A stretch of DNA of 64,000 nt. It comes from Ignavibacteriales bacterium (GTDB lineage: Bacteria > Bacteroidota > Ignavibacteria > Ignavibacteriales > Ignavibacteriaceae). Below are positions 1-64,000 of this stretch, piece after piece. Position numbers and translations under genes: made by a program. Numbering within the stretch: position 1 is the first letter of the stretch; every line of letters begins with the position of its first letter. The notes beneath the pieces are model-generated. The model searched no databases. It saw nothing but the letters and a program-made list of their open reading frames with translations, and was not told the origin of the DNA. The stretch covers positions 19,135 through 83,134 of the forward strand of contig JAGUYG010000022.1 in assembly GCA_020061465.1 (NCBI GenBank). The letters run 5' to 3'.

Positions 1-997
1 TTATAGAAAGAAAATGTTTTGCAAGTAATAAAATATCTTCTTGTCTATCGTGTAAAGGCGGAATAGTAAGCGTAATAACATTAAGTCTGAAGAGCAGGTC
101 TCTTCTAAAATTTTTATTATCGGCTTCTGTTAGGAGGTTTCTATTTGTTGCCCCAATTACCCGCACATTTGAAGTAAGGTTAGTAACGCCACCGATTCTT
201 CTGTACTCGCCGTTCTCAAGAAATCGTAGAAGTTTCGGCTGTAGTGCAAGACTTAGTTCACCAATTTCATCAAGAAATAGCGTTCCGCCATGAGCAATTT
301 CTACTAAACCCTGTTTAGCGGATTTAGCATCTGTAAATGCCCCTTTTTCATGCCCGAACAATTCGCTTTCAATTAGCTGGTCCGGTAACGAAGCGCAATT
401 AATAATAACAAATGGCTTGCTGCTTCTGGTTGAGTGTTTATGAATGTACTCTGCGAATAGTTCTTTTCCGGTTCCGGTTTCTCCTTCGATAAGAATATTG
501 GAATCGGACATAGCAGATTTGTTGGCAAGATTTATTGCACGCTGAAGTTCTGTGCTTATCCCTATAATTTTACCGGAAGATTTTTGACTTACCTGGTTGC
601 TTAATACGGTGGTTTTAACGAGAAGATCTTTACGCTCTAATGCACGGCTAAGTGTTACTAACAATTCATCAAAATTATAAGGCTTGTTGATAAAATCGTA
701 GGCACCAAGTTTAATGCAGTCAATTGCTTTACGAATTTCAGACTGTGCAGTTAAAATTATCACCTGAATTGAAGAATTATATTCCGAAACAAATTTTAAA
801 ACCTCTTCGCCGGAAACATCTTTCATGTTTAAATCTAACAACAGTGCATCGTAATTTTTGGATTTTACTGCGTCAATTGCGTATTTACCGTCATAAACAG
901 TATCGACCGAAAAACCCTCTTCTAAAAGCTGTTCCTTTAAGAGATAACATAGGGTTTCGTCATCGTCGCATACAAGTATTTTTGAATTTTTAGACAT
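1..997 (-). CDS. sigma-54-dependent response regulator (NtrC/AtoC-like: receiver + AAA+ sigma54-interaction domain), 3' end runs off the window
   Basis: Reverse-strand translation starts at the ATG at 995-997: MSKNSKILVCDDDETLCYLLKEQL (receiver). It continues with GETGTGKELFA (Walker A), HEKGAFTDA (GAFTGA-like loop), AHGGTLFLDEIGEL (Walker B) and RVIGATNRNL. The frame stays open to position 1. It is absent from the supplied ORF track because it is open at the window edge. Confidence 0.9.
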   Translation of the reverse strand, partial: MSKNSKILVCDDDETLCYLLKEQLLEEGFSVDTVYDGKYAIDAVKSKNYDALLLDLNMKDVSGEEVLKFVSEYNSSIQVIILTAQSEIRKAIDCIKLGAYDFINKPYNFDELLVTLSRALERKDLLVKTTVLSNQVSQKSSGKIIGISTELQRAINLANKSAMSDSNILIEGETGTGKELFAEYIHKHSTRSSKPFVIINCASLPDQLIESELFGHEKGAFTDAKSAKQGLVEIAHGGTLFLDEIGELSLALQPKLLRFLENGEYRRIGGVTNLTSNVRVIGATNRNLLTEADNKNFRRDLLFRLNVITLTIPPLHDRQEDILLLAKHFLSI

Positions 998-1074
998 AAG
1001 CTTGACTGAGTAACAATTTATTATGTTTGGATAAAAAAGAGCAAATTTCTATATTTGTTCCCTTAAAAAAGCAA

Positions 1075-1147
1075 GGGCGCGTAGCTCAGGGGTAGAGCAT
1101 CTGCCTTTTAAGCAGAGGGTCGGTGGTTCGAGCCCACCCGCGCTCAC
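1075..1147 (+). tRNA. tRNA-Lys (anticodon UUU)
   Basis: Cloverleaf read by eye: acceptor GGGCGCG/CGCGCTC, D arm GCTC-AGGGGTA-GAGC, anticodon arm TCTGC-CTTTTAA-GCAGA (anticodon TTT), T arm GGTGG-TTCGAGC-CCACC. Confidence 0.9.
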
Positions 1148-1152
1148 AAAAT

Positions 1153-1178
1153 GTGCGGAATTTTTTTTCGCACTTTTT
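1153..1178 (+). terminator. hairpin plus T-run after tRNA-Lys
   Basis: GTGCG-N11-CGCAC followed by TTTTTATTTT. Confidence 0.5.
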
Positions 1179-1424
1179 ATTTTAAACACTTCAAAAAACA
1201 TAAGTAAATTTTACTGAATTGTAAAATAAAGCATTATAAAAGCTATTGCAATGATTCTCTGTCAAATTATAGCTAATTAGGCAATTGTCTTTAAGCATTC
1301 TTTTCTTCCATTACCTTTGAATAATAATTGAAAACTTTTTATTAACAAAAGTCATTTAATTTCATATTTTAACATTGAAATATTTAAAATGTTTTTTTTA
1401 TTAAAGTGAAATAATTATCCCGGT

Positions 1425-1766
1425 GTGGGCGAAATCGTTTTTGGGACTATTATCAGAATTGCTCTGGTAATACCTATAATTTGGTTCTCAAAGGAATTTA
1501 TTGATTTTCAATTTTGGTGGATTGTTAGCATGATGATTATATACGGAGTTATTATTCATCCTGCTGTTATCCACTATAGATTATTTGAAGAAAAAAATAA
1601 AGATATTATAGAATCAACATTGTGTACAAGCTGCAAGCATTTTGATAAATCAGCAGTATTATGCATCAAATATGATAAACATCCAGCCCTTGATTACCTG
1701 TCCTGTGAAGGCAATGACTGGGAACCAAAGAATATGCAATTAAATACCCGGGATTTGAGCGATTAA
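1425..1766 (+). CDS. hypothetical small membrane protein with a Cys-containing C-terminal part
   Basis: 113-aa ORF with a GTG start. Two hydrophobic helices (IIRIALVIPIIWF, FWWIVSMMIIYGVIIHPAV) are followed by CTSCKH...C...C. No family recognised. Confidence 0.4.
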   Translation: MGEIVFGTIIRIALVIPIIWFSKEFIDFQFWWIVSMMIIYGVIIHPAVIHYRLFEEKNKDIIESTLCTSCKHFDKSAVLCIKYDKHPALDYLSCEGNDWEPKNMQLNTRDLSD

Positions 1767-1779
1767 ATTCAAATTAATT

Positions 1780-2722
1780 TTAGTAACCGTACTTCTTCAA
1801 AACTTTTTCAACTTCTTTTGCCCATATTGAATAGCCTTCTGCAGTAAGATGAACTCCGTCTGATGTTACAGCATCGTTTAACATATTATCAGTTGACATT
1901 CTTGAGTTTAAATCATATCTGTCCAAAATAAATTTAACTCACTCTAATCTCTCTCTTAAAAAGAGAGAGACTTATTGTCAATAAAACCTTATATGACTAT
2001 GTTCTGATCTACCTGGCAGTAGACAGGCAGAATATTTAACTCAAGTCATAAGTTTTAATAAGCCCTTCTCTTTTTAAGAGAAGGGTTGGGATGAGTTCCA
2101 TTGTAGTGTAAAAACAGTGTAATATTTTAATTATTCACAATAAATTTTCTTTAACAAAATTAATTTGGACAGTACTGGTTTAAATCGAGAAATGTAATTT
2201 TATTATTAATGCAATAATCGTACAATAATGAATTTAATATTTTGACTTCGAGATTTTTTTCTGCTGTATGATGCCATTTAGGCGACACATATAGAGTTGA
2301 TTGAACGATAGGTATAATTTTATATCTCTTAAATGTTTCAATTATTTTAATATAACTTTCAAAAATTGATTCAATCGTTAATCCAGCATAAATATCATTT
2401 ATTCTCCCCATTATAAAACAAATTTTTGATTTAAGATTTAAGACATAATCAAGCCTGTTAAAGAAGCCATCTACCAAATCGCTTGGGATACCTCTTTCCA
2501 CTAAATTTTTTCCCCAAGAAGTCCGTTCCAGTTTGTGCCGTGAGTAATTGAATTTCCAAGCATAACAATGTCTGCACGTTTTGTTTTGTACACCTTATAC
2601 ATTTCAATGTGTTGCCTATATAATGGATTGTATTCATATAACGCTGAATCCGCACTAGAGCTTTTAGGAAAGATGGTCTCGGAAAGCACGAAAAGTAATA
2701 TGACTAAAGATAAAAATTTCAT
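1780..2722 (-). pseudogene. SGNH/GDSL hydrolase, disrupted by a 263-bp insertion and by a frameshift in an A6 run
   Basis: The gene survives as three collinear pieces on the minus strand.
- N-terminal piece: signal peptide and block I, VMLGNSITHG (2722-2501).
- Middle piece: ERGIPSDLV...FIMGRINDIY...ITFLDLN (2501-2178).
- C-terminal piece: SRMSTDNMLNDAVTSDGVHLTAEGYSIWAKEV...* (1905-1780), which is block V DGxH.
Removing 1915-2186 rejoins the middle and C-terminal pieces in frame. Confidence 0.85.
1915..2177. mobile_element. MITE-like non-autonomous insertion with imperfect terminal inverted repeats and a 9-bp target-site duplication
   Basis: The direct repeat GTTTAAATC occurs at 1906-1914 and at 2178-2186. 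The element ends are ATATCTGTCCAAAAT... and ...ATTTGGACAGTACTG, which are imperfect inverted repeats. A second, nested inverted-repeat pair lies at 1936-1970 / 2063-2097; each arm contains a CTCTCTTAAAAAGAGAG-type palindrome. There is no ORF inside. Confidence 0.75.
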
Positions 2723-2854
2723 TTTTTAATGCTCACAAAATTGTGTACAATTTCTTTTATTTGCAGAAGTAAGTTAAAAATATGGAGTAATAAATAAAAT
2801 AATGGATAAAGCACTTAATCACTTAAATCATTAGATTTCTGTGTAAAAAATTAT

Positions 2855-2927
2855 GCCCCCGTAGCTCAGTGGATCAGAGCATTGGCCTCCGGAGCCATGT
2901 GCGCAGGTTCGAGTCCTGCCGGGGGTA
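2855..2927 (+). tRNA. tRNA-Arg (anticodon CCG)
   Basis: Acceptor GCCCCCG/CGGGGGT, D arm GCTC-AGTGGATCA-GAGC, anticodon loop CTCCGGA (anticodon CCG), T arm GCAGG-TTCGAGT-CCTGC. Confidence 0.85.
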
Positions 2928-3568
2928 CAAAGTGAAATTAGTACCAGCTTGACCACTTTCAAGTCCTTTATTTTCTAGGGTTTGGACAGGTTCGAACCTA
3001 TTCTTTTCAACTTTATCACCCTTTTTTCTTTTAGCAGATTCATAACAGAAAAAAAGGCTCTGAGAGCTTAATTTCAAGTTTTTTATCCTTTAATATGAGG
3101 TTCGAACTTATCAGGAACCATATCATATATCAATTCCAAATCTACTGAATGAATACAATCATAAAATTGTGATTTAACGGATTAGATTTAAAAAAACTTA
3201 CATAAAAAAGACAGGGGTGAGATAAAGGGACTCTTTTCACCTTTTCAAAAAGTTTTATTTTAAACGATAAGCGAAGCAGTTTTTAGTGATCTTACCAAAA
3301 GCTTACTAGAACCAATATACTTATAAAATTCCAACACGTCTCATAAAAGTTTTATTCATTTTTAAGTCGATGTCCTAAGGGTGTCCTACCGTCGATCGCT
3401 TGATAGTAGATGATTCGGAGTTGCAGTTAAGTTGTTTTCGACTCATAATTTAGATTACATAGTACTTTAAAAATTAGTTTGAATCATTTATTTTACAGAC
3501 TAAATTTTAGATTATGCGGTTAAGTGTTTTAACAGTTATCTATAATTCATTGGACTCAAATCAAAAAA

Positions 3569-4261
3569 ATGAAAAAAATATCGATACTACTTATTGAAGA
3601 TAATCGTCTTCTGCGTGAAGGCATTTCTACTTTGCTTAAAAAGCAGTCCGATATGAATGTTGTTTCTACGGTTGGCAATGGCGAAAATATTTTAGCGATG
3701 ATAGGTAAACTAAAGCCAAATATAGTGCTTCTTGATCTCGGGTTACGAAGCCGGAACAGCTTGGATATTGTAAAATTAGTTAGGACTAATTTTCAGGAAA
3801 CAAAAATAATTGTAATGGATCTTATTCCGCTCCAGGCAGATGTTTTTGAATTTGTTCAGGCAGGAGTATCAGGATTCATACTAAAAGATGCAAACATTGA
3901 CGAATTTCTTAAGACTATCCGATCGGTTTACCAGGGCGCTAAAGTTTTACCGCCTCATTTAACCGGTTCACTTTTTTCACAAATTGTTAAACATGCAATT
4001 AACGGATCAAAACCTTCCGTAATCGTTGAATCGGTTCGTATGACAAAACGTGAGCGACAAGTTATTGAATTAATTGCGGATGGTTCCACCAATAAAGAAA
4101 TTGCACAAAAACTTCATCTCTCGCCCTACACGGTAAAAAGTCACGTCCATAACATACTTGAAAAATTAGCGCTTAATACACGTGTTCAGATTGCAAAACA
4201 TGCTCACCTATCTGAATCATACAAAACTGCAATCGATACGACTTCATTGATTAGCGAATAA
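3569..4261 (+). CDS. LuxR/NarL-family response regulator, paralogue 1 (receiver + LuxR HTH)
   Basis: LLIEDN...IVLLDLGL...GFILKD receiver pattern. The C-terminal MTKRERQVIELIADGSTNKEIAQKLHLSPYTVKSHVHNILEKL is a classic LuxR-type HTH. Confidence 0.9.
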   Translation: MKKISILLIEDNRLLREGISTLLKKQSDMNVVSTVGNGENILAMIGKLKPNIVLLDLGLRSRNSLDIVKLVRTNFQETKIIVMDLIPLQADVFEFVQAGVSGFILKDANIDEFLKTIRSVYQGAKVLPPHLTGSLFSQIVKHAINGSKPSVIVESVRMTKRERQVIELIADGSTNKEIAQKLHLSPYTVKSHVHNILEKLALNTRVQIAKHAHLSESYKTAIDTTSLISE

Positions 4262-4277
4262 TTTCCCTTCAGTAATT

Positions 4278-4326
4278 AACTCACCCCAAAGATGTAGTTC
4301 ATTTATCATCCTTTTGACCGATTGAT
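4278..4326 (+). promoter_or_regulatory. regulon box copy A (GATGTAG subtype), ~110 nt upstream of response regulator 2
   Basis: AACTCACCCCAAAGATGTAGTTCATTTATCATCCTTTTGACCGATTGA. One of eight same-orientation copies of a ~46-bp box (see findings). Confidence 0.6.
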
Positions 4327-4435
4327 TATACATCCCAAATAGTTGCATTTTGATTTTAGCAACTTGCGAATAGCTCAATTATTCTCTAAAGAAAGAGCAT
4401 CATCATTAAATTTAATAATTCAGTAAGATCATTTT

Positions 4436-5125
4436 ATGAAAAAAATCAGATTATTACTCATCGAAGATAACCGTCTTCTTCGGGATGGAATCTTTTCAAT
4501 TCTTAAACCTCATAAGGATATCCTCATAATTTCCGCATCCGGTGACGGTAAGAACACGCTTGTAAAGATCAAACAGTTAAAACCAAATGTGGTTCTTTTG
4601 GATTTGGGATTACGAAGTCAAAACAGTTTACATATTGCAGAAATAGTGAAGAAAGATTTTCCCGACGCTAAAATTATTGTTATGGATCTTGCGCCGGTAC
4701 AGGCAGATGTTTTACAGTATGTAAAAGCAGGTGCAAATGGATTCATACTCAAAGATGCCTCGCTTAATGATTTTTTAATCACGATAAGAATGGTAAATGA
4801 AGGAGCAACTGTTCTTCCGCCTCTATTAGTTGATTCGCTTTTTTCCCAGATTGTTGATCACGCTGTTAGAGAAGGTAAATCCGAACTGAAAAAAGCGGTA
4901 CAGATGACAAAGAGGGAAAGAGAGGTTATCAGACTACTGAGCGATGGTATGAGTAACAAAGAGATCGGTCAGAAAATTCGCATATCAACCTACACTGTTA
5001 AGAGTCATATTCATAATATTATGGAGAAACTCGCACTACACACACGCCTGGAAATTGCTAACTATTCTTACACTGCTGAAACTCTCAATACAATTTCCAA
5101 GAGTATTTCGATGATTAATAATTGA
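4436..5125 (+). CDS. LuxR/NarL-family response regulator, paralogue 2
   Basis: Same architecture as 3569-4261. About 26 differences over 229 aligned residues versus the copy at 24817-25506, counted by eye. Confidence 0.9.
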   Translation: MKKIRLLLIEDNRLLRDGIFSILKPHKDILIISASGDGKNTLVKIKQLKPNVVLLDLGLRSQNSLHIAEIVKKDFPDAKIIVMDLAPVQADVLQYVKAGANGFILKDASLNDFLITIRMVNEGATVLPPLLVDSLFSQIVDHAVREGKSELKKAVQMTKREREVIRLLSDGMSNKEIGQKIRISTYTVKSHIHNIMEKLALHTRLEIANYSYTAETLNTISKSISMINN

Positions 5126-5160
5126 ACTATCAACTAAATACAATCTGAACCTGATTATTT

Positions 5161-5206
5161 ACTCTCACACTAGATGTAGTCCCTTTTTCATCCCTTTGGA
5201 CTATAT
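5161..5206 (+). promoter_or_regulatory. regulon box copy B (GATGTAG subtype), ~190 nt upstream of the KaiC homologue
   Basis: ACTCTCACACTAGATGTAGTCCCTTTTTCATCCCTTTGGACTATAT. Confidence 0.6.
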
Positions 5207-5393
5207 ATTTTTTTCGCAGTTTTTTTTATAATTCATTGAAATAAAGAGACAAACACAAAAATCTTTTCTGCGAGGTTTTACTACATTGTTACGGATAGAT
5301 ATTTGTGGTAAACGAAATTAGTTGCGATAGATTTTAATAATCGTAGAAAAATTATTTAAAAGAATAGTAATAACATTTCTGGAGATAAATCTT

Positions 5394-7133
5394 ATGAAAA
5401 AAAATATATTAAAATTTCAGCGAAAGACCCTTCCAAAAGCTCCCACAAGTATTCAAGGGTTGGACGAAATAACAGGAGGTGGTTTACCGAAAGGGAGACC
5501 AACGCTTATATGCGGAGGTGCGGGTTGTGGAAAGACCCTATTTGCGATGGAGTTTCTCGTTCGCGGTGCAACGCTTTACAATGAACCTGGCGTATTTATT
5601 TCGTTCGAGGAAACCGAAAAAGAACTCACAGCAAACGTTGCTTCATTGGGATTCGATTTGAACCATCTTGTAGAGCGCAAAAAGATTTGGCTTGAGCACA
5701 TTTACGTTGAACGGGGAGAAATTGAACAGAGTGGTGAATATGATTTGAAGGGTTTGTTTGTTCGTATCCATCGTGCAATTGAAAGTATCGGCGCTAAGCG
5801 TGTTGTACTGGATACTATTGAATCTCTCTTCTCAGCGCTGCCCAATTCTACTGTTGTGCGTACAGAACTGCGAAGGTTATTCGGCTGGCTGAAAAAGAAA
5901 GGTGTGACTACAATAATCACCGGAGAAAAAGGCAATGGTACTTTAACACGCCAGGGCTTGGAAGAGTACGTTTCTGATTGTGTTATTCTGCTGGATCATC
6001 GTGTTACCGATCAATCATCCATACGACGATTACGAATTGTTAAATATCGTGGTTCAACACATGGTACAAACGAATATCCTTTCTTAATTGACGAAGATGG
6101 TTTTTCTGTTCTACCAGTCACTTCACTGGGATTAAATCACATTTCATCCAAAGAAAGAATTTCCACAGGTATTCCGCGTCTTGATACAATGCTTTCCGGT
6201 AAAGGTTACTTTCGCGGAAGTACTATACTTGTTTCAGGTACTGCTGGTACAGGCAAAACAAGTCTTGCAGCGCAATTTGTTGAAGCCGCGTGCAAGCGTG
6301 GTGAGCGAGTGCTTTATTTTGCTTTCGAAGAATCACCAAGTCAGTTTATGCGTAACATGGCTTCTATTGGAATACACTTAGAGCCGTGGGTTAAAAAAGG
6401 ATTACTCCACTTTCACGCAACCCGTCCAACGCTTCATGGGTTGGAACATCACCTTACAACTTCTATCAAATTAATTATTAAAGTTGAACCGCAAATTGTA
6501 GTTCTTGATCCTATTGATGCATTTGTTATTGGAGGAAATCAAACTGAAGTTAAAATAATGCTGCTTCGTCTTGTGGATTTTTTAAAGATGAGGAATATCA
6601 CCGCAATGTTCGCAAGTCTCACTAAAGGAGGGGAGAACCAGGAACTTACAGATATGGCTATATCATCGCTGATAGACACATGGCTTTTATTACGTGATAT
6701 TGAAATTGGCGGTGAGCGCAACAGAGGTCTGTATATTCTTAAATCACGCGGAATGAATCATTCCAATCAAATTCGTGAGTTCATACTAACCGATAACGGA
6801 ATTGAATTACTTGATGTATATGTTGGTCCGGAAGGTGTGTTAACCGGTTCTGCCCGATTGTCACAAGAAGCGAAAAATGATGCAGAACAATTATCTCGGC
6901 AACAAGAAATTGAACACAAAAAATTTGGAATAGAACTTAAACGTGCTGCCATGGAAGCTCAAATAGTTGTTTTAAAATCGGAATTTAAGGCAGAAGAATC
7001 AGAAACACTTAAGCTTATCGAAATGGAAATAGCAAACACTAAAAGGTTCGCAGAAGATAAAACAAAAATGGCAAAGAGCAGGAAGGCAGATAAATTTATA
7101 AAAAAAACAGTACAGTCAGCAACAAAAATTTAA
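5394..7133 (+). CDS. kaiC: KaiC-family double-RecA-domain ATPase with a ~90-aa C-terminal coiled-coil extension
   Basis: N-terminal IQGLDEITGGGLPKGRPTLICGGAGCGKT (Walker A1) with FISFEETEKEL. The second domain has GIPRLDTMLSGKGYFRGSTILVSGTAGTGKT (Walker A2) with YFAFEESPSQ. ...AISSLIDTWLLLRDIEIGGERNRGLYILKSRGMNHSNQIREF resembles the KaiC CII phosphosite/arginine-finger region. The last ~90 aa are heptad-like and K/E-rich. Confidence 0.88.
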   Translation: MKKNILKFQRKTLPKAPTSIQGLDEITGGGLPKGRPTLICGGAGCGKTLFAMEFLVRGATLYNEPGVFISFEETEKELTANVASLGFDLNHLVERKKIWLEHIYVERGEIEQSGEYDLKGLFVRIHRAIESIGAKRVVLDTIESLFSALPNSTVVRTELRRLFGWLKKKGVTTIITGEKGNGTLTRQGLEEYVSDCVILLDHRVTDQSSIRRLRIVKYRGSTHGTNEYPFLIDEDGFSVLPVTSLGLNHISSKERISTGIPRLDTMLSGKGYFRGSTILVSGTAGTGKTSLAAQFVEAACKRGERVLYFAFEESPSQFMRNMASIGIHLEPWVKKGLLHFHATRPTLHGLEHHLTTSIKLIIKVEPQIVVLDPIDAFVIGGNQTEVKIMLLRLVDFLKMRNITAMFASLTKGGENQELTDMAISSLIDTWLLLRDIEIGGERNRGLYILKSRGMNHSNQIREFILTDNGIELLDVYVGPEGVLTGSARLSQEAKNDAEQLSRQQEIEHKKFGIELKRAAMEAQIVVLKSEFKAEESETLKLIEMEIANTKRFAEDKTKMAKSRKADKFIKKTVQSATKI

Positions 7134-7200
7134 TGTATTTTTCGAAAGCAATAACAGAGTAGAATCATAGTTTATAAGAAAACAACAAAAGGAAAAAATC

Positions 7201-7335
7201 ATGAGCAAAGGTCAGAACAGCAAGAAAAATTCTAAAAAAGAACCTGCTAAAACAATGAAGGAAAAGAAGGCTGCTAAGCGAGAAAAGAAAAATGAAAAAA
7301 ATAAACCGGGAATCCTCATTCAACAATTCACCTAA
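7201..7335 (+). CDS. possible 44-aa lysine-rich small protein
   Basis: ATG preceded by AAAGGAAAAAATC. Translation: MSKGQNSKKNSKKEPAKTMKEKKAAKREKKNEKNKPGILIQQFT*. It is below the size cutoff of the ORF track. Coding status is uncertain because the composition is low-complexity. Confidence 0.3.
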   Translation: MSKGQNSKKNSKKEPAKTMKEKKAAKREKKNEKNKPGILIQQFT

Positions 7336-7407
7336 TCGTGAAGTCTGAAATTTTATTGAATATCTAATAGTCTTAAACTTTTCCCTTTAGTAGTCAGTAA
7401 AGCATTA

Positions 7408-7453
7408 TCCTAACACAAGGATTAATTCCTATTTCATCCCTTTGCTCTATTGA
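7408..7453 (+). promoter_or_regulatory. regulon box copy C (GGATTAAT subtype) upstream of the DUF3494 gene
   Basis: TCCTAACACAAGGATTAATTCCTATTTCATCCCTTTGCTCTATTGA. Confidence 0.55.
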
Positions 7454-7616
7454 ACAATCTAACGATTCTAACTATTGTAGTAGTAAGCAAAAGACTAATA
7501 CAGGTCATATTAATTTTCATTAACAATAGGTGAAGCTTATGAAAACCAAAACTACAAATCAAAGTGTGGTTTCTGAACGATGTGAGAACTTGCCTCGCAA
7601 TGAAGCCGCAGCCCTA

Positions 7617-8708
7617 ATGACTAAAAAGTTTTTCGTCATTCGACTTTTAACAGTGCTGATGATTGCTCTGGTTATATCAGTCAGTACTTTTTCACAATCG
7701 CAAGCACCGGTAAACCTTGGAACGGCTGGTAATTTTGTGATTCTGGCAAAATCTGGAATCTCAACTGTTCCTTCTTCCGCAATTACCGGTGATATTGGAG
7801 TTAGTCCAATTGATCAAACTGCCATAACCGGGTTCTCTTTAATACTTGATCCTTCGGGTGTTTTTGCGACATCAACCCAAGTAACCGGAAAGATATTCGC
7901 CGCCGATTTTGCAGACCCAACTCCGTCTAATCTAACCACAGCAATTGGCGATATGGAGACTGCATATACCGATGCAGCCGGACGAACAAATCCCAATTTC
8001 ACTGAACTGGGTGCCGGAGAAATCGGTGGTTTGACTCTTGTACCCGGACTCTACAAGTGGGGTACCGATGTTTTGATATCAACGGATGTCACTCTCGATG
8101 GTGGTCCAAATGATGTCTGGATATTCCAAATTGCGGGTGGTATTACTCTGGCTAATGGTAAGAGCGTTATCCTAACCGGTGGTGCATTACCTAAGAACAT
8201 CTTTTGGCAGTGCTTCGGTATTGCATCTATTGGAACAACTGCGCACTTTGAGGGAATCATATTGTCTCAAACATCAATCACCCTTGGGACAAGCGCATCT
8301 GTGAACGGCATACTATTGGCACAGACTGCAGTTTCGTTAAATGCCAATGCCGTCACCAAGCCCACAGGAGTTACCGGAGTCGAAACAGGATTCGTACCTG
8401 AAGAGTTCGCTCTCTTGCAGAACTATCCCAATCCGTTCAATCCATCCACTAAAATTAAATACAGTCTTGGAAACGCAGGTATGGTTTCACTCAAGTTGTA
8501 TAATGTGCTTGGACGTGAAGTTGTTTTACTCGTGAACGGCTACCATGAAGCTGGAAGCTACACCGCTGAGTTCAATACCAACAAGGGAAGACTCAAACTT
8601 GTGAGCGGTGTGTACTTTTACCGCTTTGAAGTCACACCAAAGAGTGAAGGCGCTTCTGTGCCCAACAGAGCCTTTGTTTCAGTTAAGAAGCTGCTTCTTT
8701 TGAAGTAA
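7617..8708 (+). CDS. DUF3494 (ice-binding-like) beta-solenoid protein with a T9SS type-A C-terminal sorting domain
   Basis: LGTAGNFVILAKSGISTVPSSAITGDIGVSPIDQTAITGF is the DUF3494 N-terminal signature. The C-terminus, FALLQNYPNPFNPSTKIKYSL...VSLKLYNVLGREVV...SGVYFYRF, is the Por/T9SS sorting tail. The ORF is open from 7530. I prefer the ATG at 7617 (MTKKFFVIRLLTVLMIALVISVSTFSQ) because it gives a normal signal peptide. Confidence 0.85.
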   Translation: MTKKFFVIRLLTVLMIALVISVSTFSQSQAPVNLGTAGNFVILAKSGISTVPSSAITGDIGVSPIDQTAITGFSLILDPSGVFATSTQVTGKIFAADFADPTPSNLTTAIGDMETAYTDAAGRTNPNFTELGAGEIGGLTLVPGLYKWGTDVLISTDVTLDGGPNDVWIFQIAGGITLANGKSVILTGGALPKNIFWQCFGIASIGTTAHFEGIILSQTSITLGTSASVNGILLAQTAVSLNANAVTKPTGVTGVETGFVPEEFALLQNYPNPFNPSTKIKYSLGNAGMVSLKLYNVLGREVVLLVNGYHEAGSYTAEFNTNKGRLKLVSGVYFYRFEVTPKSEGASVPNRAFVSVKKLLLLK

Positions 8709-8722
8709 GAACTGATCTCATT

Positions 8723-8740
8723 CCCCCGGAAGTCCGGGGG
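8723..8740 (+). terminator. GC-rich hairpin after the DUF3494 gene
   Basis: CCCCCGG-AAGT-CCGGGGG, 15 nt after the stop codon. There is no clear U-tract. Confidence 0.45.
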
Positions 8741-8807
8741 ATTGGGGCTGTATAAAAAGTTGGTAATACTTTTATTTGCAACCAAATAAAACTGAGCGAA
8801 ACTATTT

Positions 8808-8853
8808 ACTCACCTAGCGATGTAGTTCCTTTTTCATCGCTTTGGACTATTGA
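8808..8853 (+). promoter_or_regulatory. regulon box copy D (GATGTAG subtype) upstream of the five-gene giant-protein operon
   Basis: TACTCACCTAGCGATGTAGTTCCTTTTTCATCGCTTTGGACTATTGA. Here the inverted half-sites extend to AGCGATG...CATCGCT. Confidence 0.6.
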
Positions 8854-9028
8854 ATACTATCCAATAACTACCTATATTAAATAGGATTATAACCCAACGA
8901 TTACTTGATTTTGAAAAACGACACTTGTTTTTTTTGAATTAAAAAATAACAGGCATTATACCTTAGTTATTCTGCAAGGCTATTACCATTAAAAATATAA
9001 CGATCTACCAACCAAAATATGGTGTATC

Positions 9029-12000
9029 ATGCGAAAAATTTTTCTGCTTATAATATTATTTTTCTTTACCGGGTTTTGCTTTGCTCAGGTATTAGTAATA
9101 CTTCAGCAGCCTCCTCCAAACCAGCTTCGTGCTACTGATATTTGGAATCTTACACTTACAAACACAACCCGCAATAATATTGTGGTAACAATATCCGGAA
9201 CTCTCGAAGAAGCGGGTGCTGGAATAATAGTAGATGGAACTTCAAAACCTATAAGCTTACAGCCCGGGACAAAGAGAATTACTTATGACGATGTTAAAAG
9301 CGGAAATGTAAATTTTAAATCCGGTAAGTGGAGAGAAGCATTTACACGTACCGGTAATACCCCATCAGGAGATTATACAATTTGTATTCAGGTAAAAAAT
9401 GAATCCGGCGAAGAAATTGGAAGCGACTGCATAGAACAAAGAGTTGAAATAATTTCTTCGCTTATACTAATTTCACCTACTGATGAAGAAACTATTCCAG
9501 CAGAGCAGCAGCCATCATTTACCTGGTTGACACCAATGCCGGTTCCTTCAGGACAAATAACCTACAAATTAAAAATAGTTGAGATACTTGGAAATCAATC
9601 TCCTGAAGAAGCTATGCTAAGAAACCGGGCATGGTTTGAGAAGCCGGATATCAGATCAACAATGTTTCAGTATCCTATATCGGCAAGAAAAATTGAAGCA
9701 GGAAAAAAATATGCATGGCAGATTTTTGCTATGCAGAATAATTCATCTCTGTCTTCCAGTGAAATTTGGAAATATAATACTGATACAAGCAGTAATACGT
9801 TAAAGAGTCTTACCACAACCAGTGATGATAGCAGCAGTAGTGGTAATGATAGTAGTAGCAATAGTAATCCACAACTTCCGGTATCAAGCTGCCAATCAAT
9901 AGCGCAAGCTGCAATTATTACAAACCAAATAGCTTCATCAAAATCTGCAAATGATTTTGTTCAACAATTTATCAAAGTCGGTCATTTTAATATGAAAGTG
10001 CTCACTGCATCAGGAAGCAGTTCGGCGTTAACCGGAACAGGTTCAATAGTTGTTTCCTGGCTTAAAACACCAATAGCCGTTGAATTTAAAAATATAAAAG
10101 TAAATACGGTAGATGAACTATATAACGGCGAGGTTATAACACAATTTGATCAAACACCAAGTACTTGGCCTCAACAATGGTTAATAAATGGAACCGGTAC
10201 TTTCAATTGGACAACCACAAAAGTAAAACAATTAAATAATTGGCTTCACAATACTATAAGTAATTATCCCGTTGCAAATAAACTTGTAAAAGATTTTGAC
10301 TTAAACCAGATGGTTCAGGATTATACTAATACACCCTTAAAACTCCCTTTAGGTGTTAATAATGCAGACGGCTACACAATTGCTATTTCAGAAATGAAGT
10401 TTGAGCCGACAAGTGCAAAATTAAATTGTCTCGCAATTTTTCCGGTTAATGAATATAATGACAGTGTTGGTTTTAAAGGTTCAAATATAGTTTTCTCAAC
10501 AGGAGGACCCTCATTACAATCCGCAAAACTTGGTTTAATTGACGATGTAACTTTTATTGGAAATGTACCCAATGGAGATTCCTATCATTTAGTATTTAAA
10601 AAAGAACAAGGGGCATCGGACGGTACATTTATAGAATGGGACTGTGAAGGCTTTCGTGAATTAAATATTGATCTGGATGTATTATTTCCAAGAAGCTGGT
10701 TAAAACCTGTACCCGACAATGGTACGGATAAGGTTATATGTAATATCAAAACAAATATTGTTAAGTGGGATGACTGGATGATTGAGGCGAACCTGCCCAA
10801 TAGCACAATTTCCGGTACGCAGGGAATGGAGCTCGAGGTTACCTCGTTTTATTATGACCATTCTTCGGTCAGAAATCCTGATTCACTATCATTCCCGGCA
10901 AATTATCCTGTGGGCGCTACTACCGGTTTAGATTTCACCGGTTTCTTCATTAAGAATGCTAAAATAAAATTCCCGGATAATTTCAAAACTTCTAACCAAA
11001 ATGTTACCATTAATATTGAAAAAATGATTATCAATAAACAAGGGTTAACAGGAAAAGTTACGGCAAAAGATATTATAACATTTCCAAATGGAAATGTATC
11101 CGATCTTGGTGCAAGCTTAGACACGTTAAAGCTTGAAATCATTTGCAGCTCATTGACAAATGCTTATCTGCGCGGAAAGATTGTCCTGCCGGTATCGGAA
11201 GTAAACGCAGCTAATGCACTTTTATTTAAAGCAACATTTGCTTCAAATAATGGATTTCAATTTACCATTCAACCGCAGGGACCTATAACCGCAAAATTTT
11301 TCTCTGATGCAAAGCTTGTATTAGCAAATACTTCAACTCTTAGTCTTTCAATTAATAACAGTACAAATTTTGATATTAAGCTGAACGGCGATTTTGAATG
11401 GGCTAATATAAATATCGGACCTGTTAAAAATGTAAAAATGAAAATGGGCTTTCAGAATGTGGGAATGAGCTATGACAACATCGCTAACAGTAATAATTTT
11501 ACTTTTAACAAAGGTACATGGAGTTTTGCAAGCCCGCCAAAATTCTTGGCAAATTTTCCGGTTAGTATCAAATACGTTAATTTCAATATGAAGCCGAAGC
11601 AAGGAAGTGAAGTTCTCCGAGGCGCATTATCATTTTCAGTTGTGGTTAATCTTGATGAGAAAATCGGCGGAACATCTGCTCTATCAGTAATTGGCGCTAT
11701 AGAAAAAAATCCTTCAACCGGAAAATTCACACCAACATTCGTGGGAGTTAATTTAGATACCATTAAAGTATTTGCAAACTTATCTGCAGTTAAGCTTGAT
11801 GGCAGTATTGCATTCTTTAATGGCAGCCCGGTAGAAGGGAACGGATTTAAGGGAACGATAAAGGCTACCGTGAATTCCATAAAAACAGAGATTAGTTCTA
11901 TGTTAATAATGGGGTCAACTAATTACAATAACGGAAATAATTTTTTTAGATACTGGTATGTTGATGCTAAAGTGATACTTCCAAAAACTTCCGGAATTCC

Positions 12001-13885
12001 GTTCCTTTCCGGTTTAGCTTTTTATGGTTTTGGAGTGGGAGTGTGGAAAAGAATGGATGTTGGGAACATTCCGGCGCTTAACTTATCCAGCATTGAAAAT
12101 GCAGCCCAAACTAATAACACAACATCATCCGGTACAAGTTTTACTCCTAATAAAAATATAGGACTTGGCTTAAAAGTTCTCGCAGTAATAGGCACTTACC
12201 CTGAGCCTAATGCCTTTAACAGCGATGCTACTTTAAGCGGACAGTTTACAACAACAGGCGGTCTAAATAAAATAGAATTTAATTTTGACTTCTGGTGTAT
12301 GACCGATTTAACTAAGAGAAGTGATGCCACTATTTTGGGTAATGCAAATGTACAGTATGTACCGCCGACAAAAGTATTTTCTTTAACAGCATCTGCATTA
12401 ATTGATAAAGCGCCGGTTACAACAAAAGGAATTGGAAATCCTAACGATAGAGTAAATCTTGCTTTATACATAAATGGAAAAACAAGCAAATGGTATTTTA
12501 TATGCGGCACTCCAAATCAAACTAACAAAATTAAAGTTTTAGGAATAACCGCATGGGAATATTTTTTATTAGGAAATGACATTGGTCAGTTTGTTAGAAC
12601 CGGTTTTCAGCAAACAACTATTTCAGGATTAAATAGTGTTGGAATGTCATATTCTAATAATGTTCCAACAACAGTACCTTCACAATCATCAACCGGAAAA
12701 GGTTTTGCTTTTGGAGTTGGGGTAAGTTTTAGTAATGATAAATCCAAGCATATATTATCATTGCCGCGAGGTAATGTTTATCTTAACTATGGTGCAGGCG
12801 GAGGTTTTGAAGTTAATTTATCTTTACTTCAATATCCTAATGCTACTGTATGTGGAAGCACTTCTCCTATTGGTTTTAGAAACTGGTATGCTCAGGGTGG
12901 GGTAGCTGCCTGGTTTTATGGATATGTTAAAGTAACAGTTCCTAAAAAAAGCGGGATTTGTATTATATGCTGCGGATCTTCAGGAACTTGTGATTATAAT
13001 TTTGCTTCAATCAAAACAGGTTTGTGGGTGCAAGCCGGTTTTCCGAATCCTGTATGGGTAACCGGAGAGGCGCTTGTTTCAGTTAATGTACTTGATCTTT
13101 TTGATTGGTCAGCAACAGTAGACCTTAATTACGGAACACCTTGTACGCCAACTCCTTTGCCTGATAATCAAACTTACACACAGGAAGATGCAACCCAGCA
13201 AATTGGGGATATGATAATTAGCATTGATACTCCTCCTTCAACTGAAAGATTTGATCCGGCTAAGAAAATAGGTGTTGTGTTTGGGTTTACTCCTAATGAA
13301 GTCTTTGATGTTCAAGAAGGACAGTCTGATGGTTCTATACTTAACAGAACATTTCAGGTAAAATATTTTGGAACATTAACTTCGTTAGGTCCGGCGCCAT
13401 TAAATTTACAGCCATCATCTGTAACGCAAAGTACACCACTAACCAGTCAGACATTATCAGCAAATCAAATTGCAGTTTCACATCAAAACTTTCAAACATT
13501 AACACTCTATAATCAACCTTCAAGTTCAATACATCTAAATTCCAATACAAGTAATTTGATTAATCTTGTAAGAAGCGCCGGAACAAACTCAATCGGTCAA
13601 TATGAATATTATATACAGCGAACTTTTTTATTGAACTATAGAAATCTTGAAGATACTACTCGTTATAAATTTACAGTCCGTGCAGAACTATGGGGAATAA
13701 AACCAGGCACTGCAAATGTCTGGGAAAAAGCAAAATCAAACAGCGGTAATTTTATAACTGAAACAAGAACTGCTATTTTCAGTTCAGGAATTTTGCAGCC
13801 GGTAACCATTCAACCCGCATCTTCGAACAATTACCAAAATAGATTAAGCAGTCAAAATCAACCAAGTAATAGCCAGAGAAGATAA
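9029..13885 (+). CDS. 1618-aa exported protein: signal peptide, shared N-terminal two-domain module, Ser-rich linker, ~1300 aa of uncharacterised beta-rich sequence
   Basis: Signal peptide MRKIFLLIILFFFTGFCFAQ. Module A is LQQPPPNQL...PSGDYTICIQV. Module B is FTWLTPMP...YKLKIVEILGNQSPEEAM...FQYP...GKKYAWQI. The linker is TTTSDDSSSSGNDSSSNSN. There is no T9SS tail and no recognisable catalytic motif. Confidence 0.85.
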   Translation: MRKIFLLIILFFFTGFCFAQVLVILQQPPPNQLRATDIWNLTLTNTTRNNIVVTISGTLEEAGAGIIVDGTSKPISLQPGTKRITYDDVKSGNVNFKSGKWREAFTRTGNTPSGDYTICIQVKNESGEEIGSDCIEQRVEIISSLILISPTDEETIPAEQQPSFTWLTPMPVPSGQITYKLKIVEILGNQSPEEAMLRNRAWFEKPDIRSTMFQYPISARKIEAGKKYAWQIFAMQNNSSLSSSEIWKYNTDTSSNTLKSLTTTSDDSSSSGNDSSSNSNPQLPVSSCQSIAQAAIITNQIASSKSANDFVQQFIKVGHFNMKVLTASGSSSALTGTGSIVVSWLKTPIAVEFKNIKVNTVDELYNGEVITQFDQTPSTWPQQWLINGTGTFNWTTTKVKQLNNWLHNTISNYPVANKLVKDFDLNQMVQDYTNTPLKLPLGVNNADGYTIAISEMKFEPTSAKLNCLAIFPVNEYNDSVGFKGSNIVFSTGGPSLQSAKLGLIDDVTFIGNVPNGDSYHLVFKKEQGASDGTFIEWDCEGFRELNIDLDVLFPRSWLKPVPDNGTDKVICNIKTNIVKWDDWMIEANLPNSTISGTQGMELEVTSFYYDHSSVRNPDSLSFPANYPVGATTGLDFTGFFIKNAKIKFPDNFKTSNQNVTINIEKMIINKQGLTGKVTAKDIITFPNGNVSDLGASLDTLKLEIICSSLTNAYLRGKIVLPVSEVNAANALLFKATFASNNGFQFTIQPQGPITAKFFSDAKLVLANTSTLSLSINNSTNFDIKLNGDFEWANINIGPVKNVKMKMGFQNVGMSYDNIANSNNFTFNKGTWSFASPPKFLANFPVSIKYVNFNMKPKQGSEVLRGALSFSVVVNLDEKIGGTSALSVIGAIEKNPSTGKFTPTFVGVNLDTIKVFANLSAVKLDGSIAFFNGSPVEGNGFKGTIKATVNSIKTEISSMLIMGSTNYNNGNNFFRYWYVDAKVILPKTSGIPFLSGLAFYGFGVGVWKRMDVGNIPALNLSSIENAAQTNNTTSSGTSFTPNKNIGLGLKVLAVIGTYPEPNAFNSDATLSGQFTTTGGLNKIEFNFDFWCMTDLTKRSDATILGNANVQYVPPTKVFSLTASALIDKAPVTTKGIGNPNDRVNLALYINGKTSKWYFICGTPNQTNKIKVLGITAWEYFLLGNDIGQFVRTGFQQTTISGLNSVGMSYSNNVPTTVPSQSSTGKGFAFGVGVSFSNDKSKHILSLPRGNVYLNYGAGGGFEVNLSLLQYPNATVCGSTSPIGFRNWYAQGGVAAWFYGYVKVTVPKKSGICIICCGSSGTCDYNFASIKTGLWVQAGFPNPVWVTGEALVSVNVLDLFDWSATVDLNYGTPCTPTPLPDNQTYTQEDATQQIGDMIISIDTPPSTERFDPAKKIGVVFGFTPNEVFDVQEGQSDGSILNRTFQVKYFGTLTSLGPAPLNLQPSSVTQSTPLTSQTLSANQIAVSHQNFQTLTLYNQPSSSIHLNSNTSNLINLVRSAGTNSIGQYEYYIQRTFLLNYRNLEDTTRYKFTVRAELWGIKPGTANVWEKAKSNSGNFITETRTAIFSSGILQPVTIQPASSNNYQNRLSSQNQPSNSQRR

Positions 13886-13887
13886 TT

Positions 13888-16068
13888 ATGAAATTAATAA
13901 AAATAATTATTCTGATAATTTCCATTCATATATTTGTCAATGCGCAGATTGACACAGCAATACCGGAAAAAGATAGCGTAAGCATTGATGATTTGAATGA
14001 AGGACTCAAAACAAAAATTGGAATTATTGCAAGAACATATTCAGATTCCGTTATTGTCAGGTGGGCAGTTTCCAAACCGGCGGTATGGAGTATATGTAAA
14101 GAATTTGGTTTTATTTTAGAACGCGCACCAATATTGCAAAATAATTCTTACGGTGAATTCAAATCGGTTAAAGAAGGTGCGTTTAAACCCTGGACAGATG
14201 ATCAATGGGAATCGTATTTCAATTCAAGACCGGAAAGAGTTGACGACTCAGAAATTGATTATGATGTTTTTGCATATCTGTTCGGATCATCAGATCAAGA
14301 TGTTTCCGATGTGAAAATAGAAACCTCAACTGGTAATGAGCTGCAGAATTTAAAAGATAAAAAAAGCAAATTGGATTGGCAGTTACTCTTTGCAATGTTA
14401 TCGGCAAATAGCAGCAGCAATGCAGCAGAAGGACTTGGATTAAGATACGTTGATAAAGATGTGAAGTTCGGAGAAAGATATGTATATAAAATAAATTTAG
14501 CGGGGAAATCTCCCGTTTATATTCTTGAAGAAGGGCTTATTGAAGTAAAAGTTGAGCCATATAATCCCAACTTTGCTAAACAAGATATCTCGGCTTCTGA
14601 AAATGAAGGCAGCATAGGGATAAACTGGAATGCGAATAATAAATTATCTTTTTATAAAATTGAACGCTCTGATGATAATGGCAGCACATTTAAAAAGTTA
14701 ACAAAGACTCCCTTGCTAACTATGAAAAATAAGTCCGCTGAAAATGATTCATCCGAAGGTTATCTCGACACGTTAATTGTAAATTACAAACCATATATCT
14801 ACAGAGTTTACGGCACTACTTCATTTGCAGATAATGTTTTGATAGGTGAAATAAAAGCTATGGGTAGAGACCGGACCCCTCCCGAACAGCCTTTTGTTCC
14901 CCAACCTGAACAGATAAACGACAATGAAGTAAAAATAATTTGGAAGATGAGCGATACTCCGGCAAAAGATCTGAAAGGATTCTACATAGGGCGTGATACT
15001 TCATCTTCCGGAGAATTTAAATATATAACCAAACTATTATCCCCAACGTCAAGAGAGTATATTGATAAAAATTTTTTAAGAGATGCTTCTAATTTTTATT
15101 TGGTAGAGGCAGTTGATACGGCAGGTAATATAAGCCAGTCTTATCCTGTTTATGTTGCATTAAATGATACTACTCCGCCGGTAAAACCTGAGTGGCTTAA
15201 AGGCTCAATGGATTCTGTTGGTGTAGTTACCCTAATATTAAAGCCAAATGTTGAAAAGGATTTAATGGGTTACCGGATATTAATATCCAATTCACCTGAG
15301 CATGAGTTTTCCTCTATCATAGAATCGTTCGGAAATGATTCTTTAGACTTTGCAGGTATAACCGAATTTAAAGATACAGTCACACTTGAAACTACAACTC
15401 CTTATGTGTATTACCGTGCAGCAGCTCTTGATAACCGTTACAATGAATCTGAACTATCCGGAATAATAGCTATTCGAAGACCCGATATTATAGCTCCTAT
15501 TGTTCCTGTTATAATTGATGTCTCGGTTACTGATAAATCCGTGACTCTATTTTTCGCTCCAAGCACAAGCGAGGATGTAAATTATCATGTTGCATTTCGC
15601 AGGATATTAGGGGAAGAGAAATGGGATAGTCTTTCTGCCTTGGGTTCTACCGATACTACTTTCACCGATAATAATGTTAAACCGAATATTATGTATGAAT
15701 ACTCTTTGCTTGCCGTTGACAGTTCTGGATTACGTTCCGAATTCTCATTTTCTGTTACTGCCAGACCATATTATACCGGTGTTCTTACAGCAATAAAAAA
15801 TTTAAAAATAGAATATGATGAGAAGAAAAACGGAACAATACTAAATTGGGATTATGAAAATTCGGAGGGAGTATATTTTGTAGTTTATCGAGCATTCGAA
15901 AAAACTTTACCGGGCAGATATGCAACAGTAAAGGAATCGGAATCAAGAATTTTTACGGACGAAAAATTAACATCCGGGAAAGGCAATTACAGTTACGCGG
16001 TCAAAGTTTTCGATAATTTAGGCGGCGAATCAAAAATGAGTGAAACGGTAAATATTTATGTCAAATAA
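13888..16068 (+). CDS. 726-aa exported protein with several fibronectin-type-III-like repeats
   Basis: Signal peptide MKLIKIIILIISIHIFVNAQ. Repeats begin with TPPxxP / IIAPIVP linkers followed by an Fn3-like pattern (EVKIIWKMS...GFYIGR...YLVEAVDTAGNIS; VVTLILKPN...GYRILIS...YYRAAALDNRYNES; SVTLFFAPS...YHVAFRR...YSLLAVDSSGLRS). The start codon lies 3 nt after the upstream stop. Confidence 0.8.
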   Translation: MKLIKIIILIISIHIFVNAQIDTAIPEKDSVSIDDLNEGLKTKIGIIARTYSDSVIVRWAVSKPAVWSICKEFGFILERAPILQNNSYGEFKSVKEGAFKPWTDDQWESYFNSRPERVDDSEIDYDVFAYLFGSSDQDVSDVKIETSTGNELQNLKDKKSKLDWQLLFAMLSANSSSNAAEGLGLRYVDKDVKFGERYVYKINLAGKSPVYILEEGLIEVKVEPYNPNFAKQDISASENEGSIGINWNANNKLSFYKIERSDDNGSTFKKLTKTPLLTMKNKSAENDSSEGYLDTLIVNYKPYIYRVYGTTSFADNVLIGEIKAMGRDRTPPEQPFVPQPEQINDNEVKIIWKMSDTPAKDLKGFYIGRDTSSSGEFKYITKLLSPTSREYIDKNFLRDASNFYLVEAVDTAGNISQSYPVYVALNDTTPPVKPEWLKGSMDSVGVVTLILKPNVEKDLMGYRILISNSPEHEFSSIIESFGNDSLDFAGITEFKDTVTLETTTPYVYYRAAALDNRYNESELSGIIAIRRPDIIAPIVPVIIDVSVTDKSVTLFFAPSTSEDVNYHVAFRRILGEEKWDSLSALGSTDTTFTDNNVKPNIMYEYSLLAVDSSGLRSEFSFSVTARPYYTGVLTAIKNLKIEYDEKKNGTILNWDYENSEGVYFVVYRAFEKTLPGRYATVKESESRIFTDEKLTSGKGNYSYAVKVFDNLGGESKMSETVNIYVK

Positions 16069-18916
16069 AAATAACCGATTAAGTTTTTTTGCAGAATATA
16101 AACGGTACTGCAATTTTATTATTTTGTTAATCCTTTTATACATGCAATCAACTGCTTTAGCGCAGGTAACTGTTCAGATTCAACAGCCACCTCCCTTCCA
16201 ATTCAAGCTTGAAAATATGTGGAAGGTTACTTTAATAAATCACACGACCGAAACTTACACCGTCTATTTGCACGCCTCTGCAACTGAGCTATCTCAAGGA
16301 GAAATTGTTGAGGGAACAACAGCAGTATTTTCACTGCCGCCGGGAGTAAAAGTTGTAAATACACGGGAGCTTGTGCCGATGGATATTAAAGTTATCAATG
16401 ATAAGTATGCCGATATAATAAAAAATCTTAATGCCGTTCCATCGGGTGAATATGAAATATGCGTCGCCGTAATTGATGCTGCAACCGGCGCAACCCTTGG
16501 TTACCAGTGTTTACAAACTCAATCGCAGAACATTTCAAAAATTGAACTGCTTGCACCGGAAGACAATTCCTTAATTGAAGGCGGTAAAGTTTTGACGGAA
16601 ATACAATCATCCCAAGAAGATATGCAGGAAAATATACAAATCGTTAATGGCTCTTACATAGTATTTAGCTGGCTTCCACCCCCGCCTATTATTCCGGCGC
16701 AGCAGGTAACCTATTCCATAAAGATTACGGAAATATTAGGACTGCAATCTTCTTATGACGCTCTCCAATCAAATCCGGCATTTTATAAACAAGACGATCT
16801 TTACACAACTATTTTTCAATTTCCCTCTGTTGCACGGGAGTTTTCACCCGGCAAACGTTATGCGTGGCAGGTAAGCGCTTATATAAATAAAGTACTGGTT
16901 TCCAACAGTGAAGTAAGAGATTTTTCGTTCGGAAAATATGAGGCAGCTTTAACACAAAAAGTACCCAAAAATAAAAGCGGTTCTAAAGTTGGGCTTCTTC
17001 AATCGGAATGGCTGCCCACCGGTTTAAGCGAAGGCTACAATAAATATTTTTATCCAAACAACACCGACGAGAATTCGCAAAGCGATATTGTTTTTTCAGG
17101 CTCGGCTAAATTAGAAACGCAAACTGCACACAGACAGGGATATAAATCTGAAATACCTGAAAGATTTACAAACCTGGAGCTTTATCCTGTCCTTTCTATT
17201 TTCGGAATACCTTTCTCGTCTAATGTTCTGCTTTCCACACAGCAGGAAGCTGCAAAACAGAGCTTGAACAGTTTCGGGCTTAACTTTGATTTTGAAAAAC
17301 TTAAAGGAGATTTACAGCAGAGACTTTCCGATAAAGCCAGTGAACGGATTAATTCCGAACTGGCTGAAATGAAAAAAGATCTTGAAAACAAAACCGCTTT
17401 AAAAGATAAGATTCAGCAGCTCGATGCTTTAGGAAATTTAAACACGAGTGAAATAGATTCATTAAAAAATCAATTGGCTTTACTTGAAGAAGCTACCGGG
17501 TCAATTGATGAAATGAATTCCCAAATTGAAAATCTTCAAAACCCGGAGAATTTTAAGCAGAACCTTGAAAGATTTAACCTAATATCCGGTTCCGAAAAAT
17601 TTTTAATGACTCTGAAGACTTTTGGAATAGGTACAACTTATCCTAGCTACACACCTCACACACTAAACGGTGTGCCGGTAAGCGGTTTAAACATTGAAGT
17701 GACACCTGCTTTCCTCTACCTTGCCTTCTCGGGAACTTTGAATCAAAGAGGTGTAAATAATTCCGCTTACAGACGCAATTTATTTGCCGGACGAATAGGA
17801 GCGGGTGCAAAAGAAGAGAGTCATATTCATATTACAGGCTTATATGTAAAGGATGATGAGTTCTCCATAAACACAGATACTACAAATTTAACATTAACTC
17901 CAAAAGCAAATTATTTATTCGGACTTGAGGGGAAGCTAAGATTTTTTAACAATCAATTAATTATCGAAGGTGAAACCGTTGGTTCAGTGTTGACTAGAGA
18001 TGTACGTGAAGCCGATTTGGAAAGCGACGCTATTCCGCCTTTTGTAAGAAAGCTCGTACAGCCGAAGATAAGCAGCTCTTTCGATTTTATGTATGCAGCT
18101 AAAACATCATACAACCTTGATGAGACCGGTACTAAAGTTTCTTTTGGAATAAAGATGATCGGACCCGGTTTCACTTCTTTAGGTGTCCCTAATCTTAATA
18201 CCGATTTTTTTGGTTATGAAGGAAAGATTGATCAAAAACTATTCAAAAGGAAAATATCACTCGTTACATCATTTAAATCCAACAGAGATAATCTTATTGA
18301 TTGGAAAGCTTATACAACTACTACAACTTCATTTAATGTAAACCTCGGTTTAAGATTTCCGAACCTCCCAGTATTAAATCTTACATACTCTCCTTTTTTC
18401 CAAAAAAACAACAACTTAGATACTCTTCAAAAAATAGATAGCAGAACGGCTATGTATTCTGTAATGTCTTCTTACAGCTACAAGGTTTTAGAATTTCAAA
18501 GCTCGACGAATATTGTATTCTCTCTGCAGGAAACAAAAACACTTGCACGAATAACCGACTTCAGAACCACCAGCTTTATGTTTACTCAAACGGCGTCCTT
18601 CGATCTTCCGGTTACATTTGCGGCAAGCTTAGGTATAATTCAACTAAAGCCTTACGGTGCCTATAGTAGGATAAACACTTTCGATTTCAGCGCTTCATTT
18701 CCTGTCTTTGAAATAATACAGGGCGTAATCGGGTTTAGAAACGCAATTGAAAAAGATAAAAACAAAAAATTCGGATTATACTTCGGATCATCAGTTACTT
18801 TGTTAGATAATTATGTTTTTGACTTTAGAGCAGAAAGTTCCACATACAGTGAGTGGGATTTTTTAACTGAATATTCAGATATTATTCTGAGAGCCACGCT
18901 CCAGGCTACTTGGTAA
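16058..18916 (+). CDS. 952-aa protein: signal peptide, divergent copy of modules A+B, coiled coil, predicted C-terminal outer-membrane beta-barrel
   Basis: IQQPPPFQF...PSGEYEICVAV (module A). FSWLPPPP...YSIKITEILGLQSSYDAL...FQFP...GKRYAWQV (module B). A heptad-rich stretch spans aa ~417-505. The last ~430 aa show amphipathic alternating strands and end ...ILRATLQATW, with an aromatic terminal residue typical of OMPs. It overlaps the upstream gene by 11 nt. Confidence 0.8.
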   Translation: MSNKNNRLSFFAEYKRYCNFIILLILLYMQSTALAQVTVQIQQPPPFQFKLENMWKVTLINHTTETYTVYLHASATELSQGEIVEGTTAVFSLPPGVKVVNTRELVPMDIKVINDKYADIIKNLNAVPSGEYEICVAVIDAATGATLGYQCLQTQSQNISKIELLAPEDNSLIEGGKVLTEIQSSQEDMQENIQIVNGSYIVFSWLPPPPIIPAQQVTYSIKITEILGLQSSYDALQSNPAFYKQDDLYTTIFQFPSVAREFSPGKRYAWQVSAYINKVLVSNSEVRDFSFGKYEAALTQKVPKNKSGSKVGLLQSEWLPTGLSEGYNKYFYPNNTDENSQSDIVFSGSAKLETQTAHRQGYKSEIPERFTNLELYPVLSIFGIPFSSNVLLSTQQEAAKQSLNSFGLNFDFEKLKGDLQQRLSDKASERINSELAEMKKDLENKTALKDKIQQLDALGNLNTSEIDSLKNQLALLEEATGSIDEMNSQIENLQNPENFKQNLERFNLISGSEKFLMTLKTFGIGTTYPSYTPHTLNGVPVSGLNIEVTPAFLYLAFSGTLNQRGVNNSAYRRNLFAGRIGAGAKEESHIHITGLYVKDDEFSINTDTTNLTLTPKANYLFGLEGKLRFFNNQLIIEGETVGSVLTRDVREADLESDAIPPFVRKLVQPKISSSFDFMYAAKTSYNLDETGTKVSFGIKMIGPGFTSLGVPNLNTDFFGYEGKIDQKLFKRKISLVTSFKSNRDNLIDWKAYTTTTTSFNVNLGLRFPNLPVLNLTYSPFFQKNNNLDTLQKIDSRTAMYSVMSSYSYKVLEFQSSTNIVFSLQETKTLARITDFRTTSFMFTQTASFDLPVTFAASLGIIQLKPYGAYSRINTFDFSASFPVFEIIQGVIGFRNAIEKDKNKKFGLYFGSSVTLLDNYVFDFRAESSTYSEWDFLTEYSDIILRATLQATW

Positions 18917-18948
18917 AATTTTAATTTAATATAAAAATAGGAAAAGCT

Positions 18949-20586
18949 ATGAAAAAACCAGCTTACTTTTTATCCATACTGTTATTCCTGTCATTGATAG
19001 GAATAAAATCTGTTGAAGCTCAGGTACAGGTTAAGCTGCAGCAGCCCCCGCCTAACCAGCTTCATGCAACCGATATCTGGAATCTTACACTTACTAATAC
19101 AACCGGTAAAACTTTAACGGTTATAATATCAGGAAAACTTGAGGAAGCCGGTGAGGGAATAGTAGTGGATGGAACTTCCAAGCCTTTTAGTTTGCCTCCT
19201 GGAACAAAAAGAATAACTTATGACGATGTAAAATCGGGAAGCGTAAATTTTAAATCCGGTAAGTGGAGAGAAGCATTTACCCGTACCGGCAACGCTCCTT
19301 CAGGTGATTACACAATTTGTATTTACGTAAAAAGTGAAGAAGGCGAAGAGCTTGGCAGCGACTGTATTGAGCAGAAAGTTGAAATTACCGGTGCGCCCCA
19401 ATTAGTCTTTCCCGCCGATGGTGATGAAATACTACCCGGCACATTACCAACATTTACATGGCTGCCGCCAATGCCAACCCCGCAAGGTGCGGAATATACA
19501 TTAAAAATTGTAGAGATAATCGGAAATCAATCTCCAGAAGCGGCAATGAACATGAATAAAGCTTTTTTTGAGAGAAAAGGAATTAAAACGACGATGTTTC
19601 AGTATCCGGGAAGTGAAAAGAAATTTGAGGAGGGAAGGAAATATGCATGGGTAATCAGCACCGGAGAATTAAAAAGTGAAATATTTAGTTTCAGCATGAG
19701 TTCCGCATCCTGTGGAACTATAGTAGATTCAATTAAAGTTGAGTGTATGGGGTGGGATGAAAATACAGGACTGCCGCAGTATTTGGTTACTATATTATTA
19801 ACAAATATACCCACAAGTCCTACTTATGGGTGTAATGCAACATATACTTCCATTGCAACACTACCCGCCAATACAGGAACGATTACAGGTATTAACACAA
19901 TTCCGCTAACAATAACGCCAAATAATTCTGGCTCAATCCAGTTTACATATTCTCCTCCTAACTTAAGTACCACCTCTGTAACATTTGGGGTATTTGGAAC
20001 CTGGGCTGATGATATGAACAATACAGTAAATCTCTCAACAGTTATTGATACCCTACCAAGTTGCCTGTGTAATGATTGCGATAGCGCTTCATTGTCTGCG
20101 GAACAAGTGGCTGTGTCTAATGTTTCCGGAAACCCAAACCAATACAATATTTCAGGAAGTTTGGCAATTAACGGATTGCCTGCAAATATTCAGGTGATAG
20201 AAATACAAGTTAAAAGTTTCAGTTTTACAAGTGTCCCGGTCAGTTGCAGCAATGGCATACAGCAAATTGAACATTCCGGTGTTATGATAAATCCCTCTAC
20301 AACTATCAATAGCGTAGTACCGGTTTTCCAAAATGTAATGGTGCCAAACAATTACAATGCATCAAAAGATATAAAATGGATTGTAGGTGGTTCAGGTTTA
20401 ACGCAGCCGGCTTCCATTCCCTTTAACCTTACATTAGGTGTTCCTGCACCGCTGCCAGGTCTGCCTGCAGATTGCTGTACGATGGATTATACAGTTTGCT
20501 TTAAAGTAATCGTGTATTATGGCTCATCTCCCGATGTGTGCCGCTATTGCGAATTTTACTTTTGCAAAACATTTTCTAACAATTAA
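18949..20586 (+). CDS. 545-aa exported protein: close copy of modules A+B plus a Cys-rich C-terminal region
   Basis: LQQPPPNQLHATDIWNLTLTNTT...PSGDYTICIYV and FTWLPPMP...YTLKIVEIIGNQSPEAAM...GRKYAWVI are very close to the N-terminus of 9029-13885. The tail is CCTMDYTVCFKVIVYYGSSPDVCRYCEFYFC. Confidence 0.85.
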   Translation: MKKPAYFLSILLFLSLIGIKSVEAQVQVKLQQPPPNQLHATDIWNLTLTNTTGKTLTVIISGKLEEAGEGIVVDGTSKPFSLPPGTKRITYDDVKSGSVNFKSGKWREAFTRTGNAPSGDYTICIYVKSEEGEELGSDCIEQKVEITGAPQLVFPADGDEILPGTLPTFTWLPPMPTPQGAEYTLKIVEIIGNQSPEAAMNMNKAFFERKGIKTTMFQYPGSEKKFEEGRKYAWVISTGELKSEIFSFSMSSASCGTIVDSIKVECMGWDENTGLPQYLVTILLTNIPTSPTYGCNATYTSIATLPANTGTITGINTIPLTITPNNSGSIQFTYSPPNLSTTSVTFGVFGTWADDMNNTVNLSTVIDTLPSCLCNDCDSASLSAEQVAVSNVSGNPNQYNISGSLAINGLPANIQVIEIQVKSFSFTSVPVSCSNGIQQIEHSGVMINPSTTINSVVPVFQNVMVPNNYNASKDIKWIVGGSGLTQPASIPFNLTLGVPAPLPGLPADCCTMDYTVCFKVIVYYGSSPDVCRYCEFYFCKTFSNN

Positions 20587-20602
20587 CCCAAACAGGTGAT
20601 GT

Positions 20603-23548
20603 ATGAAATCTATTAAATATAAAATCGGAATTTGGCTCACAATAATTGCTGCATTTATGTTTGTTCAGCGGGGCGTGAGCCAAACAACGGCTACCTGTCA
20701 ATTATTAGGAACACCTTCAAGTGAAGTAAGCGTTGCTTTGCCATCCGTTAATATTCTAACAGGGCTTGATTTCAATCTCGCTATTTCCGTTCCAGGCATA
20801 AATTGCGATGACTATACTGTTAAAATTGTAACTTCCGGCAATCTGCAATTATCTGCTGCTAGTTCCAGTTATCCAATTGTTTTTACTGCTACAGGTGTTA
20901 ATCAATATGAAAACGTAACTGTTTTGCCGTCGACATCTGGTTTAAATTTTGCTGTTCCATTTAAGTTTAAACCAGGTGTTACCTGTAATGGTGAGACCGG
21001 CACTTTTAATATAACAATAAATACAAGTTGTAGTGGTGAAGCCAAAGAATGTAAACTGAATGTATCTATAAAAGCTATTGCCCAAAATTACTGGGAGGTA
21101 AAAAAAGAGCATATTTGGGGAAATCTTTCAGGGGGTTCCGTTTTATGGAAAATAACGTTATACCAACTACCTCACCAGTTAGGTATCGGAGATTATAATA
21201 TATATAGCGGCACTCTTACCGATGTTTTGTCAAGTGGTCAAATTCAATCGGTATCGCCGGGTCTGGCTTCCGGCATTGGCACTTCTACTGCAATCTGGAA
21301 TACGGGTACCATATTAAGCACTGTGCCATACGTCGAATATTATGTTTATACAACAAGTTGTGATTCTGCTGGTACGGTGGTGGAGAACTGCGTGAAATAT
21401 AACTTTTGCCTGGCTAAACCTAAAAAGATTGATGATAAAGTGCCAATTGATAAGCCCGATAAAAAAGCAATGGAGGAATTGCAGCAGAAAGAGAAAAAAA
21501 TTGGACCTGTTCCGGTTTTACTCTGCTGTGCATCAATTAAGGGTGAAGAATGCGCACAGGTAACACTAACAGGTATCCCAAGTGCAAATACAAATTTTGC
21601 TAAATATCTTACTTATGGTACAAACCTTAACTATGCACAAGGTTGTGAAGGAGAATACCTAATTCAAATTTCAAACAGCGGTAATATTCCGCTTGATAAT
21701 CTCGTATTGACAGATCAAATACCTCCTGGCATCACAGTAACTAGCGTGACAGTGTATAGTTCAGGTGGGGTTAATATGGCTTATACCACAACCAATCCTA
21801 CAGGTACTGGTAATACCTTAAATTACCAGCCGTTTACTGGAATATTGATAAATAATCCGGACGTTTTTACTTTTTCAACTACATCAGGACAATTATTAGG
21901 TGGAACTATATTCATCAGAATACGTTTTACCATTAACGCAGTAGCTGGTACACCGGTAAACAATTGTGCAAACCTTACGTACGATGGCACTTACACCGGT
22001 TGGGCGAATATCTGCAATATCCCGATTCCGCCTGTACCTCCATCAGGAACCATTCAGAGTTGTGCACCATTTACGGTAGAACCACCGAAAGCCATACCTG
22101 GCTTAAAGAAGTGTATTACGAGCGGGATCCAGACTTATAACATTGGCGATTGCATACCATTCCGAATTGTAGTGAGCAATCATGGACAATCAACTCTAAA
22201 TGGTTATACGTTAAGCGATGTTTTATCCAGTCCACAATTTCTGGAAATATGCGGACCTGTTACTTATGGACACGGAGTTTCAGCATTTACACCCAATTAT
22301 ACCGGCTGTATTGATGGAAATAGTTTGTCGACCCCAATGTCTACCATTCCTCCCGGTTGGATAAATCCAATTAATACAAACGTTGGTTCTCAAAATCCAA
22401 GTTGGAACATAACAGGTATGCCTGGTGAATGCAGCCTTGACAAAGCCTATTATTTAGTAATTGAGGTTACTGCTAAAGTGAGACCTACTACTTGGGGAAA
22501 TTATACAAACACAGCGGTCCTTACCGATGGGATTACTACACTTTCAAGTGCTGCACCTTATAATATTGTAAGGTTAGGAAAACTGGATATAGATAAAAAA
22601 GTAAATAGTGGTCCGGGAACATCTTTTGGAACATTAGGTTACGTAGACCCGGGTCAGCCTTTTGCTTTTCAGCTTATAGTAACTAATAACGGAAGTGTTA
22701 GATTAAACAATATTGATGTTACTGATAATCTTCCGCCTTGTGTTACGTTTAACAATGCTTCAGGAATAGTGTATAGAAATAATGGAACAACTTCTGCTGT
22801 TGCGGTTGGTGCACCTCCGGGATTAAACTTGACACCCTCTGTCGATTTAGAACCCGGTGAATATATAGTTATTACTATAAATGTTACGCGCAATGCTAAT
22901 GACAACGGTGTTGAATGCTGCGATCCGACAGCTTTCGTTATGGGCGTAGCAGCAGACAACAATATGAATGTTTATTCAAACTCAGGAAAGGCTTGTGTCG
23001 TAAGAACGCTATGCTGCGATATGGAAAACTCTGAAATAACATTAACCGCTGCACTTATACAGGTGTTTGGTGTGCAGTATGTTAATCTAAATCTTGGAAT
23101 AACAGCAGGCAATCTTCCTATACAAGAAGTGAGTGTTTCATTGGTTGATTATCATATTGCTTACGATAATCCTAATTGTAAGCCGGCTGATATAGGTATG
23201 CTCACAGGTCATATTTCTTCTACCACCAGTTTACTAGCAGGTGGATTGTTGTTGGCTACACCAAACACACCGGTGAATAATTCTCTTACTTGGCAACCGG
23301 GAACACCTGTAGATCTGAGCGGCGGTACTACAGTTAATATTAGACTATGGAGACCATGGATATTAAATATTCCGTGTTGTAGCGGAACTATTAATTACTG
23401 TTTTAAAGTAATAATAAAAGATGTGGACTGCAGGGTTTGTGAAAAAATAGTTTGTCTTCAATCTCCATTACCAAAACCACCTAAGAAAATTAAAGAAGAC
23501 ATGAAGGAAATATTTGAAAAAAGCACTTTAGAACAAGATGAAAAGTGA
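20603..23548 (+). CDS. 981-aa exported protein with DUF11-like repeats and the same Cys-rich tail motif
   Basis: Signal peptide MKSIKYKIGIWLTIIAAFMFVQRGVSQ. DUF11-type strands: LVLTDQIPPGITVTSVTV, YTLSDVLSSPQFLEI, IDVTDNLPPCVTFNNASG. The tail CCSGTINYCFKVIIKDVDCRVCEKIVC is followed by a K/E/P-rich end. Confidence 0.8.
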   Translation: MKSIKYKIGIWLTIIAAFMFVQRGVSQTTATCQLLGTPSSEVSVALPSVNILTGLDFNLAISVPGINCDDYTVKIVTSGNLQLSAASSSYPIVFTATGVNQYENVTVLPSTSGLNFAVPFKFKPGVTCNGETGTFNITINTSCSGEAKECKLNVSIKAIAQNYWEVKKEHIWGNLSGGSVLWKITLYQLPHQLGIGDYNIYSGTLTDVLSSGQIQSVSPGLASGIGTSTAIWNTGTILSTVPYVEYYVYTTSCDSAGTVVENCVKYNFCLAKPKKIDDKVPIDKPDKKAMEELQQKEKKIGPVPVLLCCASIKGEECAQVTLTGIPSANTNFAKYLTYGTNLNYAQGCEGEYLIQISNSGNIPLDNLVLTDQIPPGITVTSVTVYSSGGVNMAYTTTNPTGTGNTLNYQPFTGILINNPDVFTFSTTSGQLLGGTIFIRIRFTINAVAGTPVNNCANLTYDGTYTGWANICNIPIPPVPPSGTIQSCAPFTVEPPKAIPGLKKCITSGIQTYNIGDCIPFRIVVSNHGQSTLNGYTLSDVLSSPQFLEICGPVTYGHGVSAFTPNYTGCIDGNSLSTPMSTIPPGWINPINTNVGSQNPSWNITGMPGECSLDKAYYLVIEVTAKVRPTTWGNYTNTAVLTDGITTLSSAAPYNIVRLGKLDIDKKVNSGPGTSFGTLGYVDPGQPFAFQLIVTNNGSVRLNNIDVTDNLPPCVTFNNASGIVYRNNGTTSAVAVGAPPGLNLTPSVDLEPGEYIVITINVTRNANDNGVECCDPTAFVMGVAADNNMNVYSNSGKACVVRTLCCDMENSEITLTAALIQVFGVQYVNLNLGITAGNLPIQEVSVSLVDYHIAYDNPNCKPADIGMLTGHISSTTSLLAGGLLLATPNTPVNNSLTWQPGTPVDLSGGTTVNIRLWRPWILNIPCCSGTINYCFKVIIKDVDCRVCEKIVCLQSPLPKPPKKIKEDMKEIFEKSTLEQDEK

Positions 23549-24099
23549 GTAATCGTTGCCAGTTCTTCTTTCTTTTACTGGCACGTTAACGAAATTCATT
23601 TCGAGCGGATTACGATGGTTGCAGGCGCTGAAGCCGCTGTTAAGCTGAAGCAATTATTGAAATGAGATCTCACCCAGGAGATACGAATCGCTTGGGTGTG
23701 CTCTGTTTATGTTGGTGTGTGTCAGCCTCGTATAAGTAACGCAGGATCTTATTTCGCACACCGCTACTGACTAATACTAGACGAGGATTTCGCTAAAACA
23801 TTAGCCGGCAGAGTACTCATTTGGTCTGGGAAAGTTCCTGAAAACTGACGCTCCAAAGACAGCGGGTACCATCGGGAAAGTACGTAGACCAACGATACTC
23901 CCCGTTTAGTAGCAAAAATATGGAAATTGCGTCGAGCGCGTAAAGAAATAAAGTGTAGTATGTCGTCTGTTTTGGAAACTTTGCTTGTATTGGTAGTTAA
24001 GGCTGCAATAAGATTAAATTACTCCAAACAGTCCTCAGCATCCGGTGCGCTTAAAACTTATTTGTAATTTTGAAATAGATGACGGGAAAATAGCTTACA

Positions 24100-24321
24100 T
24101 TGCTTGCGATTCAAATGGTATATCCACAATTTACTTTCAATGTTTATTTACAGGGAACCGCAACTGAATCAACTGAAGGAGAAATAGTAGAGGCAGCTAA
24201 CGGCGTATCAATTCAAGGTGGAGCACAAATGGAAGTTATTGCTTTGCGGTATTCGACGGTGAAAAATTGGAGTCAGATAATGGTGAGCTATCTTTATAAA
24301 TGTGAATACAAATTAAATTAA
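24100..24321 (+). pseudogene. probable relic of another module-A paralogue (no signal peptide, no QQPPP start)
   Basis: FTFNVYLQGTATESTEGEIVEAANGV aligns by eye with TYTVYLHASATELSQGEIVEGTTAV of the 952-aa protein. The fragment is only 73 aa, with stops immediately upstream. Confidence 0.45.
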
Positions 24322-24364
24322 AGAAAGTATGATAGGCGGATTACTTGACTCTCCGCTATATAAT

Positions 24365-24395
24365 AAACCTCAATTAAAGGCTGAGGTTTATTGTT
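24365..24395 (+). terminator. rho-independent-type terminator
   Basis: AAACCTCA-ATTAAAGGC-TGAGGTTT followed by ATTGTT. Confidence 0.55.
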
Positions 24396-24671
24396 AATAC
24401 TATCTATCTAAAATAAAACTCACTACTAAGATGAATACCTTTTAAAAGTTTAGGATGTGAATTAATAAGCTTCATTCATAACTTCACAAACACAGGCAAG
24501 AACGTTTTTCTCTTCACGCATAAAATTTCCTGCCAAATAATTTTGTACACAATTCCCAAAATGTTATTTACAATTTTCAAACATTACTACGTCGAAAGAA
24601 GCATTTAAAACTTGCAGCAATTAGAAAAATTTTGCGTGCGAATAATTATCAGCCAGAATAAGTGTCAAGTT

Positions 24672-24719
24672 TACTCAACCCAAAGATGTAGTTCCTTTTT
24701 CATCCTTTTGTACGATTGA
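24672..24719 (+). promoter_or_regulatory. regulon box copy E (GATGTAG subtype) upstream of response regulator 3 / PP2C phosphatase
   Basis: TACTCAACCCAAAGATGTAGTTCCTTTTTCATCCTTTTGTACGATTGA. Nearly identical to copy A. Confidence 0.6.
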
Positions 24720-24795
24720 TTTTAAAGTTCCATTAGCTGCATTTTTCCATTGGTAATAAAGCATACTTTGCTCGATCCATATAATTGTATTTGAT

Positions 24796-25506
24796 ATGAA
24801 GAAAAAAAATATAACGATGAAAAAAATAAGATTATTACTTATTGAAGATAACCGTCTTCTTAGAGACGGAATTTTTTCTATTCTTAAACCTCATAAGGAT
24901 ATGGTTATAATCGCAGCATCAGGAGATGGTAAAAACACTCTTGAAAAAATCAAGAAATTAAAGCCAAATGTTGTTCTTTTAGATTTGGGATTACGAAGTC
25001 AAAATAGTTTACACGTAGTAGAAATAGTGAAGAAAGATTTTCCCGAAGCCAAAATAATTATTATGGATCTTGCGCCTGTACAAGCCGATGTATTACAATA
25101 TGTAAAAGCAGGTGCCAACGGGTTCATTCTTAAAGATGCATCACTAACTGATTTTCTAATTACGATTCGAGCAGTAGCTGAGGGATCGACCGTTCTTCCG
25201 CCGCTGTTAGTAGATTCTCTTTTTTCACAAATAGTTGATCACGCAGTAAGAGAAGGAAAATCAGCATTAAAAAAAGCAGTTCAAATGACAAAGCGGGAAC
25301 GTGAGGTTATTAGTTTGTTAAGTGAAGGTATGACCAATAAAGAGATAGCACAAAAAATTCATGTATCAACATATACCGTTAAGAGTCATATTCATAATAT
25401 TATGGAAAAACTTGCTTTACATACACGCCTGGAAATAGCCAATTATTCTTATACAGGAGAAACCCTTAAAACAATTACTAAAGGTATTTCGATAATTAAT
25501 CAATAA
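24796..25506 (+). CDS. LuxR/NarL-family response regulator, paralogue 3
   Basis: REC + LuxR HTH, ~89% identical (by eye) to 4436-5125. The second ATG at 24817 (MKKIRLLLIEDN) matches the paralogue start and may be the true start. Confidence 0.9.
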   Translation: MKKKNITMKKIRLLLIEDNRLLRDGIFSILKPHKDMVIIAASGDGKNTLEKIKKLKPNVVLLDLGLRSQNSLHVVEIVKKDFPEAKIIIMDLAPVQADVLQYVKAGANGFILKDASLTDFLITIRAVAEGSTVLPPLLVDSLFSQIVDHAVREGKSALKKAVQMTKREREVISLLSEGMTNKEIAQKIHVSTYTVKSHIHNIMEKLALHTRLEIANYSYTGETLKTITKGISIINQ

Positions 25507-25615
25507 ATCAAAGTTAAAAAGAAGGGATTCAAATTTTAATTAATCCAATGAAAATTGACTGGTTTAAATGCGTGTTTCAATCACGATGCCGTTTAAATTT
25601 ACTCTATAACCTCTT

Positions 25616-26815
25616 ATGATTGAACCAAAAGAATTCTATCGAAAATTAGATTCTCTTCTCAATCAAATTAATATGATTAAATCCGGCTCAGACTTTTTAT
25701 ATACCATTGTGAATGAGCTTGGGAAAACTTTCGGTAACGATCTTCATATCGGAAGAGGTCGTATTTACGAGAAGAATGGCGATGAGTATGTGCTGGTATC
25801 TCCCCTTTCTCAACTCGAGAAAATAGACATCGAAGCGATTCTTTTTATAAATTCAAATGTTGTTCAATCCATATTAATATCTAAAACATATATTTTCGAT
25901 AACCCTTTTTTCGATCCTGGTATTAAAGACATTCCTCAAAAGGAATATGCAATACCGGCTGCAATAGTTGTAAATAACCAGGAACAGAATTGGATTTTAT
26001 TTTTTGAATTGAAAAGCGGATGGGTTCGCGAAGAAATTGAGTTTTGCCTTAATGCGGTAAGAGCTGTTTTAAACTACAGGTTATTATCAGAATCTATTAA
26101 AAATGAATATGAACAAGCATTCCTTATTCAAAAAAGTTTACTTCCAACATCTCCTCCTAAAATTCCCGGTTATCAAATTGCCGGAAGATCCCAACAAGCC
26201 GAACTTGTGGGGGGTGATATTTTCGATTATTATAAATTTAATGAGGAAGAATTCGGGTTTTGTATCGGAGATGCAAGCGGGCATGGAATGCCAGCAGCAT
26301 TGATGGCGCGTGATGCTATTATTGGACTGCGTATGGGATTAGAAAATCAAATGAAGATGGTACACACTTTAAAAAAATTGAACAGAGTTATTTATCAAAG
26401 TGTTTATTCTACAAGGTTTATTTCTCTCTTTTACGCTGAAATGGAAACGAACGGAACTTTGTTTTATGTAAATGCAGGACACCCTTCTCCTATAATGGTT
26501 AGCCATAATGATGTAACTGAATTAGAATCAACAGGACTTGTATTTGGTGCATTACCAGAAATTGAATTGCGACGGTCGTATATAGAAATCCATCCGGCTA
26601 GTGTACTTGTACTGTTTACTGACGGAATTGTGGAAAGGCAAAATACTATTGGTGAGGAATTTGGGCTGGCATTGCTAAAAGATGTAATAATAAAAAATAA
26701 AGACCTGGATGCAGAGCAAATATTAAATGCAATTTTCTTCGATGCAAACAAATTCGGCAATGAAAGAAAATGGAAAGATGATGCTACTATTGTGGTAATA
26801 AAAAGGATAGTATAA
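25616..26815 (+). CDS. PP2C-family (SpoIIE/RsbU-like) serine phosphatase with an N-terminal GAF-like sensor region
   Basis: LIQKSLLP...GYQIAGRSQQAELVGGDIFDYY...FCIGDASGHGMPAALMA...FISLFYAEME...YVNAGHPSPIM...VLFTDGIVE...DDATIVVIKR is the PPM/SpoIIE motif series. Confidence 0.85.
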   Translation: MIEPKEFYRKLDSLLNQINMIKSGSDFLYTIVNELGKTFGNDLHIGRGRIYEKNGDEYVLVSPLSQLEKIDIEAILFINSNVVQSILISKTYIFDNPFFDPGIKDIPQKEYAIPAAIVVNNQEQNWILFFELKSGWVREEIEFCLNAVRAVLNYRLLSESIKNEYEQAFLIQKSLLPTSPPKIPGYQIAGRSQQAELVGGDIFDYYKFNEEEFGFCIGDASGHGMPAALMARDAIIGLRMGLENQMKMVHTLKKLNRVIYQSVYSTRFISLFYAEMETNGTLFYVNAGHPSPIMVSHNDVTELESTGLVFGALPEIELRRSYIEIHPASVLVLFTDGIVERQNTIGEEFGLALLKDVIIKNKDLDAEQILNAIFFDANKFGNERKWKDDATIVVIKRIV

Positions 26816-26847
26816 TTCTTCTTTCATCGAGATGTTTACTATCCCAT

Positions 26848-26893
26848 TCTCACTCTTAAGGATTAATCCATTTTCCATCCATTGGATTCATTT
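26848..26893 (+). promoter_or_regulatory. regulon box copy F (GGATTAAT subtype, most divergent) upstream of the radical SAM pair
   Basis: TCTCACTCTTAAGGATTAATCCATTTTCCATCCATTGGATTCATT. Confidence 0.5.
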
Positions 26894-27002
26894 TTTGTGG
26901 TAAGCACATTTAATATCTTCATACCACGATGGTGCCAAAATAAATTGATACTGCATTAATGAAGAGCTGAATTGTTAAACTAAAAATGAAAGCAGGTATG
27001 GG

Positions 27003-28547
27003 ATGAATAGTAAGCTTGAAATTGGAATAATAGACCTGGTATCAAAAAAACCGAACGGTAAATTATTTGCGCGTATAATGAATGCAAATTTCGCAAGCAT
27101 AATGCCGCAGGTTGTTGGTGTTTGGTGCGAAGAAAAAGGGCATAATGTTACCTATATCTGTTATACCGGAAGAGAGAATATAATAAATGAGCTTCCGCAA
27201 AACGCAGACATGGTTTTTATTGGTGCTTTCACTGAAGCAGCACAGACTGCTTATGCTCTTAGCAATCTTCTTCGCTCACGCGGTGCAGTTACAGTTTTAG
27301 GCGGACCTCATGCAAGATGTTATCCTGAAGATGCTGTAAATTATTTTGATTATGTGGTTGGATTTACTGATAAAAAAATTATTAATGAAATTCTTCAGGA
27401 CTGCTCTACCCACCGCCCCTTCGGGCTATATCTAACGGCAAAGACTCAGCCAATATCACTTCCCGGTGTAAAGGAACGATGGAAATTTATTGAACCCACA
27501 CTGAAAAAAGCGCCATTTATAAAAATGGTCCCTATGCTTGGCAGCTTAGGATGTCCTTATACATGCAGTTTTTGTATTGATTCTACAGTAGCATATCAGC
27601 CGTTAAACTTTGACGTAATGAAAGAAGACTTAAAGTTTTTGCTTACTAAGTACAAACGCCCGCTTGTAGGCTGGCACGATCCGAATTTTGGAATTCGTTT
27701 CGATGACTATATGAATGCCATTGAAGAAGTTGTTCCCGAAAACAGCATGGATTTTATTGCAGAAAGCAGCTTGTCAATTTTATCCGAACCTCATGTTAAA
27801 AGGCTTAAACGTAATGGATTCGGAGCAATGCTGCCGGGAATCGAATCGTGGTATGAACTTGGCAGTAAATCCAAAACCGGCAGCTTAACAGGGATGGACA
27901 AAGTAATGCGTATATCAGAACAGATTAATATGATATTGCGTTACTTACCTTATGTTCAGACTAATTTTGTTTTGGGACTCGACTCAGATGAAGAAGAAGA
28001 ACCATTTGAATTGACAAAGAAATTTGTTGATCTGACACCGGGAGCGTTTCCTGGTTATTCACTTTTATCTGCATTCGGTCGGGCAGCGCCTCTTAACCTG
28101 GAATACCAGCGGATGAACAGGGTGATTCCATTTCCTTTTCATTTTATTAGTAATAACCACGCTATGAATGTTAAGCCAATTAATTATTCCTGGACTGAAT
28201 TTTATTCTCATGTTATCAGCCTTGGCGAACATACTTTTTCATGGGGTGCAATTATTAAACGGCTGATTGCGACAAAAGCATTTATCCCGCGCTGGATGAA
28301 TGTGGTGCGTGCAATTTCGGAAGAAGGCTTCGGCAGGGTTGCTTATAATAAAGAAATTCTAAGACAGCTTAATTCGGATAAAAAATTTCGGGATTATTTT
28401 GAACAAGAAACGGCGGAACTTCCGCAATTCTATTTGAACATTATAGAAAAAGAACTGGGTACTTTGTGGGAATGGCTCCCTGAAGGAGCTGTATATCATG
28501 ACCAGAATGCATACCTGAACTCAGTAGAAGAACGAATTACTGTTTGA
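27003..28547 (+). CDS. B12-binding-domain radical SAM protein
   Basis: The N-terminal Rossmann-like part (VFIGAFTEAAQTAYALSNLLRSRGAVTVLGGPHA) is followed by LGSLGCPYTCSFCIDS (CxxxCxxC). Confidence 0.8.
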   Translation: MNSKLEIGIIDLVSKKPNGKLFARIMNANFASIMPQVVGVWCEEKGHNVTYICYTGRENIINELPQNADMVFIGAFTEAAQTAYALSNLLRSRGAVTVLGGPHARCYPEDAVNYFDYVVGFTDKKIINEILQDCSTHRPFGLYLTAKTQPISLPGVKERWKFIEPTLKKAPFIKMVPMLGSLGCPYTCSFCIDSTVAYQPLNFDVMKEDLKFLLTKYKRPLVGWHDPNFGIRFDDYMNAIEEVVPENSMDFIAESSLSILSEPHVKRLKRNGFGAMLPGIESWYELGSKSKTGSLTGMDKVMRISEQINMILRYLPYVQTNFVLGLDSDEEEEPFELTKKFVDLTPGAFPGYSLLSAFGRAAPLNLEYQRMNRVIPFPFHFISNNHAMNVKPINYSWTEFYSHVISLGEHTFSWGAIIKRLIATKAFIPRWMNVVRAISEEGFGRVAYNKEILRQLNSDKKFRDYFEQETAELPQFYLNIIEKELGTLWEWLPEGAVYHDQNAYLNSVEERITV

Positions 28548-28580
28548 CAAAATAATATATATAACCTTAGGAGAGAGAAA

Positions 28581-30059
28581 ATGAAAATTCTTTTAGTTTA
28601 TCCTATGTATCCGGATACATTCTGGAGCTTTAAACATGCTCTGAAGTTTGTATCGAAGAAAGCAAGTTTTCCACCATTAGGACTTTTAACAGTTGCCTCA
28701 ATGCTGCCCAAAGATTGGTATATAAAATTAATAGATATGAATTCAAATCAATTGATGGACGATGATATTCTTTGGGCAGATTTTATTTTTATCAGTGCAA
28801 TGTCAATACAAAGCGAGTCCGCCGCTGTAGTTATACAAAGATGCAAAAAGTTAAAGAAAAAAATTGTAGCAGGCGGACCTTTATTTACCAGCAGTCCAGA
28901 ATATTACCAGGATATTGATCATCTTGTTCTTAACGAAGCTGAAATTACTCTACCGCAGTTTTTGAAAGATCTAAACGAAGGGACACCTCAACACAAATAC
29001 ACTTCAGAAGGTTGGGCAGATATTACAACCACACCGTTACCTCTTTGGAGCCTTGTACCAATGAATAATTATACATCCATGAACCTCCAGTATTCACGCG
29101 GCTGTCCGTTTGATTGTGACTTTTGTGATATAACAGTTCTTTACGGAAGGAAACCGCGAACAAAAACAAAGGTGTAAGTTATAGCCGAATTAGATGCTTT
29201 ATATTTTACAGGTTGGCGGGGTCCTGTATTTTTTGTTGACGATAACTTCATCGGCAACAAAGCAAAATTGAAAAAAGAAATTCTTCCTGCTATTGCCGAT
29301 TGGATGGAAGAAAGAAATCACCCTTTTTATTTGAATACCGAAGCATCAATTAATCTTGCTGATGATGATATGCTGATGCAGCTTATGGTTAAAGCGGGAT
29401 TTGAAGCAGTATTTATCGGTATCGAAACTCCAAATGAAGAAAGTTTGATTGAATGTAATAAAATTCAAAATAGAAACCGTGATCTGATTTCAAGCGTAAA
29501 GAAAATTCAAGAATCAGGGCTGGACGTTCAGGGTGGATTTATTGTCGGATTTGATAACGATCATCCGAAAATATTTGAAGAACTTACTAACTTTATACAG
29601 AATAGTGGAATAGTAACTGCAATGGTAGGATTATTAAACGCGCCAAAAGGGACAAAGCTTCAGAAAAGATTAGAAAGCGAAGGAAGAATGTTAACAGATT
29701 TTACAGGCAACAATACAGACTTCTCAATTAACTTTGTTCCGCGAATGGATACCAACGCACTTCTTGAAGGATATAAAAAAATACTTAACAAAATCTATTC
29801 GCCTAAATATTATTATGAGCGTGTAATGCTATTTTTAAAAGATTTTGAACCAAAGAAGAAAAAAGTTTTTCATCTTAATCCTAATTATATACTTGCTCTG
29901 TTCAGATCAATAATTAAACTTGGTGTTATCGGTGAGGAAAGAATCTACTATTGGAAATTATTCTTTTGGTCCCTCTTCCGTAAACCACAGTTGTTTTCAT
30001 TGGCAATATTATTTACGATTTACGGATTTCATTTTAAAAAAATTTCCAATGGCTTTTAA
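28581..30059 (+). pseudogene. B12-binding radical SAM protein (DUF4070-type C-terminus) interrupted by a single in-frame TAA at 29175-29177
   Basis: ORFs 28581-29177 and 29268-30059 are in the same frame. Read-through gives ...[64 protein letters not shown]..., a continuous radical SAM core. Confidence 0.75.
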
Positions 30060-30317
30060 TACCGCAAAATAGCAAGTCAGCAGCCGTTTGTAAGCTAATA
30101 TTAATTTAATTAAATACGTTTGACTAAAACTACTAACTGGCAGAAAAATTATTATGCCCACCAAAGAAACATTCGTTGTTTCCAATTTTTCTTTCATGTA
30201 ATAAGAACACCTTTCTCTTAATATTGAATCAGAATTAGATGGTGTTTTGATTTACAATCAATTATTGACCGTAAAAATCTATTTGAAATAGTTGAATTAC
30301 CTGATTATAACGAGTTG

Positions 30318-30367
30318 TTCTCAATCTTAAGGATTAATTCTTTTTCCATCCCTTTGCCCGATTGTAA
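30318..30367 (+). promoter_or_regulatory. regulon box copy G (GGATTAAT subtype) upstream of DUF4382 lipoprotein / small OMP
   Basis: TTCTCAATCTTAAGGATTAATTCTTTTTCCATCCCTTTGCCCGATTGTAAT. Confidence 0.55.
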
Positions 30368-30500
30368 TACCATGCATCTTCTTGTAGCTTTATTCGTGTG
30401 AAAGGGATTATTTCATAAATGTCTCCGACACAACTGCAAGTGTAAAAGCAACAAATAAATTTTACAGTACTAATAGTTTTTTCGAAGAGGAGCTTTTCCA

Positions 30501-31316
30501 ATGATACAGATAAAAGAAAATTTACTTCACATGTTTGTCTTCTTAAGTTTTTTTGCGGCGATTATATTCATATTTGGTTGTTCTGATACAACATCGCCTG
30601 AAACCGGGCAGGGACAAATAAAGATAATAATGGTTGATGCCCCTGCCGGGTATGACCAGGTAAATATTGTTGTTACAAGAGTTGAAGTTCATAAAGCCAG
30701 CGCTGATTCAAACAGCGGATGGTATGTTATTAACAATAATGCAGCGACTTATGATTTACTTTTATTAAGGAACGGCGCAAGTGTTGTCCTTGGTAATAGC
30801 GCACTTGATGCCGGACACTATACACAAATAAGACTAATAATTGGCACTGGAAGCAATGTGGTTGTTGATGGAGTTAGCTATTCGCTTGAAATTCCAAGCG
30901 GAGAACAAACAGGAATAAAATTAAATCACGCATTTGATATCCAGGAGGGACTTATTTATGAGTTAATGCTTGATTTCGATGCTGAACGTTCAATAATATT
31001 TACCGGAAACGGGCAGTATAAACTGAAACCAGTTCTTAGACTTGTGCCTGCGGTAATCTCCGGTACCATTTCAGGCAAGATAAATCCATTAAGCGCTGCC
31101 GGTTATGTTTATGTTATAAGCGGAACAGATACACTAAGCAGTACATTAGCAGAAACAACCACCGGATCATTTAAGTTAATGGCATTACTACAGGGAACGT
31201 ACAATGTAAGTGTATTTTCAGGTAATGCTGCTTATAACGATACGACAATTACTAATGTAGTGGTCGTTGCAAAACAAAATACTGACTTAGGAACGATCAA
31301 TCTAAGTCTTAAATAA
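30501..31316 (+). CDS. DUF4382-family lipoprotein with a C-terminal carboxypeptidase-regulatory-like domain
   Basis: Lipobox IFIFGCS. The DUF4382 pattern is GQIKIIMVDAP...VNIVVTRVEVHKA...ATYDLLLLRNG...GHYTQIRLII...YSLEIPSGEQTGIKLNHAF...YKLKPVLRL. The true start may be the ATG at 30531. Confidence 0.75.
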   Translation: MIQIKENLLHMFVFLSFFAAIIFIFGCSDTTSPETGQGQIKIIMVDAPAGYDQVNIVVTRVEVHKASADSNSGWYVINNNAATYDLLLLRNGASVVLGNSALDAGHYTQIRLIIGTGSNVVVDGVSYSLEIPSGEQTGIKLNHAFDIQEGLIYELMLDFDAERSIIFTGNGQYKLKPVLRLVPAVISGTISGKINPLSAAGYVYVISGTDTLSSTLAETTTGSFKLMALLQGTYNVSVFSGNAAYNDTTITNVVVVAKQNTDLGTINLSLK

Positions 31317-31346
31317 ATTTAAAAAATAATAAAAGGAGCTATAGTT

Positions 31347-31844
31347 ATGAAAAGGAGTATTTTATTCGTTATTGTTTTGGGCTTGATGATCATCTTAGCA
31401 AAACCAGTTGCAGCGCAGGACCACGGATTTGGGCTCGGACTTATTTTAGGAGAGCCAACCGGGTTGAGCGCTAAACTCTGGACGTCAAAGCAAAATGCTT
31501 TTGATTTCGGTCTTGGTGTAGGTCTTGGAGGCGATCGTATCAAATACAGAGGCGCCTACGATAGAACCGGACGCATCCATTTTCACATGGATTACCTCTG
31601 GCACGCATTCAATGCAATAAGTTCAACGGAAAGATTTCCTCTTTATTACGGAATCGGTGGCAGGTATAACAGTGGTGGCGGCTATGAAGGATCAATAGGT
31701 GTAAGAGGCGTAATTGGTATAGCATGGTTTCCTCAATCAACTCCGATAGATGTATTTTTAGAGTTGGTGCCGGTGTTTCAAGTTACCCCACTTACCGGGC
31801 TGGGATTTGATGCCGGTCTGGGAATAAGATATTTCTTTAATTAA
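31347..31844 (+). CDS. small outer-membrane beta-barrel protein
   Basis: Signal peptide ...AKPVAAQ. Gly/aromatic-rich alternating strands, ending GLGIRYFFN. Confidence 0.6.
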   Translation: MKRSILFVIVLGLMIILAKPVAAQDHGFGLGLILGEPTGLSAKLWTSKQNAFDFGLGVGLGGDRIKYRGAYDRTGRIHFHMDYLWHAFNAISSTERFPLYYGIGGRYNSGGGYEGSIGVRGVIGIAWFPQSTPIDVFLELVPVFQVTPLTGLGFDAGLGIRYFFN

Positions 31845-32100
31845 AGAGAAATAACAGGTGTTGTTTATTAATAAAAGATTTTAATTCAAATTAGTTGCCC
31901 TGCTAACATTAATATTTCCCAGGCTTGATTCAGTTTAATATTCTATAAAATTTGGTTGAAATCCCAAAGGAAAAAAGCGGATAAAAGAGACAAGAAAAAT
32001 GAAAAGAAGAACTATGGAAACTTCGATCAATAAATCACCTTACGCAGAAGTCAAAAATTTTTATTTCCAAGTAGTTCTCATCATGGACAAGTGTAAAATA

Positions 32101-32148
32101 AACTCACCCAAACGATGTAGTTCCTTTTTAATCCCTTTGACCGATTGA
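32101..32148 (+). promoter_or_regulatory. regulon box copy H (GATGTAG subtype) upstream of the OmpA/TSP3 gene
   Basis: AACTCACCCAAACGATGTAGTTCCTTTTTAATCCCTTTGACCGATTGA. Confidence 0.6.
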
Positions 32149-32221
32149 ATGCTCTTATGTCCGTTAGTAATTTGTTTTAGGAAAAGAATTTTTATCAACA
32201 AACATTAGAAGGAACTTAGTT

Positions 32222-33691
32222 ATGAAAAAATTGTTATTACTGCTAGTTTTATTAGCAACGATAAGTTATTCCCAACAGCTAGGAAAATATCATAAATTTT
32301 CGGGAGTAATTAGCTTTACTGCTGATGCGGGTTTGACACTCGGCTTCACAGATTATGATAACCCAAAACCAGAAGTTTTAGGAAGGGGAAGCATTGAATA
32401 TTTTTTCCCTACAACTTCTGCGGGTATTTTTGGCATTAGAGCATTTTACGCTGGCGGATTTATCGGTGGGAAAGGCTCCCCCTCCCCCCCGGCCGGTGTA
32501 GTATATCCTAATATATTCAGGACCTCAACTCAAAATGTTGGCGGAGGATTTTCATATACTTTCCCAATTGCGGATGCTGTTTTTCCATTTGTATTTCTCG
32601 GCGCTTCATATCAATGGTTTAATCCGAGAGATGCACAAAGCATTGATCTTCCGTATGCAGGAAGAGGATTTGATGAAGCGATTGTAAACTATCATCTCGA
32701 AAGCGGGATGAAATTTTTATTGTCAAGACACATCAGCTTAAATATCTCAGCCGGTGCACAATTTGGTACGAAGGATGATTGGGATGCTGTTAATCCTACC
32801 GGGTCAAATGATTTTGCACTGTACGGATTAGGCGGCTTGACATTTTACATTGGCGGTCGTCTTGATTCTGACGGTGACGGTGTTCCCGATAACATAGATG
32901 CCTGCCCGGATACTCCTCTCGGAGTTCAAGTAGATGAATTTGGCTGCCCGATTGATTCGGACGGCGACGGCGTTCCTAATTATTTGGATAAATGCCCTAA
33001 TACACCTTCCGGAGTTAAAGTAGATGCTAGCGGCTGCCCGATTGATTCGGACGGCGACGGTGTTCCTGATTACCTCGATAAATGCTCTAACACACCTTCC
33101 GGAGTTAAAGTAGATGCTAGCGGCTGCCCGGTTGATTCGGACGGCGATGGCGTTCCAGATTATCTTGATAAATGTTCTAACACACCTTCGGGCGTTCGAG
33201 TAGATGCTAGCGGCTGCCCGGTTGATTCTGACGGCGATGGCGTTCCAGACTATCTTGATAAATGCCCTAACACACCAAAAGGTGTTCAGGTAAATTCTGA
33301 AGGATGTCCTCTTGAGAAAGAAACTATAATTATTATAGAGCCGGGAGAAACTTTTGTTCTCAGCGGAGATACAAATTTTGAGTTTGATAAGTCAAAACTC
33401 CTCCCTAATGCGTATACTATGCTTAACGAGCTTGCACATACTATGAATGAAAATCCTGGATGGAAATGGGAAATCGCTGGACATACCGATGGAGTTGGTT
33501 CAGCCAGTTATAATTTAAATCTTTCAAAACAAAGAGCTCAATCCGTCGTAGACTACCTTGTAAGCCAAGGCGTTAATAGAAATGATCTGAAAATAATAGG
33601 ATATGGTAAAGATCGACCAATTGCTACTAACGATACAGATGAGGGAAGAGCTATGAATAGAAGAGTTGAGATAATATTGCTTTCAAAATAA
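32222..33691 (+). CDS. OmpA-family outer membrane protein: N-terminal beta-barrel, five thrombospondin-type-3 (calcium-binding) repeats, C-terminal OmpA peptidoglycan-binding domain
   Basis: 5 x DSDGDGVPDYLDKCxNTPxGVxVDxxGCP, then NLSKQRAQSVVDYL...GYGKDRPIATNDTDEGRAMNRRVEI. Confidence 0.9.
   Translation: MKKLLLLLVLLATISYSQQLGKYHKFSGVISFTADAGLTLGFTDYDNPKPEVLGRGSIEYFFPTTSAGIFGIRAFYAGGFIGGKGSPSPPAGVVYPNIFRTSTQNVGGGFSYTFPIADAVFPFVFLGASYQWFNPRDAQSIDLPYAGRGFDEAIVNYHLESGMKFLLSRHISLNISAGAQFGTKDDWDAVNPTGSNDFALYGLGGLTFYIGGRLDSDGDGVPDNIDACPDTPLGVQVDEFGCPIDSDGDGVPNYLDKCPNTPSGVKVDASGCPIDSDGDGVPDYLDKCSNTPSGVKVDASGCPVDSDGDGVPDYLDKCSNTPSGVRVDASGCPVDSDGDGVPDYLDKCPNTPKGVQVNSEGCPLEKETIIIIEPGETFVLSGDTNFEFDKSKLLPNAYTMLNELAHTMNENPGWKWEIAGHTDGVGSASYNLNLSKQRAQSVVDYLVSQGVNRNDLKIIGYGKDRPIATNDTDEGRAMNRRVEIILLSK
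32864..33313 (+). repeat. five tandem 90-nt (30-aa) coding repeats (TSP3 units); copies 2-5 are near-identical at nucleotide level
   Basis: The unit GATTCGGACGGCGACGGCGTTCC...GATGCTAGCGGCTGCCCG recurs with a 90-nt period. All copies lie in frame within the OmpA-family CDS. Confidence 0.9.
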
Positions 33692-33728
33692 TAACCGGTA
33701 GATATTATAAGGTTGTAAATATTATTTT

Positions 33729-33763
33729 CAGAAGCGGCACAGTTAAAGCCGCTTCTGTTATTT
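33729..33763 (+). terminator. rho-independent terminator after the OmpA/TSP3 gene
   Basis: CAGAAGCGGC-ACAGTTAAA-GCCGCTTCTG followed by TTATTT. Confidence 0.7.
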
Positions 33764-33819
33764 ATAAAGCCGGTTAAAAGAAATAAAGAATTGTTCTAAA
33801 TAATAAATGGAGAGATAAA

Positions 33820-34494
33820 ATGAAAAAAATAAAAGGTATAATTTTAATTTCGGCATTAGCATTAGCTGTATCTGTTTTTATCTACGGCTGCGGCGCAAGT
33901 AATACCGTTAAAGGAGGAGTTATCGGCGGAGTTGCGGGTGGTGTGGTTGGCGGAGTTATTGGTGATCAATTAGGTAATACCGTATTGGGCGCAATAATAG
34001 GTGCCGCTGTTGGTGGTACTGCAGGAGCTTTGATTGGAAACTATATGGATAAGCAAGCCGAAGAAATGGAGAATGATATTGCAGGAGCAAAAATTGAAAG
34101 AGTTGGCGAAGGTATAAAAATTACTTTCGATTCGGGGATCTTATTTAAATTTGATTCCTCAACGCTTGAGCCTCGGGCTAAAACTAATATCAGTAAACTT
34201 GCTGTTATTCTTAACAAATACCCTGATACAAATATTCTGGTAACAGGCCATACCGATTCTGATGGTGCAGAGCAATACAATCAATTATTATCCGAAAGAA
34301 GGGCTGAATCAGTTTCAGATTATGCAAGGATACAAGGAATTTCTTCCTCAAGATTGTCGGTTATCGGATTAGGCGAAAACGAACCGGTAGCATCAAATGA
34401 AACTGATTACGGAAAGAGCCTTAACAGAAGAGTTGAGATTGCAATTTTTGCAAATGAAGATCTTAAAGATGCTACTGAAAGAGGCAGACTTTAA
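33820..34494 (+). CDS. OmpA-family lipoprotein with an N-terminal glycine-zipper segment
   Basis: Lipobox FIYGC. GGVIGGVAGGVVGGVIGDQLGN is the glycine zipper. The C-terminus is VTGHTDSDGAEQYNQLLSERRAESV...GLGENEPVASNETDYGKSLNRRVEI. Confidence 0.88.
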   Translation: MKKIKGIILISALALAVSVFIYGCGASNTVKGGVIGGVAGGVVGGVIGDQLGNTVLGAIIGAAVGGTAGALIGNYMDKQAEEMENDIAGAKIERVGEGIKITFDSGILFKFDSSTLEPRAKTNISKLAVILNKYPDTNILVTGHTDSDGAEQYNQLLSERRAESVSDYARIQGISSSRLSVIGLGENEPVASNETDYGKSLNRRVEIAIFANEDLKDATERGRL

Positions 34495-35895
34495 TAAGAG
34501 TCCATGTTCAATTAGGAGAACATCCTATAGCTTTAATGGTAAAAAAGTGTAAAGGTTTTAAAAGAATTAATTTATAATTACAAAATGGTACAGCAGAGCA
34601 CCCATAAGTTTTGAAAATGCTTTGTAGGACTTTTGAATTTTTTATTAACACCACTATACTTACTAACAATATTTTTAAGAATGGATATCAAGTTTTTTCG
34701 CATGATAAAATTGGAAAATTTAGTTGATCACACGTATAAAAGCCGCAAAAATTATTATGGTGTTATATGAGATTAATTATTTCAGTAGATCATGCAAGAA
34801 TATTGCTAGATTCTCGAGTTGAAGGTAAACTAAGTAATACTAACATTAACTCATTATCATTGCTGTTAAAATTTGAAAAATAAATCAATGCTCATTTATA
34901 AAATTCCAACAATTTTTTCTACTAATCAAAAAATAATTCGGCAATTTATGAGTTCAATTTGGCAATTATTAAAACGCATCACCCTAAAGATATTTGTTTA
35001 TTCACTTTGAACCCCCTGATTACATCAACGAATATAACTGCATCGGTTGATGAATTAAATCAAGCCTTTATAACCTTTCCAGAAAATAGTCTGAAACATT
35101 TTTCGTCATTGCTATCTAAGTATAATGCAGTTGTGATTAAAGATCTGCCGTCTTTTGTTAGTGTAAGTGTCATTTATAAGGACGCTTCCATTGTATCTAA
35201 AATCGCAAACCATTAGGCACTCCCAGAAAATAAGTACATCACCAATCCCCCCAAATTGCACTAAGCTCATTGTATGGTATATATTCTTTAAAATTCACTT
35301 TTAATAGAAGTTGATTTCGCGAAACTTTGGAAATGAGAAAAGGTAAATTCAAATCATCAAGTCTCAGAAATAAAGATAAAAATAGTGCTAAGTGAAGAAA
35401 AAGAAGCTGGTATTTTTGAAGTAACTTGGTACGTAACAAATTTGCCGAGCCGAGTTGATTTCTATAAACCAGTTGCAAAAGATTTTGTAAGGACCAAAAA
35501 ATAATTTTGTTGAAGTAAATTTTTAGAGAGCTTCGCCCCCCTTTTTTAACTTAAGTCAAAATATTTTCCTATCCAAAAACCCTCTTCAATTTTCAACTTC
35601 TTAAATTCTTAGCACTTATCGATTGTTCTTTTGCTTTGCATGAATCTATAATTTCATAAAGTGATTTCTTTTTGTGGTACCAGAATCAAAAAAAACAGTC
35701 GAGGGAAATTAATAATTATCAAACCACTCAATAAGGAATAATTGAATCTAGAATTAGTAGGAGTTAAAAAAAGTGGGCTGGAAAAATTAAATCCCAGCTA
35801 TTTTTTTCTTCAATAATGATATGTCATTCATCTTGAAAAAGTGGTAGACCGCATATAGCCTGGGGTACAGAGTTATTTTGAATCGGGAAATTATT

Positions 35896-37059
35896 TTAAA
35901 TAAATACCTTTGCTACATCAATTAACAATGACGGCTGGTTTAATAAGGCAATTCTAAAAAGTCTTCCAAGAGTTCGTTTATTTAATGACACACCGGAAAA
36001 AGTTAAAGCAATGTTATTAAGCTTTTCATCAGAGAAATTGTAAATGCCGTTTTTTATTCTGTTGTAAATTTCATGTTTGTATCCCTGCCTGTTATGCCAT
36101 GCTTTATCATAAGTTAAAACAAGTTCAAGTTGTTTTTGCTTTATTGCTTCACCAGCTATTTTTCCAGCAATACTACCTCCGATCATTCCGCTGGAAATTC
36201 CACCTCCACTAAGTGGATTTACCTGCCGGGCTGCATCTCCAACAAGCATAATACCGGGTGCAGAAATTTTATTTAATGTTGGACAGCATGGTACGCCGCC
36301 TGCAATTGAAGTTAATACTGGCGCCCCCGGATAATGAGTTTCCATAAAATCATTTAAATAAGAAAGTGCTGATTTTTTCTTCCCCACTATACCGCTGACG
36401 CCAAGTCCAATATTAGCAGTGTTATTTCCTTTGGGAAAAATCCAAAAATATCCATGCGGCGCAACGTCTTTTCCAAAATAAAAATATAGAGTCTGCTGAT
36501 CTACATTAATATTTGCGGCTGTTATTTGTACTGCAGATTCCATATCTCGAAAATCTACAAATGTTTCTAATCCAGCCCATCTTCCAATGCGGGATTCAAC
36601 TCCATCTGCGGCAATTACTATTTTACTTTTTATTTCTTTCTGTTCTCCACGATATTCATATTTAACACCGCAGACAGAATCATTTTCTATTAAAAGTCCA
36701 TTTACATAAGCGCGCGTTAATATTTCGGCGCCCGCATCGGAAGCGGTTCTTGCAAGTGCGTAATCGAATATTCTCCGTTCTAATACATAACCAGCTTCAC
36801 CAAATTCAATAATAACTTCAGTTTTATCCGGGGCAGTAAATGAAAATTTACTAATTTTTGCAGCAATCCATTTTTCATCCGGCGATATAAATTCTTCAAG
36901 CCCCTTTTTGCTGACAGCTTCACCACATCTAACAGGATAACCGACATCTCTATCCTTTTCAAGCATTAAAACAGATACTTCTTGTTCAGCAGCAAACCGG
37001 GCAGCCATTGAACCGGCAGGACCGGCGCCTACAACTATAACATCGTATTCATTTTTCAT
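35896..37059 (-). CDS. geranylgeranyl reductase-family FAD-dependent oxidoreductase
   Basis: YDVIVVGAGPAGSMAARFAAEQEVSVLMLEKDRDVGYPVRCGEAV and the later GDAARQVNPLSGGGI motif. Confidence 0.85.
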   Translation of the reverse strand: MKNEYDVIVVGAGPAGSMAARFAAEQEVSVLMLEKDRDVGYPVRCGEAVSKKGLEEFISPDEKWIAAKISKFSFTAPDKTEVIIEFGEAGYVLERRIFDYALARTASDAGAEILTRAYVNGLLIENDSVCGVKYEYRGEQKEIKSKIVIAADGVESRIGRWAGLETFVDFRDMESAVQITAANINVDQQTLYFYFGKDVAPHGYFWIFPKGNNTANIGLGVSGIVGKKKSALSYLNDFMETHYPGAPVLTSIAGGVPCCPTLNKISAPGIMLVGDAARQVNPLSGGGISSGMIGGSIAGKIAGEAIKQKQLELVLTYDKAWHNRQGYKHEIYNRIKNGIYNFSDEKLNNIALTFSGVSLNKRTLGRLFRIALLNQPSLLIDVAKVFI

Positions 37060-37061
37060 TT

Positions 37062-37283
37062 TTAATTGCTTGTAACTCCATTTCTATTAAATCTTATAAC
37101 TTCAATAGGACAGCTCCAAACACACTTACAACAGTTAGTGCAACTTTTATCAATTATAAAAATTTCAGCTTCTTTTAATTCAATTGCATCTTCCGGACAG
37201 ACTCCAACGCAGCATCCGCAGAAATCGCATTTATCGGGAAGTATCTCGATCATTAATTTTCCATTTTTTGCCTGTCTTAGCAT
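37062..37283 (-). CDS. 2x[4Fe-4S] ferredoxin-like protein
   Basis: CDFCGCCVGVCP and CTNCCKCVWSCP cluster motifs. It ends 3 nt before the reductase gene begins (same strand). Confidence 0.8.
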   Translation of the reverse strand: MLRQAKNGKLMIEILPDKCDFCGCCVGVCPEDAIELKEAEIFIIDKSCTNCCKCVWSCPIEVIRFNRNGVTSN

Positions 37284-37445
37284 TTCATTGTGTTATTTTA
37301 TTTACGTTTTAAAATAAAGAATCGAAAAAAGATAAAAAAACTACAACGATAAATTAAGTTTTTATTGATATTCTTAATCTAATCTTAAAACATTTTGATA
37401 AATTTAAAAGTACTTCAAATCATTTTTGAATTATTGGATTAATAA

Positions 37446-38513
37446 ATGTTAGCGCAGCCAAATCTTGATACAATTTATGAAACTTCAAAAAGAATAAAAC
37501 CATTTGTTCATCGCACGCCTGTTTTAACTTCTTCAAGCTTAAATCAATTATTAAATACTAAAGTATTCTTTAAATGCGAAAATTTTCAGAAAGCCGGTGT
37601 ATTTAAATTCCGTGGTGCTTCAAACGCAGTTTTCTCATTAACTAAAGCTGAAGCCAAACGGGGTGTAGCAACACATTCGTCGGGAAATCATGCCGCCGCA
37701 ATAAGTCTTGCTGCGAAGATTAGAGGAACTTCTGCCTACATAGTTATGCCGAATAATGCATCGTCAATTAAGATAAAAGCTGTCGAAAATTACGGCGGAA
37801 TTATTACTTTTTGCGAACCAACTTTAGAATCGCGTGAAACAACTCTCGAACAAGTCGTTACCAATAATGGAGCGGTTGTGATTCATCCATATAATGATTA
37901 TAGAGTAATTGCAGGACAGGCAACTGCATCATTAGAATTTATAGATGTAATTCCAGAACTTGATTTTATGCTTGCACCGGTTGGCGGGGGAGGATTATTG
38001 AGCGGAACTGCTTTGAGTGTTTCATTTGTTTCTAAATCAACAATGATAATTGGAACAGAACCCAAAGGAGCTGATGATGCTTTTAGATCAAAACTGGAAG
38101 GAAAGATAATTCCCTCTGTTAATCCGAAAACTATTGCTGATGGATTGCTTACTTCGCTTGGCAATAAAACTTTTCCAATCATACAAAGTTATGTTGATAG
38201 GATTATTACTGTTGAGGAAAACTCAATAATTAATGCGATGAAATATATTTGGGAAAGAATGAAAATAATTATTGAGCCATCATCTGCAGTGCCTGTTGCA
38301 GCGCTCTTTGAAAATAGATCACTCTTTGAAAAGAAAAGTATTGGAGTAATTTTAAGCGATGGTAATGTTGATCTTGAAAAATTACCATGGTACGTTAAAA
38401 ATGAAAATCAAAAACTGTTTAAATCATTTTTAATCGGACTAAATAAAAACAATAATGGTCTTTCAAGTCTTTTAGCCCATTCTTTTTCGTTGTGTTCGGC
38501 GCCGGGCGCGTAG
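37446..38513 (+). CDS. PLP-dependent serine/threonine dehydratase-family protein (threonine dehydratase / serine racemase-like), with an unusual C-terminal tail running into a tRNA gene
   Basis: KCENFQKAGVFKFRGASNAV (PLP lysine region), HSSGNHAAAISLAAKIRG, PVGGGGLLSG. The fold ends around ...GVILSDGNVDLEKLPW. About 40 further residues follow, up to a TAG that lies inside tRNA-Lys. Confidence 0.8.
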   Translation: MLAQPNLDTIYETSKRIKPFVHRTPVLTSSSLNQLLNTKVFFKCENFQKAGVFKFRGASNAVFSLTKAEAKRGVATHSSGNHAAAISLAAKIRGTSAYIVMPNNASSIKIKAVENYGGIITFCEPTLESRETTLEQVVTNNGAVVIHPYNDYRVIAGQATASLEFIDVIPELDFMLAPVGGGGLLSGTALSVSFVSKSTMIIGTEPKGADDAFRSKLEGKIIPSVNPKTIADGLLTSLGNKTFPIIQSYVDRIITVEENSIINAMKYIWERMKIIIEPSSAVPVAALFENRSLFEKKSIGVILSDGNVDLEKLPWYVKNENQKLFKSFLIGLNKNNNGLSSLLAHSFSLCSAPGA

Positions 38514-38577
38514 CTCAGGGGTAGAGCATCTGCCTTTTAAGCAGAGGGTCGGTGGTTCGAGCCCGCCCGCGCTCACT
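38505..38577 (+). tRNA. tRNA-Lys (anticodon UUU), second copy
   Basis: Identical to 1075-1147 except for one T-stem base (CCGCC instead of CCACC, giving a G-U pair). Confidence 0.9.
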
Positions 38578-38600
38578 AAATAAAATTTTTTTTTGAGTAT

Positions 38601-38627
38601 AAGCCACATCCCGCGTGGCTTTTTTAT
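38601..38627 (+). terminator. rho-independent terminator after tRNA-Lys
   Basis: AAGCCAC-ATCCCGC-GTGGCTT followed by TTTTTATT. Confidence 0.65.
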
Positions 38628-39039
38628 TAACCAAAAATCCTCGTAATCGCCGCAAAAATAAATTTTGTTTAATACCTAATCATTTCTGTATGAAAAAAGA
38701 GTGCCCTCTGTTATCAGTAATCATTCAATCTAATTACAAAAATAAAATAAAATTATTTTTTGAGAATATAACACTATTAAGTTAAAAGCGCAGTAAACGA
38801 GTGCAAAAAACTAGGCTTTTTATATCCACAACCATTGATCTCGACTAAGATAACATAAGTTTAAATGCACATCATCGTTCAACGATAAATTCCGAACAAT
38901 GAATAAGCTGTCAAAACCAACCCGCAATCGCAAACAATAATGCAAAAAAACATATCCTCCGGATTAGAAGTTTAAATTCTATCAAACTAATGCTATATTG
39001 TGAACAAAAATTCACAAATGAATTAGGGAGGATAAAAAT

Positions 39040-39906
39040 ATGTTATTCATAGTAGCCGTACTAGCAGCAGTTGTGGCATTCTTTGTTTATGTAAATGCCA
39101 AAAAAAGATTTAATAAGCCCGAAGCCACTTTCGCACTGATGGGATTGGCAATTGCAATACTTATCGCAGTTCTGCAATTTTGGACGATTATTCCGGCAGG
39201 GCACGTGGGTGTAATAGATTTTTTTGGTGTGGTTAGTGATAATACCCTAAAGCCGGGTGTCAATTTGGTAAATCCAATGGCTAATATTGTAAAATTTGAT
39301 GCCCGAACACAGGAACTTCGGGAAGAGATGATAGTGCCTTCAAAGGAAGGATTAAGTGTGCAGCTTGAAATAAGCTTATTGTTTAGTTTAAGCTTTGAAA
39401 ATGCAAACAAAATTTACAAAACAGTCGGTGAAGATTACGTACAGCGAATCGTTGTTCCGCAATTTCGTTCCGTTGTACGGGGTGTAACTGCCAGGTTCGA
39501 AGCCCGTGCACTATATACAGCCGAAAGAGAATTACTCGCCAAACAGATGGAAGAAGAATTATCAAAGCTTATTAAACCTCGCGGCATAACTTTAGAGAAC
39601 GCTCCGCTTCGTCAAATTATTTTACCCCCAGGTTTAACTGCGGCGATCGAAGAAAAATTGAAATCAGAGCAAGAAAGCCAGCGTATGCAATTTGTGCTTG
39701 AACGCGAAAAACAGGAAGCAGAAAGAAAAAGAATCGAGGCTAAGGGTATTGCAGATTTTCAGGAGATTGTTTCGAAAGGAATTAGCGAACAACTACTTAA
39801 ATGGAAAGGAATCGAGGCTACCGAAAAACTTGCCAGCTCGCCAAATTCTAAGATTGTAGTAGTTGGATCAGGAAAAGACGGTCTGCCGATAATCCTCGGA
39901 AATTAA
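39040..39906 (+). CDS. SPFH/band-7 (prohibitin/HflC-like) membrane protein
   Basis: N-terminal TM helix, then IIPAGHVGVIDFFGVV...VNLVNPMANIVKFDARTQE...VPSKEGLSVQLEISLLF and a coiled-coil EQESQRMQFVLEREKQEAERKRIEAKGIADFQ. Confidence 0.85.
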   Translation: MLFIVAVLAAVVAFFVYVNAKKRFNKPEATFALMGLAIAILIAVLQFWTIIPAGHVGVIDFFGVVSDNTLKPGVNLVNPMANIVKFDARTQELREEMIVPSKEGLSVQLEISLLFSLSFENANKIYKTVGEDYVQRIVVPQFRSVVRGVTARFEARALYTAERELLAKQMEEELSKLIKPRGITLENAPLRQIILPPGLTAAIEEKLKSEQESQRMQFVLEREKQEAERKRIEAKGIADFQEIVSKGISEQLLKWKGIEATEKLASSPNSKIVVVGSGKDGLPIILGN

Positions 39907-40161
39907 CCCGGATTCAACACAATTAAGTGAAAGTTCTTTTGGGAAAGTCTTCGGGATTATTCCGAAATTGTGTCAGAGGCGGGCAAGATCATAATTAGCA
40001 TTTTGACTTATGAGTTCAATTTGTAATATGGAAACAATGCTCTATTCGTAAAATTTTTTTGATTCCAGGTGTTTTTATCTAAGCTCAGACGGTTGCAGAG
40101 CCTAGCCCGATTTTATTTTGACCAAAAAGTCAATTCTATTGTTTAGCATTTGGCATTTATT

Positions 40162-40169
40162 TAATTTTG
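40162..40169 (+). promoter_or_regulatory. Bacteroidota-type -7 promoter box (TAnnTTTG) upstream of the heme cluster
   Basis: TAATTTTG, 26 nt upstream of the ATG at 40195. Confidence 0.4.
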
Positions 40170-40194
40170 CAGCGAATATTTTAACAGGAATTCC

Positions 40195-41019
40195 ATGAAG
40201 CCGTTAATTGCGGTAGTTAACATCTTACTGCCTATCCTCTACGTAATCGCATTCATAATTTATTCGTATGATTTTATGAAGGGGGGAAAGAAGTTTTCAA
40301 ATTCTAAAAGGCTGTTTCTTTTTTTTGCTGTAATTTTTCATTTCTTTTATCTCCTAATCAGAACCATAGAATTTAATCATCCACCCATTACAAACGTATT
40401 TGAAATATTCACTGTGCTTGCATTTGCGGTAAGCTTCTCATATTTCATTCTTGAGCTTGCAACAGATATTAGGGGAACCGGTCCGTTTATAATTGTTATA
40501 TCTATCCTATTTCAATTTATCTCAACTATTTTTATTGAGGACTTGGTTGAAGTTAGGGAAGTACTCCGCAGCAATCTCCTTGGATCGCATGTGCTTACTG
40601 CATTATTAGGTTATGCGGGTTTTACTATTTCTGCGGTGTACGGCATTCTTTATCTGATTCTATTTAAGGAAATAAAACTCAACAAATTCGGACTTGTCTT
40701 TAACCGTTTACCAAGCCTCGAAATACTCGAGAAATTAAGTTTTTATGCTGCAGTAATCGGATTTGCAGCGCTTACCATTGCTATGACCATCGGAACTATT
40801 TGGCTGCCTACGGCTTTTCCCGATTTTTCGTTAGCTGATCCTAAATTAATTAGCAGTTTCGTTGTTTGGATTTTATACGGGATCGGAATTGCAAGCAAAG
40901 TGTTTGCGAATTGGCAGGGTAAAAAAGTTATTACGCTTTCAATCATAGGATTCATAATTGCAATCTTTTCAACCATGTTGACAAATTTCTTAGCACAAAG
41001 TTTTCATTCATTCTATTAA
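40195..41019 (+). CDS. cytochrome c assembly (CcsA/HemX-like) membrane protein
   Basis: Polytopic membrane protein immediately upstream of hemA, the position held by the ccsA-like hemX gene of Bacillus-type hem operons. A Trp-rich late segment is present (IWLPTAFPDF...VVWILYGIG). Confidence 0.65.
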   Translation: MKPLIAVVNILLPILYVIAFIIYSYDFMKGGKKFSNSKRLFLFFAVIFHFFYLLIRTIEFNHPPITNVFEIFTVLAFAVSFSYFILELATDIRGTGPFIIVISILFQFISTIFIEDLVEVREVLRSNLLGSHVLTALLGYAGFTISAVYGILYLILFKEIKLNKFGLVFNRLPSLEILEKLSFYAAVIGFAALTIAMTIGTIWLPTAFPDFSLADPKLISSFVVWILYGIGIASKVFANWQGKKVITLSIIGFIIAIFSTMLTNFLAQSFHSFY

Positions 41020-41022
41020 GAT

Positions 41023-42303
41023 ATGAATTTATTAGCCGTTTCAATTAGTCATCATACCGCACCTGTAGAGTTACGGGAAGCGATTTATTTAAACAATGAT
41101 GAAATAAAAGCAGCCATCGATGGATTGAAAAAAAGTTTATTTAACGAAGGGCTGGTCCTCTCTACGTGTAACCGAACAGAAATCTATGGAATTCCCAAAG
41201 ACACCAACACAAGTTATTTAGAATTACAAAAATTTTTAATAAGCCTCAAACCCGTTGATGGAATAGCCTCAGAGCATTTTAACAACTATTTTTCCTGTGG
41301 TGCAGTTCGTCATCTGTTTAAAGTGATTTCGGGTATCGATTCGCTTCTGATCGGCGATAACCAAATTTATCACCAGGTAAAGGATTCGTTTCAATTTGCA
41401 GAGGATTTACAGTTTACCGGCTTCTTAATGAAAAGGGTTTTTGATTCGGCAATAAAAACCGGTAAACGAGCAATTACTGAAACTGAGATTAGTGAAGGCG
41501 CTGTTACAGTAAGCTATGCTGCCGTTCAATTGATTGAAAAAATCTTTTCTAACTTAAGTAAAAAATCCGCGCTCGTAATTGGTACCGGTGAAACAGGTGA
41601 AATTGCCGCAAAGCATCTTAGAGATAAAGGAATCGGGAAGCTCTCTTTAACCAATCGAACAATCCAGCGCGCAGAAAAATTAGCGGCGGCGTTGAATGCT
41701 AAAATCATTCCCTTCGATAATTTTAAAAATAATTTGGCAGAATTCGACATCGTATTAAGTGCTACAAGCTCACCGGATTTTATCCTTTCTTTTAATGATA
41801 TTAATACCGCCATGAAGAAGCGTAATTTTTCTCCGACAATTCTAATGGATATCGCTGTACCAAGGGATATCGATCCGAAAGTAAAAGAAATTGATTATGT
41901 CTTTTATCATGATATTGATTCAATGAACATAATCGTTGAGCAGAATCTTGCAAAGCGAAAAATGGAAATACCAAAAGTTGAAAAAATTGTAATGGAAGAA
42001 CTAACAGCATTTTTTAGCTGGTATAATTCACTGCAAATTGCACCGACTATAAAAAACCTAAGAGAATACTTTGAGCAAATCCGCGCCGAGGAAGTTAGTA
42101 AAAACATTAACCGTTTTTCGGATGAGGATAAAGAGAAACTTGAGATAGTTACAAAACGAATAATAAATAAGATATTGCACACTCCGACAATTGAATTAAA
42201 AAAAATTACCGAATCGGGTATTAATACAGAAGAGAGTGCAATAAAAATAAGTATCATTCGTGATTTATTTAGAATAGATAACAGCACAGATGAGGGAGAG
42301 TAA
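41023..42303 (+). CDS. hemA: glutamyl-tRNA reductase
   Basis: LLAVSISHHTAPVELRE...LSTCNRTEIYG...GDNQIYHQVK...VIGTGETGEIAAKHL. Confidence 0.92.
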   Translation: MNLLAVSISHHTAPVELREAIYLNNDEIKAAIDGLKKSLFNEGLVLSTCNRTEIYGIPKDTNTSYLELQKFLISLKPVDGIASEHFNNYFSCGAVRHLFKVISGIDSLLIGDNQIYHQVKDSFQFAEDLQFTGFLMKRVFDSAIKTGKRAITETEISEGAVTVSYAAVQLIEKIFSNLSKKSALVIGTGETGEIAAKHLRDKGIGKLSLTNRTIQRAEKLAAALNAKIIPFDNFKNNLAEFDIVLSATSSPDFILSFNDINTAMKKRNFSPTILMDIAVPRDIDPKVKEIDYVFYHDIDSMNIIVEQNLAKRKMEIPKVEKIVMEELTAFFSWYNSLQIAPTIKNLREYFEQIRAEEVSKNINRFSDEDKEKLEIVTKRIINKILHTPTIELKKITESGINTEESAIKISIIRDLFRIDNSTDEGE

Positions 42304-42305
42304 AC

Positions 42306-43244
42306 TTGAGGCATAATATTATAATAGGTTCTCGAGGAAGCGAATTAGCATTGTGGCAGGCAAATTTTGTAAAGAAGCAGCTTGCAAAGAAACACCGAAA
42401 TATTTCAATTCAAATTAAGATTATTAAAACAAAGGGTGACAAAATTTTAGATGTTGCCCTTTCTAAAATCGGCGATAAATATCTATTTACTAAAGAGCTT
42501 GAGTTTGCATTGTTGAATAATGAAATAGATATCGCCGTTCATAGCCTGAAAGATTTACAAACCAAGCTTCCAGAAAGATTAATTTTGGCGGCAGTTACAA
42601 AACGTCATCCCGTTGAAGACGTTTTGATTGCTCGTAAGAAGGGAATTACAATTCAAACTCTAAAAGAAAATGCTGTGGTTGGAACAGGTTCTTTAAGAAG
42701 AAAATGCCAATTGCTTCACTTGAGACCCGATATCTCAATTAAAGAGTTACGCGGCAATGTACCGTCGAGGATTCAAACATTTCTTAAATCGAATTGGGAT
42801 GCCATTATTCTCGCACGCGCCGGTGTGGAAAGACTGAAGCTTCAAAAATATATTTCTTCATACATATCCGTAGATGAATTCTTGCCTGCCGTGGGACAGG
42901 GTGCGCTCGGAATTGAAGTTCATGAGAAGAATAATTTCGTAATTGAACTTCTTAAATCAATTCATGATGAAGATACGTATAAAGCAGTAACGGCTGAAAG
43001 AAGTTTACTCAGCACCTTGGAAGGAGGATGTCAGGTGCCGATAGGCGCATGTGCCGAAGTTAAGTCGAACGGATTGTATTTGGATGCAATGGTCGGCTCG
43101 GTTGATGGCACGGTAACTTTTAGAAAAAAAATGCGCGGCAGTAAAAACTCACCGGAAAAATTAGGGAAAAACCTTGCCAAAGATCTTATGAAAGCCGGTG
43201 CAAAGGAAATTTTAGATGAAATCTACAAAAATGTTAGAAGATGA
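42306..43244 (+). CDS. hemC: hydroxymethylbilane synthase (porphobilinogen deaminase)
   Basis: IIIGSRGSELALWQANFV...IKTKGDKILD...FTKELE..AVHSLKDL...RGNVPSRI...LEGGCQVPIGA. TTG start. Confidence 0.92.
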   Translation: MRHNIIIGSRGSELALWQANFVKKQLAKKHRNISIQIKIIKTKGDKILDVALSKIGDKYLFTKELEFALLNNEIDIAVHSLKDLQTKLPERLILAAVTKRHPVEDVLIARKKGITIQTLKENAVVGTGSLRRKCQLLHLRPDISIKELRGNVPSRIQTFLKSNWDAIILARAGVERLKLQKYISSYISVDEFLPAVGQGALGIEVHEKNNFVIELLKSIHDEDTYKAVTAERSLLSTLEGGCQVPIGACAEVKSNGLYLDAMVGSVDGTVTFRKKMRGSKNSPEKLGKNLAKDLMKAGAKEILDEIYKNVRR

Positions 43245-43264
43245 AATATCAATTGAGGAATTAA

Positions 43265-44671
43265 TTGATGGTCACAAAGGAACTTAATAAAACAGAAAGC
43301 AAAAAAAGTTTAAAGCGAAAAAAGATTATCGAAGCCGCATCGCTATTGTTTGCTCAAAAGAATTATCATGAAGTAATGATGGATGATGTGGCGAAGCTTG
43401 CATCTATTGCTAAAGGCACTGTGTATAATTATTACGAATCAAAAGAAGAATTATATTTCTCTATAATGCAATTGCGGATGGAAAAATTAATTTCATCTTT
43501 AAGGGAGAAGATAAGCACCGAGATGAGCAGCTTCGACTCGCTTAAGTCTTTTATTATTCATCTTTACATGTTCATGATGAAATACAAACATTTCTTCTTG
43601 ATGTATAGAAAGGAATCATTAAACGCAGAAAATGAATTATGCGCAGAATTGAATAATCTCGAAACCGAATTAAAAAAAATTTTTTACAGAATACTAAATA
43701 AGGGTAAAACAGAAAGATTCTTCAGAAATGTTGACGAACAATTTGCTGTTGAGCTTGTGCTCGGAAGTCTTTACGGCGCAGTGTACCGCGGCATCGAAAA
43801 AAATTACGATGAAATACAAATGGTAAGCGAAAGAGAGAACGTTTATGAATTTATTCTTCATGGTCTGATAGGCAGTCGCGATGACAATAAAACACTGCCT
43901 CTCAAAAATAAAACTATTGTAATAACCAGAAGCATTGAACAATCCAAAGAATCTTCCGAGGCTTTTAGACAGTTAGGCGCCGATGTCATTATTTTTCCCA
44001 CGCTTGATATTGTGCCACCGGCTGATTGGGAAGAATTCGATTCGATTATCACATCCCCGGAAGGAATCGATTTTATAATATTTACCTCAGCACACGCGGT
44101 GAAAATGTTCAGCAAGAGATGCAATGAACTAAGCTTTAAGCCGGATTATGAGAAGAGTAAAGTAGTAGCAATCGGAAATAAAACTGCTGCCGTTTGTGAA
44201 CGCATGGGTATTCCTGTTCATATTATTCCGGCTAAATTCAGCAGTAAAGGTGTTGTGGAAGAATTAATTAAGTACAATCTAAACGAAAAAATAATCTTCG
44301 TTCCCCGTTCAGCGATAGGGAGAGAAGAATTGCCTATCGGGTTAAAAGAGCTTGGTGCTGTAATTAAAACTGCAGTAGTTTATAATGTTGCGCTCCCATC
44401 GTCTGAAATCATAAACGATAATATAGAATTGTTAAAATTGAAGAAACCGGATTTATTCGTATTCACAAGTCCTTCGACTTTTGATAACTTCTTAGAGATA
44501 TTGAAAATTCAAAACCCCGGTGAGTATTTCACAAAATTTGATGTTGCCGCCATCGGTCCAACAACAAAAGCCGCAATCGAAAGTAAGAACGTAAAGGTCA
44601 CAATCATGCCAGACGAATTTACTATCGACGGACTAATTAAAGCATCAATTGATTTTTACAAGAACAAATAA
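43265..44671 (+). CDS. hemD: fusion protein: TetR-family transcriptional regulator (aa ~1-205) + uroporphyrinogen-III synthase (aa ~210-468)
   Basis: N-terminal KKIIEAASLLFAQKNYHEVMMDDVAKLASIAKGTVYNYYESKEELY is a TetR HTH. The C-terminal part, KTIVITRSIEQSKESSEAFRQLGADVIIFPTLDIVP...IIFTSAHAV...VFTSPSTF, is HemD-like. It is a single uninterrupted ORF sitting in the hemD position of the cluster. Confidence 0.8.
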   Translation: MMVTKELNKTESKKSLKRKKIIEAASLLFAQKNYHEVMMDDVAKLASIAKGTVYNYYESKEELYFSIMQLRMEKLISSLREKISTEMSSFDSLKSFIIHLYMFMMKYKHFFLMYRKESLNAENELCAELNNLETELKKIFYRILNKGKTERFFRNVDEQFAVELVLGSLYGAVYRGIEKNYDEIQMVSERENVYEFILHGLIGSRDDNKTLPLKNKTIVITRSIEQSKESSEAFRQLGADVIIFPTLDIVPPADWEEFDSIITSPEGIDFIIFTSAHAVKMFSKRCNELSFKPDYEKSKVVAIGNKTAAVCERMGIPVHIIPAKFSSKGVVEELIKYNLNEKIIFVPRSAIGREELPIGLKELGAVIKTAVVYNVALPSSEIINDNIELLKLKKPDLFVFTSPSTFDNFLEILKIQNPGEYFTKFDVAAIGPTTKAAIESKNVKVTIMPDEFTIDGLIKASIDFYKNK

Positions 44672-44688
44672 ACAACTATGGAGAGAGA

Positions 44689-45762
44689 TTGAGTAACCCA
44701 AAGAACGACTTATTTATAAGAGCATGTAAAAGACTTCCCGTTAAACGCACTCCAATATGGATAATGCGTCAGGCAGGCAGGTACCTTCCGGAATATAGAG
44801 CGGTGCGGGAAAAGTACGATTTTCTTACAATGTGCAAAACACCCGAATTAGCTGCTAAAGTTACAATTCAGCCTGTTGATATTTTGGGTGTGGATGCTGC
44901 AATTCTTTTTTCGGATATACTTGTAATACCCGAAGCAATGGGAATGCATCTTGAATTAATTGAAAGCAAGGGGCCTGTATTCCATCAACCGATTCGTTCT
45001 GAAGATGATGCAAAAAAATTAAAAAGAATTGATCCGGATAAAGAATTAAAATTTGTTCTTGATGCAGTGGAATTGACAAAAAAAGAATTGAACGGCAGAG
45101 TTCCTTTAATCGGATTCAGCGGTTCACCGTGGACATTGTTGACTTACATGGTTGAGGGGAAAGGCTCTAAAAATTTTTCTAACGTTAAAAGAATGATTTA
45201 TAACGACCCTGCTCTTGCCCATTCAATACTGAATAAATTGTCGGATGTAATTGCGGATTATCTTTCGGCAAAAATTTGTGCCGGGGCAGATGCAGTTCAA
45301 ATATTCGACACTTGGGGAGGAATCCTTTCACAAAGCGACTTTCAGGAGTTTTCTCTTAATTACATAACAAAAGTTATTTCGCAGGTTAAAAGAAAAGATG
45401 AACCTATTGTCGTTTTCTGTAAAGGTGTTCACTTTGGTCTGGTGCAGCTAACTAATTCAGGCGCTGATGTTATTGGATTAGATTGGACAATGAATCTAGA
45501 AGAAGTAAGAAGCAAAATTGGAGATAGAGTTGCACTTCAAGGTAATTTAGATCCGACAGTCCTTTATGCCCCGGTGGAAAAAATTAAAGAAGAAACCGTA
45601 AACGTGCTGCGGTCATTCGGTAAAGGCAGCGGACATATATTTAATCTTGGTCACGGTATTCTGCCGGATATTGAACCGGAAAAAGTAAAAGCGCTTGTTC
45701 GTTTCGTTAAGGAAAAAAGCGCAGTATTTCATCCTAACGTTCCGGAAACACAAAAAGTATGA
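44689..45762 (+). CDS. hemE: uroporphyrinogen decarboxylase
   Basis: PIWIMRQAGRYLPEYRAVREK...TIQPVDILGVDAAILFSDILVIPEAMG...FDTWGG. Confidence 0.92.
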   Translation: MSNPKNDLFIRACKRLPVKRTPIWIMRQAGRYLPEYRAVREKYDFLTMCKTPELAAKVTIQPVDILGVDAAILFSDILVIPEAMGMHLELIESKGPVFHQPIRSEDDAKKLKRIDPDKELKFVLDAVELTKKELNGRVPLIGFSGSPWTLLTYMVEGKGSKNFSNVKRMIYNDPALAHSILNKLSDVIADYLSAKICAGADAVQIFDTWGGILSQSDFQEFSLNYITKVISQVKRKDEPIVVFCKGVHFGLVQLTNSGADVIGLDWTMNLEEVRSKIGDRVALQGNLDPTVLYAPVEKIKEETVNVLRSFGKGSGHIFNLGHGILPDIEPEKVKALVRFVKEKSAVFHPNVPETQKV

Positions 45763-45833
45763 TTAAAAAAGAAATAAATAAACTTAGAGGGATTATTCTG
45801 AATTGTTCTGAGTGATAAGAATAGGAAAAAAAT

Positions 45834-47222
45834 ATGTTAGAAATAGATTTAGCAAAATATAAAAAATACGATCAGCCGGGACCACGCTATACAAGCTACC
45901 CGACTGCACCGCAGTTTACCGAAATCTTTACGCATGAAGATTTTCTGGACGAGATAGTAAAAACTAATTACGGTGAAAATTTACCCAACCTTTCACTTTA
46001 CTTTCATTTACCCTACTGCGACACACTCTGTTTCTTTTGCGGGTGTAATATGATAATAACAAGAAACAGAGATCGCGTAAAGAAATATGTCGACTACATA
46101 AAAAAAGAAATTGATTTAATTAGAAGCTACCTGCTGCCGGATAGAAAAGTAACACAGCTTCATTGGGGCGGTGGTACACCTACACACCTCGATCCCGATG
46201 AAATTGCTGACCTTGCTTCTTTTATTCAAACGTCATTTCAATTTAGGAATGATGATTCAGGTGGCTCAGAGAACGGCTGTGAAATTGATCCGCGCGGTTT
46301 GACCAAAGCTCACCTTGAAGCGCTGCGATATAATGGTTTTAATAGAATTAGTATGGGTGTGCAGGATTTTAACGAGATAGTTCAGAAGGCAGTAAACCGT
46401 ATTCAACCGGAAGACATCACAAGGCAAACAGTTGAATGGGTGAGAGAATTAGGATTTCAAAGCATTAATCTCGATTTGATTTACGGACTTCCTTTTCAAT
46501 CCGTTGAAACATTTGCCGATACCGTCGATAAGATAATTAATATCTCGCCTGACAGAATAGCAGTATTCAATTATGCGCATGTACCCTGGTTGAAGAAGCA
46601 CATGGCGCTAATTCATGCAGAAGATTTACCTGCGCCGGAAGTAAAGCTAAATATTTTGAAGATGACTATAGAAAAGCTTACAAGTGCGGGATATATTTTC
46701 ATCGGTATGGATCACTTTGCCAAACCGGATGATGAATTAGCAATTGCTCTGCGGGAGAAAAATCTGTACCGCAATTTTCAGGGTTACAGCACCAATGCCG
46801 ATGCCGACCTTTATGCAATGGGAATTACAGGCATCAGTCAGCTCCAGAAAATTTATGCACAAAATTACAAAACCGAAAAAGAATATTATGACGCACTCGA
46901 TAACGAAAGAATTCCCACAGTAAAAGGATATAAACTAACAGAAGACGACACAATAAGAAGATACGTTATCATGCGCTTAATGTGCAACTTTGAATTGGAC
47001 TTTTCCGGTGTAGAAGAAAAGTTCGGGATAAACTTTAAGGATTACTTTGCATGGGGATTGAATAACCTCAAAGAAATGCAGGCAGATGAATTGGTAAATG
47101 TAGACGGCAACAAATTGGAAGTAACGGATATGGGTCGGTTGCTCATCCGCAACATTGCTATGAATTTTGACGGCTATATTGAGCGGAAGGAAGATAAAGC
47201 AAAGTATTCACGCACTATGTAA
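45834..47222 (+). CDS. hemN: oxygen-independent coproporphyrinogen-III oxidase (radical SAM)
   Basis: GPRYTSYPTA...LYFHLPYCDTLCFFCGCN...HWGGGTPT...ISMGVQDF. Confidence 0.92.
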   Translation: MLEIDLAKYKKYDQPGPRYTSYPTAPQFTEIFTHEDFLDEIVKTNYGENLPNLSLYFHLPYCDTLCFFCGCNMIITRNRDRVKKYVDYIKKEIDLIRSYLLPDRKVTQLHWGGGTPTHLDPDEIADLASFIQTSFQFRNDDSGGSENGCEIDPRGLTKAHLEALRYNGFNRISMGVQDFNEIVQKAVNRIQPEDITRQTVEWVRELGFQSINLDLIYGLPFQSVETFADTVDKIINISPDRIAVFNYAHVPWLKKHMALIHAEDLPAPEVKLNILKMTIEKLTSAGYIFIGMDHFAKPDDELAIALREKNLYRNFQGYSTNADADLYAMGITGISQLQKIYAQNYKTEKEYYDALDNERIPTVKGYKLTEDDTIRRYVIMRLMCNFELDFSGVEEKFGINFKDYFAWGLNNLKEMQADELVNVDGNKLEVTDMGRLLIRNIAMNFDGYIERKEDKAKYSRTM

Positions 47223-47837
47223 TTATAGATAATACTATTTGTTTACTCTGTATATAGATTCCTGAACAAATTTGCAATCGGATTGCAAAATTGTCCAACC
47301 ATCCAACAGTGCATCCAAGTAATAAACTAAAAGAATTTACTCGATTTAAGAAGATTAAGATAAGATTTATAATCCACAAGGAAACCTTTGCCCATTGAAT
47401 AGTACCTTTGCTTTGTGAAAAAAAGAAGGCGATAATTGCTCAAAGGGAAAAAGCTAAAATAAGGACAGAAACGAGACCAATAAGAAATGAGAGAGAGAAA
47501 ACACGTGAGGTACAATAAATATTTCACCCATATATTTTAGATATATTTTTATCTAATTGCATATATTAAATCATAATCACATATATGACAGAAAGAAAGA
47601 GTAATTAAAAGTGGGGAATTCTTTTGACCCGTTACAATCCGATTTGATTTGAGATAAAATTTACAAATACCCAAAGCCACATCAAATCACCTGTCAATAT
47701 TTTACCCGGAAACATTTTATAATTGCGATATCTCCGCTTGCTTGGTTTGATTTCAACATGTTATTATTTTACACCGTGCTCTGTAAATAATATCTCAAGC
47801 AAAATCCCAATCATGTATAATTTGAAAGTAAGCTAAT

Positions 47838-48368
47838 ATGCGTAAGGTAATTTTAAATCTCGCAGTAAGCCTTGACGGCTTTATCGAAGGTCCAAATGGC
47901 GAATATGATTGGTGCTTTATCGATCAAGATTATGGCATGTCCGCTTTTATGAAGCGTATTGATACCATTTTTCTTGGCAGAAAAAGTTATGAACAATTGA
48001 TTAGCTCTGATAAAAATCCTTTTCCCGATAAAAAAAAATTTATCTTTTCAAGTACATTAATAAATGCAGGAAAGAATTTTCAAATAATCAGCGGTGATCT
48101 GAAAAAAGAAGTTGAAGCAATTAAGAATCGAAATGGGAAAGATGTTTGGCTTTTTGGCGGAGCGGCTTTAACCGAAAGTATGATTAACGAAGAATTGGTG
48201 GATGAGCTTCAGCTAGCGGTTCATCCAATACTTCTTGGCTGCGGCAAGCAGTTGTTCGGAAATCTTCGCGAGCGAATTCAACTTGAATTAATGGATGTAA
48301 AAACTTATTCAAGCGGGTTGGTTCAGTTGATGTACACATTCGATGAAAATAGGACGAACCGGCAATGA
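47838..48368 (+). CDS. dihydrofolate reductase-family (RibD C-terminal domain) protein
   Basis: MRKVILNLAVSLDGFIEGPNGEYDW...IFLGRKSYE...VWLFGGAALT...LQLAVHPILLGCG. Confidence 0.8.
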   Translation: MRKVILNLAVSLDGFIEGPNGEYDWCFIDQDYGMSAFMKRIDTIFLGRKSYEQLISSDKNPFPDKKKFIFSSTLINAGKNFQIISGDLKKEVEAIKNRNGKDVWLFGGAALTESMINEELVDELQLAVHPILLGCGKQLFGNLRERIQLELMDVKTYSSGLVQLMYTFDENRTNRQ

Positions 48369-48901
48369 CAGATTCAATCGAAATTAGACCCATCCGTGTT
48401 GGTGACGCAGAAGAAATATTCAGACTTATTGTTTCATGCCGCGCTTATTTAGCAGAGTGGCTGCCTTGGGCTGACTATACCAGAACAGTTCGCGACACCG
48501 AAGATTATATACGGGCTAATGAGGGAAAGGATGTTTTTTCCGGCAGGGAAATTTTCACGGTTAAATATTACGGGGCAATAGTCGGATTAATCGACTTACA
48601 CGGCGGCGATCATCTGAACAGAAAAGCAGAAATTGGATATTGGCTTCATGAAAAATTTCAAGGCAGGGGTATTATGACAGCCGCATGTAAAATATGTCTC
48701 GATTATGCATTCAATCAACTTGATCTTAACAGGATAGTGATTAAGTGCGTTAAAGAAAATCTCAAGAGCAGAAATATCCCGGAGCGGCTCTCTTTTTCTT
48801 ACGAAGGATTAGAGCGGGCTGGCTTTTTTCTGCAAGATAACTTTAGAGACTTAGCGGTCTATTCAATGCTGCACAAAGAGTGGCTAAAATTATATCCATA
48901 A
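48365..48901 (+). CDS. GNAT-family N-acetyltransferase (RimJ/RimL-like)
   Basis: AEIGYWLHEKFQGRGIMTAACKICLDYAF..LDLNRIVIKCVKENLKSRNIPERLSFSYEG. The start overlaps the upstream stop as ATGA. Confidence 0.8.
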   Translation: MTDSIEIRPIRVGDAEEIFRLIVSCRAYLAEWLPWADYTRTVRDTEDYIRANEGKDVFSGREIFTVKYYGAIVGLIDLHGGDHLNRKAEIGYWLHEKFQGRGIMTAACKICLDYAFNQLDLNRIVIKCVKENLKSRNIPERLSFSYEGLERAGFFLQDNFRDLAVYSMLHKEWLKLYP

Positions 48902-49055
48902 GCGCAAAAACAAAATCAAGTCTTACTGCTCGAAGTTAAGAAATCCGGAGTTCAGTATACCTGACAAATAATGAATTAGTACAAAAAGAAAACATTATTG
49001 CGCCATTCTACAAACCTCCTTAGAATAAAACAACATAGTTGCACAAGTGGTTATG

Positions 49056-50069
49056 CTACCGCTGTATTTTTATTTTCATATCCTTTTCAATTTCTTTCCC
49101 GAAGTGTTTTTTATACAATTCTTGATATTTCGGTAACAGCTCAGATGAAACTTCTTCACCATTAACACGCAAGACGTCGGGTGTTAGTTCAAAATCAAAA
49201 TCATCCTCATCGTCTTCAATAATGTTATCATTTACCAGCTCAACTCGTACATCATCTAAAAAGTCATTAAGCTTCTTTATTTCTTTTTTTACACCCTTCA
49301 ATTCCTTTTTAACACTATTTAACTCGATTTTTATTTCATCCAAATTTTCTTTTAAATCAGGCAATTCGATTTCAATGGGATCAAATTCAAAATGCAGCTT
49401 CTTTATTTCTTCGCCTAACTCTTTCATATTTCGGTCCAAGTCGTGCATATCTAATTCAATTTTGAATTTCTTCGGCGGAATGTGGAAACGTCTTAGATTT
49501 TCAGTTAGTTCACGGATGTTTTCTCTAAAAGTTTTCCGGTCAAATTTAATTCTTATTTTTTGTGAATCGATACCTTTTAATTCCTCCTTCAATCTGTCCA
49601 TTTCTTCCTTAAACTTTTCCTTATCGAATTCAAATTCGAAAAAGCGGCTATGCTCATCCCGCATTCTCTCTTTAAGTTTCTTCAATTCCTCTTTCGATTT
49701 TTTTGTATCGAACTTGAAGATTTTTATTTGTTCGGCTAAATCATCCTTATCTTTTCTTAAGCGGTCAAGTTCGTCGAATATCATCCCTCCATATTTAGAA
49801 ATATCTTCTTCCGGTACAAGCTTTTCGTTTCTGTAAATTTTAACAATCTTTCCATTGTCAAGATAAACTTTATATCGGGCGTTATCGTTTTCATTATAAA
49901 AAATTAAAGTGTGACTGTATTTATTATCTTCTTCGTCCGAATAAAAATATTCCGTTTCGCTGCTGCTTGCGGACGAACTACACGCACTAAATAAAGCTAA
50001 AAAAAATAGAAGTAATGCCGATAAAAAAATATTACCGTATTGTCCGGACTTATTGTAATGCTTGAGCAT
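49056..50069 (-). CDS. K/E-rich coiled-coil lipoprotein, function unknown
   Basis: Lipobox LALFSAC. The remainder is repetitive (KEELKKLKERMRDE..., LKEELKGI..., VKKELKGVKKEIKKLNDF). Confidence 0.65.
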   Translation of the reverse strand: MLKHYNKSGQYGNIFLSALLLFFLALFSACSSSASSSETEYFYSDEEDNKYSHTLIFYNENDNARYKVYLDNGKIVKIYRNEKLVPEEDISKYGGMIFDELDRLRKDKDDLAEQIKIFKFDTKKSKEELKKLKERMRDEHSRFFEFEFDKEKFKEEMDRLKEELKGIDSQKIRIKFDRKTFRENIRELTENLRRFHIPPKKFKIELDMHDLDRNMKELGEEIKKLHFEFDPIEIELPDLKENLDEIKIELNSVKKELKGVKKEIKKLNDFLDDVRVELVNDNIIEDDEDDFDFELTPDVLRVNGEEVSSELLPKYQELYKKHFGKEIEKDMKIKIQR

Positions 50070-50368
50070 CTTTTTTCTCCATTTTAATTAGATAAAAGTA
50101 AAACAGTCAGGTCATTTTAATCTGCTGCTTTTATTTCCTTTTGGTGTTTTTGACGTTTGCAAATAGCTTTAAGTTCTTGATGAATGATGTAATTAAAGGA
50201 AGGGATTTAATTGGTGATTAAAGGATTATCTTTAAGATGAAATAGTTGATAATGCAAAAATAATCGCAATATTTTCTTAAGAAGGGGATAGTTTTCCCAA
50301 AATTAAGCATATTTTCACTGTCAGCTTTATTTGGATTAATTTTCGAGAAAAAATTATTAAAAAATCGA

Positions 50369-51577
50369 ATGCCCGGAGATAAAATTTTCACGGCAGCAGT
50401 TATTGGCGGGGGTATAATCGGAACCGCTACTGCAATGATTCTGCAGCAGTCAGGCAAGCACAAAATTATTTTAATTGAAGCTGAAGAAAAATTAGCTTCG
50501 CATCAAACCGGACACAACAGCGGGGTAATTCATTCGGGGTTGTATTATAAGCCTGGATCGCTAAAAGCGAAAAACTGTGTGCGCGGCAGAGAGATGATGT
50601 ATGAGTTCTGCGTACAGAATAATATTAACTTCGAGCAATGCGGCAAAGTGGTTGTTGCCGTTGAAGCAAATGAAATAAGCATATTAAATGAATTGTATGA
50701 AAAAGGTCTTGCAAACGGACTTCATCAATTAAAACTTTTATCGAAAGATGAAATGAGAGAATACGAGCCGTTCGTTGAAGGAATTGCAGGACTTTTTGTC
50801 GGGGAAACCGGTATAGTAGATTTTGTTGAAGTAACTGATAAGATGGGTGAATTGTTCGAAACGGCAGGAGGGGAAATTAAATACCGGCATAAATTTTTAT
50901 CAGTTAATAAGTTGCAAGATTATTTAATTCTAGAAACTTCAGGCGGAGAAATTAAAACTCATTTCTTAATCAACTGCGGAGGTCTTTATTCAGACCGAAT
51001 TGCAAAATTGTGCGGAATTAGTCCTTCATTAATGATAGTTCCCTTTCGCGGTGAATATTATAAGTTAAGAAGGGAAAAACAGCATCTTGTAAAGAATCTT
51101 ATTTATCCTGTTCCCGATCCGCAATTTCCTTTTTTAGGAGTTCACTTTACCCGAATGATAAAAGGCGGAGTGGAAGCCGGACCAAATGCAGTGTTATCAT
51201 TCAAAAGAGAAGGGTACGAAAAATTTGATTTTTCTTTACAAGACACATTAGAAATGATGACATACACAGGATTCTGGAAGATGGCTTCAAAATATTATCG
51301 CATGGGCTTGACCGAGTTTATAAGATCGTTCAACAAACTTGAGTTCGTTAGAGCGCTCCAAAAGCTAATTCCTTCAATTGAGGCTGACGATATATTACCC
51401 GGAGGTTCGGGTGTAAGGGCACAAGCACTTGAACCTGACGGGAAATTAGTTGACGACTTTCGTATAACTATGGTGGATAAAATGATACACGTACTCAATG
51501 CACCATCGCCTGCTGCTACTGCATCTCTCAGCATAGCTGAATATATATGCAGCCTGGCTGAAAAAACAATTAGTTAA
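50369..51577 (+). CDS. lhgO: L-2-hydroxyglutarate oxidase (FAD-dependent)
   Basis: AAVIGGGIIGTATAM...HQTGHNSGVIHSGLYYKPGSLKAKNC...PFRGEYY...NAPSPAATASL. Confidence 0.8.
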   Translation: MPGDKIFTAAVIGGGIIGTATAMILQQSGKHKIILIEAEEKLASHQTGHNSGVIHSGLYYKPGSLKAKNCVRGREMMYEFCVQNNINFEQCGKVVVAVEANEISILNELYEKGLANGLHQLKLLSKDEMREYEPFVEGIAGLFVGETGIVDFVEVTDKMGELFETAGGEIKYRHKFLSVNKLQDYLILETSGGEIKTHFLINCGGLYSDRIAKLCGISPSLMIVPFRGEYYKLRREKQHLVKNLIYPVPDPQFPFLGVHFTRMIKGGVEAGPNAVLSFKREGYEKFDFSLQDTLEMMTYTGFWKMASKYYRMGLTEFIRSFNKLEFVRALQKLIPSIEADDILPGGSGVRAQALEPDGKLVDDFRITMVDKMIHVLNAPSPAATASLSIAEYICSLAEKTIS

Positions 51578-51731
51578 AAAGAGGTTTATTGTTTCCCGTA
51601 AATATTTTATTTAATTATTGACAATAAAAATTTTTAATTTTATGTTGCTCACGCATCTGCCGGGGTAATTTAAACTAAATAGATTCATTATTGCCGGGGC
51701 TATCAAACAATCACTACTTTGAGGTTAAAAT

Positions 51732-52181
51732 ATGAAAAACGTCCGCGAAATTCTCAAAAGCAAAGGAACACAGGTATATTCCATCTCTCTCGATTCCACA
51801 GTTTTTGAAGCTCTCCAATTGATGTCGGAAAAAGGAATCGGCGCTCTGCTTGTAATAGAAGGTGAAGAAGTGGTCGGAATTCTTTCAGAAAGAGATTACG
51901 CAAGAAAAGTTATTCTGGTGGGAAAAACGTCTAAAGAAACATTGGTAAAAGAAATTATGTCTACAAAAGTAATGTACGTAAACAGCGATGTTTCCACCGA
52001 AGAGTGTATGGCTTTGATGATTACGAAACGAATCAGACATTTGCCGGTAATTGATAACGGAAAATTGACGGGCTTAATTTCAATCGGTGATGTGGTTAAG
52101 GCAGTAATTGATGAAAAAGAATTCGTAATTGATCAATTAGTGCGTTACATAACCGATGCACCAACTTTAAGCCAAAAATAA
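51732..52181 (+). CDS. CBS-domain pair protein
   Basis: Two CBS units (ALQLMSEKGIGALLVIEGEEVVGILSERD; CMALMITKRIRHLPVIDNGKLTGLISIGD). Confidence 0.85.
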   Translation: MKNVREILKSKGTQVYSISLDSTVFEALQLMSEKGIGALLVIEGEEVVGILSERDYARKVILVGKTSKETLVKEIMSTKVMYVNSDVSTEECMALMITKRIRHLPVIDNGKLTGLISIGDVVKAVIDEKEFVIDQLVRYITDAPTLSQK

Positions 52182-52531
52182 TTTAAACATCGGTTGAGTT
52201 CATTTTAATATAAAAGTTTGGGAAATAATCCGGAATGATTTTCGATAATGAACTCTAAACACCGGGAATAAAATACTTAGTTTAAAATCTTCGGTGTTCA
52301 GCGTTTGAGATTCAAATCTCATCATTTAAAAGGATCGAAATCAGAATACATCATTCCTAGGCACCTAATGTCCTTGTGTTTATTTTACTTCTAACTTGAT
52401 ACAACTAAGTGTTGAGACCGAGTGATTTTGAATAACATTCACCCAAGAATTCATTTTATAACTTTTCTTGCTTTTAGCATTTCACCTTAACTAATTTGCA
52501 TTAAACAAATTGAAATTATTGTGAGGTCAAA

Positions 52532-54280
52532 TTGCAGTTATTGGACTATCTCATCATCGCCGCCTACTTCCTCTTCTCAGTAGGAATTGCACTCTACTAT
52601 TCCAAACGTGCCGGTAAAAGCACCGACGAATTTTTTCTTTCCGGAAGAAATTTACCATGGTATCTTGCCGGATTATCAATGGTTGCCACTACCTTCGCCG
52701 CAGATACTCCGTTAGCAGTTACCGAGCTGGTAGCAAGAAACGGAATTGCCGGAAATTGGATTTGGTGGAACTTTGCCTTCGGAGGATTATTGACAGTCTT
52801 TTTCTTTGCAAAACTATGGCGACGCGCAGGTATAATGACGGAAGTTGAATTTGCTGAAATACGTTATTCAGGAAAGCCCGCCAGATTTTTACGAGGATTT
52901 CGCGCGCTGTATCTTGGCTTGTTTATGAACCTCATTATAATGGGCTGGGTAAATAAAGCTATGATGTCGATATTAGTTGGCATGTTCGGTATTCCCGAAG
53001 CTGAAGTGTATTTCTATGTGTTCGGTTGTATGCTGTTAGTTGCAATTTATTCTGCACTATCAGGTTTGTGGGGAGTAGTAGTAACCGACGCATTCCAATT
53101 TATTATGGCGATGACAGGCACAATCATTCTTGCAGTGCTGGTTGTAAATTCATCTCAAGTCGGCGGTATTTCAGGAATGCAGGAAAAGCTGCCGGCATTC
53201 GTATTTGAATTTTTCCCAACTATCAGCGATACGGGAGTTGTTGGAAGTGCATTCGCATTATCCATTGCAGCGTTTCTTGCTTACGTAGGTATTCAGTGGT
53301 GGGCATCATGGTATCCGGGAGGTGAACCGGGAGGCGGCGGTTATGTGGCGCAAAGAATGATGTCGGCAAAGGATGAAAAACATTCTTTATTCGCTACTTT
53401 GTTTTTTCAGATCGCTCATTATGCAATAAGACCATGGCCCTGGGTTTTAGTCGGTATGGCTACGCTAATTATCTATCCCGAACTCGGACCAAATGAAAAG
53501 AAAATGGGATACATTTATGCAATGAACGATTTTCTTCCTTTAGGTTTAAAGGGCTTGCTTGTTGCTGCATTCTTTGCCGCATATATGAGCACAATTGCAA
53601 CGCAGCTAAACTGGGGTACTTCTTATGTTATCAATGATTTCTATAGGCGATTTGTTTCCAAAGAAAAAAAGGAAAAACATTACGTGTTTGCTTCGAGAGC
53701 AACTACCATCCTGCTTATGTTTGTTTCAATTTTGGTTACGCTTTTGATTGAAAGAATCTCCGGTGCGTGGGAGTTTATACTAGAGGCAGGCGCCGGTGTC
53801 GGCTTGGTACTAATCTTAAGATGGTTTTGGTGGAGAATAAATGCCTGGTCCGAAATTTCAGCCATGATAACTCCTTTTGTCGTTCTTCCCTTTATGCGTA
53901 TTTATGAAATACAATTTCCGATCAGTCTCTATTATCTTGTGGCAATCACAACAGTTGTCTGGCTTGTTGTCACTTATCTTACACCGCCGACTAAAGAAGA
54001 GGTATTAATTTCTTTTTACAAGAGAGTTTATCCCGGCGGCAGGTTGTGGAAGAAAATATCGGACAAGCTTCCTGAAGTAAAAGCAGACGGCGGCTTCTTC
54101 AGAATGTTTATGAATTGGATATTCGGAGTAGTTCTCGTTTATTCCATTCTTTTTGGAACAGGCAGTTTGCTGTTCGGAAACACTATTGCGGCACTGATCT
54201 ACTTAGCAGCAGCAATAATTTCCGTATTTATTATCTACAAAAATTTATCTGTCCAAGGCTGGAAAACCGTGATTAAGTAG
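52532..54280 (+). CDS. sodium:solute symporter (SSF) family transporter
   Basis: FFLSGRNLPWYLAGLSMVATTFAADTPLAV, about 13 hydrophobic segments, GGGGYVAQRMMSAKDEK. Confidence 0.85.
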   Translation: MQLLDYLIIAAYFLFSVGIALYYSKRAGKSTDEFFLSGRNLPWYLAGLSMVATTFAADTPLAVTELVARNGIAGNWIWWNFAFGGLLTVFFFAKLWRRAGIMTEVEFAEIRYSGKPARFLRGFRALYLGLFMNLIIMGWVNKAMMSILVGMFGIPEAEVYFYVFGCMLLVAIYSALSGLWGVVVTDAFQFIMAMTGTIILAVLVVNSSQVGGISGMQEKLPAFVFEFFPTISDTGVVGSAFALSIAAFLAYVGIQWWASWYPGGEPGGGGYVAQRMMSAKDEKHSLFATLFFQIAHYAIRPWPWVLVGMATLIIYPELGPNEKKMGYIYAMNDFLPLGLKGLLVAAFFAAYMSTIATQLNWGTSYVINDFYRRFVSKEKKEKHYVFASRATTILLMFVSILVTLLIERISGAWEFILEAGAGVGLVLILRWFWWRINAWSEISAMITPFVVLPFMRIYEIQFPISLYYLVAITTVVWLVVTYLTPPTKEEVLISFYKRVYPGGRLWKKISDKLPEVKADGGFFRMFMNWIFGVVLVYSILFGTGSLLFGNTIAALIYLAAAIISVFIIYKNLSVQGWKTVIK

Positions 54281-54322
54281 TGAATATTTAACCGAATTTT
54301 AATATTATAGGTGTGAAGAATC

Positions 54323-56539
54323 TTGGTATCTGGAATGAAAGATTTTATAAAGAGAAAAGCTAAAGACAGTTTGCGATTTAAAATACTGATAGGCATTGTT
54401 ACGGTGTTGCTTATCGTACTCATGTTTCCCAAAGGAGAATCCATTGAGTCCGAAGTGTCTGAAGGTTCTATTTGGATTCATGACGATCTAATTGCATCCT
54501 TTAGTTTTCCTGTTTTTAAGAATGCCGCTATTTACCGTGTCGAACTGAAAGAAGCCGAACAGGGTGTATACCCTGTCTTCTTAAGAGAAGGAATATCTAC
54601 TGCCGATATACTTGACTCTTTGAAACGATACAATGATTTCTTGATAAAATCTATCGATAGCAGTCTTTCCGTTAATTCAGAAGAAGTTTTTAATCCGACG
54701 TTTCTTAGCTTTGCTTCTTTCAATACTTTCAAACAGGTAAGAAGCCAGGAAAGAAATTTAGTGCTCAGCAGGCTCGTGAATATGAGAACGGCTTTCAATG
54801 CAGTTCAAAATTTGCTGAACAACGTTTACAAAAACGGAATACTGAGTGTTAATCCGGCGTCATTACAAAAAGACAGCATTGCATTAAGAACCGGAAATAT
54901 TGACAGGATAGAACCGGGCAGTAATTACCTTCTGCCCGACCAAGCATCGGAAGTCGTTAAGAATAATTTAAATGAATTTAATTTACCGGAAGACATTAAA
55001 GATGCTGTGCTTGAATATACACTTCATTTTGTTTTTCCGAACATAATTTACAGTTCGCAGCTTACTCAAGAAGAAATTGTGCAAGCTCAGAATGTTGTCT
55101 CGCAGTATTCGGGAATAGTAAATGAAAACGAACGAATTGTGGCAAAACACGATAGGATTACTAAAGATGTAAAACTAAAGATCGATTCATACAGAGAAGC
55201 GAAAGGAGAAAGAATCGGAGGCGAGGGAATATTACTGCAAATGGTAGGTAAATTTCTTCACATATCTTTCCTCATAACGTTGTTTGTTATTTACATTTAT
55301 TTATTCAGAAAGAAGATTTATCACAACAATCAGAAGATTTTATTAATTGCTATTGTGTTCATATTTCTTTCCTTCATTACATATCTTGTAAATCAGATTT
55401 CAATAAGGGCACCTTTACAGCTTCTAATATTTATTCCGTCTGCCTCAATGCTGTTGACGATAATTTTCGATTCAAGAGTGGGATTTTATTCCACAATTAT
55501 TTTAGCTTTAATTGTTGGCGCGTTGAGGGGAAACGTTTATACGTTTACCGCCACACATATTTTTGCCGGCGCTCTTTCGGTTTATACGGTACGCGATATA
55601 AAAAACCGCTCTCAAATTTTTCGCTCTTTCCTGTTCATTCTAACCGGATACATAATTGCGGTGCTTGCTTTCGGTTTAGAACGATTTGCACCGGTTGATA
55701 TAATATTAATCGAAATGGCTTTTGTCGGATCCAACTCGCTTATTAGTCCGGTTTTAACGTACGGACTGTTAATCTTCTTTGAAAGATTTTTCAAAATAAC
55801 TACAGACTTAACGCTGCTCGAGTTGTCGAACTTCGATCGCCCGCTGCTGAAAGACCTTGCCCGAAAAGCACCCGGCACTTTTAATCATTCAATGACAATG
55901 GGAACGCTTGCCGAAACAGCCGCAGAGCGTGTGGGTGCAAATCCCCTCTTAGCACGTGTCGGCGCATATTACCACGATATAGGCAAAACTATTACTCCTC
56001 AAAATTATGTAGAAAATCAGTTAAATAATCAGAACATACATGAAAATTTGACGCCCGAAGAAAGCGCAAATCTAATAAGCAGGCATGTTACCGAAGGCAT
56101 TCAACTTGCACAAGAAAATAACTTACCGCAGGAAATTATAGATTTTATTCCAACGCATCACGGCACCATGGAAATGTCATATTTCTACGATAAGGCAGTA
56201 AAATTATACGGTGAAGAAAAAGTTGACCGCAATGAATACCGTTACCCCGGACCTAAACCGAATACAAAGGAAACAGCCATACTTATGATTGCCGACGGCT
56301 GTGAATCTGCGGTAAGATCAATAGAAGATGCCGATCCGGTTAAAGTTGAAAATCTTATAGACAATATAATTCAATCAAGGATTGATGACGGACAGCTTGA
56401 CGAGTCGCCGCTTACTTTTGCCGATATAGATAAAATTAAGGAAGCCTTCTTAAGCATTTTATTAGGGCAGCACCATCGCCGCATCAGGTATCCGAAACAA
56501 GACGAAATTGAAAAAGGGATTGAAGACCCTAAGAAATAA
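54323..56539 (+). CDS. 7TM-receptor-type HD/HDIG phosphohydrolase (PgpH/YqfF-like)
   Basis: Extracytoplasmic N-domain, 7 TM segments, then FNHSMTMGTLAETAAERVGANPLLARVGAYYHDIGK...PTHHGT...MIADGCESAVRS. Confidence 0.85.
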   Translation: MVSGMKDFIKRKAKDSLRFKILIGIVTVLLIVLMFPKGESIESEVSEGSIWIHDDLIASFSFPVFKNAAIYRVELKEAEQGVYPVFLREGISTADILDSLKRYNDFLIKSIDSSLSVNSEEVFNPTFLSFASFNTFKQVRSQERNLVLSRLVNMRTAFNAVQNLLNNVYKNGILSVNPASLQKDSIALRTGNIDRIEPGSNYLLPDQASEVVKNNLNEFNLPEDIKDAVLEYTLHFVFPNIIYSSQLTQEEIVQAQNVVSQYSGIVNENERIVAKHDRITKDVKLKIDSYREAKGERIGGEGILLQMVGKFLHISFLITLFVIYIYLFRKKIYHNNQKILLIAIVFIFLSFITYLVNQISIRAPLQLLIFIPSASMLLTIIFDSRVGFYSTIILALIVGALRGNVYTFTATHIFAGALSVYTVRDIKNRSQIFRSFLFILTGYIIAVLAFGLERFAPVDIILIEMAFVGSNSLISPVLTYGLLIFFERFFKITTDLTLLELSNFDRPLLKDLARKAPGTFNHSMTMGTLAETAAERVGANPLLARVGAYYHDIGKTITPQNYVENQLNNQNIHENLTPEESANLISRHVTEGIQLAQENNLPQEIIDFIPTHHGTMEMSYFYDKAVKLYGEEKVDRNEYRYPGPKPNTKETAILMIADGCESAVRSIEDADPVKVENLIDNIIQSRIDDGQLDESPLTFADIDKIKEAFLSILLGQHHRRIRYPKQDEIEKGIEDPKK

Positions 56540-56542
56540 TCA

Positions 56543-57433
56543 ATGGACATATTTTTAAAAGAGTATTTAACCTCCCTCCGGCTTGAAAAGAACCTCTCGA
56601 AAAACACAATTATTTCATACAAGAACGACCTGAATTCTTTCAAAAGTTTTCTTGAGATAAGAAACATCTCAGATCCGTCGCTGATAAAAAGCGAGCATCT
56701 GCTGGCATTTTTCAAATCATTGTTTAAATTAGGATTAAGCAGCACTTCGGCTGCAAGGTATCATTCATCGCTGAAAGGATTTTTTAAGTTTCTTTATTCA
56801 AACAAATACATTGTTGAGAATCCGTTTGAAAGGGTCGATTCTCCGAAGATAAACCGCAATCTTCCGCGAGTATTATCCGTAAACGAAGTTGAGAAAATTT
56901 TAATACAGCCGGATGCAGAAAATAAGCTTGGTTTAAGAGATAAGGCAGTGCTGGAAGTTTTCTATGCATGCGGCTTAAGAGTTTCAGAATTGATCAATTT
57001 AAAGGTTCAGGATTTATTTTTAAACGAGGAAATGATCAGAGTTTTCGGTAAAGGTTCTAAAGAACGATTAGTGCCGATTGGCAGCAGCGCAATTAAGTGG
57101 ACGGAAGAATATATGAAAAAAGGGAGACCGCTTTTGCTAAAAAAAACAAAAAGCGAAGGTTTTGTTTTTTTAAATCAAAATGGCTCTAAACTTTCGCGTA
57201 TGGGTATCTGGAAAATTGTAGTTAAATATTCTCAAAAGGCAGGGATACAAAAAGAAGTTCATCCGCATACTTTCAGACATTCTTTTGCCACACACTTGCT
57301 TGAAGGCGGCGCTGATTTAAGAGCAGTGCAGGAAATGTTAGGTCATGCGGATATTTCTACAACACAAATTTATACGCACGTTGACAGGGATTACATTAAA
57401 CAGGTTCATAAAGAGTTTCATCCGAGAGGTTAG
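56543..57433 (+). CDS. xerD: tyrosine recombinase XerD (chromosome dimer resolution)
   Basis: YLTSLRLEKNLSKNTIISYKNDL...RDKAVLEVFYACGLRVSELINL...HPHTFRHSFATHLLEGGADLRAVQEMLGHADISTTQIYTHV. Confidence 0.85.
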   Translation: MDIFLKEYLTSLRLEKNLSKNTIISYKNDLNSFKSFLEIRNISDPSLIKSEHLLAFFKSLFKLGLSSTSAARYHSSLKGFFKFLYSNKYIVENPFERVDSPKINRNLPRVLSVNEVEKILIQPDAENKLGLRDKAVLEVFYACGLRVSELINLKVQDLFLNEEMIRVFGKGSKERLVPIGSSAIKWTEEYMKKGRPLLLKKTKSEGFVFLNQNGSKLSRMGIWKIVVKYSQKAGIQKEVHPHTFRHSFATHLLEGGADLRAVQEMLGHADISTTQIYTHVDRDYIKQVHKEFHPRG

Positions 57434-57435
57434 GA

Positions 57436-58095
57436 GTGCCCGAGATACAAATTAGCGAACGATTAATATCATTTTTAACTTTTCTGCCATTATTTTTCAT
57501 TTCGATTGCAGTTCATGAGTATGCGCATGCATTTATCGCATTTAGGCTTGGAGACAGCTCGGCAAAAAATGCAGGCAGGCTAACCTTAAATCCGCTCAAA
57601 CATATTGATTTGATAGGAACAGTAATAGTGCCGATTGCTGCTTTTGCGTCGGGCTTTGCGCTTATAGGCTGGGCAAAACCGGTTCCCGTTGACAGACGCA
57701 ACTTCAGAAATATGTTAAAAGACGATGCGCTGGTTTCTTTTGCCGGTCCTCTTTCTAATTTTATTCTTGCCCTAATCTTCTTTATAATATTCTTTTTTTT
57801 AACTAATGCTGTTGATGATCCCACTTCGCGCTGGATAAATATTTTTTGGTACGGCGTGTTCTTAAATATATTTTTATTTGCCTTTAATCTGCTGCCGATT
57901 CCGCCGCTGGACGGATCACATATTTTGTTCGATTTGTTCCCGAATAAGATTACGGCTGGTTTGTTAAATTTGGGTTTATACGGTTCGATTATTTTGCTGC
58001 TGTTTATTTACAGTCCGCTGTGGAAGTATTTTATGATGCTTATTCGATTGATCTTAAATGTGTTTTTATCAATTGCAGGGGACGATAGTGTATAA
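57436..58095 (+). CDS. site-2 protease (M50) family membrane metalloprotease
   Basis: HEYAHAFIAFRLGD (HExxH), NPLKHIDLIGT, NLLPIPPLDGSH. Confidence 0.85.
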   Translation: MPEIQISERLISFLTFLPLFFISIAVHEYAHAFIAFRLGDSSAKNAGRLTLNPLKHIDLIGTVIVPIAAFASGFALIGWAKPVPVDRRNFRNMLKDDALVSFAGPLSNFILALIFFIIFFFLTNAVDDPTSRWINIFWYGVFLNIFLFAFNLLPIPPLDGSHILFDLFPNKITAGLLNLGLYGSIILLLFIYSPLWKYFMMLIRLILNVFLSIAGDDSV

Positions 58096-59128
58096 ACTAA
58101 GCTTTTTATTTTGTTTTGTAATGATGCTTTCCTTTATCGGATGCGGCGATAAGAATACGGATGATGAACTTGAATTGCACCATTTCGACCGAATATCAAT
58201 CTTAAAAGAATCCTTTGGCGGTTTTTATTTTGCCGGGATGTATAATAAAAAAGCCGCCGTCTATAAATATAATGCGGCAGAAAAAAAACATTCGCTCTTC
58301 TGGAGTCATCCATTCGACCGGGTCATTGAGATGTCTTTTTCACCCGATAAAAGTTCTGCTTATTTTATTACAGCAAGAAAGTTTAGCCAATACGGTCAAT
58401 TGCCTTACTTCGAACGTGCAAAACTTTATATGATAGACAAAGCACACCAAACGGTCCGGCTAATTGAAAATTTAGGAACAGGGCTCCAAATTTTTACGGG
58501 ATGGGATTCTGATTCTCTTTTTAAGCTTACTGTAAATTCTATAGATAAAACGATTGCGACAAATGTTCTTCAATCCGTTTTTCTTTTTAATCTTAACGGC
58601 GAAGAAGTTGGCAAGGAAACTCAAACATTCGACATAACTATTGACGGATACCCGGGTATTCCAAAGAAAAAAGTTTTGGCTGTTTCACCCGACAGCCTTT
58701 TTGCCGTAGTTCCTATTGAAGAAGTTGATTCGATTTATCTATTCAATTTAATAAAAAATAAAAAAAAAATAATTTCGGCTGGAGCTAAAAAAGTTACAGG
58801 AATAGGCTGGTTGAAAAACAGCGAGATGGCGGTTATAAACCTTATCGGTCAAAATCATGCAAACGGTGCACTTTCAGCACAAGCACAAAATATTTCAAGC
58901 TTAATCGTTTATTCCGTAAAGGGAAAAAAGATTTTGAAGAAATGGGAAGGTGAAGGAATAAAAAACTTTTTTGTTGTTAATAAGTTTTTAATTTTTGACG
59001 ACGGATTTGGAGAAAATTCATCAATTAGCATTTTTGATCTGTTTGAAATGAAATTATGGGATAAAATAACAATCCCCGGAGGTGTGGGTTTAATAAATAT
59101 TCCTCTTCCTAACGAATTAGAGATTTGA
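58088..59128 (+). CDS. hypothetical lipoprotein
   Basis: The ORF is open from 58058. I prefer the GTG at 58088 (VYKLSFLFCFVMMLSFIGCGD, lipobox) because it overlaps the M50 gene by only 8 nt. No family recognised. Confidence 0.6.
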   Translation: MYKLSFLFCFVMMLSFIGCGDKNTDDELELHHFDRISILKESFGGFYFAGMYNKKAAVYKYNAAEKKHSLFWSHPFDRVIEMSFSPDKSSAYFITARKFSQYGQLPYFERAKLYMIDKAHQTVRLIENLGTGLQIFTGWDSDSLFKLTVNSIDKTIATNVLQSVFLFNLNGEEVGKETQTFDITIDGYPGIPKKKVLAVSPDSLFAVVPIEEVDSIYLFNLIKNKKKIISAGAKKVTGIGWLKNSEMAVINLIGQNHANGALSAQAQNISSLIVYSVKGKKILKKWEGEGIKNFFVVNKFLIFDDGFGENSSISIFDLFEMKLWDKITIPGGVGLINIPLPNELEI

Positions 59129-60984
59129 TGAAAACCTATTTTCGAATATTAAATTTTGTAAAGCCATACTGGAAGCATTTACTTCTTTCTGTTGTGTGCA
59201 CCATATTTTTTGCAGTGCTCAGCGGTGTATCTGTTTATCTTACTATTCCGCTGCTCGATACGCTATTTCAAGAATCTGCAAAGATGGAAAAAACCGTTAC
59301 TCCATCGAACATCGATAAAACCACGAGCATTTTACCGGATTGGGTTAAAGATGCGGCACAAAGCATTTCCGATTCCTTTAATCAATTCGTTTTCAGCGGT
59401 GATAAAATAGATGCACTGTTCAGAATATGTCTGCTTGTATTATTTGCTTTCTTAGCAAAAAATATTTTCGGCTATATGCAAGCATATTTTCTTTCTTACG
59501 TTGAGCAAGGAACCATGAAAGATTTAAGGAATGCGGCATATAAACATTTACACAAGCTGCCGATGAGTTATTTTAAAATGGAACGGGTTGGAAATTTAAT
59601 CTCAAGAATTACCAACGATGTTAATGTAGTTCAATCGAGTATTTCTGCAGCATTTCTAAATTTAATCAGAGAACCGTTAACAATTTTAGTCTTTCTTGGA
59701 ATAGCGGTAAGCATAAGCTGGCGTTTAACTCTAATGGCACTAATTATTCTTCCGTTTTCCATGTTCATTATTGCGTGGATTGGCGGGAAACTCCGGCGCC
59801 ACAGCTCGGTTATTCAAGCAAAGATGGCTGATATAACCAGCATTTTACAGGAGACTATTTCGGGCGTTAAGATAGTTAAAGCCTTTGGTGTGGAAGATTA
59901 TGAAAATAAGAAATTTATGAGGGAGACGAACAACTTTTTTAGAATGATGCTTCGAATTGTCAGGATAAGAAATGCATCCTCGCCGCTAACCGAATTTTTA
60001 AGCGTAATTGTGGGTGCCGTTATAATTTATTACGGAGGCGTGCAGGTACTTAAAAGCGAAACGTTGAAAGCCAGTGAGTTTTTAGGATTCCTTTTTGCAA
60101 TATTTCAATTAATGCCGCCGATAAAAGAGCTAAGCAGTGTAAACAATCGAATACAAGAATCCAGCGCTGCCGGAGATAGGATCTTCGAAATAATCGATAC
60201 TAAACCGAATATAGTATCTGCACCAAATGCAGTTGAACTGAAAGGCTTCTTTAACTCGATTGTCTTTGATAATGTATCATTCCATTACGAAGATTCTGAG
60301 GGACCCGTGCTGCATAATTTAAGTTTTGAAGTGGCAAAAGGAGAAATAATTGCGCTGGTTGGACCAAGCGGCGGCGGTAAATCTACATTAGTTGATCTCG
60401 TACCTAGATTTTTTGATCCGACTTCGGGAAGAATTTTAATTGACGGGAAAGATTTAAGACAAATTAAAATTGAAAGCCTCCGAAAATTAATGGGAATTGT
60501 TACGCAGGAAACGATTCTTTTTAATGAATCGATTAAAAATAATATTGCCTATGGATTGGATAATTATCCGTTGGAAAAAATTATAGAAGCGGCTAAAACT
60601 GCCAATGCCCACAATTTTATTGAAGAATTGCCTGAAGAATATGATACCGTAATAGGTGAACGTGGATTAAAACTTTCGGGCGGGCAAAGGCAGCGGATTT
60701 CAATTGCACGCGCACTTCTTAAAAATCCCGATATCATGATTTTTGATGAAGCCACTTCTGCATTAGACAGTGAATCAGAGCAGCTTGTCCAGGAAGCTAT
60801 CGAAAGATTAATGATTAATCGCACTACTTTTGTAATTGCCCACAGGCTTAGCACGATTAGAAATGCTACTCGAATTTTGGTGTTAGACCGCGGAAGAATT
60901 GTCCAAATGGGAAAACATGAAGAATTGTTATCCGAATCCAACGGGCTTTATAAGAAACTTTATAATATGCAGTTTAATATTTAA
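59125..60984 (+). CDS. ABC transporter, fused permease/ATPase (MsbA-like lipid exporter type)
   Basis: Six N-terminal TM segments. GPSGGGKST (Walker A), LSGGQRQRISIARAL (signature), IMIFDEATSALD (Walker B). Confidence 0.88.
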   Translation: MMKTYFRILNFVKPYWKHLLLSVVCTIFFAVLSGVSVYLTIPLLDTLFQESAKMEKTVTPSNIDKTTSILPDWVKDAAQSISDSFNQFVFSGDKIDALFRICLLVLFAFLAKNIFGYMQAYFLSYVEQGTMKDLRNAAYKHLHKLPMSYFKMERVGNLISRITNDVNVVQSSISAAFLNLIREPLTILVFLGIAVSISWRLTLMALIILPFSMFIIAWIGGKLRRHSSVIQAKMADITSILQETISGVKIVKAFGVEDYENKKFMRETNNFFRMMLRIVRIRNASSPLTEFLSVIVGAVIIYYGGVQVLKSETLKASEFLGFLFAIFQLMPPIKELSSVNNRIQESSAAGDRIFEIIDTKPNIVSAPNAVELKGFFNSIVFDNVSFHYEDSEGPVLHNLSFEVAKGEIIALVGPSGGGKSTLVDLVPRFFDPTSGRILIDGKDLRQIKIESLRKLMGIVTQETILFNESIKNNIAYGLDNYPLEKIIEAAKTANAHNFIEELPEEYDTVIGERGLKLSGGQRQRISIARALLKNPDIMIFDEATSALDSESEQLVQEAIERLMINRTTFVIAHRLSTIRNATRILVLDRGRIVQMGKHEELLSESNGLYKKLYNMQFNI

Positions 60985-61059
60985 ATACAATCTTGCTTAC
61001 TAATATGAAATTTATATTTGGTTTGTTAAATTAAGTTTAAGTTATACCGGGAGTAATAA

Positions 61060-62583
61060 ATGCAATCCAACGACAACGGAAAAGAGATCTATAAGTTAGC
61101 TGAAGAATTTTCTTCCAGCTTCAATTACAAGGTGAATGAAGCTGCCATTATTTTAGCAGCAGGGCATGGTAAGAGAATAAAATCACAGCGTTCAAAGATG
61201 CTGCATAAGATTTGGGAAGTTCCTACTGTGGAAAGAGTTTACAATGCATGCAGAGAAGGAATAAAAAATATCAATTTGATTGTGGTAGTTGGAATAAAAG
61301 CTAAAGATGTTATTGAAGTAATCGGGAAAAGGGATTCAACTCTATTTGCGTATCAGGAATTTCAAAACGGAACCGGTCACGCAGTTCAAATTGCTTTGAC
61401 AAAAATTGATGAGAAACTTTTTGATGGAATTGTTTACATTTTACCCGGAGACATGGGATTAATAAATGCCGCTACCATGCAAGACTTTCGAGAACAATTT
61501 GTTGAAAGCAAATCCGATATGATGGTATTAACCGGTATTTATGAGGGTGGTCCTCAGGGAAATCTTTACGGCAGAATAATTCGCGTTAAAGATACCGATA
61601 TACACGGAAACAGTTCGGGAAGCGATACCGGAAAAGTTATTGAAATTCTTGAGCATAAAGATATTCAAGTTCTGCCGGATGATAAACCATATCTTGTTGA
61701 ATTTCATGGAAGAAAATATTCTTACTCAAAAACCGAATTAATTGAGAACAATGAATTTAATTCCGGTGTTTATGCTTTTAAGTATAAGAAGCTGATTCAA
61801 TTAGTGAATAAAATTTCAAGCGATAATGTGCAAAAGGAAATTTACATAACAGATCTCATTTCACTTTTTAATCAAAAGAGTTTCTCCGTTACTGCTGTTA
61901 GTCCAAAAGAAAAATATGTTGTGATGGGTTTTAACAATAAATCCGTTCTTAAGGAAATGGAAAACGTTGCAAGGCATCAGGTTTATGAAAAGCTTAAGGA
62001 CATAATTGAAATTCAGGACCCTGAAGATTTTTTTATTCACGAAAGCGTTGTAAAAAATATTCTCGAAATGGACAAGAAAAATATCCCGCTTGATATCACT
62101 ATCGGTAAAGGTGTTTATATAGGACAAGGCGTTAAGCTGAATTACAACACCGAGCTAAAGAAAAATGCTTTCGTTACCGGAAACGTTCACTTTGGCGAGA
62201 ATGTAGTTGTCTGGCAGAACGTTCATCTTTCTACTTTTCCCAATCAAATTTTTAAGATTGGGAATAATGTTGAGATTTATTGGGGAGATATTATCAAAGG
62301 GAACATTGTTATCGGTGACGGCTCAAGAATTGAATCAAGCGTTAATATGACCGGCAGCGATGAATTTCCTCTTAGAATAGGAAAGAATGTTCTGATAAAA
62401 GGAACAAGTTATATCTTCGGATCGATCATAGAAGACGATGTACATATAGAGCATAGTGTGCTGATTAAAAAGCATGTCGAAAGATTAGCTAAAAAAGACG
62501 GGAAAATTCAGCCTATTAAATTTTATCTGCCTATGCCGACAGGAATTGATGCAATTGAAGACCTTGAAAATCCCATAACATAA
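61060..62583 (+). CDS. GlmU-like bifunctional protein: N-terminal sugar-phosphate nucleotidyltransferase + C-terminal left-handed beta-helix acyltransferase
   Basis: AAIILAAGHGKRIKSQRSKMLHKI (nucleotidyltransferase P-loop-like motif), GTGHAV, YILPGDMGL. The C-terminal hexapeptide repeats include IGKGVYIGQGVKL, VTGNVHFGENVVV, IGDGSRIESSV. It is longer than typical GlmU, so the assignment is kept generic. Confidence 0.65.
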   Translation: MQSNDNGKEIYKLAEEFSSSFNYKVNEAAIILAAGHGKRIKSQRSKMLHKIWEVPTVERVYNACREGIKNINLIVVVGIKAKDVIEVIGKRDSTLFAYQEFQNGTGHAVQIALTKIDEKLFDGIVYILPGDMGLINAATMQDFREQFVESKSDMMVLTGIYEGGPQGNLYGRIIRVKDTDIHGNSSGSDTGKVIEILEHKDIQVLPDDKPYLVEFHGRKYSYSKTELIENNEFNSGVYAFKYKKLIQLVNKISSDNVQKEIYITDLISLFNQKSFSVTAVSPKEKYVVMGFNNKSVLKEMENVARHQVYEKLKDIIEIQDPEDFFIHESVVKNILEMDKKNIPLDITIGKGVYIGQGVKLNYNTELKKNAFVTGNVHFGENVVVWQNVHLSTFPNQIFKIGNNVEIYWGDIIKGNIVIGDGSRIESSVNMTGSDEFPLRIGKNVLIKGTSYIFGSIIEDDVHIEHSVLIKKHVERLAKKDGKIQPIKFYLPMPTGIDAIEDLENPIT

Positions 62584-62612
62584 AAAAGGCTCTCTTAATT
62601 GAGAGCCTTACA
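62584..62612. terminator. bidirectional hairpin terminator between convergent genes
   Basis: AAAAAAGGCTCTC-TTAATT-GAGAGCCTT lies between the stop at 62583 (+) and the rpsT stop at 62641 (-). Confidence 0.7.
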
Positions 62613-62640
62613 TCTATAAACTATAAACAATAAAAATGCA

Positions 62641-62898
62641 TCAAGAGTTAAGGCTATTTAAATGCTTTGTTAAAGCCGACTTCTTTCTTGCAGCAGTATT
62701 TTGGTGAATTTTGCCTTTGGAGGCGCTTCTATCTAACACAGCAACTGCTTCTCTATACAAACTTTCTGCCTCAGCTTTTTCGTTTGCGTTTAGAGCCTTC
62801 TTTACCACAGTTTTAATCTTAGACTCGATATTCTTATTCACCATTCTCTTCTTCGCACTCGATCTAATTCGTTTCTTAGCAGATTTATGGGTTGCCAT
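62641..62898 (-). CDS. rpsT: 30S ribosomal protein S20
   Basis: MATHKSAKKRIRSSAKKRMVNKNIESKIKTVVKK...IHQNTAARKKSAL. Confidence 0.92.
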   Translation of the reverse strand: MATHKSAKKRIRSSAKKRMVNKNIESKIKTVVKKALNANEKAEAESLYREAVAVLDRSASKGKIHQNTAARKKSALTKHLNSLNS

Positions 62899-62935
62899 AT
62901 TTAAATAACCTCAGAATATATTGGAAAATTGCGCC

Positions 62936-62943
62936 CAAATATA
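62936..62943 (-). promoter_or_regulatory. Bacteroidota-type -7 box for rpsT
   Basis: The reverse strand reads TATATTTG (TAnnTTTG), ~38 nt upstream of the rpsT start. Confidence 0.4.
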
Positions 62944-62978
62944 GATAATAGCTCGTTTGATGTCAAATAATACTTTAG

Positions 62979-62986
62979 TAATTTTG
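62979..62986 (+). promoter_or_regulatory. Bacteroidota-type -7 box for queE, with TTTG -33 element at 62956-62959
   Basis: TAATTTTG, 38 nt upstream of the ATG. A TTTG lies ~19 nt further upstream. Confidence 0.45.
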
Positions 62987-63023
62987 CGCTAAAAGAACAT
63001 CTAATCAAACATTTTCCGCAGTT

Positions 63024-63662
63024 ATGCTTAAAATAAATGAGATATATTACTCAATTCAGGGAGAAAGTTCTTATGCAGGTCTTCCGTGTGTTTTTGTAAG
63101 GCTGACTTTTTGTAATCTCCGCTGCACTTACTGCGATACAGAATATGCTTTTTATGAGGGAACAGAGTACTCAATTGATGAAATAATCAATAAAGTAGAT
63201 TCATTCGGATGCAAGCTTGTGGAAGTAACAGGAGGCGAACCACTTGTGCAGGAAGAATCGCTTAATTTGTTGAGAGAGCTTTGCGAACAGGGTTATGAAG
63301 TTCTTCTTGAAACTGGCGGCAGCCTGCCGATAAAAGATGTTGACAGAAGAGTGAAGATAATTATGGACTTAAAATGCCCCACAAGCGGAATGCTAAAAAA
63401 AAATAATTATGACAACATCTCTTATTTAAAACCCAAAGATGAAATAAAGTTTGTTATCGGAGACCGTATAGATTACGATTGGAGTAAAAAGATAATTTCG
63501 GAATATAATTTAACGCAAAAATGCACGGTTTTATTCTCTGTTGTATTCGATAATCTTAAACCTGTTATATTGGTTAATTGGATACTAGAAGATAAACTGA
63601 ATGTAAGATTTCAATTGCAGATGCATAAATTTATCTGGCATCCGGCTACTAAAGGTGTTTAA
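63024..63662 (+). CDS. queE: 7-carboxy-7-deazaguanine synthase (radical SAM)
   Basis: INEIYYSIQGESSYAGLPCVFVRLTFCNLRCTYCDTEYAF...VEVTGGEPL...QMHKFIW. Confidence 0.9.
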   Translation: MLKINEIYYSIQGESSYAGLPCVFVRLTFCNLRCTYCDTEYAFYEGTEYSIDEIINKVDSFGCKLVEVTGGEPLVQEESLNLLRELCEQGYEVLLETGGSLPIKDVDRRVKIIMDLKCPTSGMLKKNNYDNISYLKPKDEIKFVIGDRIDYDWSKKIISEYNLTQKCTVLFSVVFDNLKPVILVNWILEDKLNVRFQLQMHKFIWHPATKGV

Positions 63663-63710
63663 GCTGCCGTACAAATTTTTCATTTATATCAATCATAATT
63701 GAATCTTTGA

Positions 63711-64000
63711 ATGCAAAAGAATAAAAGTCAACAAAAGAACAGATTTGGAACGGCTCCCGTCTTCTTTACGGCAATCTCAACAATACTTGGAGCAATACTT
63801 TTTCTGAGGTTCGGTTTTGCTGTCGGTACTTTAGGATTCTTTGGAGTACTGCTTATAATATTTCTCGGACATCTTGTTACAATTCCCACCGCAATGGCAA
63901 TTTCTGAAATAGCAACTAACCAAAAAGTTGAAGGCGGTGGAGAGTATTTTATTATTTCCAGATCTTTCGGTTTAAATATTGGAGCAACAATCGGTATTGC
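63711..64000 (+). CDS. APC-superfamily permease (amino acid / cation-chloride cotransporter-like), 5' fragment continuing past the window
   Basis: MQKNKSQQKNRFGTAPVFFTAISTILGAILFLRFGFAVGTLGFFGVLLIIFLGHLVTIPTAMAISEIATNQKVEGGGEYFIISRSFGLNIGATIGI. Open at the window end. Confidence 0.75.
   Translation, partial: MQKNKSQQKNRFGTAPVFFTAISTILGAILFLRFGFAVGTLGFFGVLLIIFLGHLVTIPTAMAISEIATNQKVEGGGEYFIISRSFGLNIGATIGI

Follow-up and report, generated by a model that had tools for sequence, protein, structure and literature searches.

A KaiC2-type kaiC gene without an adjacent kaiB, behind a lineage-specific sequence box, in a bacterium of the Ignavibacteriota

The kaiC locus and its product

The DNA analysed here (the window) is a 64-kb stretch of the genome of an Ignavibacteriota bacterium. 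It carries a kaiC gene that is preceded by two response-regulator genes, RR1 and RR2, and followed by a small gene, s44. These and other features of the window are listed in Table 1.

Table 1. Features of the kaiC locus and of related sites in the window.
Feature	Position (nt)	Strand	Evidence or remark
RR1, NarL-type response regulator (REC + GerE HTH)	3569..4261	+	Pfam/NCBIfam domains
Box upstream of RR2	4271..4330	+	nhmmer E 3.9e-14
RR2, NarL-type response regulator, directly upstream of kaiC	4436..5125	+	Pfam/NCBIfam domains
Box upstream of kaiC; core AGATGTAGTCCCTTTTTCATCCCTTTGGACTAT	5156..5208	+	nhmmer E 2.8e-11
TATAAT, -10-like hexamer downstream of box	5227..5232	+	read from sequence
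kaiC CDS	5394..7133	+	ATG start, 579 aa, KaiC2 subgroup
CI domain, aa 17-241	5442..6116	+	best PF06745 stretch 17-241; Walker A Lys47, Glu72/Glu73
Lys119 codon, motif YDL-K-GLF, C-terminal edge of KaiB-docking B-loop	5748..5750	+	alignment
CII domain, about aa 252-487	6147..6854	+	Walker A Lys288, Glu312/Glu313
Codons of Ser424 and Ser425, predicted autophosphorylation sites	6663..6668	+	alignment
C-terminal extension, aa 488-579, predicted helical coiled-coil tail	6855..7130	+	alignment, composition, AlphaFold
s44, conserved 44-aa Lys-rich small protein gene	7201..7335	+	68 nt past kaiC
Box upstream of ice-binding-like T9SS protein gene (7530-8708)	7396..7458	+	nhmmer E 6.5e-12
Box ahead of RR3 and SpoIIE/PP2C pair	24661-24723	+	nhmmer
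RR3, NarL-type response regulator	24796-25506	+	Pfam
SpoIIE-family PP2C phosphatase	25616-26815	+	Pfam

The kaiC product contains two KaiC domains (Pfam PF06745, 361 bits in 2 stretches) and scores 736 bits against the NCBIfam model NF006799, "circadian clock protein KaiC", for which the cut-off is 408. A first-pass annotation of this DNA, made from its letters, had described both KaiC halves as intact, and the motifs that it quoted are all present: one Walker A motif per half (GGAGCGKT and GTAGTGKT) and the two catalytic glutamate pairs (SFEETE and AFEESP). The Ser-Ser pair that it placed at the phosphosite also holds. The segment reads AISSLIDTWLLLRDIEIGGERNRG, and its serines, numbered 424 and 425, align both to S431/T432 of Synechococcus elongatus KaiC and to the two serines changed to Glu in the Rhodobacter sphaeroides S413E/S414E structure, 8FWI.

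The closest solved relative is the R. sphaeroides KaiC (8DBA; E 1.5e-204, residues 13-569, 56% identity). Because the alignment to this protein runs on through the tail, we place the window KaiC in the published KaiC2 subgroup, for which a Ser-Ser site and a C-terminal extension exceeding that of other KaiCs by some 50 aa or more are the criteria (PMC10076222, PMC5520375). Neither feature is peculiar to the window gene; together they define the subgroup, and the protein is not a new kind of KaiC, nor does it reveal a new family or mechanism. No paper that mentions both KaiC and Ignavibacteri* came up in a full-text literature search. Relative to the other members of its clade the gene has a dN/dS of 0.065-0.10 (about 0.07) at a dS of about 0.65-1.7, a pattern of strong purifying selection at the codon level, and proteins 88-97% identical to it occur in more than 100 clusters. 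Judged by its sequence, the gene probably codes for a functional member of the KaiC2 subgroup.

The C-terminal extension begins at about residue 488, is about 95 aa long, lacks proline and consists to 44% of K, E and A. It reaches 77 residues beyond the last position alignable to S. elongatus KaiC (residue 502, against 510 of 519 in the S. elongatus sequence), and the coiled-coil tail of 8DBA aligns with it up to residue 569, at 31% identity. Close to its end lies a conserved M-x-x-SRKAD motif; most of the 83 relatives, which range from 534 to 601 aa, have a C-terminal motif of this kind. A low-confidence AlphaFold model (mean pLDDT 54 overall, 40-66 in the tail) places tail helices at 485-521 and 528-577; its input was a shallow alignment with rows 88-97% identical, and nothing but the tail's secondary structure was taken from it. 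The K/E-rich, R. sphaeroides-like extension of the first-pass annotation is thus borne out by composition and by the 8DBA alignment, while its heptad pattern is ambiguous, a simple count of a and d positions, which is a crude score, giving two competing registers.

The regulon box and the neighbouring genes

The box upstream of kaiC, already noticed in the first-pass annotation, is one of 8 copies in the window detected with an nhmmer profile built from 7 of the window copies. All lie on the same strand, each upstream of a plus-strand ORF, and one is weak. Related genomes keep the element: in 17 distinct Ignavibacteriota loci it stands ahead of kaiC at a distance of 52-188 nt, and among the loci fetched it is confined to that phylum. 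It precedes kaiC in relatives that retain kaiB as well (loci L018 and L023), so the box is not linked to the KaiB-less state. The genes that it heads in the window encode NarL-type response regulators, ice-binding-like T9SS proteins (the ORF at 7530-8708 matches Pfam Ice_binding and Por_Secre_tail), OmpA-like proteins and KaiC; in related loci YtxH and a CsbD-like protein, the latter assigned by eye, are added to this set. The box does not seem to be a known RNA element: an Rfam search at gathering thresholds returned three tRNAs only, none of them at a box.

Downstream of the kaiC box lies a -10-like hexamer, and the corresponding -35 position (5204-5209, TATATT) is a poor match. Across 63 aligned boxes a weakly conserved TAnnnT follows 16-17 nt past a TTGAAT-like hexamer. 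The promoter linked to the box appears to resemble the sigma70 type, and its presence upstream of kaiC suggests that kaiC is a target, and hence a member, of a stress/envelope regulon. The stress character of this regulon is suggested by the family names of its members.

The first-pass annotation listed three LuxR-type regulators as neighbours. All three are present, and their type can be refined: RR1, RR2 and RR3 are full two-domain response regulators of the NarL type, each with its acceptor Asp intact. An intact acceptor calls for a kinase, so that a histidine kinase must exist elsewhere. In keeping with the earlier note, none was found in the window: a Pfam scan of 44 of the 51 window ORFs of at least 100 aa, the other 7 being nested in longer ORFs, gave no match to histidine-kinase families. 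In two related loci, L010 and L014, a module of a CheB/CheR fusion, a histidine kinase and RR1 is found about 1.5 kb or less from kaiC; tblastn with these kinases and the fusion protein gave no match in the window and no remnant upstream of RR1. With phosphorylatable regulators adjoining kaiC, and a kinase module close to it in two relatives, the earlier description of a "stand-alone" KaiC was overstated.

The small ORF behind kaiC, put forward earlier as a possible gene, is a real and conserved one, with homologues in 14 Ignavibacteriota loci and an AGGAG-like Shine-Dalgarno sequence in nearly all of them. It stands directly behind kaiC, or behind kaiC-kaiB in the KaiB-containing loci L023 and L024. 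A scan for terminators gave no candidate in the kaiC-s44 gap, nor any behind s44, and the two genes are probably co-transcribed.

This arrangement invites a reading in which KaiC, as master timer or switch, governs the box regulon and its surface proteins, acts through the neighbouring regulators and feeds back on its own promoter. The gene does have a box and adjoins two response-regulator genes, one of which is boxed too, and RR1-like genes flank kaiC, with or without kaiB, in 25 of the 30 loci from Ignavibacteriota, compared with 10 of the 53 loci from elsewhere. Being a target of the box, however, does not imply a controlling role, and the box stands before kaiC in relatives with kaiB too. 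The regulators, moreover, need a histidine kinase, and a cognate-looking one lies beside RR1 in L010 and L014. The tie between KaiC itself and the response regulators is one of gene order. We regard a controlling KaiC as rather unlikely.

Loss of kaiB

No KaiB was detected in the 64-kb window by tblastn (E<=10) or by a KaiB profile run over all six frames, which scored positive controls at 1e-40 to 1e-48, and no KaiA-family or KaiB-family Pfam match was found among the 44 ORFs scanned. Together with the kinase queries above, these searches agree with the first-pass annotation that kaiC has no kaiB, kaiA or sasA-like kinase beside it. In relatives that possess kaiB its position is highly regular: it lies directly 3' of kaiC in 63/63 genome loci, kaiC is directly upstream in 65 of the 67 metagenome kaiB loci that could be decided, and, outside the KaiB-less lineages, every one of the 62 decidable loci has a spacing of 24-213 nt between the two. 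By comparison, 20 Ignavibacteriota loci showed no kaiB near kaiC when flanks of up to 10 kb were searched, 4 of these contigs stopping 0.6-4.2 kb past kaiC.

The KaiC phylogeny for which the first-pass annotation had called places the window protein in a main KaiB-less clade of 15 Ignavibacteriota members with 95.5% bootstrap support. Monophyly of all KaiB-less lineages together was recovered in 0% of the replicates, and on this tree at least two more lineages dropped kaiB independently of the main clade. Sister loci from Ignavibacteriota and Bacteroidales have the order kaiC-kaiB, and s44 follows kaiB where kaiB is present and kaiC where it is not. Comparative gene order shows in this way that in the clade of the window an ancestral kaiC-kaiB-s44 order was reduced to kaiC-s44 by excision of kaiB; the 68-nt gap between the two remaining genes fits a clean deletion. 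We infer that kaiB is absent genome-wide from this lineage, from the 64 kb available here and from up to 10 kb on each side of kaiC in its relatives. An Ignavibacteriota KaiB profile, run against a large protein collection, returned 8,000 near-equal matches, almost without lineage labels.

The loss of kaiB is accompanied by a change at the edge of the B-loop, the segment of KaiC that docks KaiB. The position that reads YDL-E-GLF in KaiB-linked proteins is E or D in 99/99 cases (63/63 genome and 36/36 metagenome kaiB loci), versus K, N, A or V in 19 of the 20 KaiB-less loci; the sole exception, lineage L016, keeps Glu. By alignment and phylogeny, the acidic residue has been replaced in at least two independent KaiB-less lineages, and in the window it is Lys119. 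Two residues ahead of this position lie F122/D123 of the cyanobacterial protein, which are required for binding of KaiB and SasA (bioRxiv 10.1101/2020.06.17.158394), and alignment and secondary sources suggest that the Glu contacts KaiB. In the KaiB-less clade the loop is unchanged in length and still conserved, so that binding of KaiB, or of a KaiB-like domain, may persist.

These data bear on the view that the system is an ordinary KaiBC hourglass, such as that of R. sphaeroides or Rhodopseudomonas, whose kaiB has moved elsewhere in the genome. The conserved loop, of the same length as in KaiB-binding proteins, the Glu retained in L016 and the fact that 64 kb of the genome is visible would all accommodate it. 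Against it stand the fixed place of kaiB directly downstream of kaiC wherever it exists, a kaiC-s44 gap that suits clean deletion, and the replacement of an otherwise invariably acidic residue in more than one KaiB-less lineage. A relocated kaiB is in our judgement unlikely.

Possible function of KaiC without KaiB

The PP2C phosphatase reported by the first-pass annotation is a SpoIIE-family protein, and it might be supposed that this box-controlled enzyme substitutes for KaiB by dephosphorylating pSer424/pSer425, since PP2C enzymes act on phosphoserine and RR3 and the phosphatase gene are paired like an operon downstream of a box. Yet it lies 18 kb from kaiC, of the 19 other KaiB-less loci only 1 has a homologue no more than 10 kb from kaiC, and KaiC dephosphorylates itself, all of which makes such a substitution very improbable. 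That kaiC is a decaying, non-functional remnant, for which loss of the partner alone would speak, is contradicted by an intact reading frame with all catalytic motifs, a dN/dS of about 0.07 at a dS of about 1 and the wealth of near-identical proteins, and can hardly be entertained.

The reading that we favour, with a probability of roughly 0.7, is that of a KaiB-less KaiC2 with Lys119 at its docking loop, which is a target of the box promoter and probably sends its output through two-component proteins. By homology to R. sphaeroides KaiC, the protein would form two hexamers joined by a bundle of C-terminal helices and would autophosphorylate Ser424 and Ser425 without KaiA; a falling ATP:ADP ratio would lead to dephosphorylation through ATP-synthase/ATPase chemistry. 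Because KaiB speeds both ATP hydrolysis and dephosphorylation in R. sphaeroides, a KaiC without KaiB is expected to stay phosphorylated while ATP is plentiful and to dephosphorylate only slowly. It would then act as a slow reporter of the energy or stress state of the cell rather than as an hourglass reset by KaiB. By analogy with Pseudomonas (see below), its output would most likely run through two-component proteins, namely the response regulators on its flank and a kinase whose gene lies elsewhere.

A bolder version supposes that the KaiC2 dodecamer has been rewired in this clade, its remodelled B-loop surface around Lys119 docking a different partner, for instance a receiver domain of the flanking NarL-type regulators or their kinase, so that the phosphorylation state, set by the ATP:ADP ratio or the duration of stress, directly tunes the box regulon of stress and cell-surface genes, kaiC included. 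We consider this unlikely; if true, timers of the Kai family would have an output architecture not described before, and this in a non-phototroph.

For the favoured KaiB-less KaiC2 the novelty lies in the system and not in the protein: kaiB has been lost, the docking residue has changed, and kaiC stands behind a lineage-specific box. KaiC2 with a coiled-coil tail was characterised as one of the two components of an hourglass that depends on KaiB. Several lineages of the phylum studied here have given up KaiB and yet keep KaiC under strong constraint. They form a natural experiment on the role of KaiC on its own and on the residues that matter for KaiB binding, in which the change at residue 119 is pinpointed as a specific mutation (K119E, or the reverse in KaiB-binding proteins). 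The locus also links a Kai protein to a promoter element and a set of genes that can both be defined, in a non-phototrophic phylum that has been little studied.

Comparison with known Kai systems

The window KaiC shares fold and chemistry with S. elongatus KaiC (37% identity, with Walker A motifs, glutamate pairs and phosphosite aligned), but has Ser-Ser in place of Ser-Thr and about 75 more residues at the C-terminus. Unlike the cyanobacterial KaiABC system, it has no KaiA, KaiB, SasA or CikA encoded near it, and its score against the cyanobacterial KaiC model TIGR02655 (361.7 bits) is below the cut-off of 546.25.

Pairs of KaiB2 and KaiC2, which co-occur significantly in the survey of Schmelling et al. 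(2017, PMC5520375), are found in Bacteroidetes, Legionella pneumophila and Rhodopseudomonas palustris, with reported stress-related or hourglass roles. The window KaiC belongs to the same subgroup but lacks kaiB beside it.

A KaiB-less precedent is offered by environmental Pseudomonas, whose KaiC homologues, according to a preprint (bioRxiv 10.1101/2022.01.26.477890), act with two-component proteins in stress resistance. [quoted passage not shown] The window resembles this module in having response regulators next to kaiC (RR2, then RR1 further upstream). It differs in that no histidine kinase was detected in the 64 kb, nor within two genes of kaiC, and its regulators are DNA-binding NarL-type proteins, not single-domain ones.

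The nearest characterized system is that of R. sphaeroides (8DBA, 8FWI, 8FWJ), a KaiBC hourglass timer whose KaiC belongs to the KaiC2 subgroup, forms a dodecamer held by a coiled coil and is phosphorylated independently of KaiA (Pitsawong et al. 2023, PMC10076222). On its own that KaiC stays phosphorylated; its ATPase activity is about 208 ATP per day, which KaiB raises to about 1,557 (PMC10076222). The window protein resembles it in its double domain, overall identity, Ser-Ser site, long C-terminal extension and lack of KaiA. It departs from the KaiBC hourglass in its partner, as kaiB is missing from the 64 kb and from the loci of its clade, and in the docking residue, where Lys takes the place of the acidic residue. 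Its tail shows no more than 31% identity, its host is a non-phototrophic member of the Ignavibacteriota, and its gene, with NarL-type regulators on its flank, belongs to what appears to be a stress/envelope regulon defined by the box.

The KaiC protein

The 579-aa protein carries a pair of KaiC domains, matched by Pfam PF06745 in two stretches (361 bits), and scores 736 bits against the NCBIfam model NF006799, "circadian clock protein KaiC" (cut-off 408), and the intact two-half KaiC of the first-pass annotation thus stands. Its score against the cyanobacterial model TIGR02655 is 362 bits, below the cut-off of 546. All of the motifs quoted previously were found: Walker A lysines Lys47 and Lys288, glutamate pairs Glu72/73 and Glu312/313, and the phosphosite segment AISSLID, with Ser424 and Ser425 as its serine pair. 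In pairwise alignment these serines match S431/T432 of Synechococcus KaiC, in a reference sequence that shows the known positions K52, E77/78 and S431/T432. A second alignment pairs them with the serines changed to Glu in the Rhodobacter sphaeroides S413E/S414E structure 8FWI. The closest solved structure is R. sphaeroides KaiC 8DBA (E 1.5e-204; window residues 13-569, tail included), with 56% identity overall and 31% in the tail. The best 120 protein matches listed are 87-97% identical, the named ones among them being Ignavibacteria, Ignavibacteriaceae or Melioribacteraceae, and the nearest genome loci are Ignavibacteriota metagenome-assembled genomes. The window protein is a further member of the known KaiC2 subgroup of coiled-coil-tailed KaiCs.

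The C-terminal tail is Pro-free and 44% K+E+A. The K/E-rich extension described as a coiled coil is present and aligns with the R. sphaeroides tail, but a crude heptad count was ambiguous. A poor AlphaFold model (pLDDT 54) places helices at 485-521 and 528-577. The 83 relatives collected are 534-601 aa long, the majority with an M-x-x-SRKAD-like motif near the C-terminus. KaiC2 proteins have Ser-Ser phosphosites and an extension of ~50 aa, whose 12-helix coiled-coil bundle joins two hexamers (Pitsawong et al., PMC10076222). The tail and Ser-Ser site are therefore family traits rather than oddities of the window gene.

Loss of kaiB from the kaiC locus

We fetched 80 genome loci (L-numbers) encoding KaiC relatives at 62-89% identity and mapped kaiB, the gene for the usual partner of KaiC, onto the KaiC tree. 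All decidable loci outside the KaiB-less Ignavibacteriota lineages carry kaiB, in one or two copies, 24-213 nt after kaiC. The window and 14 fetched loci form a main clade of 15 (95.5% bootstrap), in none of which was kaiB found (the flanks searched reach 10 kb at most; in four cases the contig stops 0.6-4.2 kb past kaiC). Nor was it found in the available flanks of five other Ignavibacteriota loci, L014, L016, L026, L027 and L028, all of which except L014 fall in a 96%-supported sister clade. The tree supports at least three independent losses, since the KaiB-less sequences were never monophyletic (0/200 replicates), L016 never grouped with L026/L027/L028, and the sister clade also includes KaiB+ members. 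The lack of KaiB previously noted for the window was borne out by tblastn at E<=10 and by a six-frame KaiB profile search, both negative (positive controls 1e-40 to 1e-48). Scanning metagenomes with a profile of Ignavibacteriota KaiB gave 80 kaiB loci. Of these, 67 extend far enough upstream to be judged, and 65 of the 67 have kaiC directly upstream; orphan kaiB genes are therefore rare.

The small gene s44 comes after kaiB in KaiB+ loci L023 and L024, and 68-162 nt after kaiC in the window, L033, L004, L011 and L015, an arrangement that fits clean excision of kaiB from kaiC-kaiB-s44.

Two tandem kaiB genes follow kaiC in many Bacteroidales loci and in some from Proteobacteria, Verrucomicrobia and archaea (L030-L032, L039, L040, L042, L043, L046, L050, L054, L059-L061 and others). 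Only one kaiB is present in KaiB+ loci of Ignavibacteriota and, L055 excepted, in all those of Acidobacteriota.

Substitution at the KaiB-docking loop

When columns conserved among KaiB-linked KaiCs were compared with the KaiB-less clade, only eight positions differed consistently. Window residue 119, in the motif YDL-x-GLF, shows the clearest difference: among KaiB-linked KaiCs it is acidic (E or D) in 63/63 genome sequences (that of R. sphaeroides included) and in 36/36 metagenome sequences. Of the 20 KaiB-less KaiCs, 19 have K (15), N, A, A or V here and L016 alone retains E; the replacements fall in at least two well-separated lineages, the main clade having Lys and L026-L028 having Ala/Val. 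By alignment, residues 116-117 match the Phe-Asp pair of the cyanobacterial B-loop, a KaiB-binding element in which mutation of the pair lowers affinity for KaiB and SasA (bioRxiv 10.1101/2020.06.17.158394). The alpha6 Gln-Tyr of KaiC also contacts KaiB, and ~5 residues past it the clade has another change of its own, Leu to Val at residue 155. From these alignments we infer KaiB contacts at residue 119 and near residue 155.

The KaiB-less KaiC is under purifying selection and shows no decay, since dN/dS is 0.065-0.10 at dS ~0.65-1.7. Its B-loop region is as conserved as in KaiB+ relatives, and may therefore leave space for a different partner.

In the tail, residues 515 and 518 (nt 6936-6947) are Leu and Ala (LELKRAA) in the KaiB-less main clade and Arg and Glu (LERKREA) in KaiB+ Ignavibacteriota KaiCs. 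The R. sphaeroides coiled coil changes register between an Ala/Arg-packed and a Leu/Ile-packed state; by analogy, the Leu515/Ala518 changes might bias such a switch.

Neighboring genes

Features of the window and of related loci
Feature	Location	Strand	Description
tRNA-Lys	1075-1147
GDSL-lipase fragment	2160-2501	-	113 aa
tRNA-Arg	2855-2928
RR1	3569-4261	+	two-domain NarL-type response regulator, acceptor Asp and Lys intact
RR2	4436-5125	+	as RR1
kaiC	5394-7133	+	ORF, 579 aa
s44	7201-7335	+	small Lys-rich protein
Large-protein block	9029-23548	+	five consecutive ORFs: 1618, 726, 952, 545, 981 aa
RR3	24796-25506	+	as RR1
Radical SAM genes	27003-30059	+	514 aa (B12-binding), then 198 aa (B12-binding) and 263 aa (radical SAM + DUF4070)
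TetR-HemD ORF	43265-44671	+	468 aa; TetR-family N-terminal DNA-binding domain (residues 21-65), HemD (230-458)
Box copies	4271-4330, 5156-5208, 7396-7458, 8803-8858, 24661-24723, 26848-26885 (weak), 30308-30369, 32090-32154	+	motif of ~55 nt
CheB/CheR-like fusion (~990 aa) and histidine kinase (~428 aa)	L010 3080-7353; L014 12126-16381		directly upstream of RR1-type regulator
s44 homologues	L002 12681-12815; L004 11831-11965; L023 7424-7558; L024 12170-12304

The three regulators called LuxR-type in the first-pass annotation exist, but are full two-domain NarL-type response regulators. The PP2C phosphatase listed with them matches the SpoIIE family, and the gene downstream of the kaiC region encodes an ice-binding-like protein that carries a T9SS sorting domain. 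As had been stated for histidine kinase and KaiA, no match to these families or to KaiB occurs in the 44 scanned ORFs of at least 100 aa (51 were listed; the seven unscanned lie within longer ORFs). The flanking NarL-type regulators require a kinase, and none was found in the window. The Ignavibacteriota loci L010 and L014 have a cluster of CheB/CheR fusion, histidine kinase and RR1 within ~1.5 kb of kaiC; L046, L042 and L060 have partial copies of this module, and a CheB/CheR-like fusion protein is also encoded 8-10 kb from kaiBC in Bacteroidales loci. No trace of the L010/L014 fusion and kinase was found in the 64-kb window.

The possible 44-aa ORF after kaiC proved to be conserved in 14 Ignavibacteriota loci, always immediately after kaiC or kaiC-kaiB. 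It encodes a Lys-rich protein 41-45 aa long (MSKGQxSKKxSKKEPAKTMKEKKAAKRxKKNEK...), and in nearly every case an AGGAG-like Shine-Dalgarno sequence precedes it. The family has no Pfam or NCBIfam match.

Upstream of RR1, window 1-3568 is gene-poor, with otherwise short ORFs only, and looks like decayed or rearranged DNA. The TetR-HemD ORF, in which HemD is a uroporphyrinogen-III synthase domain, lies inside a heme biosynthesis cluster (hemA, hemC, hemE, hemN-like).

The regulon box

The box is a motif of ~55 nt with eight same-strand copies in the window, upstream of plus-strand genes: RR2, kaiC, the ice-binding-like gene, the large-protein block, RR3-PP2C, the 514-aa radical SAM gene (weak copy), a DUF4382 gene and an OmpA-like gene. 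A box profile gave 99 matches at E<=1, of which ~78 reach E<1e-3. Every match falls in an Ignavibacteriota-type locus, and the 53 loci from other phyla have none; the box is always in sense orientation upstream of genes. The box previously assigned to kaiC is shared by 17 distinct related loci, KaiB+ L018 and L023 among them, at 52-188 nt upstream of the gene. These data make kaiC a target of the box regulon, but not by themselves a controller of it. Other recurrent targets are ice-binding-like (T9SS) proteins, YtxH, OmpA-like proteins, RR2/RR3-like (NarL-type) regulators and an 83-aa protein, CsbD-like by eye. After a very conserved 29-nt core, AAAGATGTAGTTCCTTTTTCATCCCTTTG, the 63 aligned copies show a TTGAAT-like hexamer and then, at a spacing of 16-17 nt, a weak TAnnnT; for kaiC this last element is TATAAT at 5227-5232. 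We read the box as a putative activator site or operator adjoining a putative sigma70-type promoter; a comparison with Rfam gave no match at this position.

The five large ORFs, presumably the "surface proteins" of the first-pass annotation, are nearly without Pfam matches, the only ones being a weak fn3 and a DUF11 repeat. The 198- and 263-aa ORFs look like a second radical SAM copy, split in two.

Proposed function and comparison with known systems

KaiC2 autophosphorylation is KaiA-independent, and the KaiC2 hourglass is driven by ATP:ADP, with KaiB binding CI and raising ATPase ~7-fold (PMC10076222). By homology, the window KaiC would be a dodecamer, autophosphorylated at Ser424/425 without KaiA and dephosphorylated in dependence on ATP:ADP. 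R. sphaeroides KaiC alone remains phosphorylated while ATP is high and loses its phosphate slowly (PMC10076222); from this behavior, the KaiB-less protein would act as a slow energy or stress reporter and not as a KaiB-reset hourglass. Output might pass through two-component proteins, by analogy with Pseudomonas KaiC (bioRxiv 10.1101/2022.01.26.477890).

A literature search found no paper on KaiC together with Ignavibacteria. The analysis gives a specific residue to test and a natural series of KaiB losses, and no new principle. The system is a variant: a KaiC2 without KaiB, with repeated loss, an altered putative docking residue and a phylum-specific regulon. It shares with R. sphaeroides KaiC the Ser-Ser site, the tail and 56% identity, and differs in lacking kaiB and in residue 119. 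The Pseudomonas neighborhoods, in the part of that source available, hold a kinase and response regulator, with kaiB not among the genes listed, whereas the window has flanking regulators and no kinase was found. Finally, KaiB2 and KaiC2 usually co-occur (PMC5520375), whereas the window and its clade have KaiC2 without an adjacent kaiB.

Follow-up and report, generated by a model that had tools for sequence, protein, structure and literature searches.

An outer-membrane barrel and adjacent exported proteins with a shared N-terminal module in Ignavibacteriales: a candidate two-partner-like export or surface-anchoring locus

Five consecutive genes for large exported proteins, three of which begin with the same two-domain module and one of which ends in a predicted outer-membrane barrel, raise the question of what kind of envelope system, if any, they encode. 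We examined them within a 64,000-nucleotide stretch of DNA from an Ignavibacteriales bacterium (the window). The five plus-strand ORFs were re-found with the sizes and spacings given in the initial annotation, the intergenic gaps being 2, -11, 32 and 16 nt, and here we refer to them as P1 to P5 (Table 1). Their signal peptides were called by eye (K/R, a hydrophobic run, small-x-small and then Q). In public annotation, an identical P3 protein is listed with 924 aa; its start, 28 codons further on, would leave out the signal peptide.

Table 1. Features of the P1-P5 locus, in positions of the window
Feature	Position	Strand	Description	Basis
~54-nt conserved upstream box	8804..8857	+	~170 nt ahead of the P1 start	repeat search
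P1	9029-13885	+	1618 aa, exported giant protein	ORF call
P1 module A	9083..9454	+	aa 19-142, beta-sandwich	HMM envelope and alignment
P1 module B	9455..9781	+	aa 143-251, distantly DUF928-like	HMM envelope
P1 central all-beta region	9869..13468	+	aa 281-1480, ~70 long strands	AlphaFold2
P2	13888-16068	+	726 aa, exported, about five Fn3-like repeats, without modAB	ORF call
P3	16058-18916	+	952 aa, outer-membrane barrel protein with its own modAB
P3 modAB	16160..16930	+	aa 35-291, barrel-type subfamily	HMM envelope; two beta-sandwiches in model
P3 first four barrel strands	17087..17287	+	aa 344-410	model; conserved in all barrel homologues (alignment)
P3 helical hairpin insertion	17291..17605	+	aa 412-516	model and alignment
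P3 remaining ~22 strands	17612..18910	+	aa 519-951, end ...LQATW	model
P4	18949-20586	+	545 aa, exported: modAB and Cys-rich C-terminal domain
P4 modAB	19018-19710	+	aa 24-254	HMM envelope
P4 six-Cys tail	20473..20565	+	CCTMDYTVCFKVIVYYGSSPDVCRYCEFYFC
P5	20603-23548	+	981 aa, exported, 33 Cys, without modAB, DUF11 repeats and isopeptide-type domain
P5 six-Cys tail	23375..23455	+	CCSGTINYCFKVIIKDVDCRVCEKIVC

The two-domain N-terminal module, here referred to as modAB, was found in P1, P3 and P4, with HMM envelopes (aa 19-251 in P1) that agree with the nucleotide ranges first assigned to it. The P1 and P4 copies are 65% identical over 237 aa (E 2e-96) and those of P1 and P3 are 32% identical over 269 aa (E 6e-39). 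Barrel-type modAB, as in P3, and cargo-type modAB, as in P1 and P4, share ~32-35% identity and, by sequence, are old and separate subfamilies. Module A of P1 starts with QQPPPxQ and carries a Cys pair (PSGDYTIC...DC). Module B gave the only recurrent signal to a curated family, at which the P1 copy scored 21.2 bits (E 2.8e-4) against Pfam DUF928 (PF06051; gathering threshold 26) and a 695-aa protein of another locus (L001) scored 24.1 bits against the same threshold. DUF928 was matched by 3 of 67 members of the modAB family, with E values up to 1e-10, and module B is probably a distant relative of it. DUF928 is itself uncharacterised, with one passing mention in the literature (PMC5587647). 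Module A, the barrel, P1 and P2 belong to no family. Sequence and profile searches of the PDB with modAB returned nothing below E 0.3.

The modAB family comprises 3961 cluster representatives. In 138 of the 147 top modAB proteins the first module begins at or before residue 60 (median 25), and 124 of the 147 have a signal-peptide-like start, although modA or modB is internal or tandemly repeated in some proteins. Between ~0 and over 1300 aa follow the module, with RCC1, Peptidase_C25, PKD, SprB and SdrD_B domains among them; Laminin_G and DUF11 also occur in the payloads of other modAB proteins. Comparing P1 with its orthologue at locus L003, modAB (63% identity) is more conserved than the payload (32-38%). 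With C-terminal parts so unrelated, modAB looks more like a tag for targeting or docking than like the unit of a structural polymer, such as the fibre, sheath or S-layer suggested by the initial annotation.

The AlphaFold2 model of P3 has a C-terminal beta-barrel of ~600 aa with ~26 strands in total and a C-terminal aromatic residue. Thus, the barrel proposed for P3 was borne out; the coiled coil placed in front of it was not, since the helical hairpin is an insertion after the first four strands, variable in length across the homologues and absent in Bacteroidota. The best Foldseek matches were barrels of 24-30 strands (SlpA, MtrB, FimD) and, together with LptD, were of the translocon or sheath type; their TM-scores are low (0.2-0.4) and leave the barrel type undefined. 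No Pfam or NCBIfam family was matched by any piece of the barrel or by its Bacteroidota counterparts, and no PDB entry was hit below E 0.3 when the P3 or the P1 family was searched by sequence and by profile. Under the default barrel topology, the N-terminal modAB and the hairpin of P3 would be periplasmic, so that the complex might lie wholly in the periplasm or inside the envelope.

P1 consists of a signal peptide, modAB, a Ser-rich linker, an all-beta region of ~1100 aa and a low-complexity C-terminus, and has homologues in Ignavibacteriota and Bacteroidota, all of them unnamed proteins. The model of its central region (pLDDT 76.9, pTM 0.42) matched only LptD, SlpA and ApoB100 in the Foldseek search of the PDB, all with TM below 0.2, and could not be assigned to a known fold; the profile search of the PDB with the P1 family was empty. 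An LptD or AsmA/TamB identity of P1 was rejected, as Pfam searches of the P1 pieces detected no OstA/LptD or AsmA/DUF490 domains and the TM was low. Neither P1 nor P2 matched a Pfam or NCBIfam family, even when their Bacteroidota counterparts were searched. The Fn3-like repeats reported for P2 were only partly upheld: about five periodic Y-x-Y...D..G..S motifs were seen by eye and P2 partially matched the Fn3 region of CbhB (E 3.6e-9, 3 stretches), but the match to Pfam fn3 (PF00041) reached 22.4 bits, below the gathering threshold of 25. Faint fn3 and Fn3_SaeA marks were also found on P2 orthologues. The P2 gene always adjoins a P1-type gene: in Ignavibacteriota it separates P1 from the barrel, and in the Bacteroidota-type order, barrel-P1-P2, it comes last. 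One Polaribacter P1-P2 pair lies upstream of SprB-repeat genes, for which a link to SprC/SprD of gliding motility was considered. As P1 and P2 are distinct from those downstream repeat genes, we treat this as an observation on the neighbourhood only.

P4 and P5 share a six-Cys tail, as had been claimed. Within the window the match between the two covers 32 aa with an E value of 0.004; it is considered real because P4-like and P5-like proteins encoded at other loci carry the same motif, CC-x6-7-C-x9-13-C-x2-C-x4-5-C. The DUF11-like repeats of P5 scored above the curated cut-offs, with three stretches at E 1.5e-14, 54.7 bits against DUF11 (PF01345; cut-off 24.6) and 55.5 bits against TIGR01451 (cut-off 24). 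P5 also scored 46.9 bits (cut-off 30) against the isopeptide-domain model TIGR04226, which predicts a domain of this type. Together, the DUF11 and isopeptide-type region spans approximately aa 344-768.

Upstream of P1, the repeat search recovered the box that the initial annotation had placed at 8808. It is one of six copies within the window, the others being at 4276, 5158, 7404, 24670 and 32099, and the alignment of the six upstream regions gave the core GATGTAGTTCC-TTTTTCATCC-TTTG. Besides the operon, the box precedes genes for a KaiC-like ATPase, two of three paralogous LuxR-type response regulators, a T9SS-tailed ice-binding-like protein and an OmpA-family protein; perhaps the shared ~54-nt box co-regulates the operon with these genes. 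LuxR-type regulators are encoded at 4436 and 24796. Searching the whole window against Rfam returned three tRNAs only and no known RNA family at the box, and a consensus scan for sigma-70 promoters and terminators between 7000 and 25000 showed no excess over shuffled sequences.

To get a picture of what is conserved beyond the window, a barrel and a modAB cargo gene were counted as paired when they lay at most 6 kb apart, with the same strand required in the barrel-selected count. Among the barrel-selected genome loci, 28 of 37 barrels had a modAB cargo neighbour, and 7 of the 9 misses were cut by contig ends. Starting from modA in metagenomes, a barrel was found near 20 of 34 cargo genes, with contig ends cutting 11 of the 14 misses. 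Barrel and cargo are adjacent in ~90% of the evaluable loci, and the conserved core is the ~26-strand barrel of the P3 family beside at least one signal-peptide protein starting with modAB. The barrel occurs in the cultured Stygiobacter electus 09-Me and in uncultured Melioribacter-labelled MAGs, and related barrel-P1-P2 triads occur in Bacteroidota. Two barrels were without a cargo neighbour (L020 of Stygiobacter electus and L028) and orphan cargo genes were detected at L050, L066, L067 and L082. Among the top matches, cargos outnumber barrels by ~6 to 1; this excess and the orphans would require one barrel to serve several cargos, or some cargos to need none.

The initial proposal of a co-conserved system was thus supported by the recurrent adjacency of barrel and modAB genes across loci and lineages; the grouping of the five genes as one unit was not, since the operon in the window joins two independently conserved sub-types. 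Sub-type 1 is P1-P2-barrel (P1-P2-P3), and sub-type 2 is a barrel followed by a P4-like and then a P5-like gene (P3-P4-P5), as found at L001, L011 and L059. P4-like proteins follow the barrel at L059 and at L010, where the contig ends after the P4-like gene, and the proteins after the P4-like gene at L001, L011 and L059 are P5_C-like. The pairing is also kept with barrels that have no modAB, namely on a metagenome contig (L068/L069), in Bacteroidota (L007, L009), in WOR-3 (L087), where a 2755-aa modAB cargo precedes a 554-aa barrel (E 6e-137), and in an Armatimonadota-labelled MAG (L086), where the barrel is followed by a P1-like giant with A and seven B modules and then by a P2-like gene. Across these distant lineages the pairing persists despite altered gene order.

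The claim that the parts fall outside characterised secretion and adhesin families also stood, as Pfam, NCBIfam, PDB sequence and Foldseek searches gave generic or sub-threshold matches only. The nearest analogy is two-partner secretion (type Vb; FhaB/FhaC, ShlA/ShlB). There too the cargo is large and Sec-exported, its signal peptide is directly followed by a conserved N-terminal module (here ~230 aa), its giant C-terminal part varies, and the gene for a dedicated outer-membrane barrel adjoins the cargo gene, as it does here in most cases of both counts above. However, P3 has two Ig-like N-terminal domains, ~26 strands rather than the 16 of TpsB and no Omp85/POTRA, with no Pfam or NCBIfam match to ShlB, POTRA or Bac_surface_Ag on P3 or its barrel-only piece. 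The tag here is two beta-sandwiches rather than the beta-helix TPS domain (Haemagg_act), which found no Pfam match on the modAB pieces at E up to 10. Moreover, the Ignavibacteriota barrel shares its module with the cargo, and a further partner without the tag (P2, P5 or a C13 peptidase) is often encoded.

In chaperone-usher systems (FimD/PapC), too, beta-sandwich domains are attached to a large barrel that handles Ig-like subunits, and FimD is among the best P3 Foldseek matches by TM, although with TMt 0.37-0.39 and an rmsd above 9 A this is a generic barrel match. The cargos here are huge multi-domain proteins and not pilins of ~150 aa, a donor-strand signature was not identified, and Usher (PF00577), PapC_N/C, PapD chaperone and pilin subunits had no Pfam or NCBIfam match. 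MtrB (MtrCAB; TMt 0.42 against P3) and LptD-LptE have barrels of ~26 strands which take a partner in or through the lumen, and LptD was matched by both P3 and P1, but the P3 system has no cytochromes, no OstA/LptD domains and no sequence similarity to them. A porin-cytochrome conduit (MtrCAB/Pcc) was rejected, as P1-P5 have no CxxCH motif. Deinococcus SlpA and OmpM-type tethers between outer membrane and peptidoglycan resemble P3 in their large barrel and coiled-coil element, and SlpA had the top Foldseek E value for P3 (4e-8); unlike these tethers, in which an N-terminal SLH domain precedes a coiled-coil stalk and the barrel, P3 has no SLH domain (Pfam), its helical element is internal and non-conserved, and the TM is 0.19.

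The initial annotation had reported no T9SS tail, usher or autotransporter domain, in agreement with our Pfam and NCBIfam searches, in which the TPS domain was likewise absent. Neither the 12-strand Autotransporter barrel (T5a) nor a YadA anchor (T5c) was detected by Pfam. T9SS cargos come from the same superphylum and carry the same kinds of payload (PKD, SprB, gingipain-type peptidase), but their signal is a C-terminal domain while modAB is N-terminal. The T9SS sorting domain (TIGR04183 or type B CTD) was absent from P1-P5 in Pfam and NCBIfam, and a T9SS C-terminal domain was detected in 0 of 67 modAB proteins. The neighbouring gene at 7530-8708, for the ice-binding-like protein, has a T9SS tail (32.6 bits, cut-off 23), and therefore the organism uses T9SS. 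In the literature on DUF928, Ignavibacteria outer-membrane proteins and new Bacteroidota secretion systems, we found no description of a barrel-modAB system.

On balance, we give about even odds to a two-partner-like system for export or surface anchoring at this locus, with uncharacterised families as its parts and no homology to the known systems. P3, with its ~26-strand barrel, would be an outer-membrane protein dedicated to Sec-exported cargos, here P1 and P4, whose mature N-terminus is the two-beta-sandwich modAB. By binding the barrel, the module would provide recognition and docking, and the variable C-terminal part would be the payload, translocated to the outside or held on the outer membrane. 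P2 and P5, which have no modAB, may each be a cognate second subunit, P2 for P1 and P5 for P4. In Ignavibacteriota, the barrel may have gained its own diverged copy of modAB, which would perhaps act as a receptor, a plug or a first subunit. Some barrels have a fused modAB and others do not, and the cargo retains its own in either case; as far as gene fusions can indicate it, this implies a physical interaction between modAB and barrel. Also in favour of the reading are the pairing and its spread, the tag-like behaviour and higher conservation of modAB, the T9SS domains missing from modAB proteins and the barrel model. Counting against it are the excess of cargos and the orphan cargo genes, the internal and tandem module copies, the two barrels that have no cargo neighbour, the low TM-scores and the periplasmic placement under the default topology.

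The anchor-plus-fibre model of the initial annotation, spelled out for this locus, takes the barrel as a static anchor, its modAB polymerising or docking homotypically with that of P1 and P4. The resulting adhesin, sheath or S-layer-like structure would have P5 (DUF11/isopeptide) and P2 (Fn3) in its stalk. Consistent with this are the module common to the barrel and its neighbours in Ignavibacteriota, the isopeptide-forming fimbrial domain model passed by P5 and its DUF11 repeats, the Fn3-like repeats of P2, and the conserved six-Cys tail of P4 and P5, which could link both. However, barrels of the same family that lack modAB still adjoin modAB cargo in the four other settings described above, so that handle-to-handle docking is unnecessary and does not hold as a general mechanism. 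Barrel-type and cargo-type modules are old, separate subfamilies (~33% identity), the barrel modAB would lie on the periplasmic side by default topology, and payloads so diverse, with enzymes among them (Peptidase_C25; the C13 neighbour), are at odds with one defined fibre. We consider such an assembly unlikely. The same periplasmic placement, expected for the N-terminal domain and for the loop after strand 4 in the standard topology of the model, would suit an envelope-internal complex, in which a porin-like or tethering barrel (SlpA/OmpM- or LptD-like) holds periplasmic partners by modAB and hairpin and the beta-sheets of P1 form an intermembrane or membrane-associated scaffold. The best Foldseek matches of P3 (SlpA) and of P1 (LptD, SlpA, ApoB100) and the OmpA-family envelope protein in the regulon point the same way. 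Against it, TM-scores of 0.1-0.4 denote generic beta matches, SLH, OstA/LptD and AsmA/TamB domains were not found by Pfam, the helical insert is not conserved, and payloads such as PKD, SprB, SdrD_B, Laminin_G, gingipain-type peptidase and DUF11 are typical of extracellular proteins, which makes this arrangement rather improbable.

It might also be that no functional system exists. On this view modAB would be an Ig-like block commonly used in the envelope proteins of Ignavibacteriota, and local duplication of paralogues would account for the clustering. The P1 and P4 modules are 79% identical in DNA over 300 nt, as would be expected after a recent duplication or gene conversion, tandem and internal copies are what an ordinary Ig-like block would show, and orphan cargo genes exist. 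Yet the adjacency in the evaluable loci holds across phyla, with unrelated payloads and a rearranged gene order, and the barrel-type and cargo-type modules are anciently diverged, so that local duplication does not explain the pairing; we regard this as very improbable.

Returning to the two-partner-like reading, a wider and more tentative proposal, which we hold to be possible but doubtful, is that modAB and the P3-family barrel make up a previously unrecognised pathway by which the FCB superphylum and neighbouring lineages secrete proteins or display them on the surface. Its N-terminal tag and dedicated barrel would work beside the C-terminal-tag T9SS, would be non-homologous to type V and chaperone-usher systems, and would serve thousands of cargos with giant adhesin-like and enzyme payloads. 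The barrel is a family without a curated model, and the ~4000 cluster representatives of the modAB class (50% identity) all lack annotation. If functional, the system would explain how a large class of FCB-group surface proteins that have no T9SS tail arrive at the outer membrane or are attached to it, and would offer a simple rule for their prediction, namely a signal peptide and then QQPPPxQ...modAB. As a portable N-terminal tag, modAB would also be a candidate for surface display.

The five consecutive + strand ORFs (P1 to P5) reported in the initial annotation were found again in the window, with the same lengths and intergenic gaps (2, -11, 32 and 16 nt), and its observations were confirmed as a whole. 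Signal peptides had been proposed for all five proteins and, judged by eye, every N-terminus fits one: an n-region with K/R leads into a hydrophobic stretch, and Q comes after a cleavage site with small residues. No lipobox was present in P1-P5. The public annotation of an identical P3 protein (924 aa) starts 28 codons later, at which the signal peptide would be lost; the family consensus agrees with the longer ORF.

Features of the window (box, ~54-nt upstream element)
Feature	Position (nt)	Strand	Description
P1	9029-13885	+	ORF, 1618 aa
P2	13888-16068	+	ORF, 726 aa
P3	16058-18916	+	ORF, 952 aa
P4	18949-20586	+	ORF, 545 aa
P5	20603-23548	+	ORF, 981 aa
Box	4276-4329		5′ of + strand gene 4436, LuxR-type response regulator
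Box	5158-5211		5′ of + strand gene 5394, KaiC-like ATPase
Box	7404-7457		5′ of + strand gene 7530, ice-binding-like protein with T9SS tail
Box	8804-8857		5′ of + strand gene 9029, P1
Box	24670-24723		5′ of + strand gene 24796, second LuxR-type regulator, near-identical to that at 4436
Box	32099-32152		5′ of + strand gene 32222, OmpA-family protein with TSP3 repeats
LuxR/GerE-type regulators	3569-4261; 4436-5125; 24796-25506		three paralogous response-regulator genes
KaiC-like ATPase	5394-7133	+	double-domain, NF006799, 736 bits
Ice-binding-like protein	7530-8708	+	DUF3494 (PF11999), T9SS type A C-terminal sorting domain
Region after P5	23549-24795		1.25 kb without any ORF of at least 80 aa
Module A-like frame	~24130-24207		reads FTFNVYLQGTATESTEGEIVEAANGV
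SpoIIE/PP2C phosphatase	25616-26815
B12-binding radical-SAM pieces	27003-30059		three consecutive ORFs: B12-binding + Radical_SAM; B12-binding alone; Radical_SAM C-terminal half + DUF4070
OmpA-family outer-membrane protein	32222-33691	+	four tandem 90-nt repeats (32862-33311), thrombospondin type 3 repeats
tRNA-Lys(UUU)	1075-1147; 38504-38576		97% identical, 37.4 kb between

The two-domain N-terminal module (modAB) ascribed to three of the five proteins was recovered in P1, P3 and P4, with HMM envelopes at the same places; P1 and P4 share 65% identity over 237 aa (E 2e-96), and P1 and P3 32% over 269 aa (E 6e-39). A three-sequence profile run against 1.84 billion proteins matched 3961 cluster representatives (E <= 1e-3), 645 of them at E <= 1e-30, with Caldithrix, Flaviaesturariibacter, WOR-3 and an Armatimonadota-labelled MAG among the named carriers. 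modAB is a very large family without annotation. Among the best 147 matches, the first module begins at or before residue 60 in 138 (median 25), 124 have a signal-peptide-like start, and the architectures are AB (87), ABB (22) and AB+barrel (20), with a few others showing tandem or internal copies. The C-terminal parts range from about 0 to more than 1300 aa and, where recognisable, are RCC1 propellers, Peptidase_C25, PKD, SprB or SdrD_B. Between P1 and its L003 orthologue, the payload is less well kept than modAB (32-38% vs 63% identity). Of 67 family members examined, none had a detectable T9SS C-terminal domain.

P3 was modelled with AlphaFold2 from 23 homologues (mean pLDDT 68). The model begins with two beta-sandwiches at aa 37-157 and 200-291 and a disordered 50-aa linker. 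Four strands (344-410) come next and are separated by a helical hairpin (412-516) from ~22 further strands, which run up to the C-terminal ...LQATW, predicting a barrel of roughly 26 strands. When the barrel regions of many loci were aligned, strands one to four proved conserved, and the helical insertion ranged from ~100 aa down to complete absence. Since Foldseek against PDB matched only large barrels (Deinococcus SlpA, MtrB, FimD usher and LptD), at TM of only 0.2-0.4, the predicted fold class is clear but the family is not. A barrel profile search gave 111 clusters, all annotated "hypothetical" and none with a Pfam domain.

The central 1200 aa of P1 were predicted to form ~70 long beta-strands (pLDDT 76.9), with Foldseek matches (LptD, SlpA, ApoB100) all at TM <0.2; Pfam, NCBIfam and PDB sequence searches returned no family, and its homologues reach into Bacteroidota. 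P2, Fn3-like with a score under the Pfam threshold, was only ever found together with P1 in the comparison loci. The Cys-rich tail noted in P4 and P5 matched weakly inside the window (E 0.004), and it was borne out by its motif (CC-x6-7-C-x9-13-C-x2-C-x4-5-C) recurring in P4-like and P5-like proteins of other loci. P5 has DUF11 repeats and passed the isopeptide-domain model TIGR04226; these two domains, the Fn3-like repeats of P2 and a distant relation of module B to DUF928, itself uncharacterised (E 2.8e-4 in the window, up to 1e-10 in relatives), are the sole links to curated families. Downstream of P5, the FTFNVYLQGTATESTEGEIVEAANGV frame gave a weak barrel-type module A match (14.7 bits, P3-family HMM) and may be what is left of a second barrel gene.

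We selected 40 GTDB loci by barrel, all with P3-type barrels except three fragments with a modAB match alone, two of these from a Chitinophagales-labelled MAG. Labels were mostly Ignavibacteriota or Chlorobi, with a few Bacteroidetes, Chromatiales and plain "bacterium" bins, and the loci include the cultured Stygiobacter electus and uncultured Melioribacter-labelled MAGs. Taking as paired a barrel and a modAB-headed exported protein (cargo) on the same strand and no more than 6 kb apart, 28 of 37 barrels were paired; contig ends cut seven of the nine misses, leaving L020 and L028 as real exceptions. On metagenome contigs selected by module A, 20 of 34 cargo genes were paired with a barrel, and contig ends cut 11 of the 14 misses (real exceptions L066, L067 and L082). 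Barrel loci fell into two classes, P1-like, P2-like and barrel in that order (without other cargo in, e.g., L003, L022 and L036), or at least one other modAB protein immediately 5′ or 3′ of the barrel, and the window operon unites both. P3 is followed by P4-like and P5-like genes in L001, L011 and L059, and by a P4-like gene and the contig end in L010. Other cargos also have untagged second genes, such as that for a Peptidase_C13 protein in L005. Enzymes are also encoded within barrel loci: in L005/L006 (7481-9922) this legumain-type protein is flanked by a 379-aa modAB protein and the barrel, and in L001 a P_proprotein plus Lysyl_oxidase protein (16907-18232) follows the P5-like gene.

The pairing extends beyond Ignavibacteriota. 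In Bacteroidota loci L007 and L009, a 560-aa barrel without modAB (24% identical) precedes a P1-like gene with the N-terminal module and a P2-like gene; the same triad occurs in the Armatimonadota-labelled MAG (L086), where the giant is 3400 aa long and has seven B modules. In a WOR-3 MAG (L087), a 2755-aa modAB cargo (SdrD_B, SpaA, Laminin_G) is followed by a 554-aa barrel without modAB (barrel match E 6e-137), and barrels without modAB adjoin modAB cargos on metagenome contigs L068/L069. In the uncultured Polaribacter L008 (1788-16557), SprB-repeat genes for two ~450-aa proteins and a giant of >2145 aa with a T9SS tail are immediately preceded by a modAB-less P1-like gene and a P2-like gene, an arrangement hinting that gliding adhesin genes and the P1-P2 pair may be linked by neighbourhood.

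The upstream box had been reported at P1 and is indeed there, as one of six copies in the window with the core GATGTAGTTCC-TTTTTCATCC-TTTG-AC-ATTGA; every copy ends some 70-180 nt short of a + strand gene's start codon. This placement suggests that the six genes may form a common regulon of envelope and surface proteins, with the box, which had no match in Rfam, as their candidate promoter or operator. The two boxed regulators (86% DNA identity over 300 nt) bracket the KaiC-IBP-operon block in what looks like a segmental duplication. The KaiC-like ATPase and, on the other side, the SpoIIE/PP2C phosphatase flank the operon and are unusual regulatory company for surface-protein genes. Further downstream, the last two radical-SAM ORFs look like one split gene.

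Across the loci compared, modAB is constant in cargo, and in the barrel it is limited to Ignavibacteriota-type loci. Because cargo keeps modAB while only these barrels carry it, the fusion pattern points to a contact between modAB and barrel; obligatory handle-to-handle docking is disfavoured, because modAB-less barrels still pair with modAB cargo. The initial interpretation stood in part: a conserved, uncharacterised system is supported, but its anchor-plus-fibre model, one of three main rivals to the reading below, is weakened by the barrels without modAB. Another is a scaffold internal to the envelope, for which speak the default topology, placing the N-terminal domains in the periplasm, and the SlpA/LptD-like structure matches. 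The third, coincidental clustering, is disfavoured by the pairing statistics.

The evidence best supports a two-partner-like system, in which cargo would cross the inner membrane by Sec, the cognate large barrel would recognise and dock its N-terminal modAB, and the variable payload would be handed to, or retained at, the cell surface, with untagged P2 and P5 travelling with their tagged partner. This reading is favoured by the tag-like position of modAB and its conservation above the payload, by extracellular-type payload domains, by adjacency across phyla, and by the absence of T9SS tails although the organism, as the T9SS-tailed ice-binding-like protein directly 5′ of the operon shows, uses T9SS for other surface proteins. 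Functional likeness is greatest to two-partner secretion or an usher. Apart from cargo/barrel gene adjacency, the features of T5SS, chaperone-usher and T9SS cargo that we tested were absent, as were those of SlpA/OmpM, LptD/TamB and porin-cytochrome systems in the P1-P5 system. The barrel and modAB constitute an outer-membrane system that is real, conserved and uncharacterised, and its interest lies in its generality rather than in this one five-gene operon.
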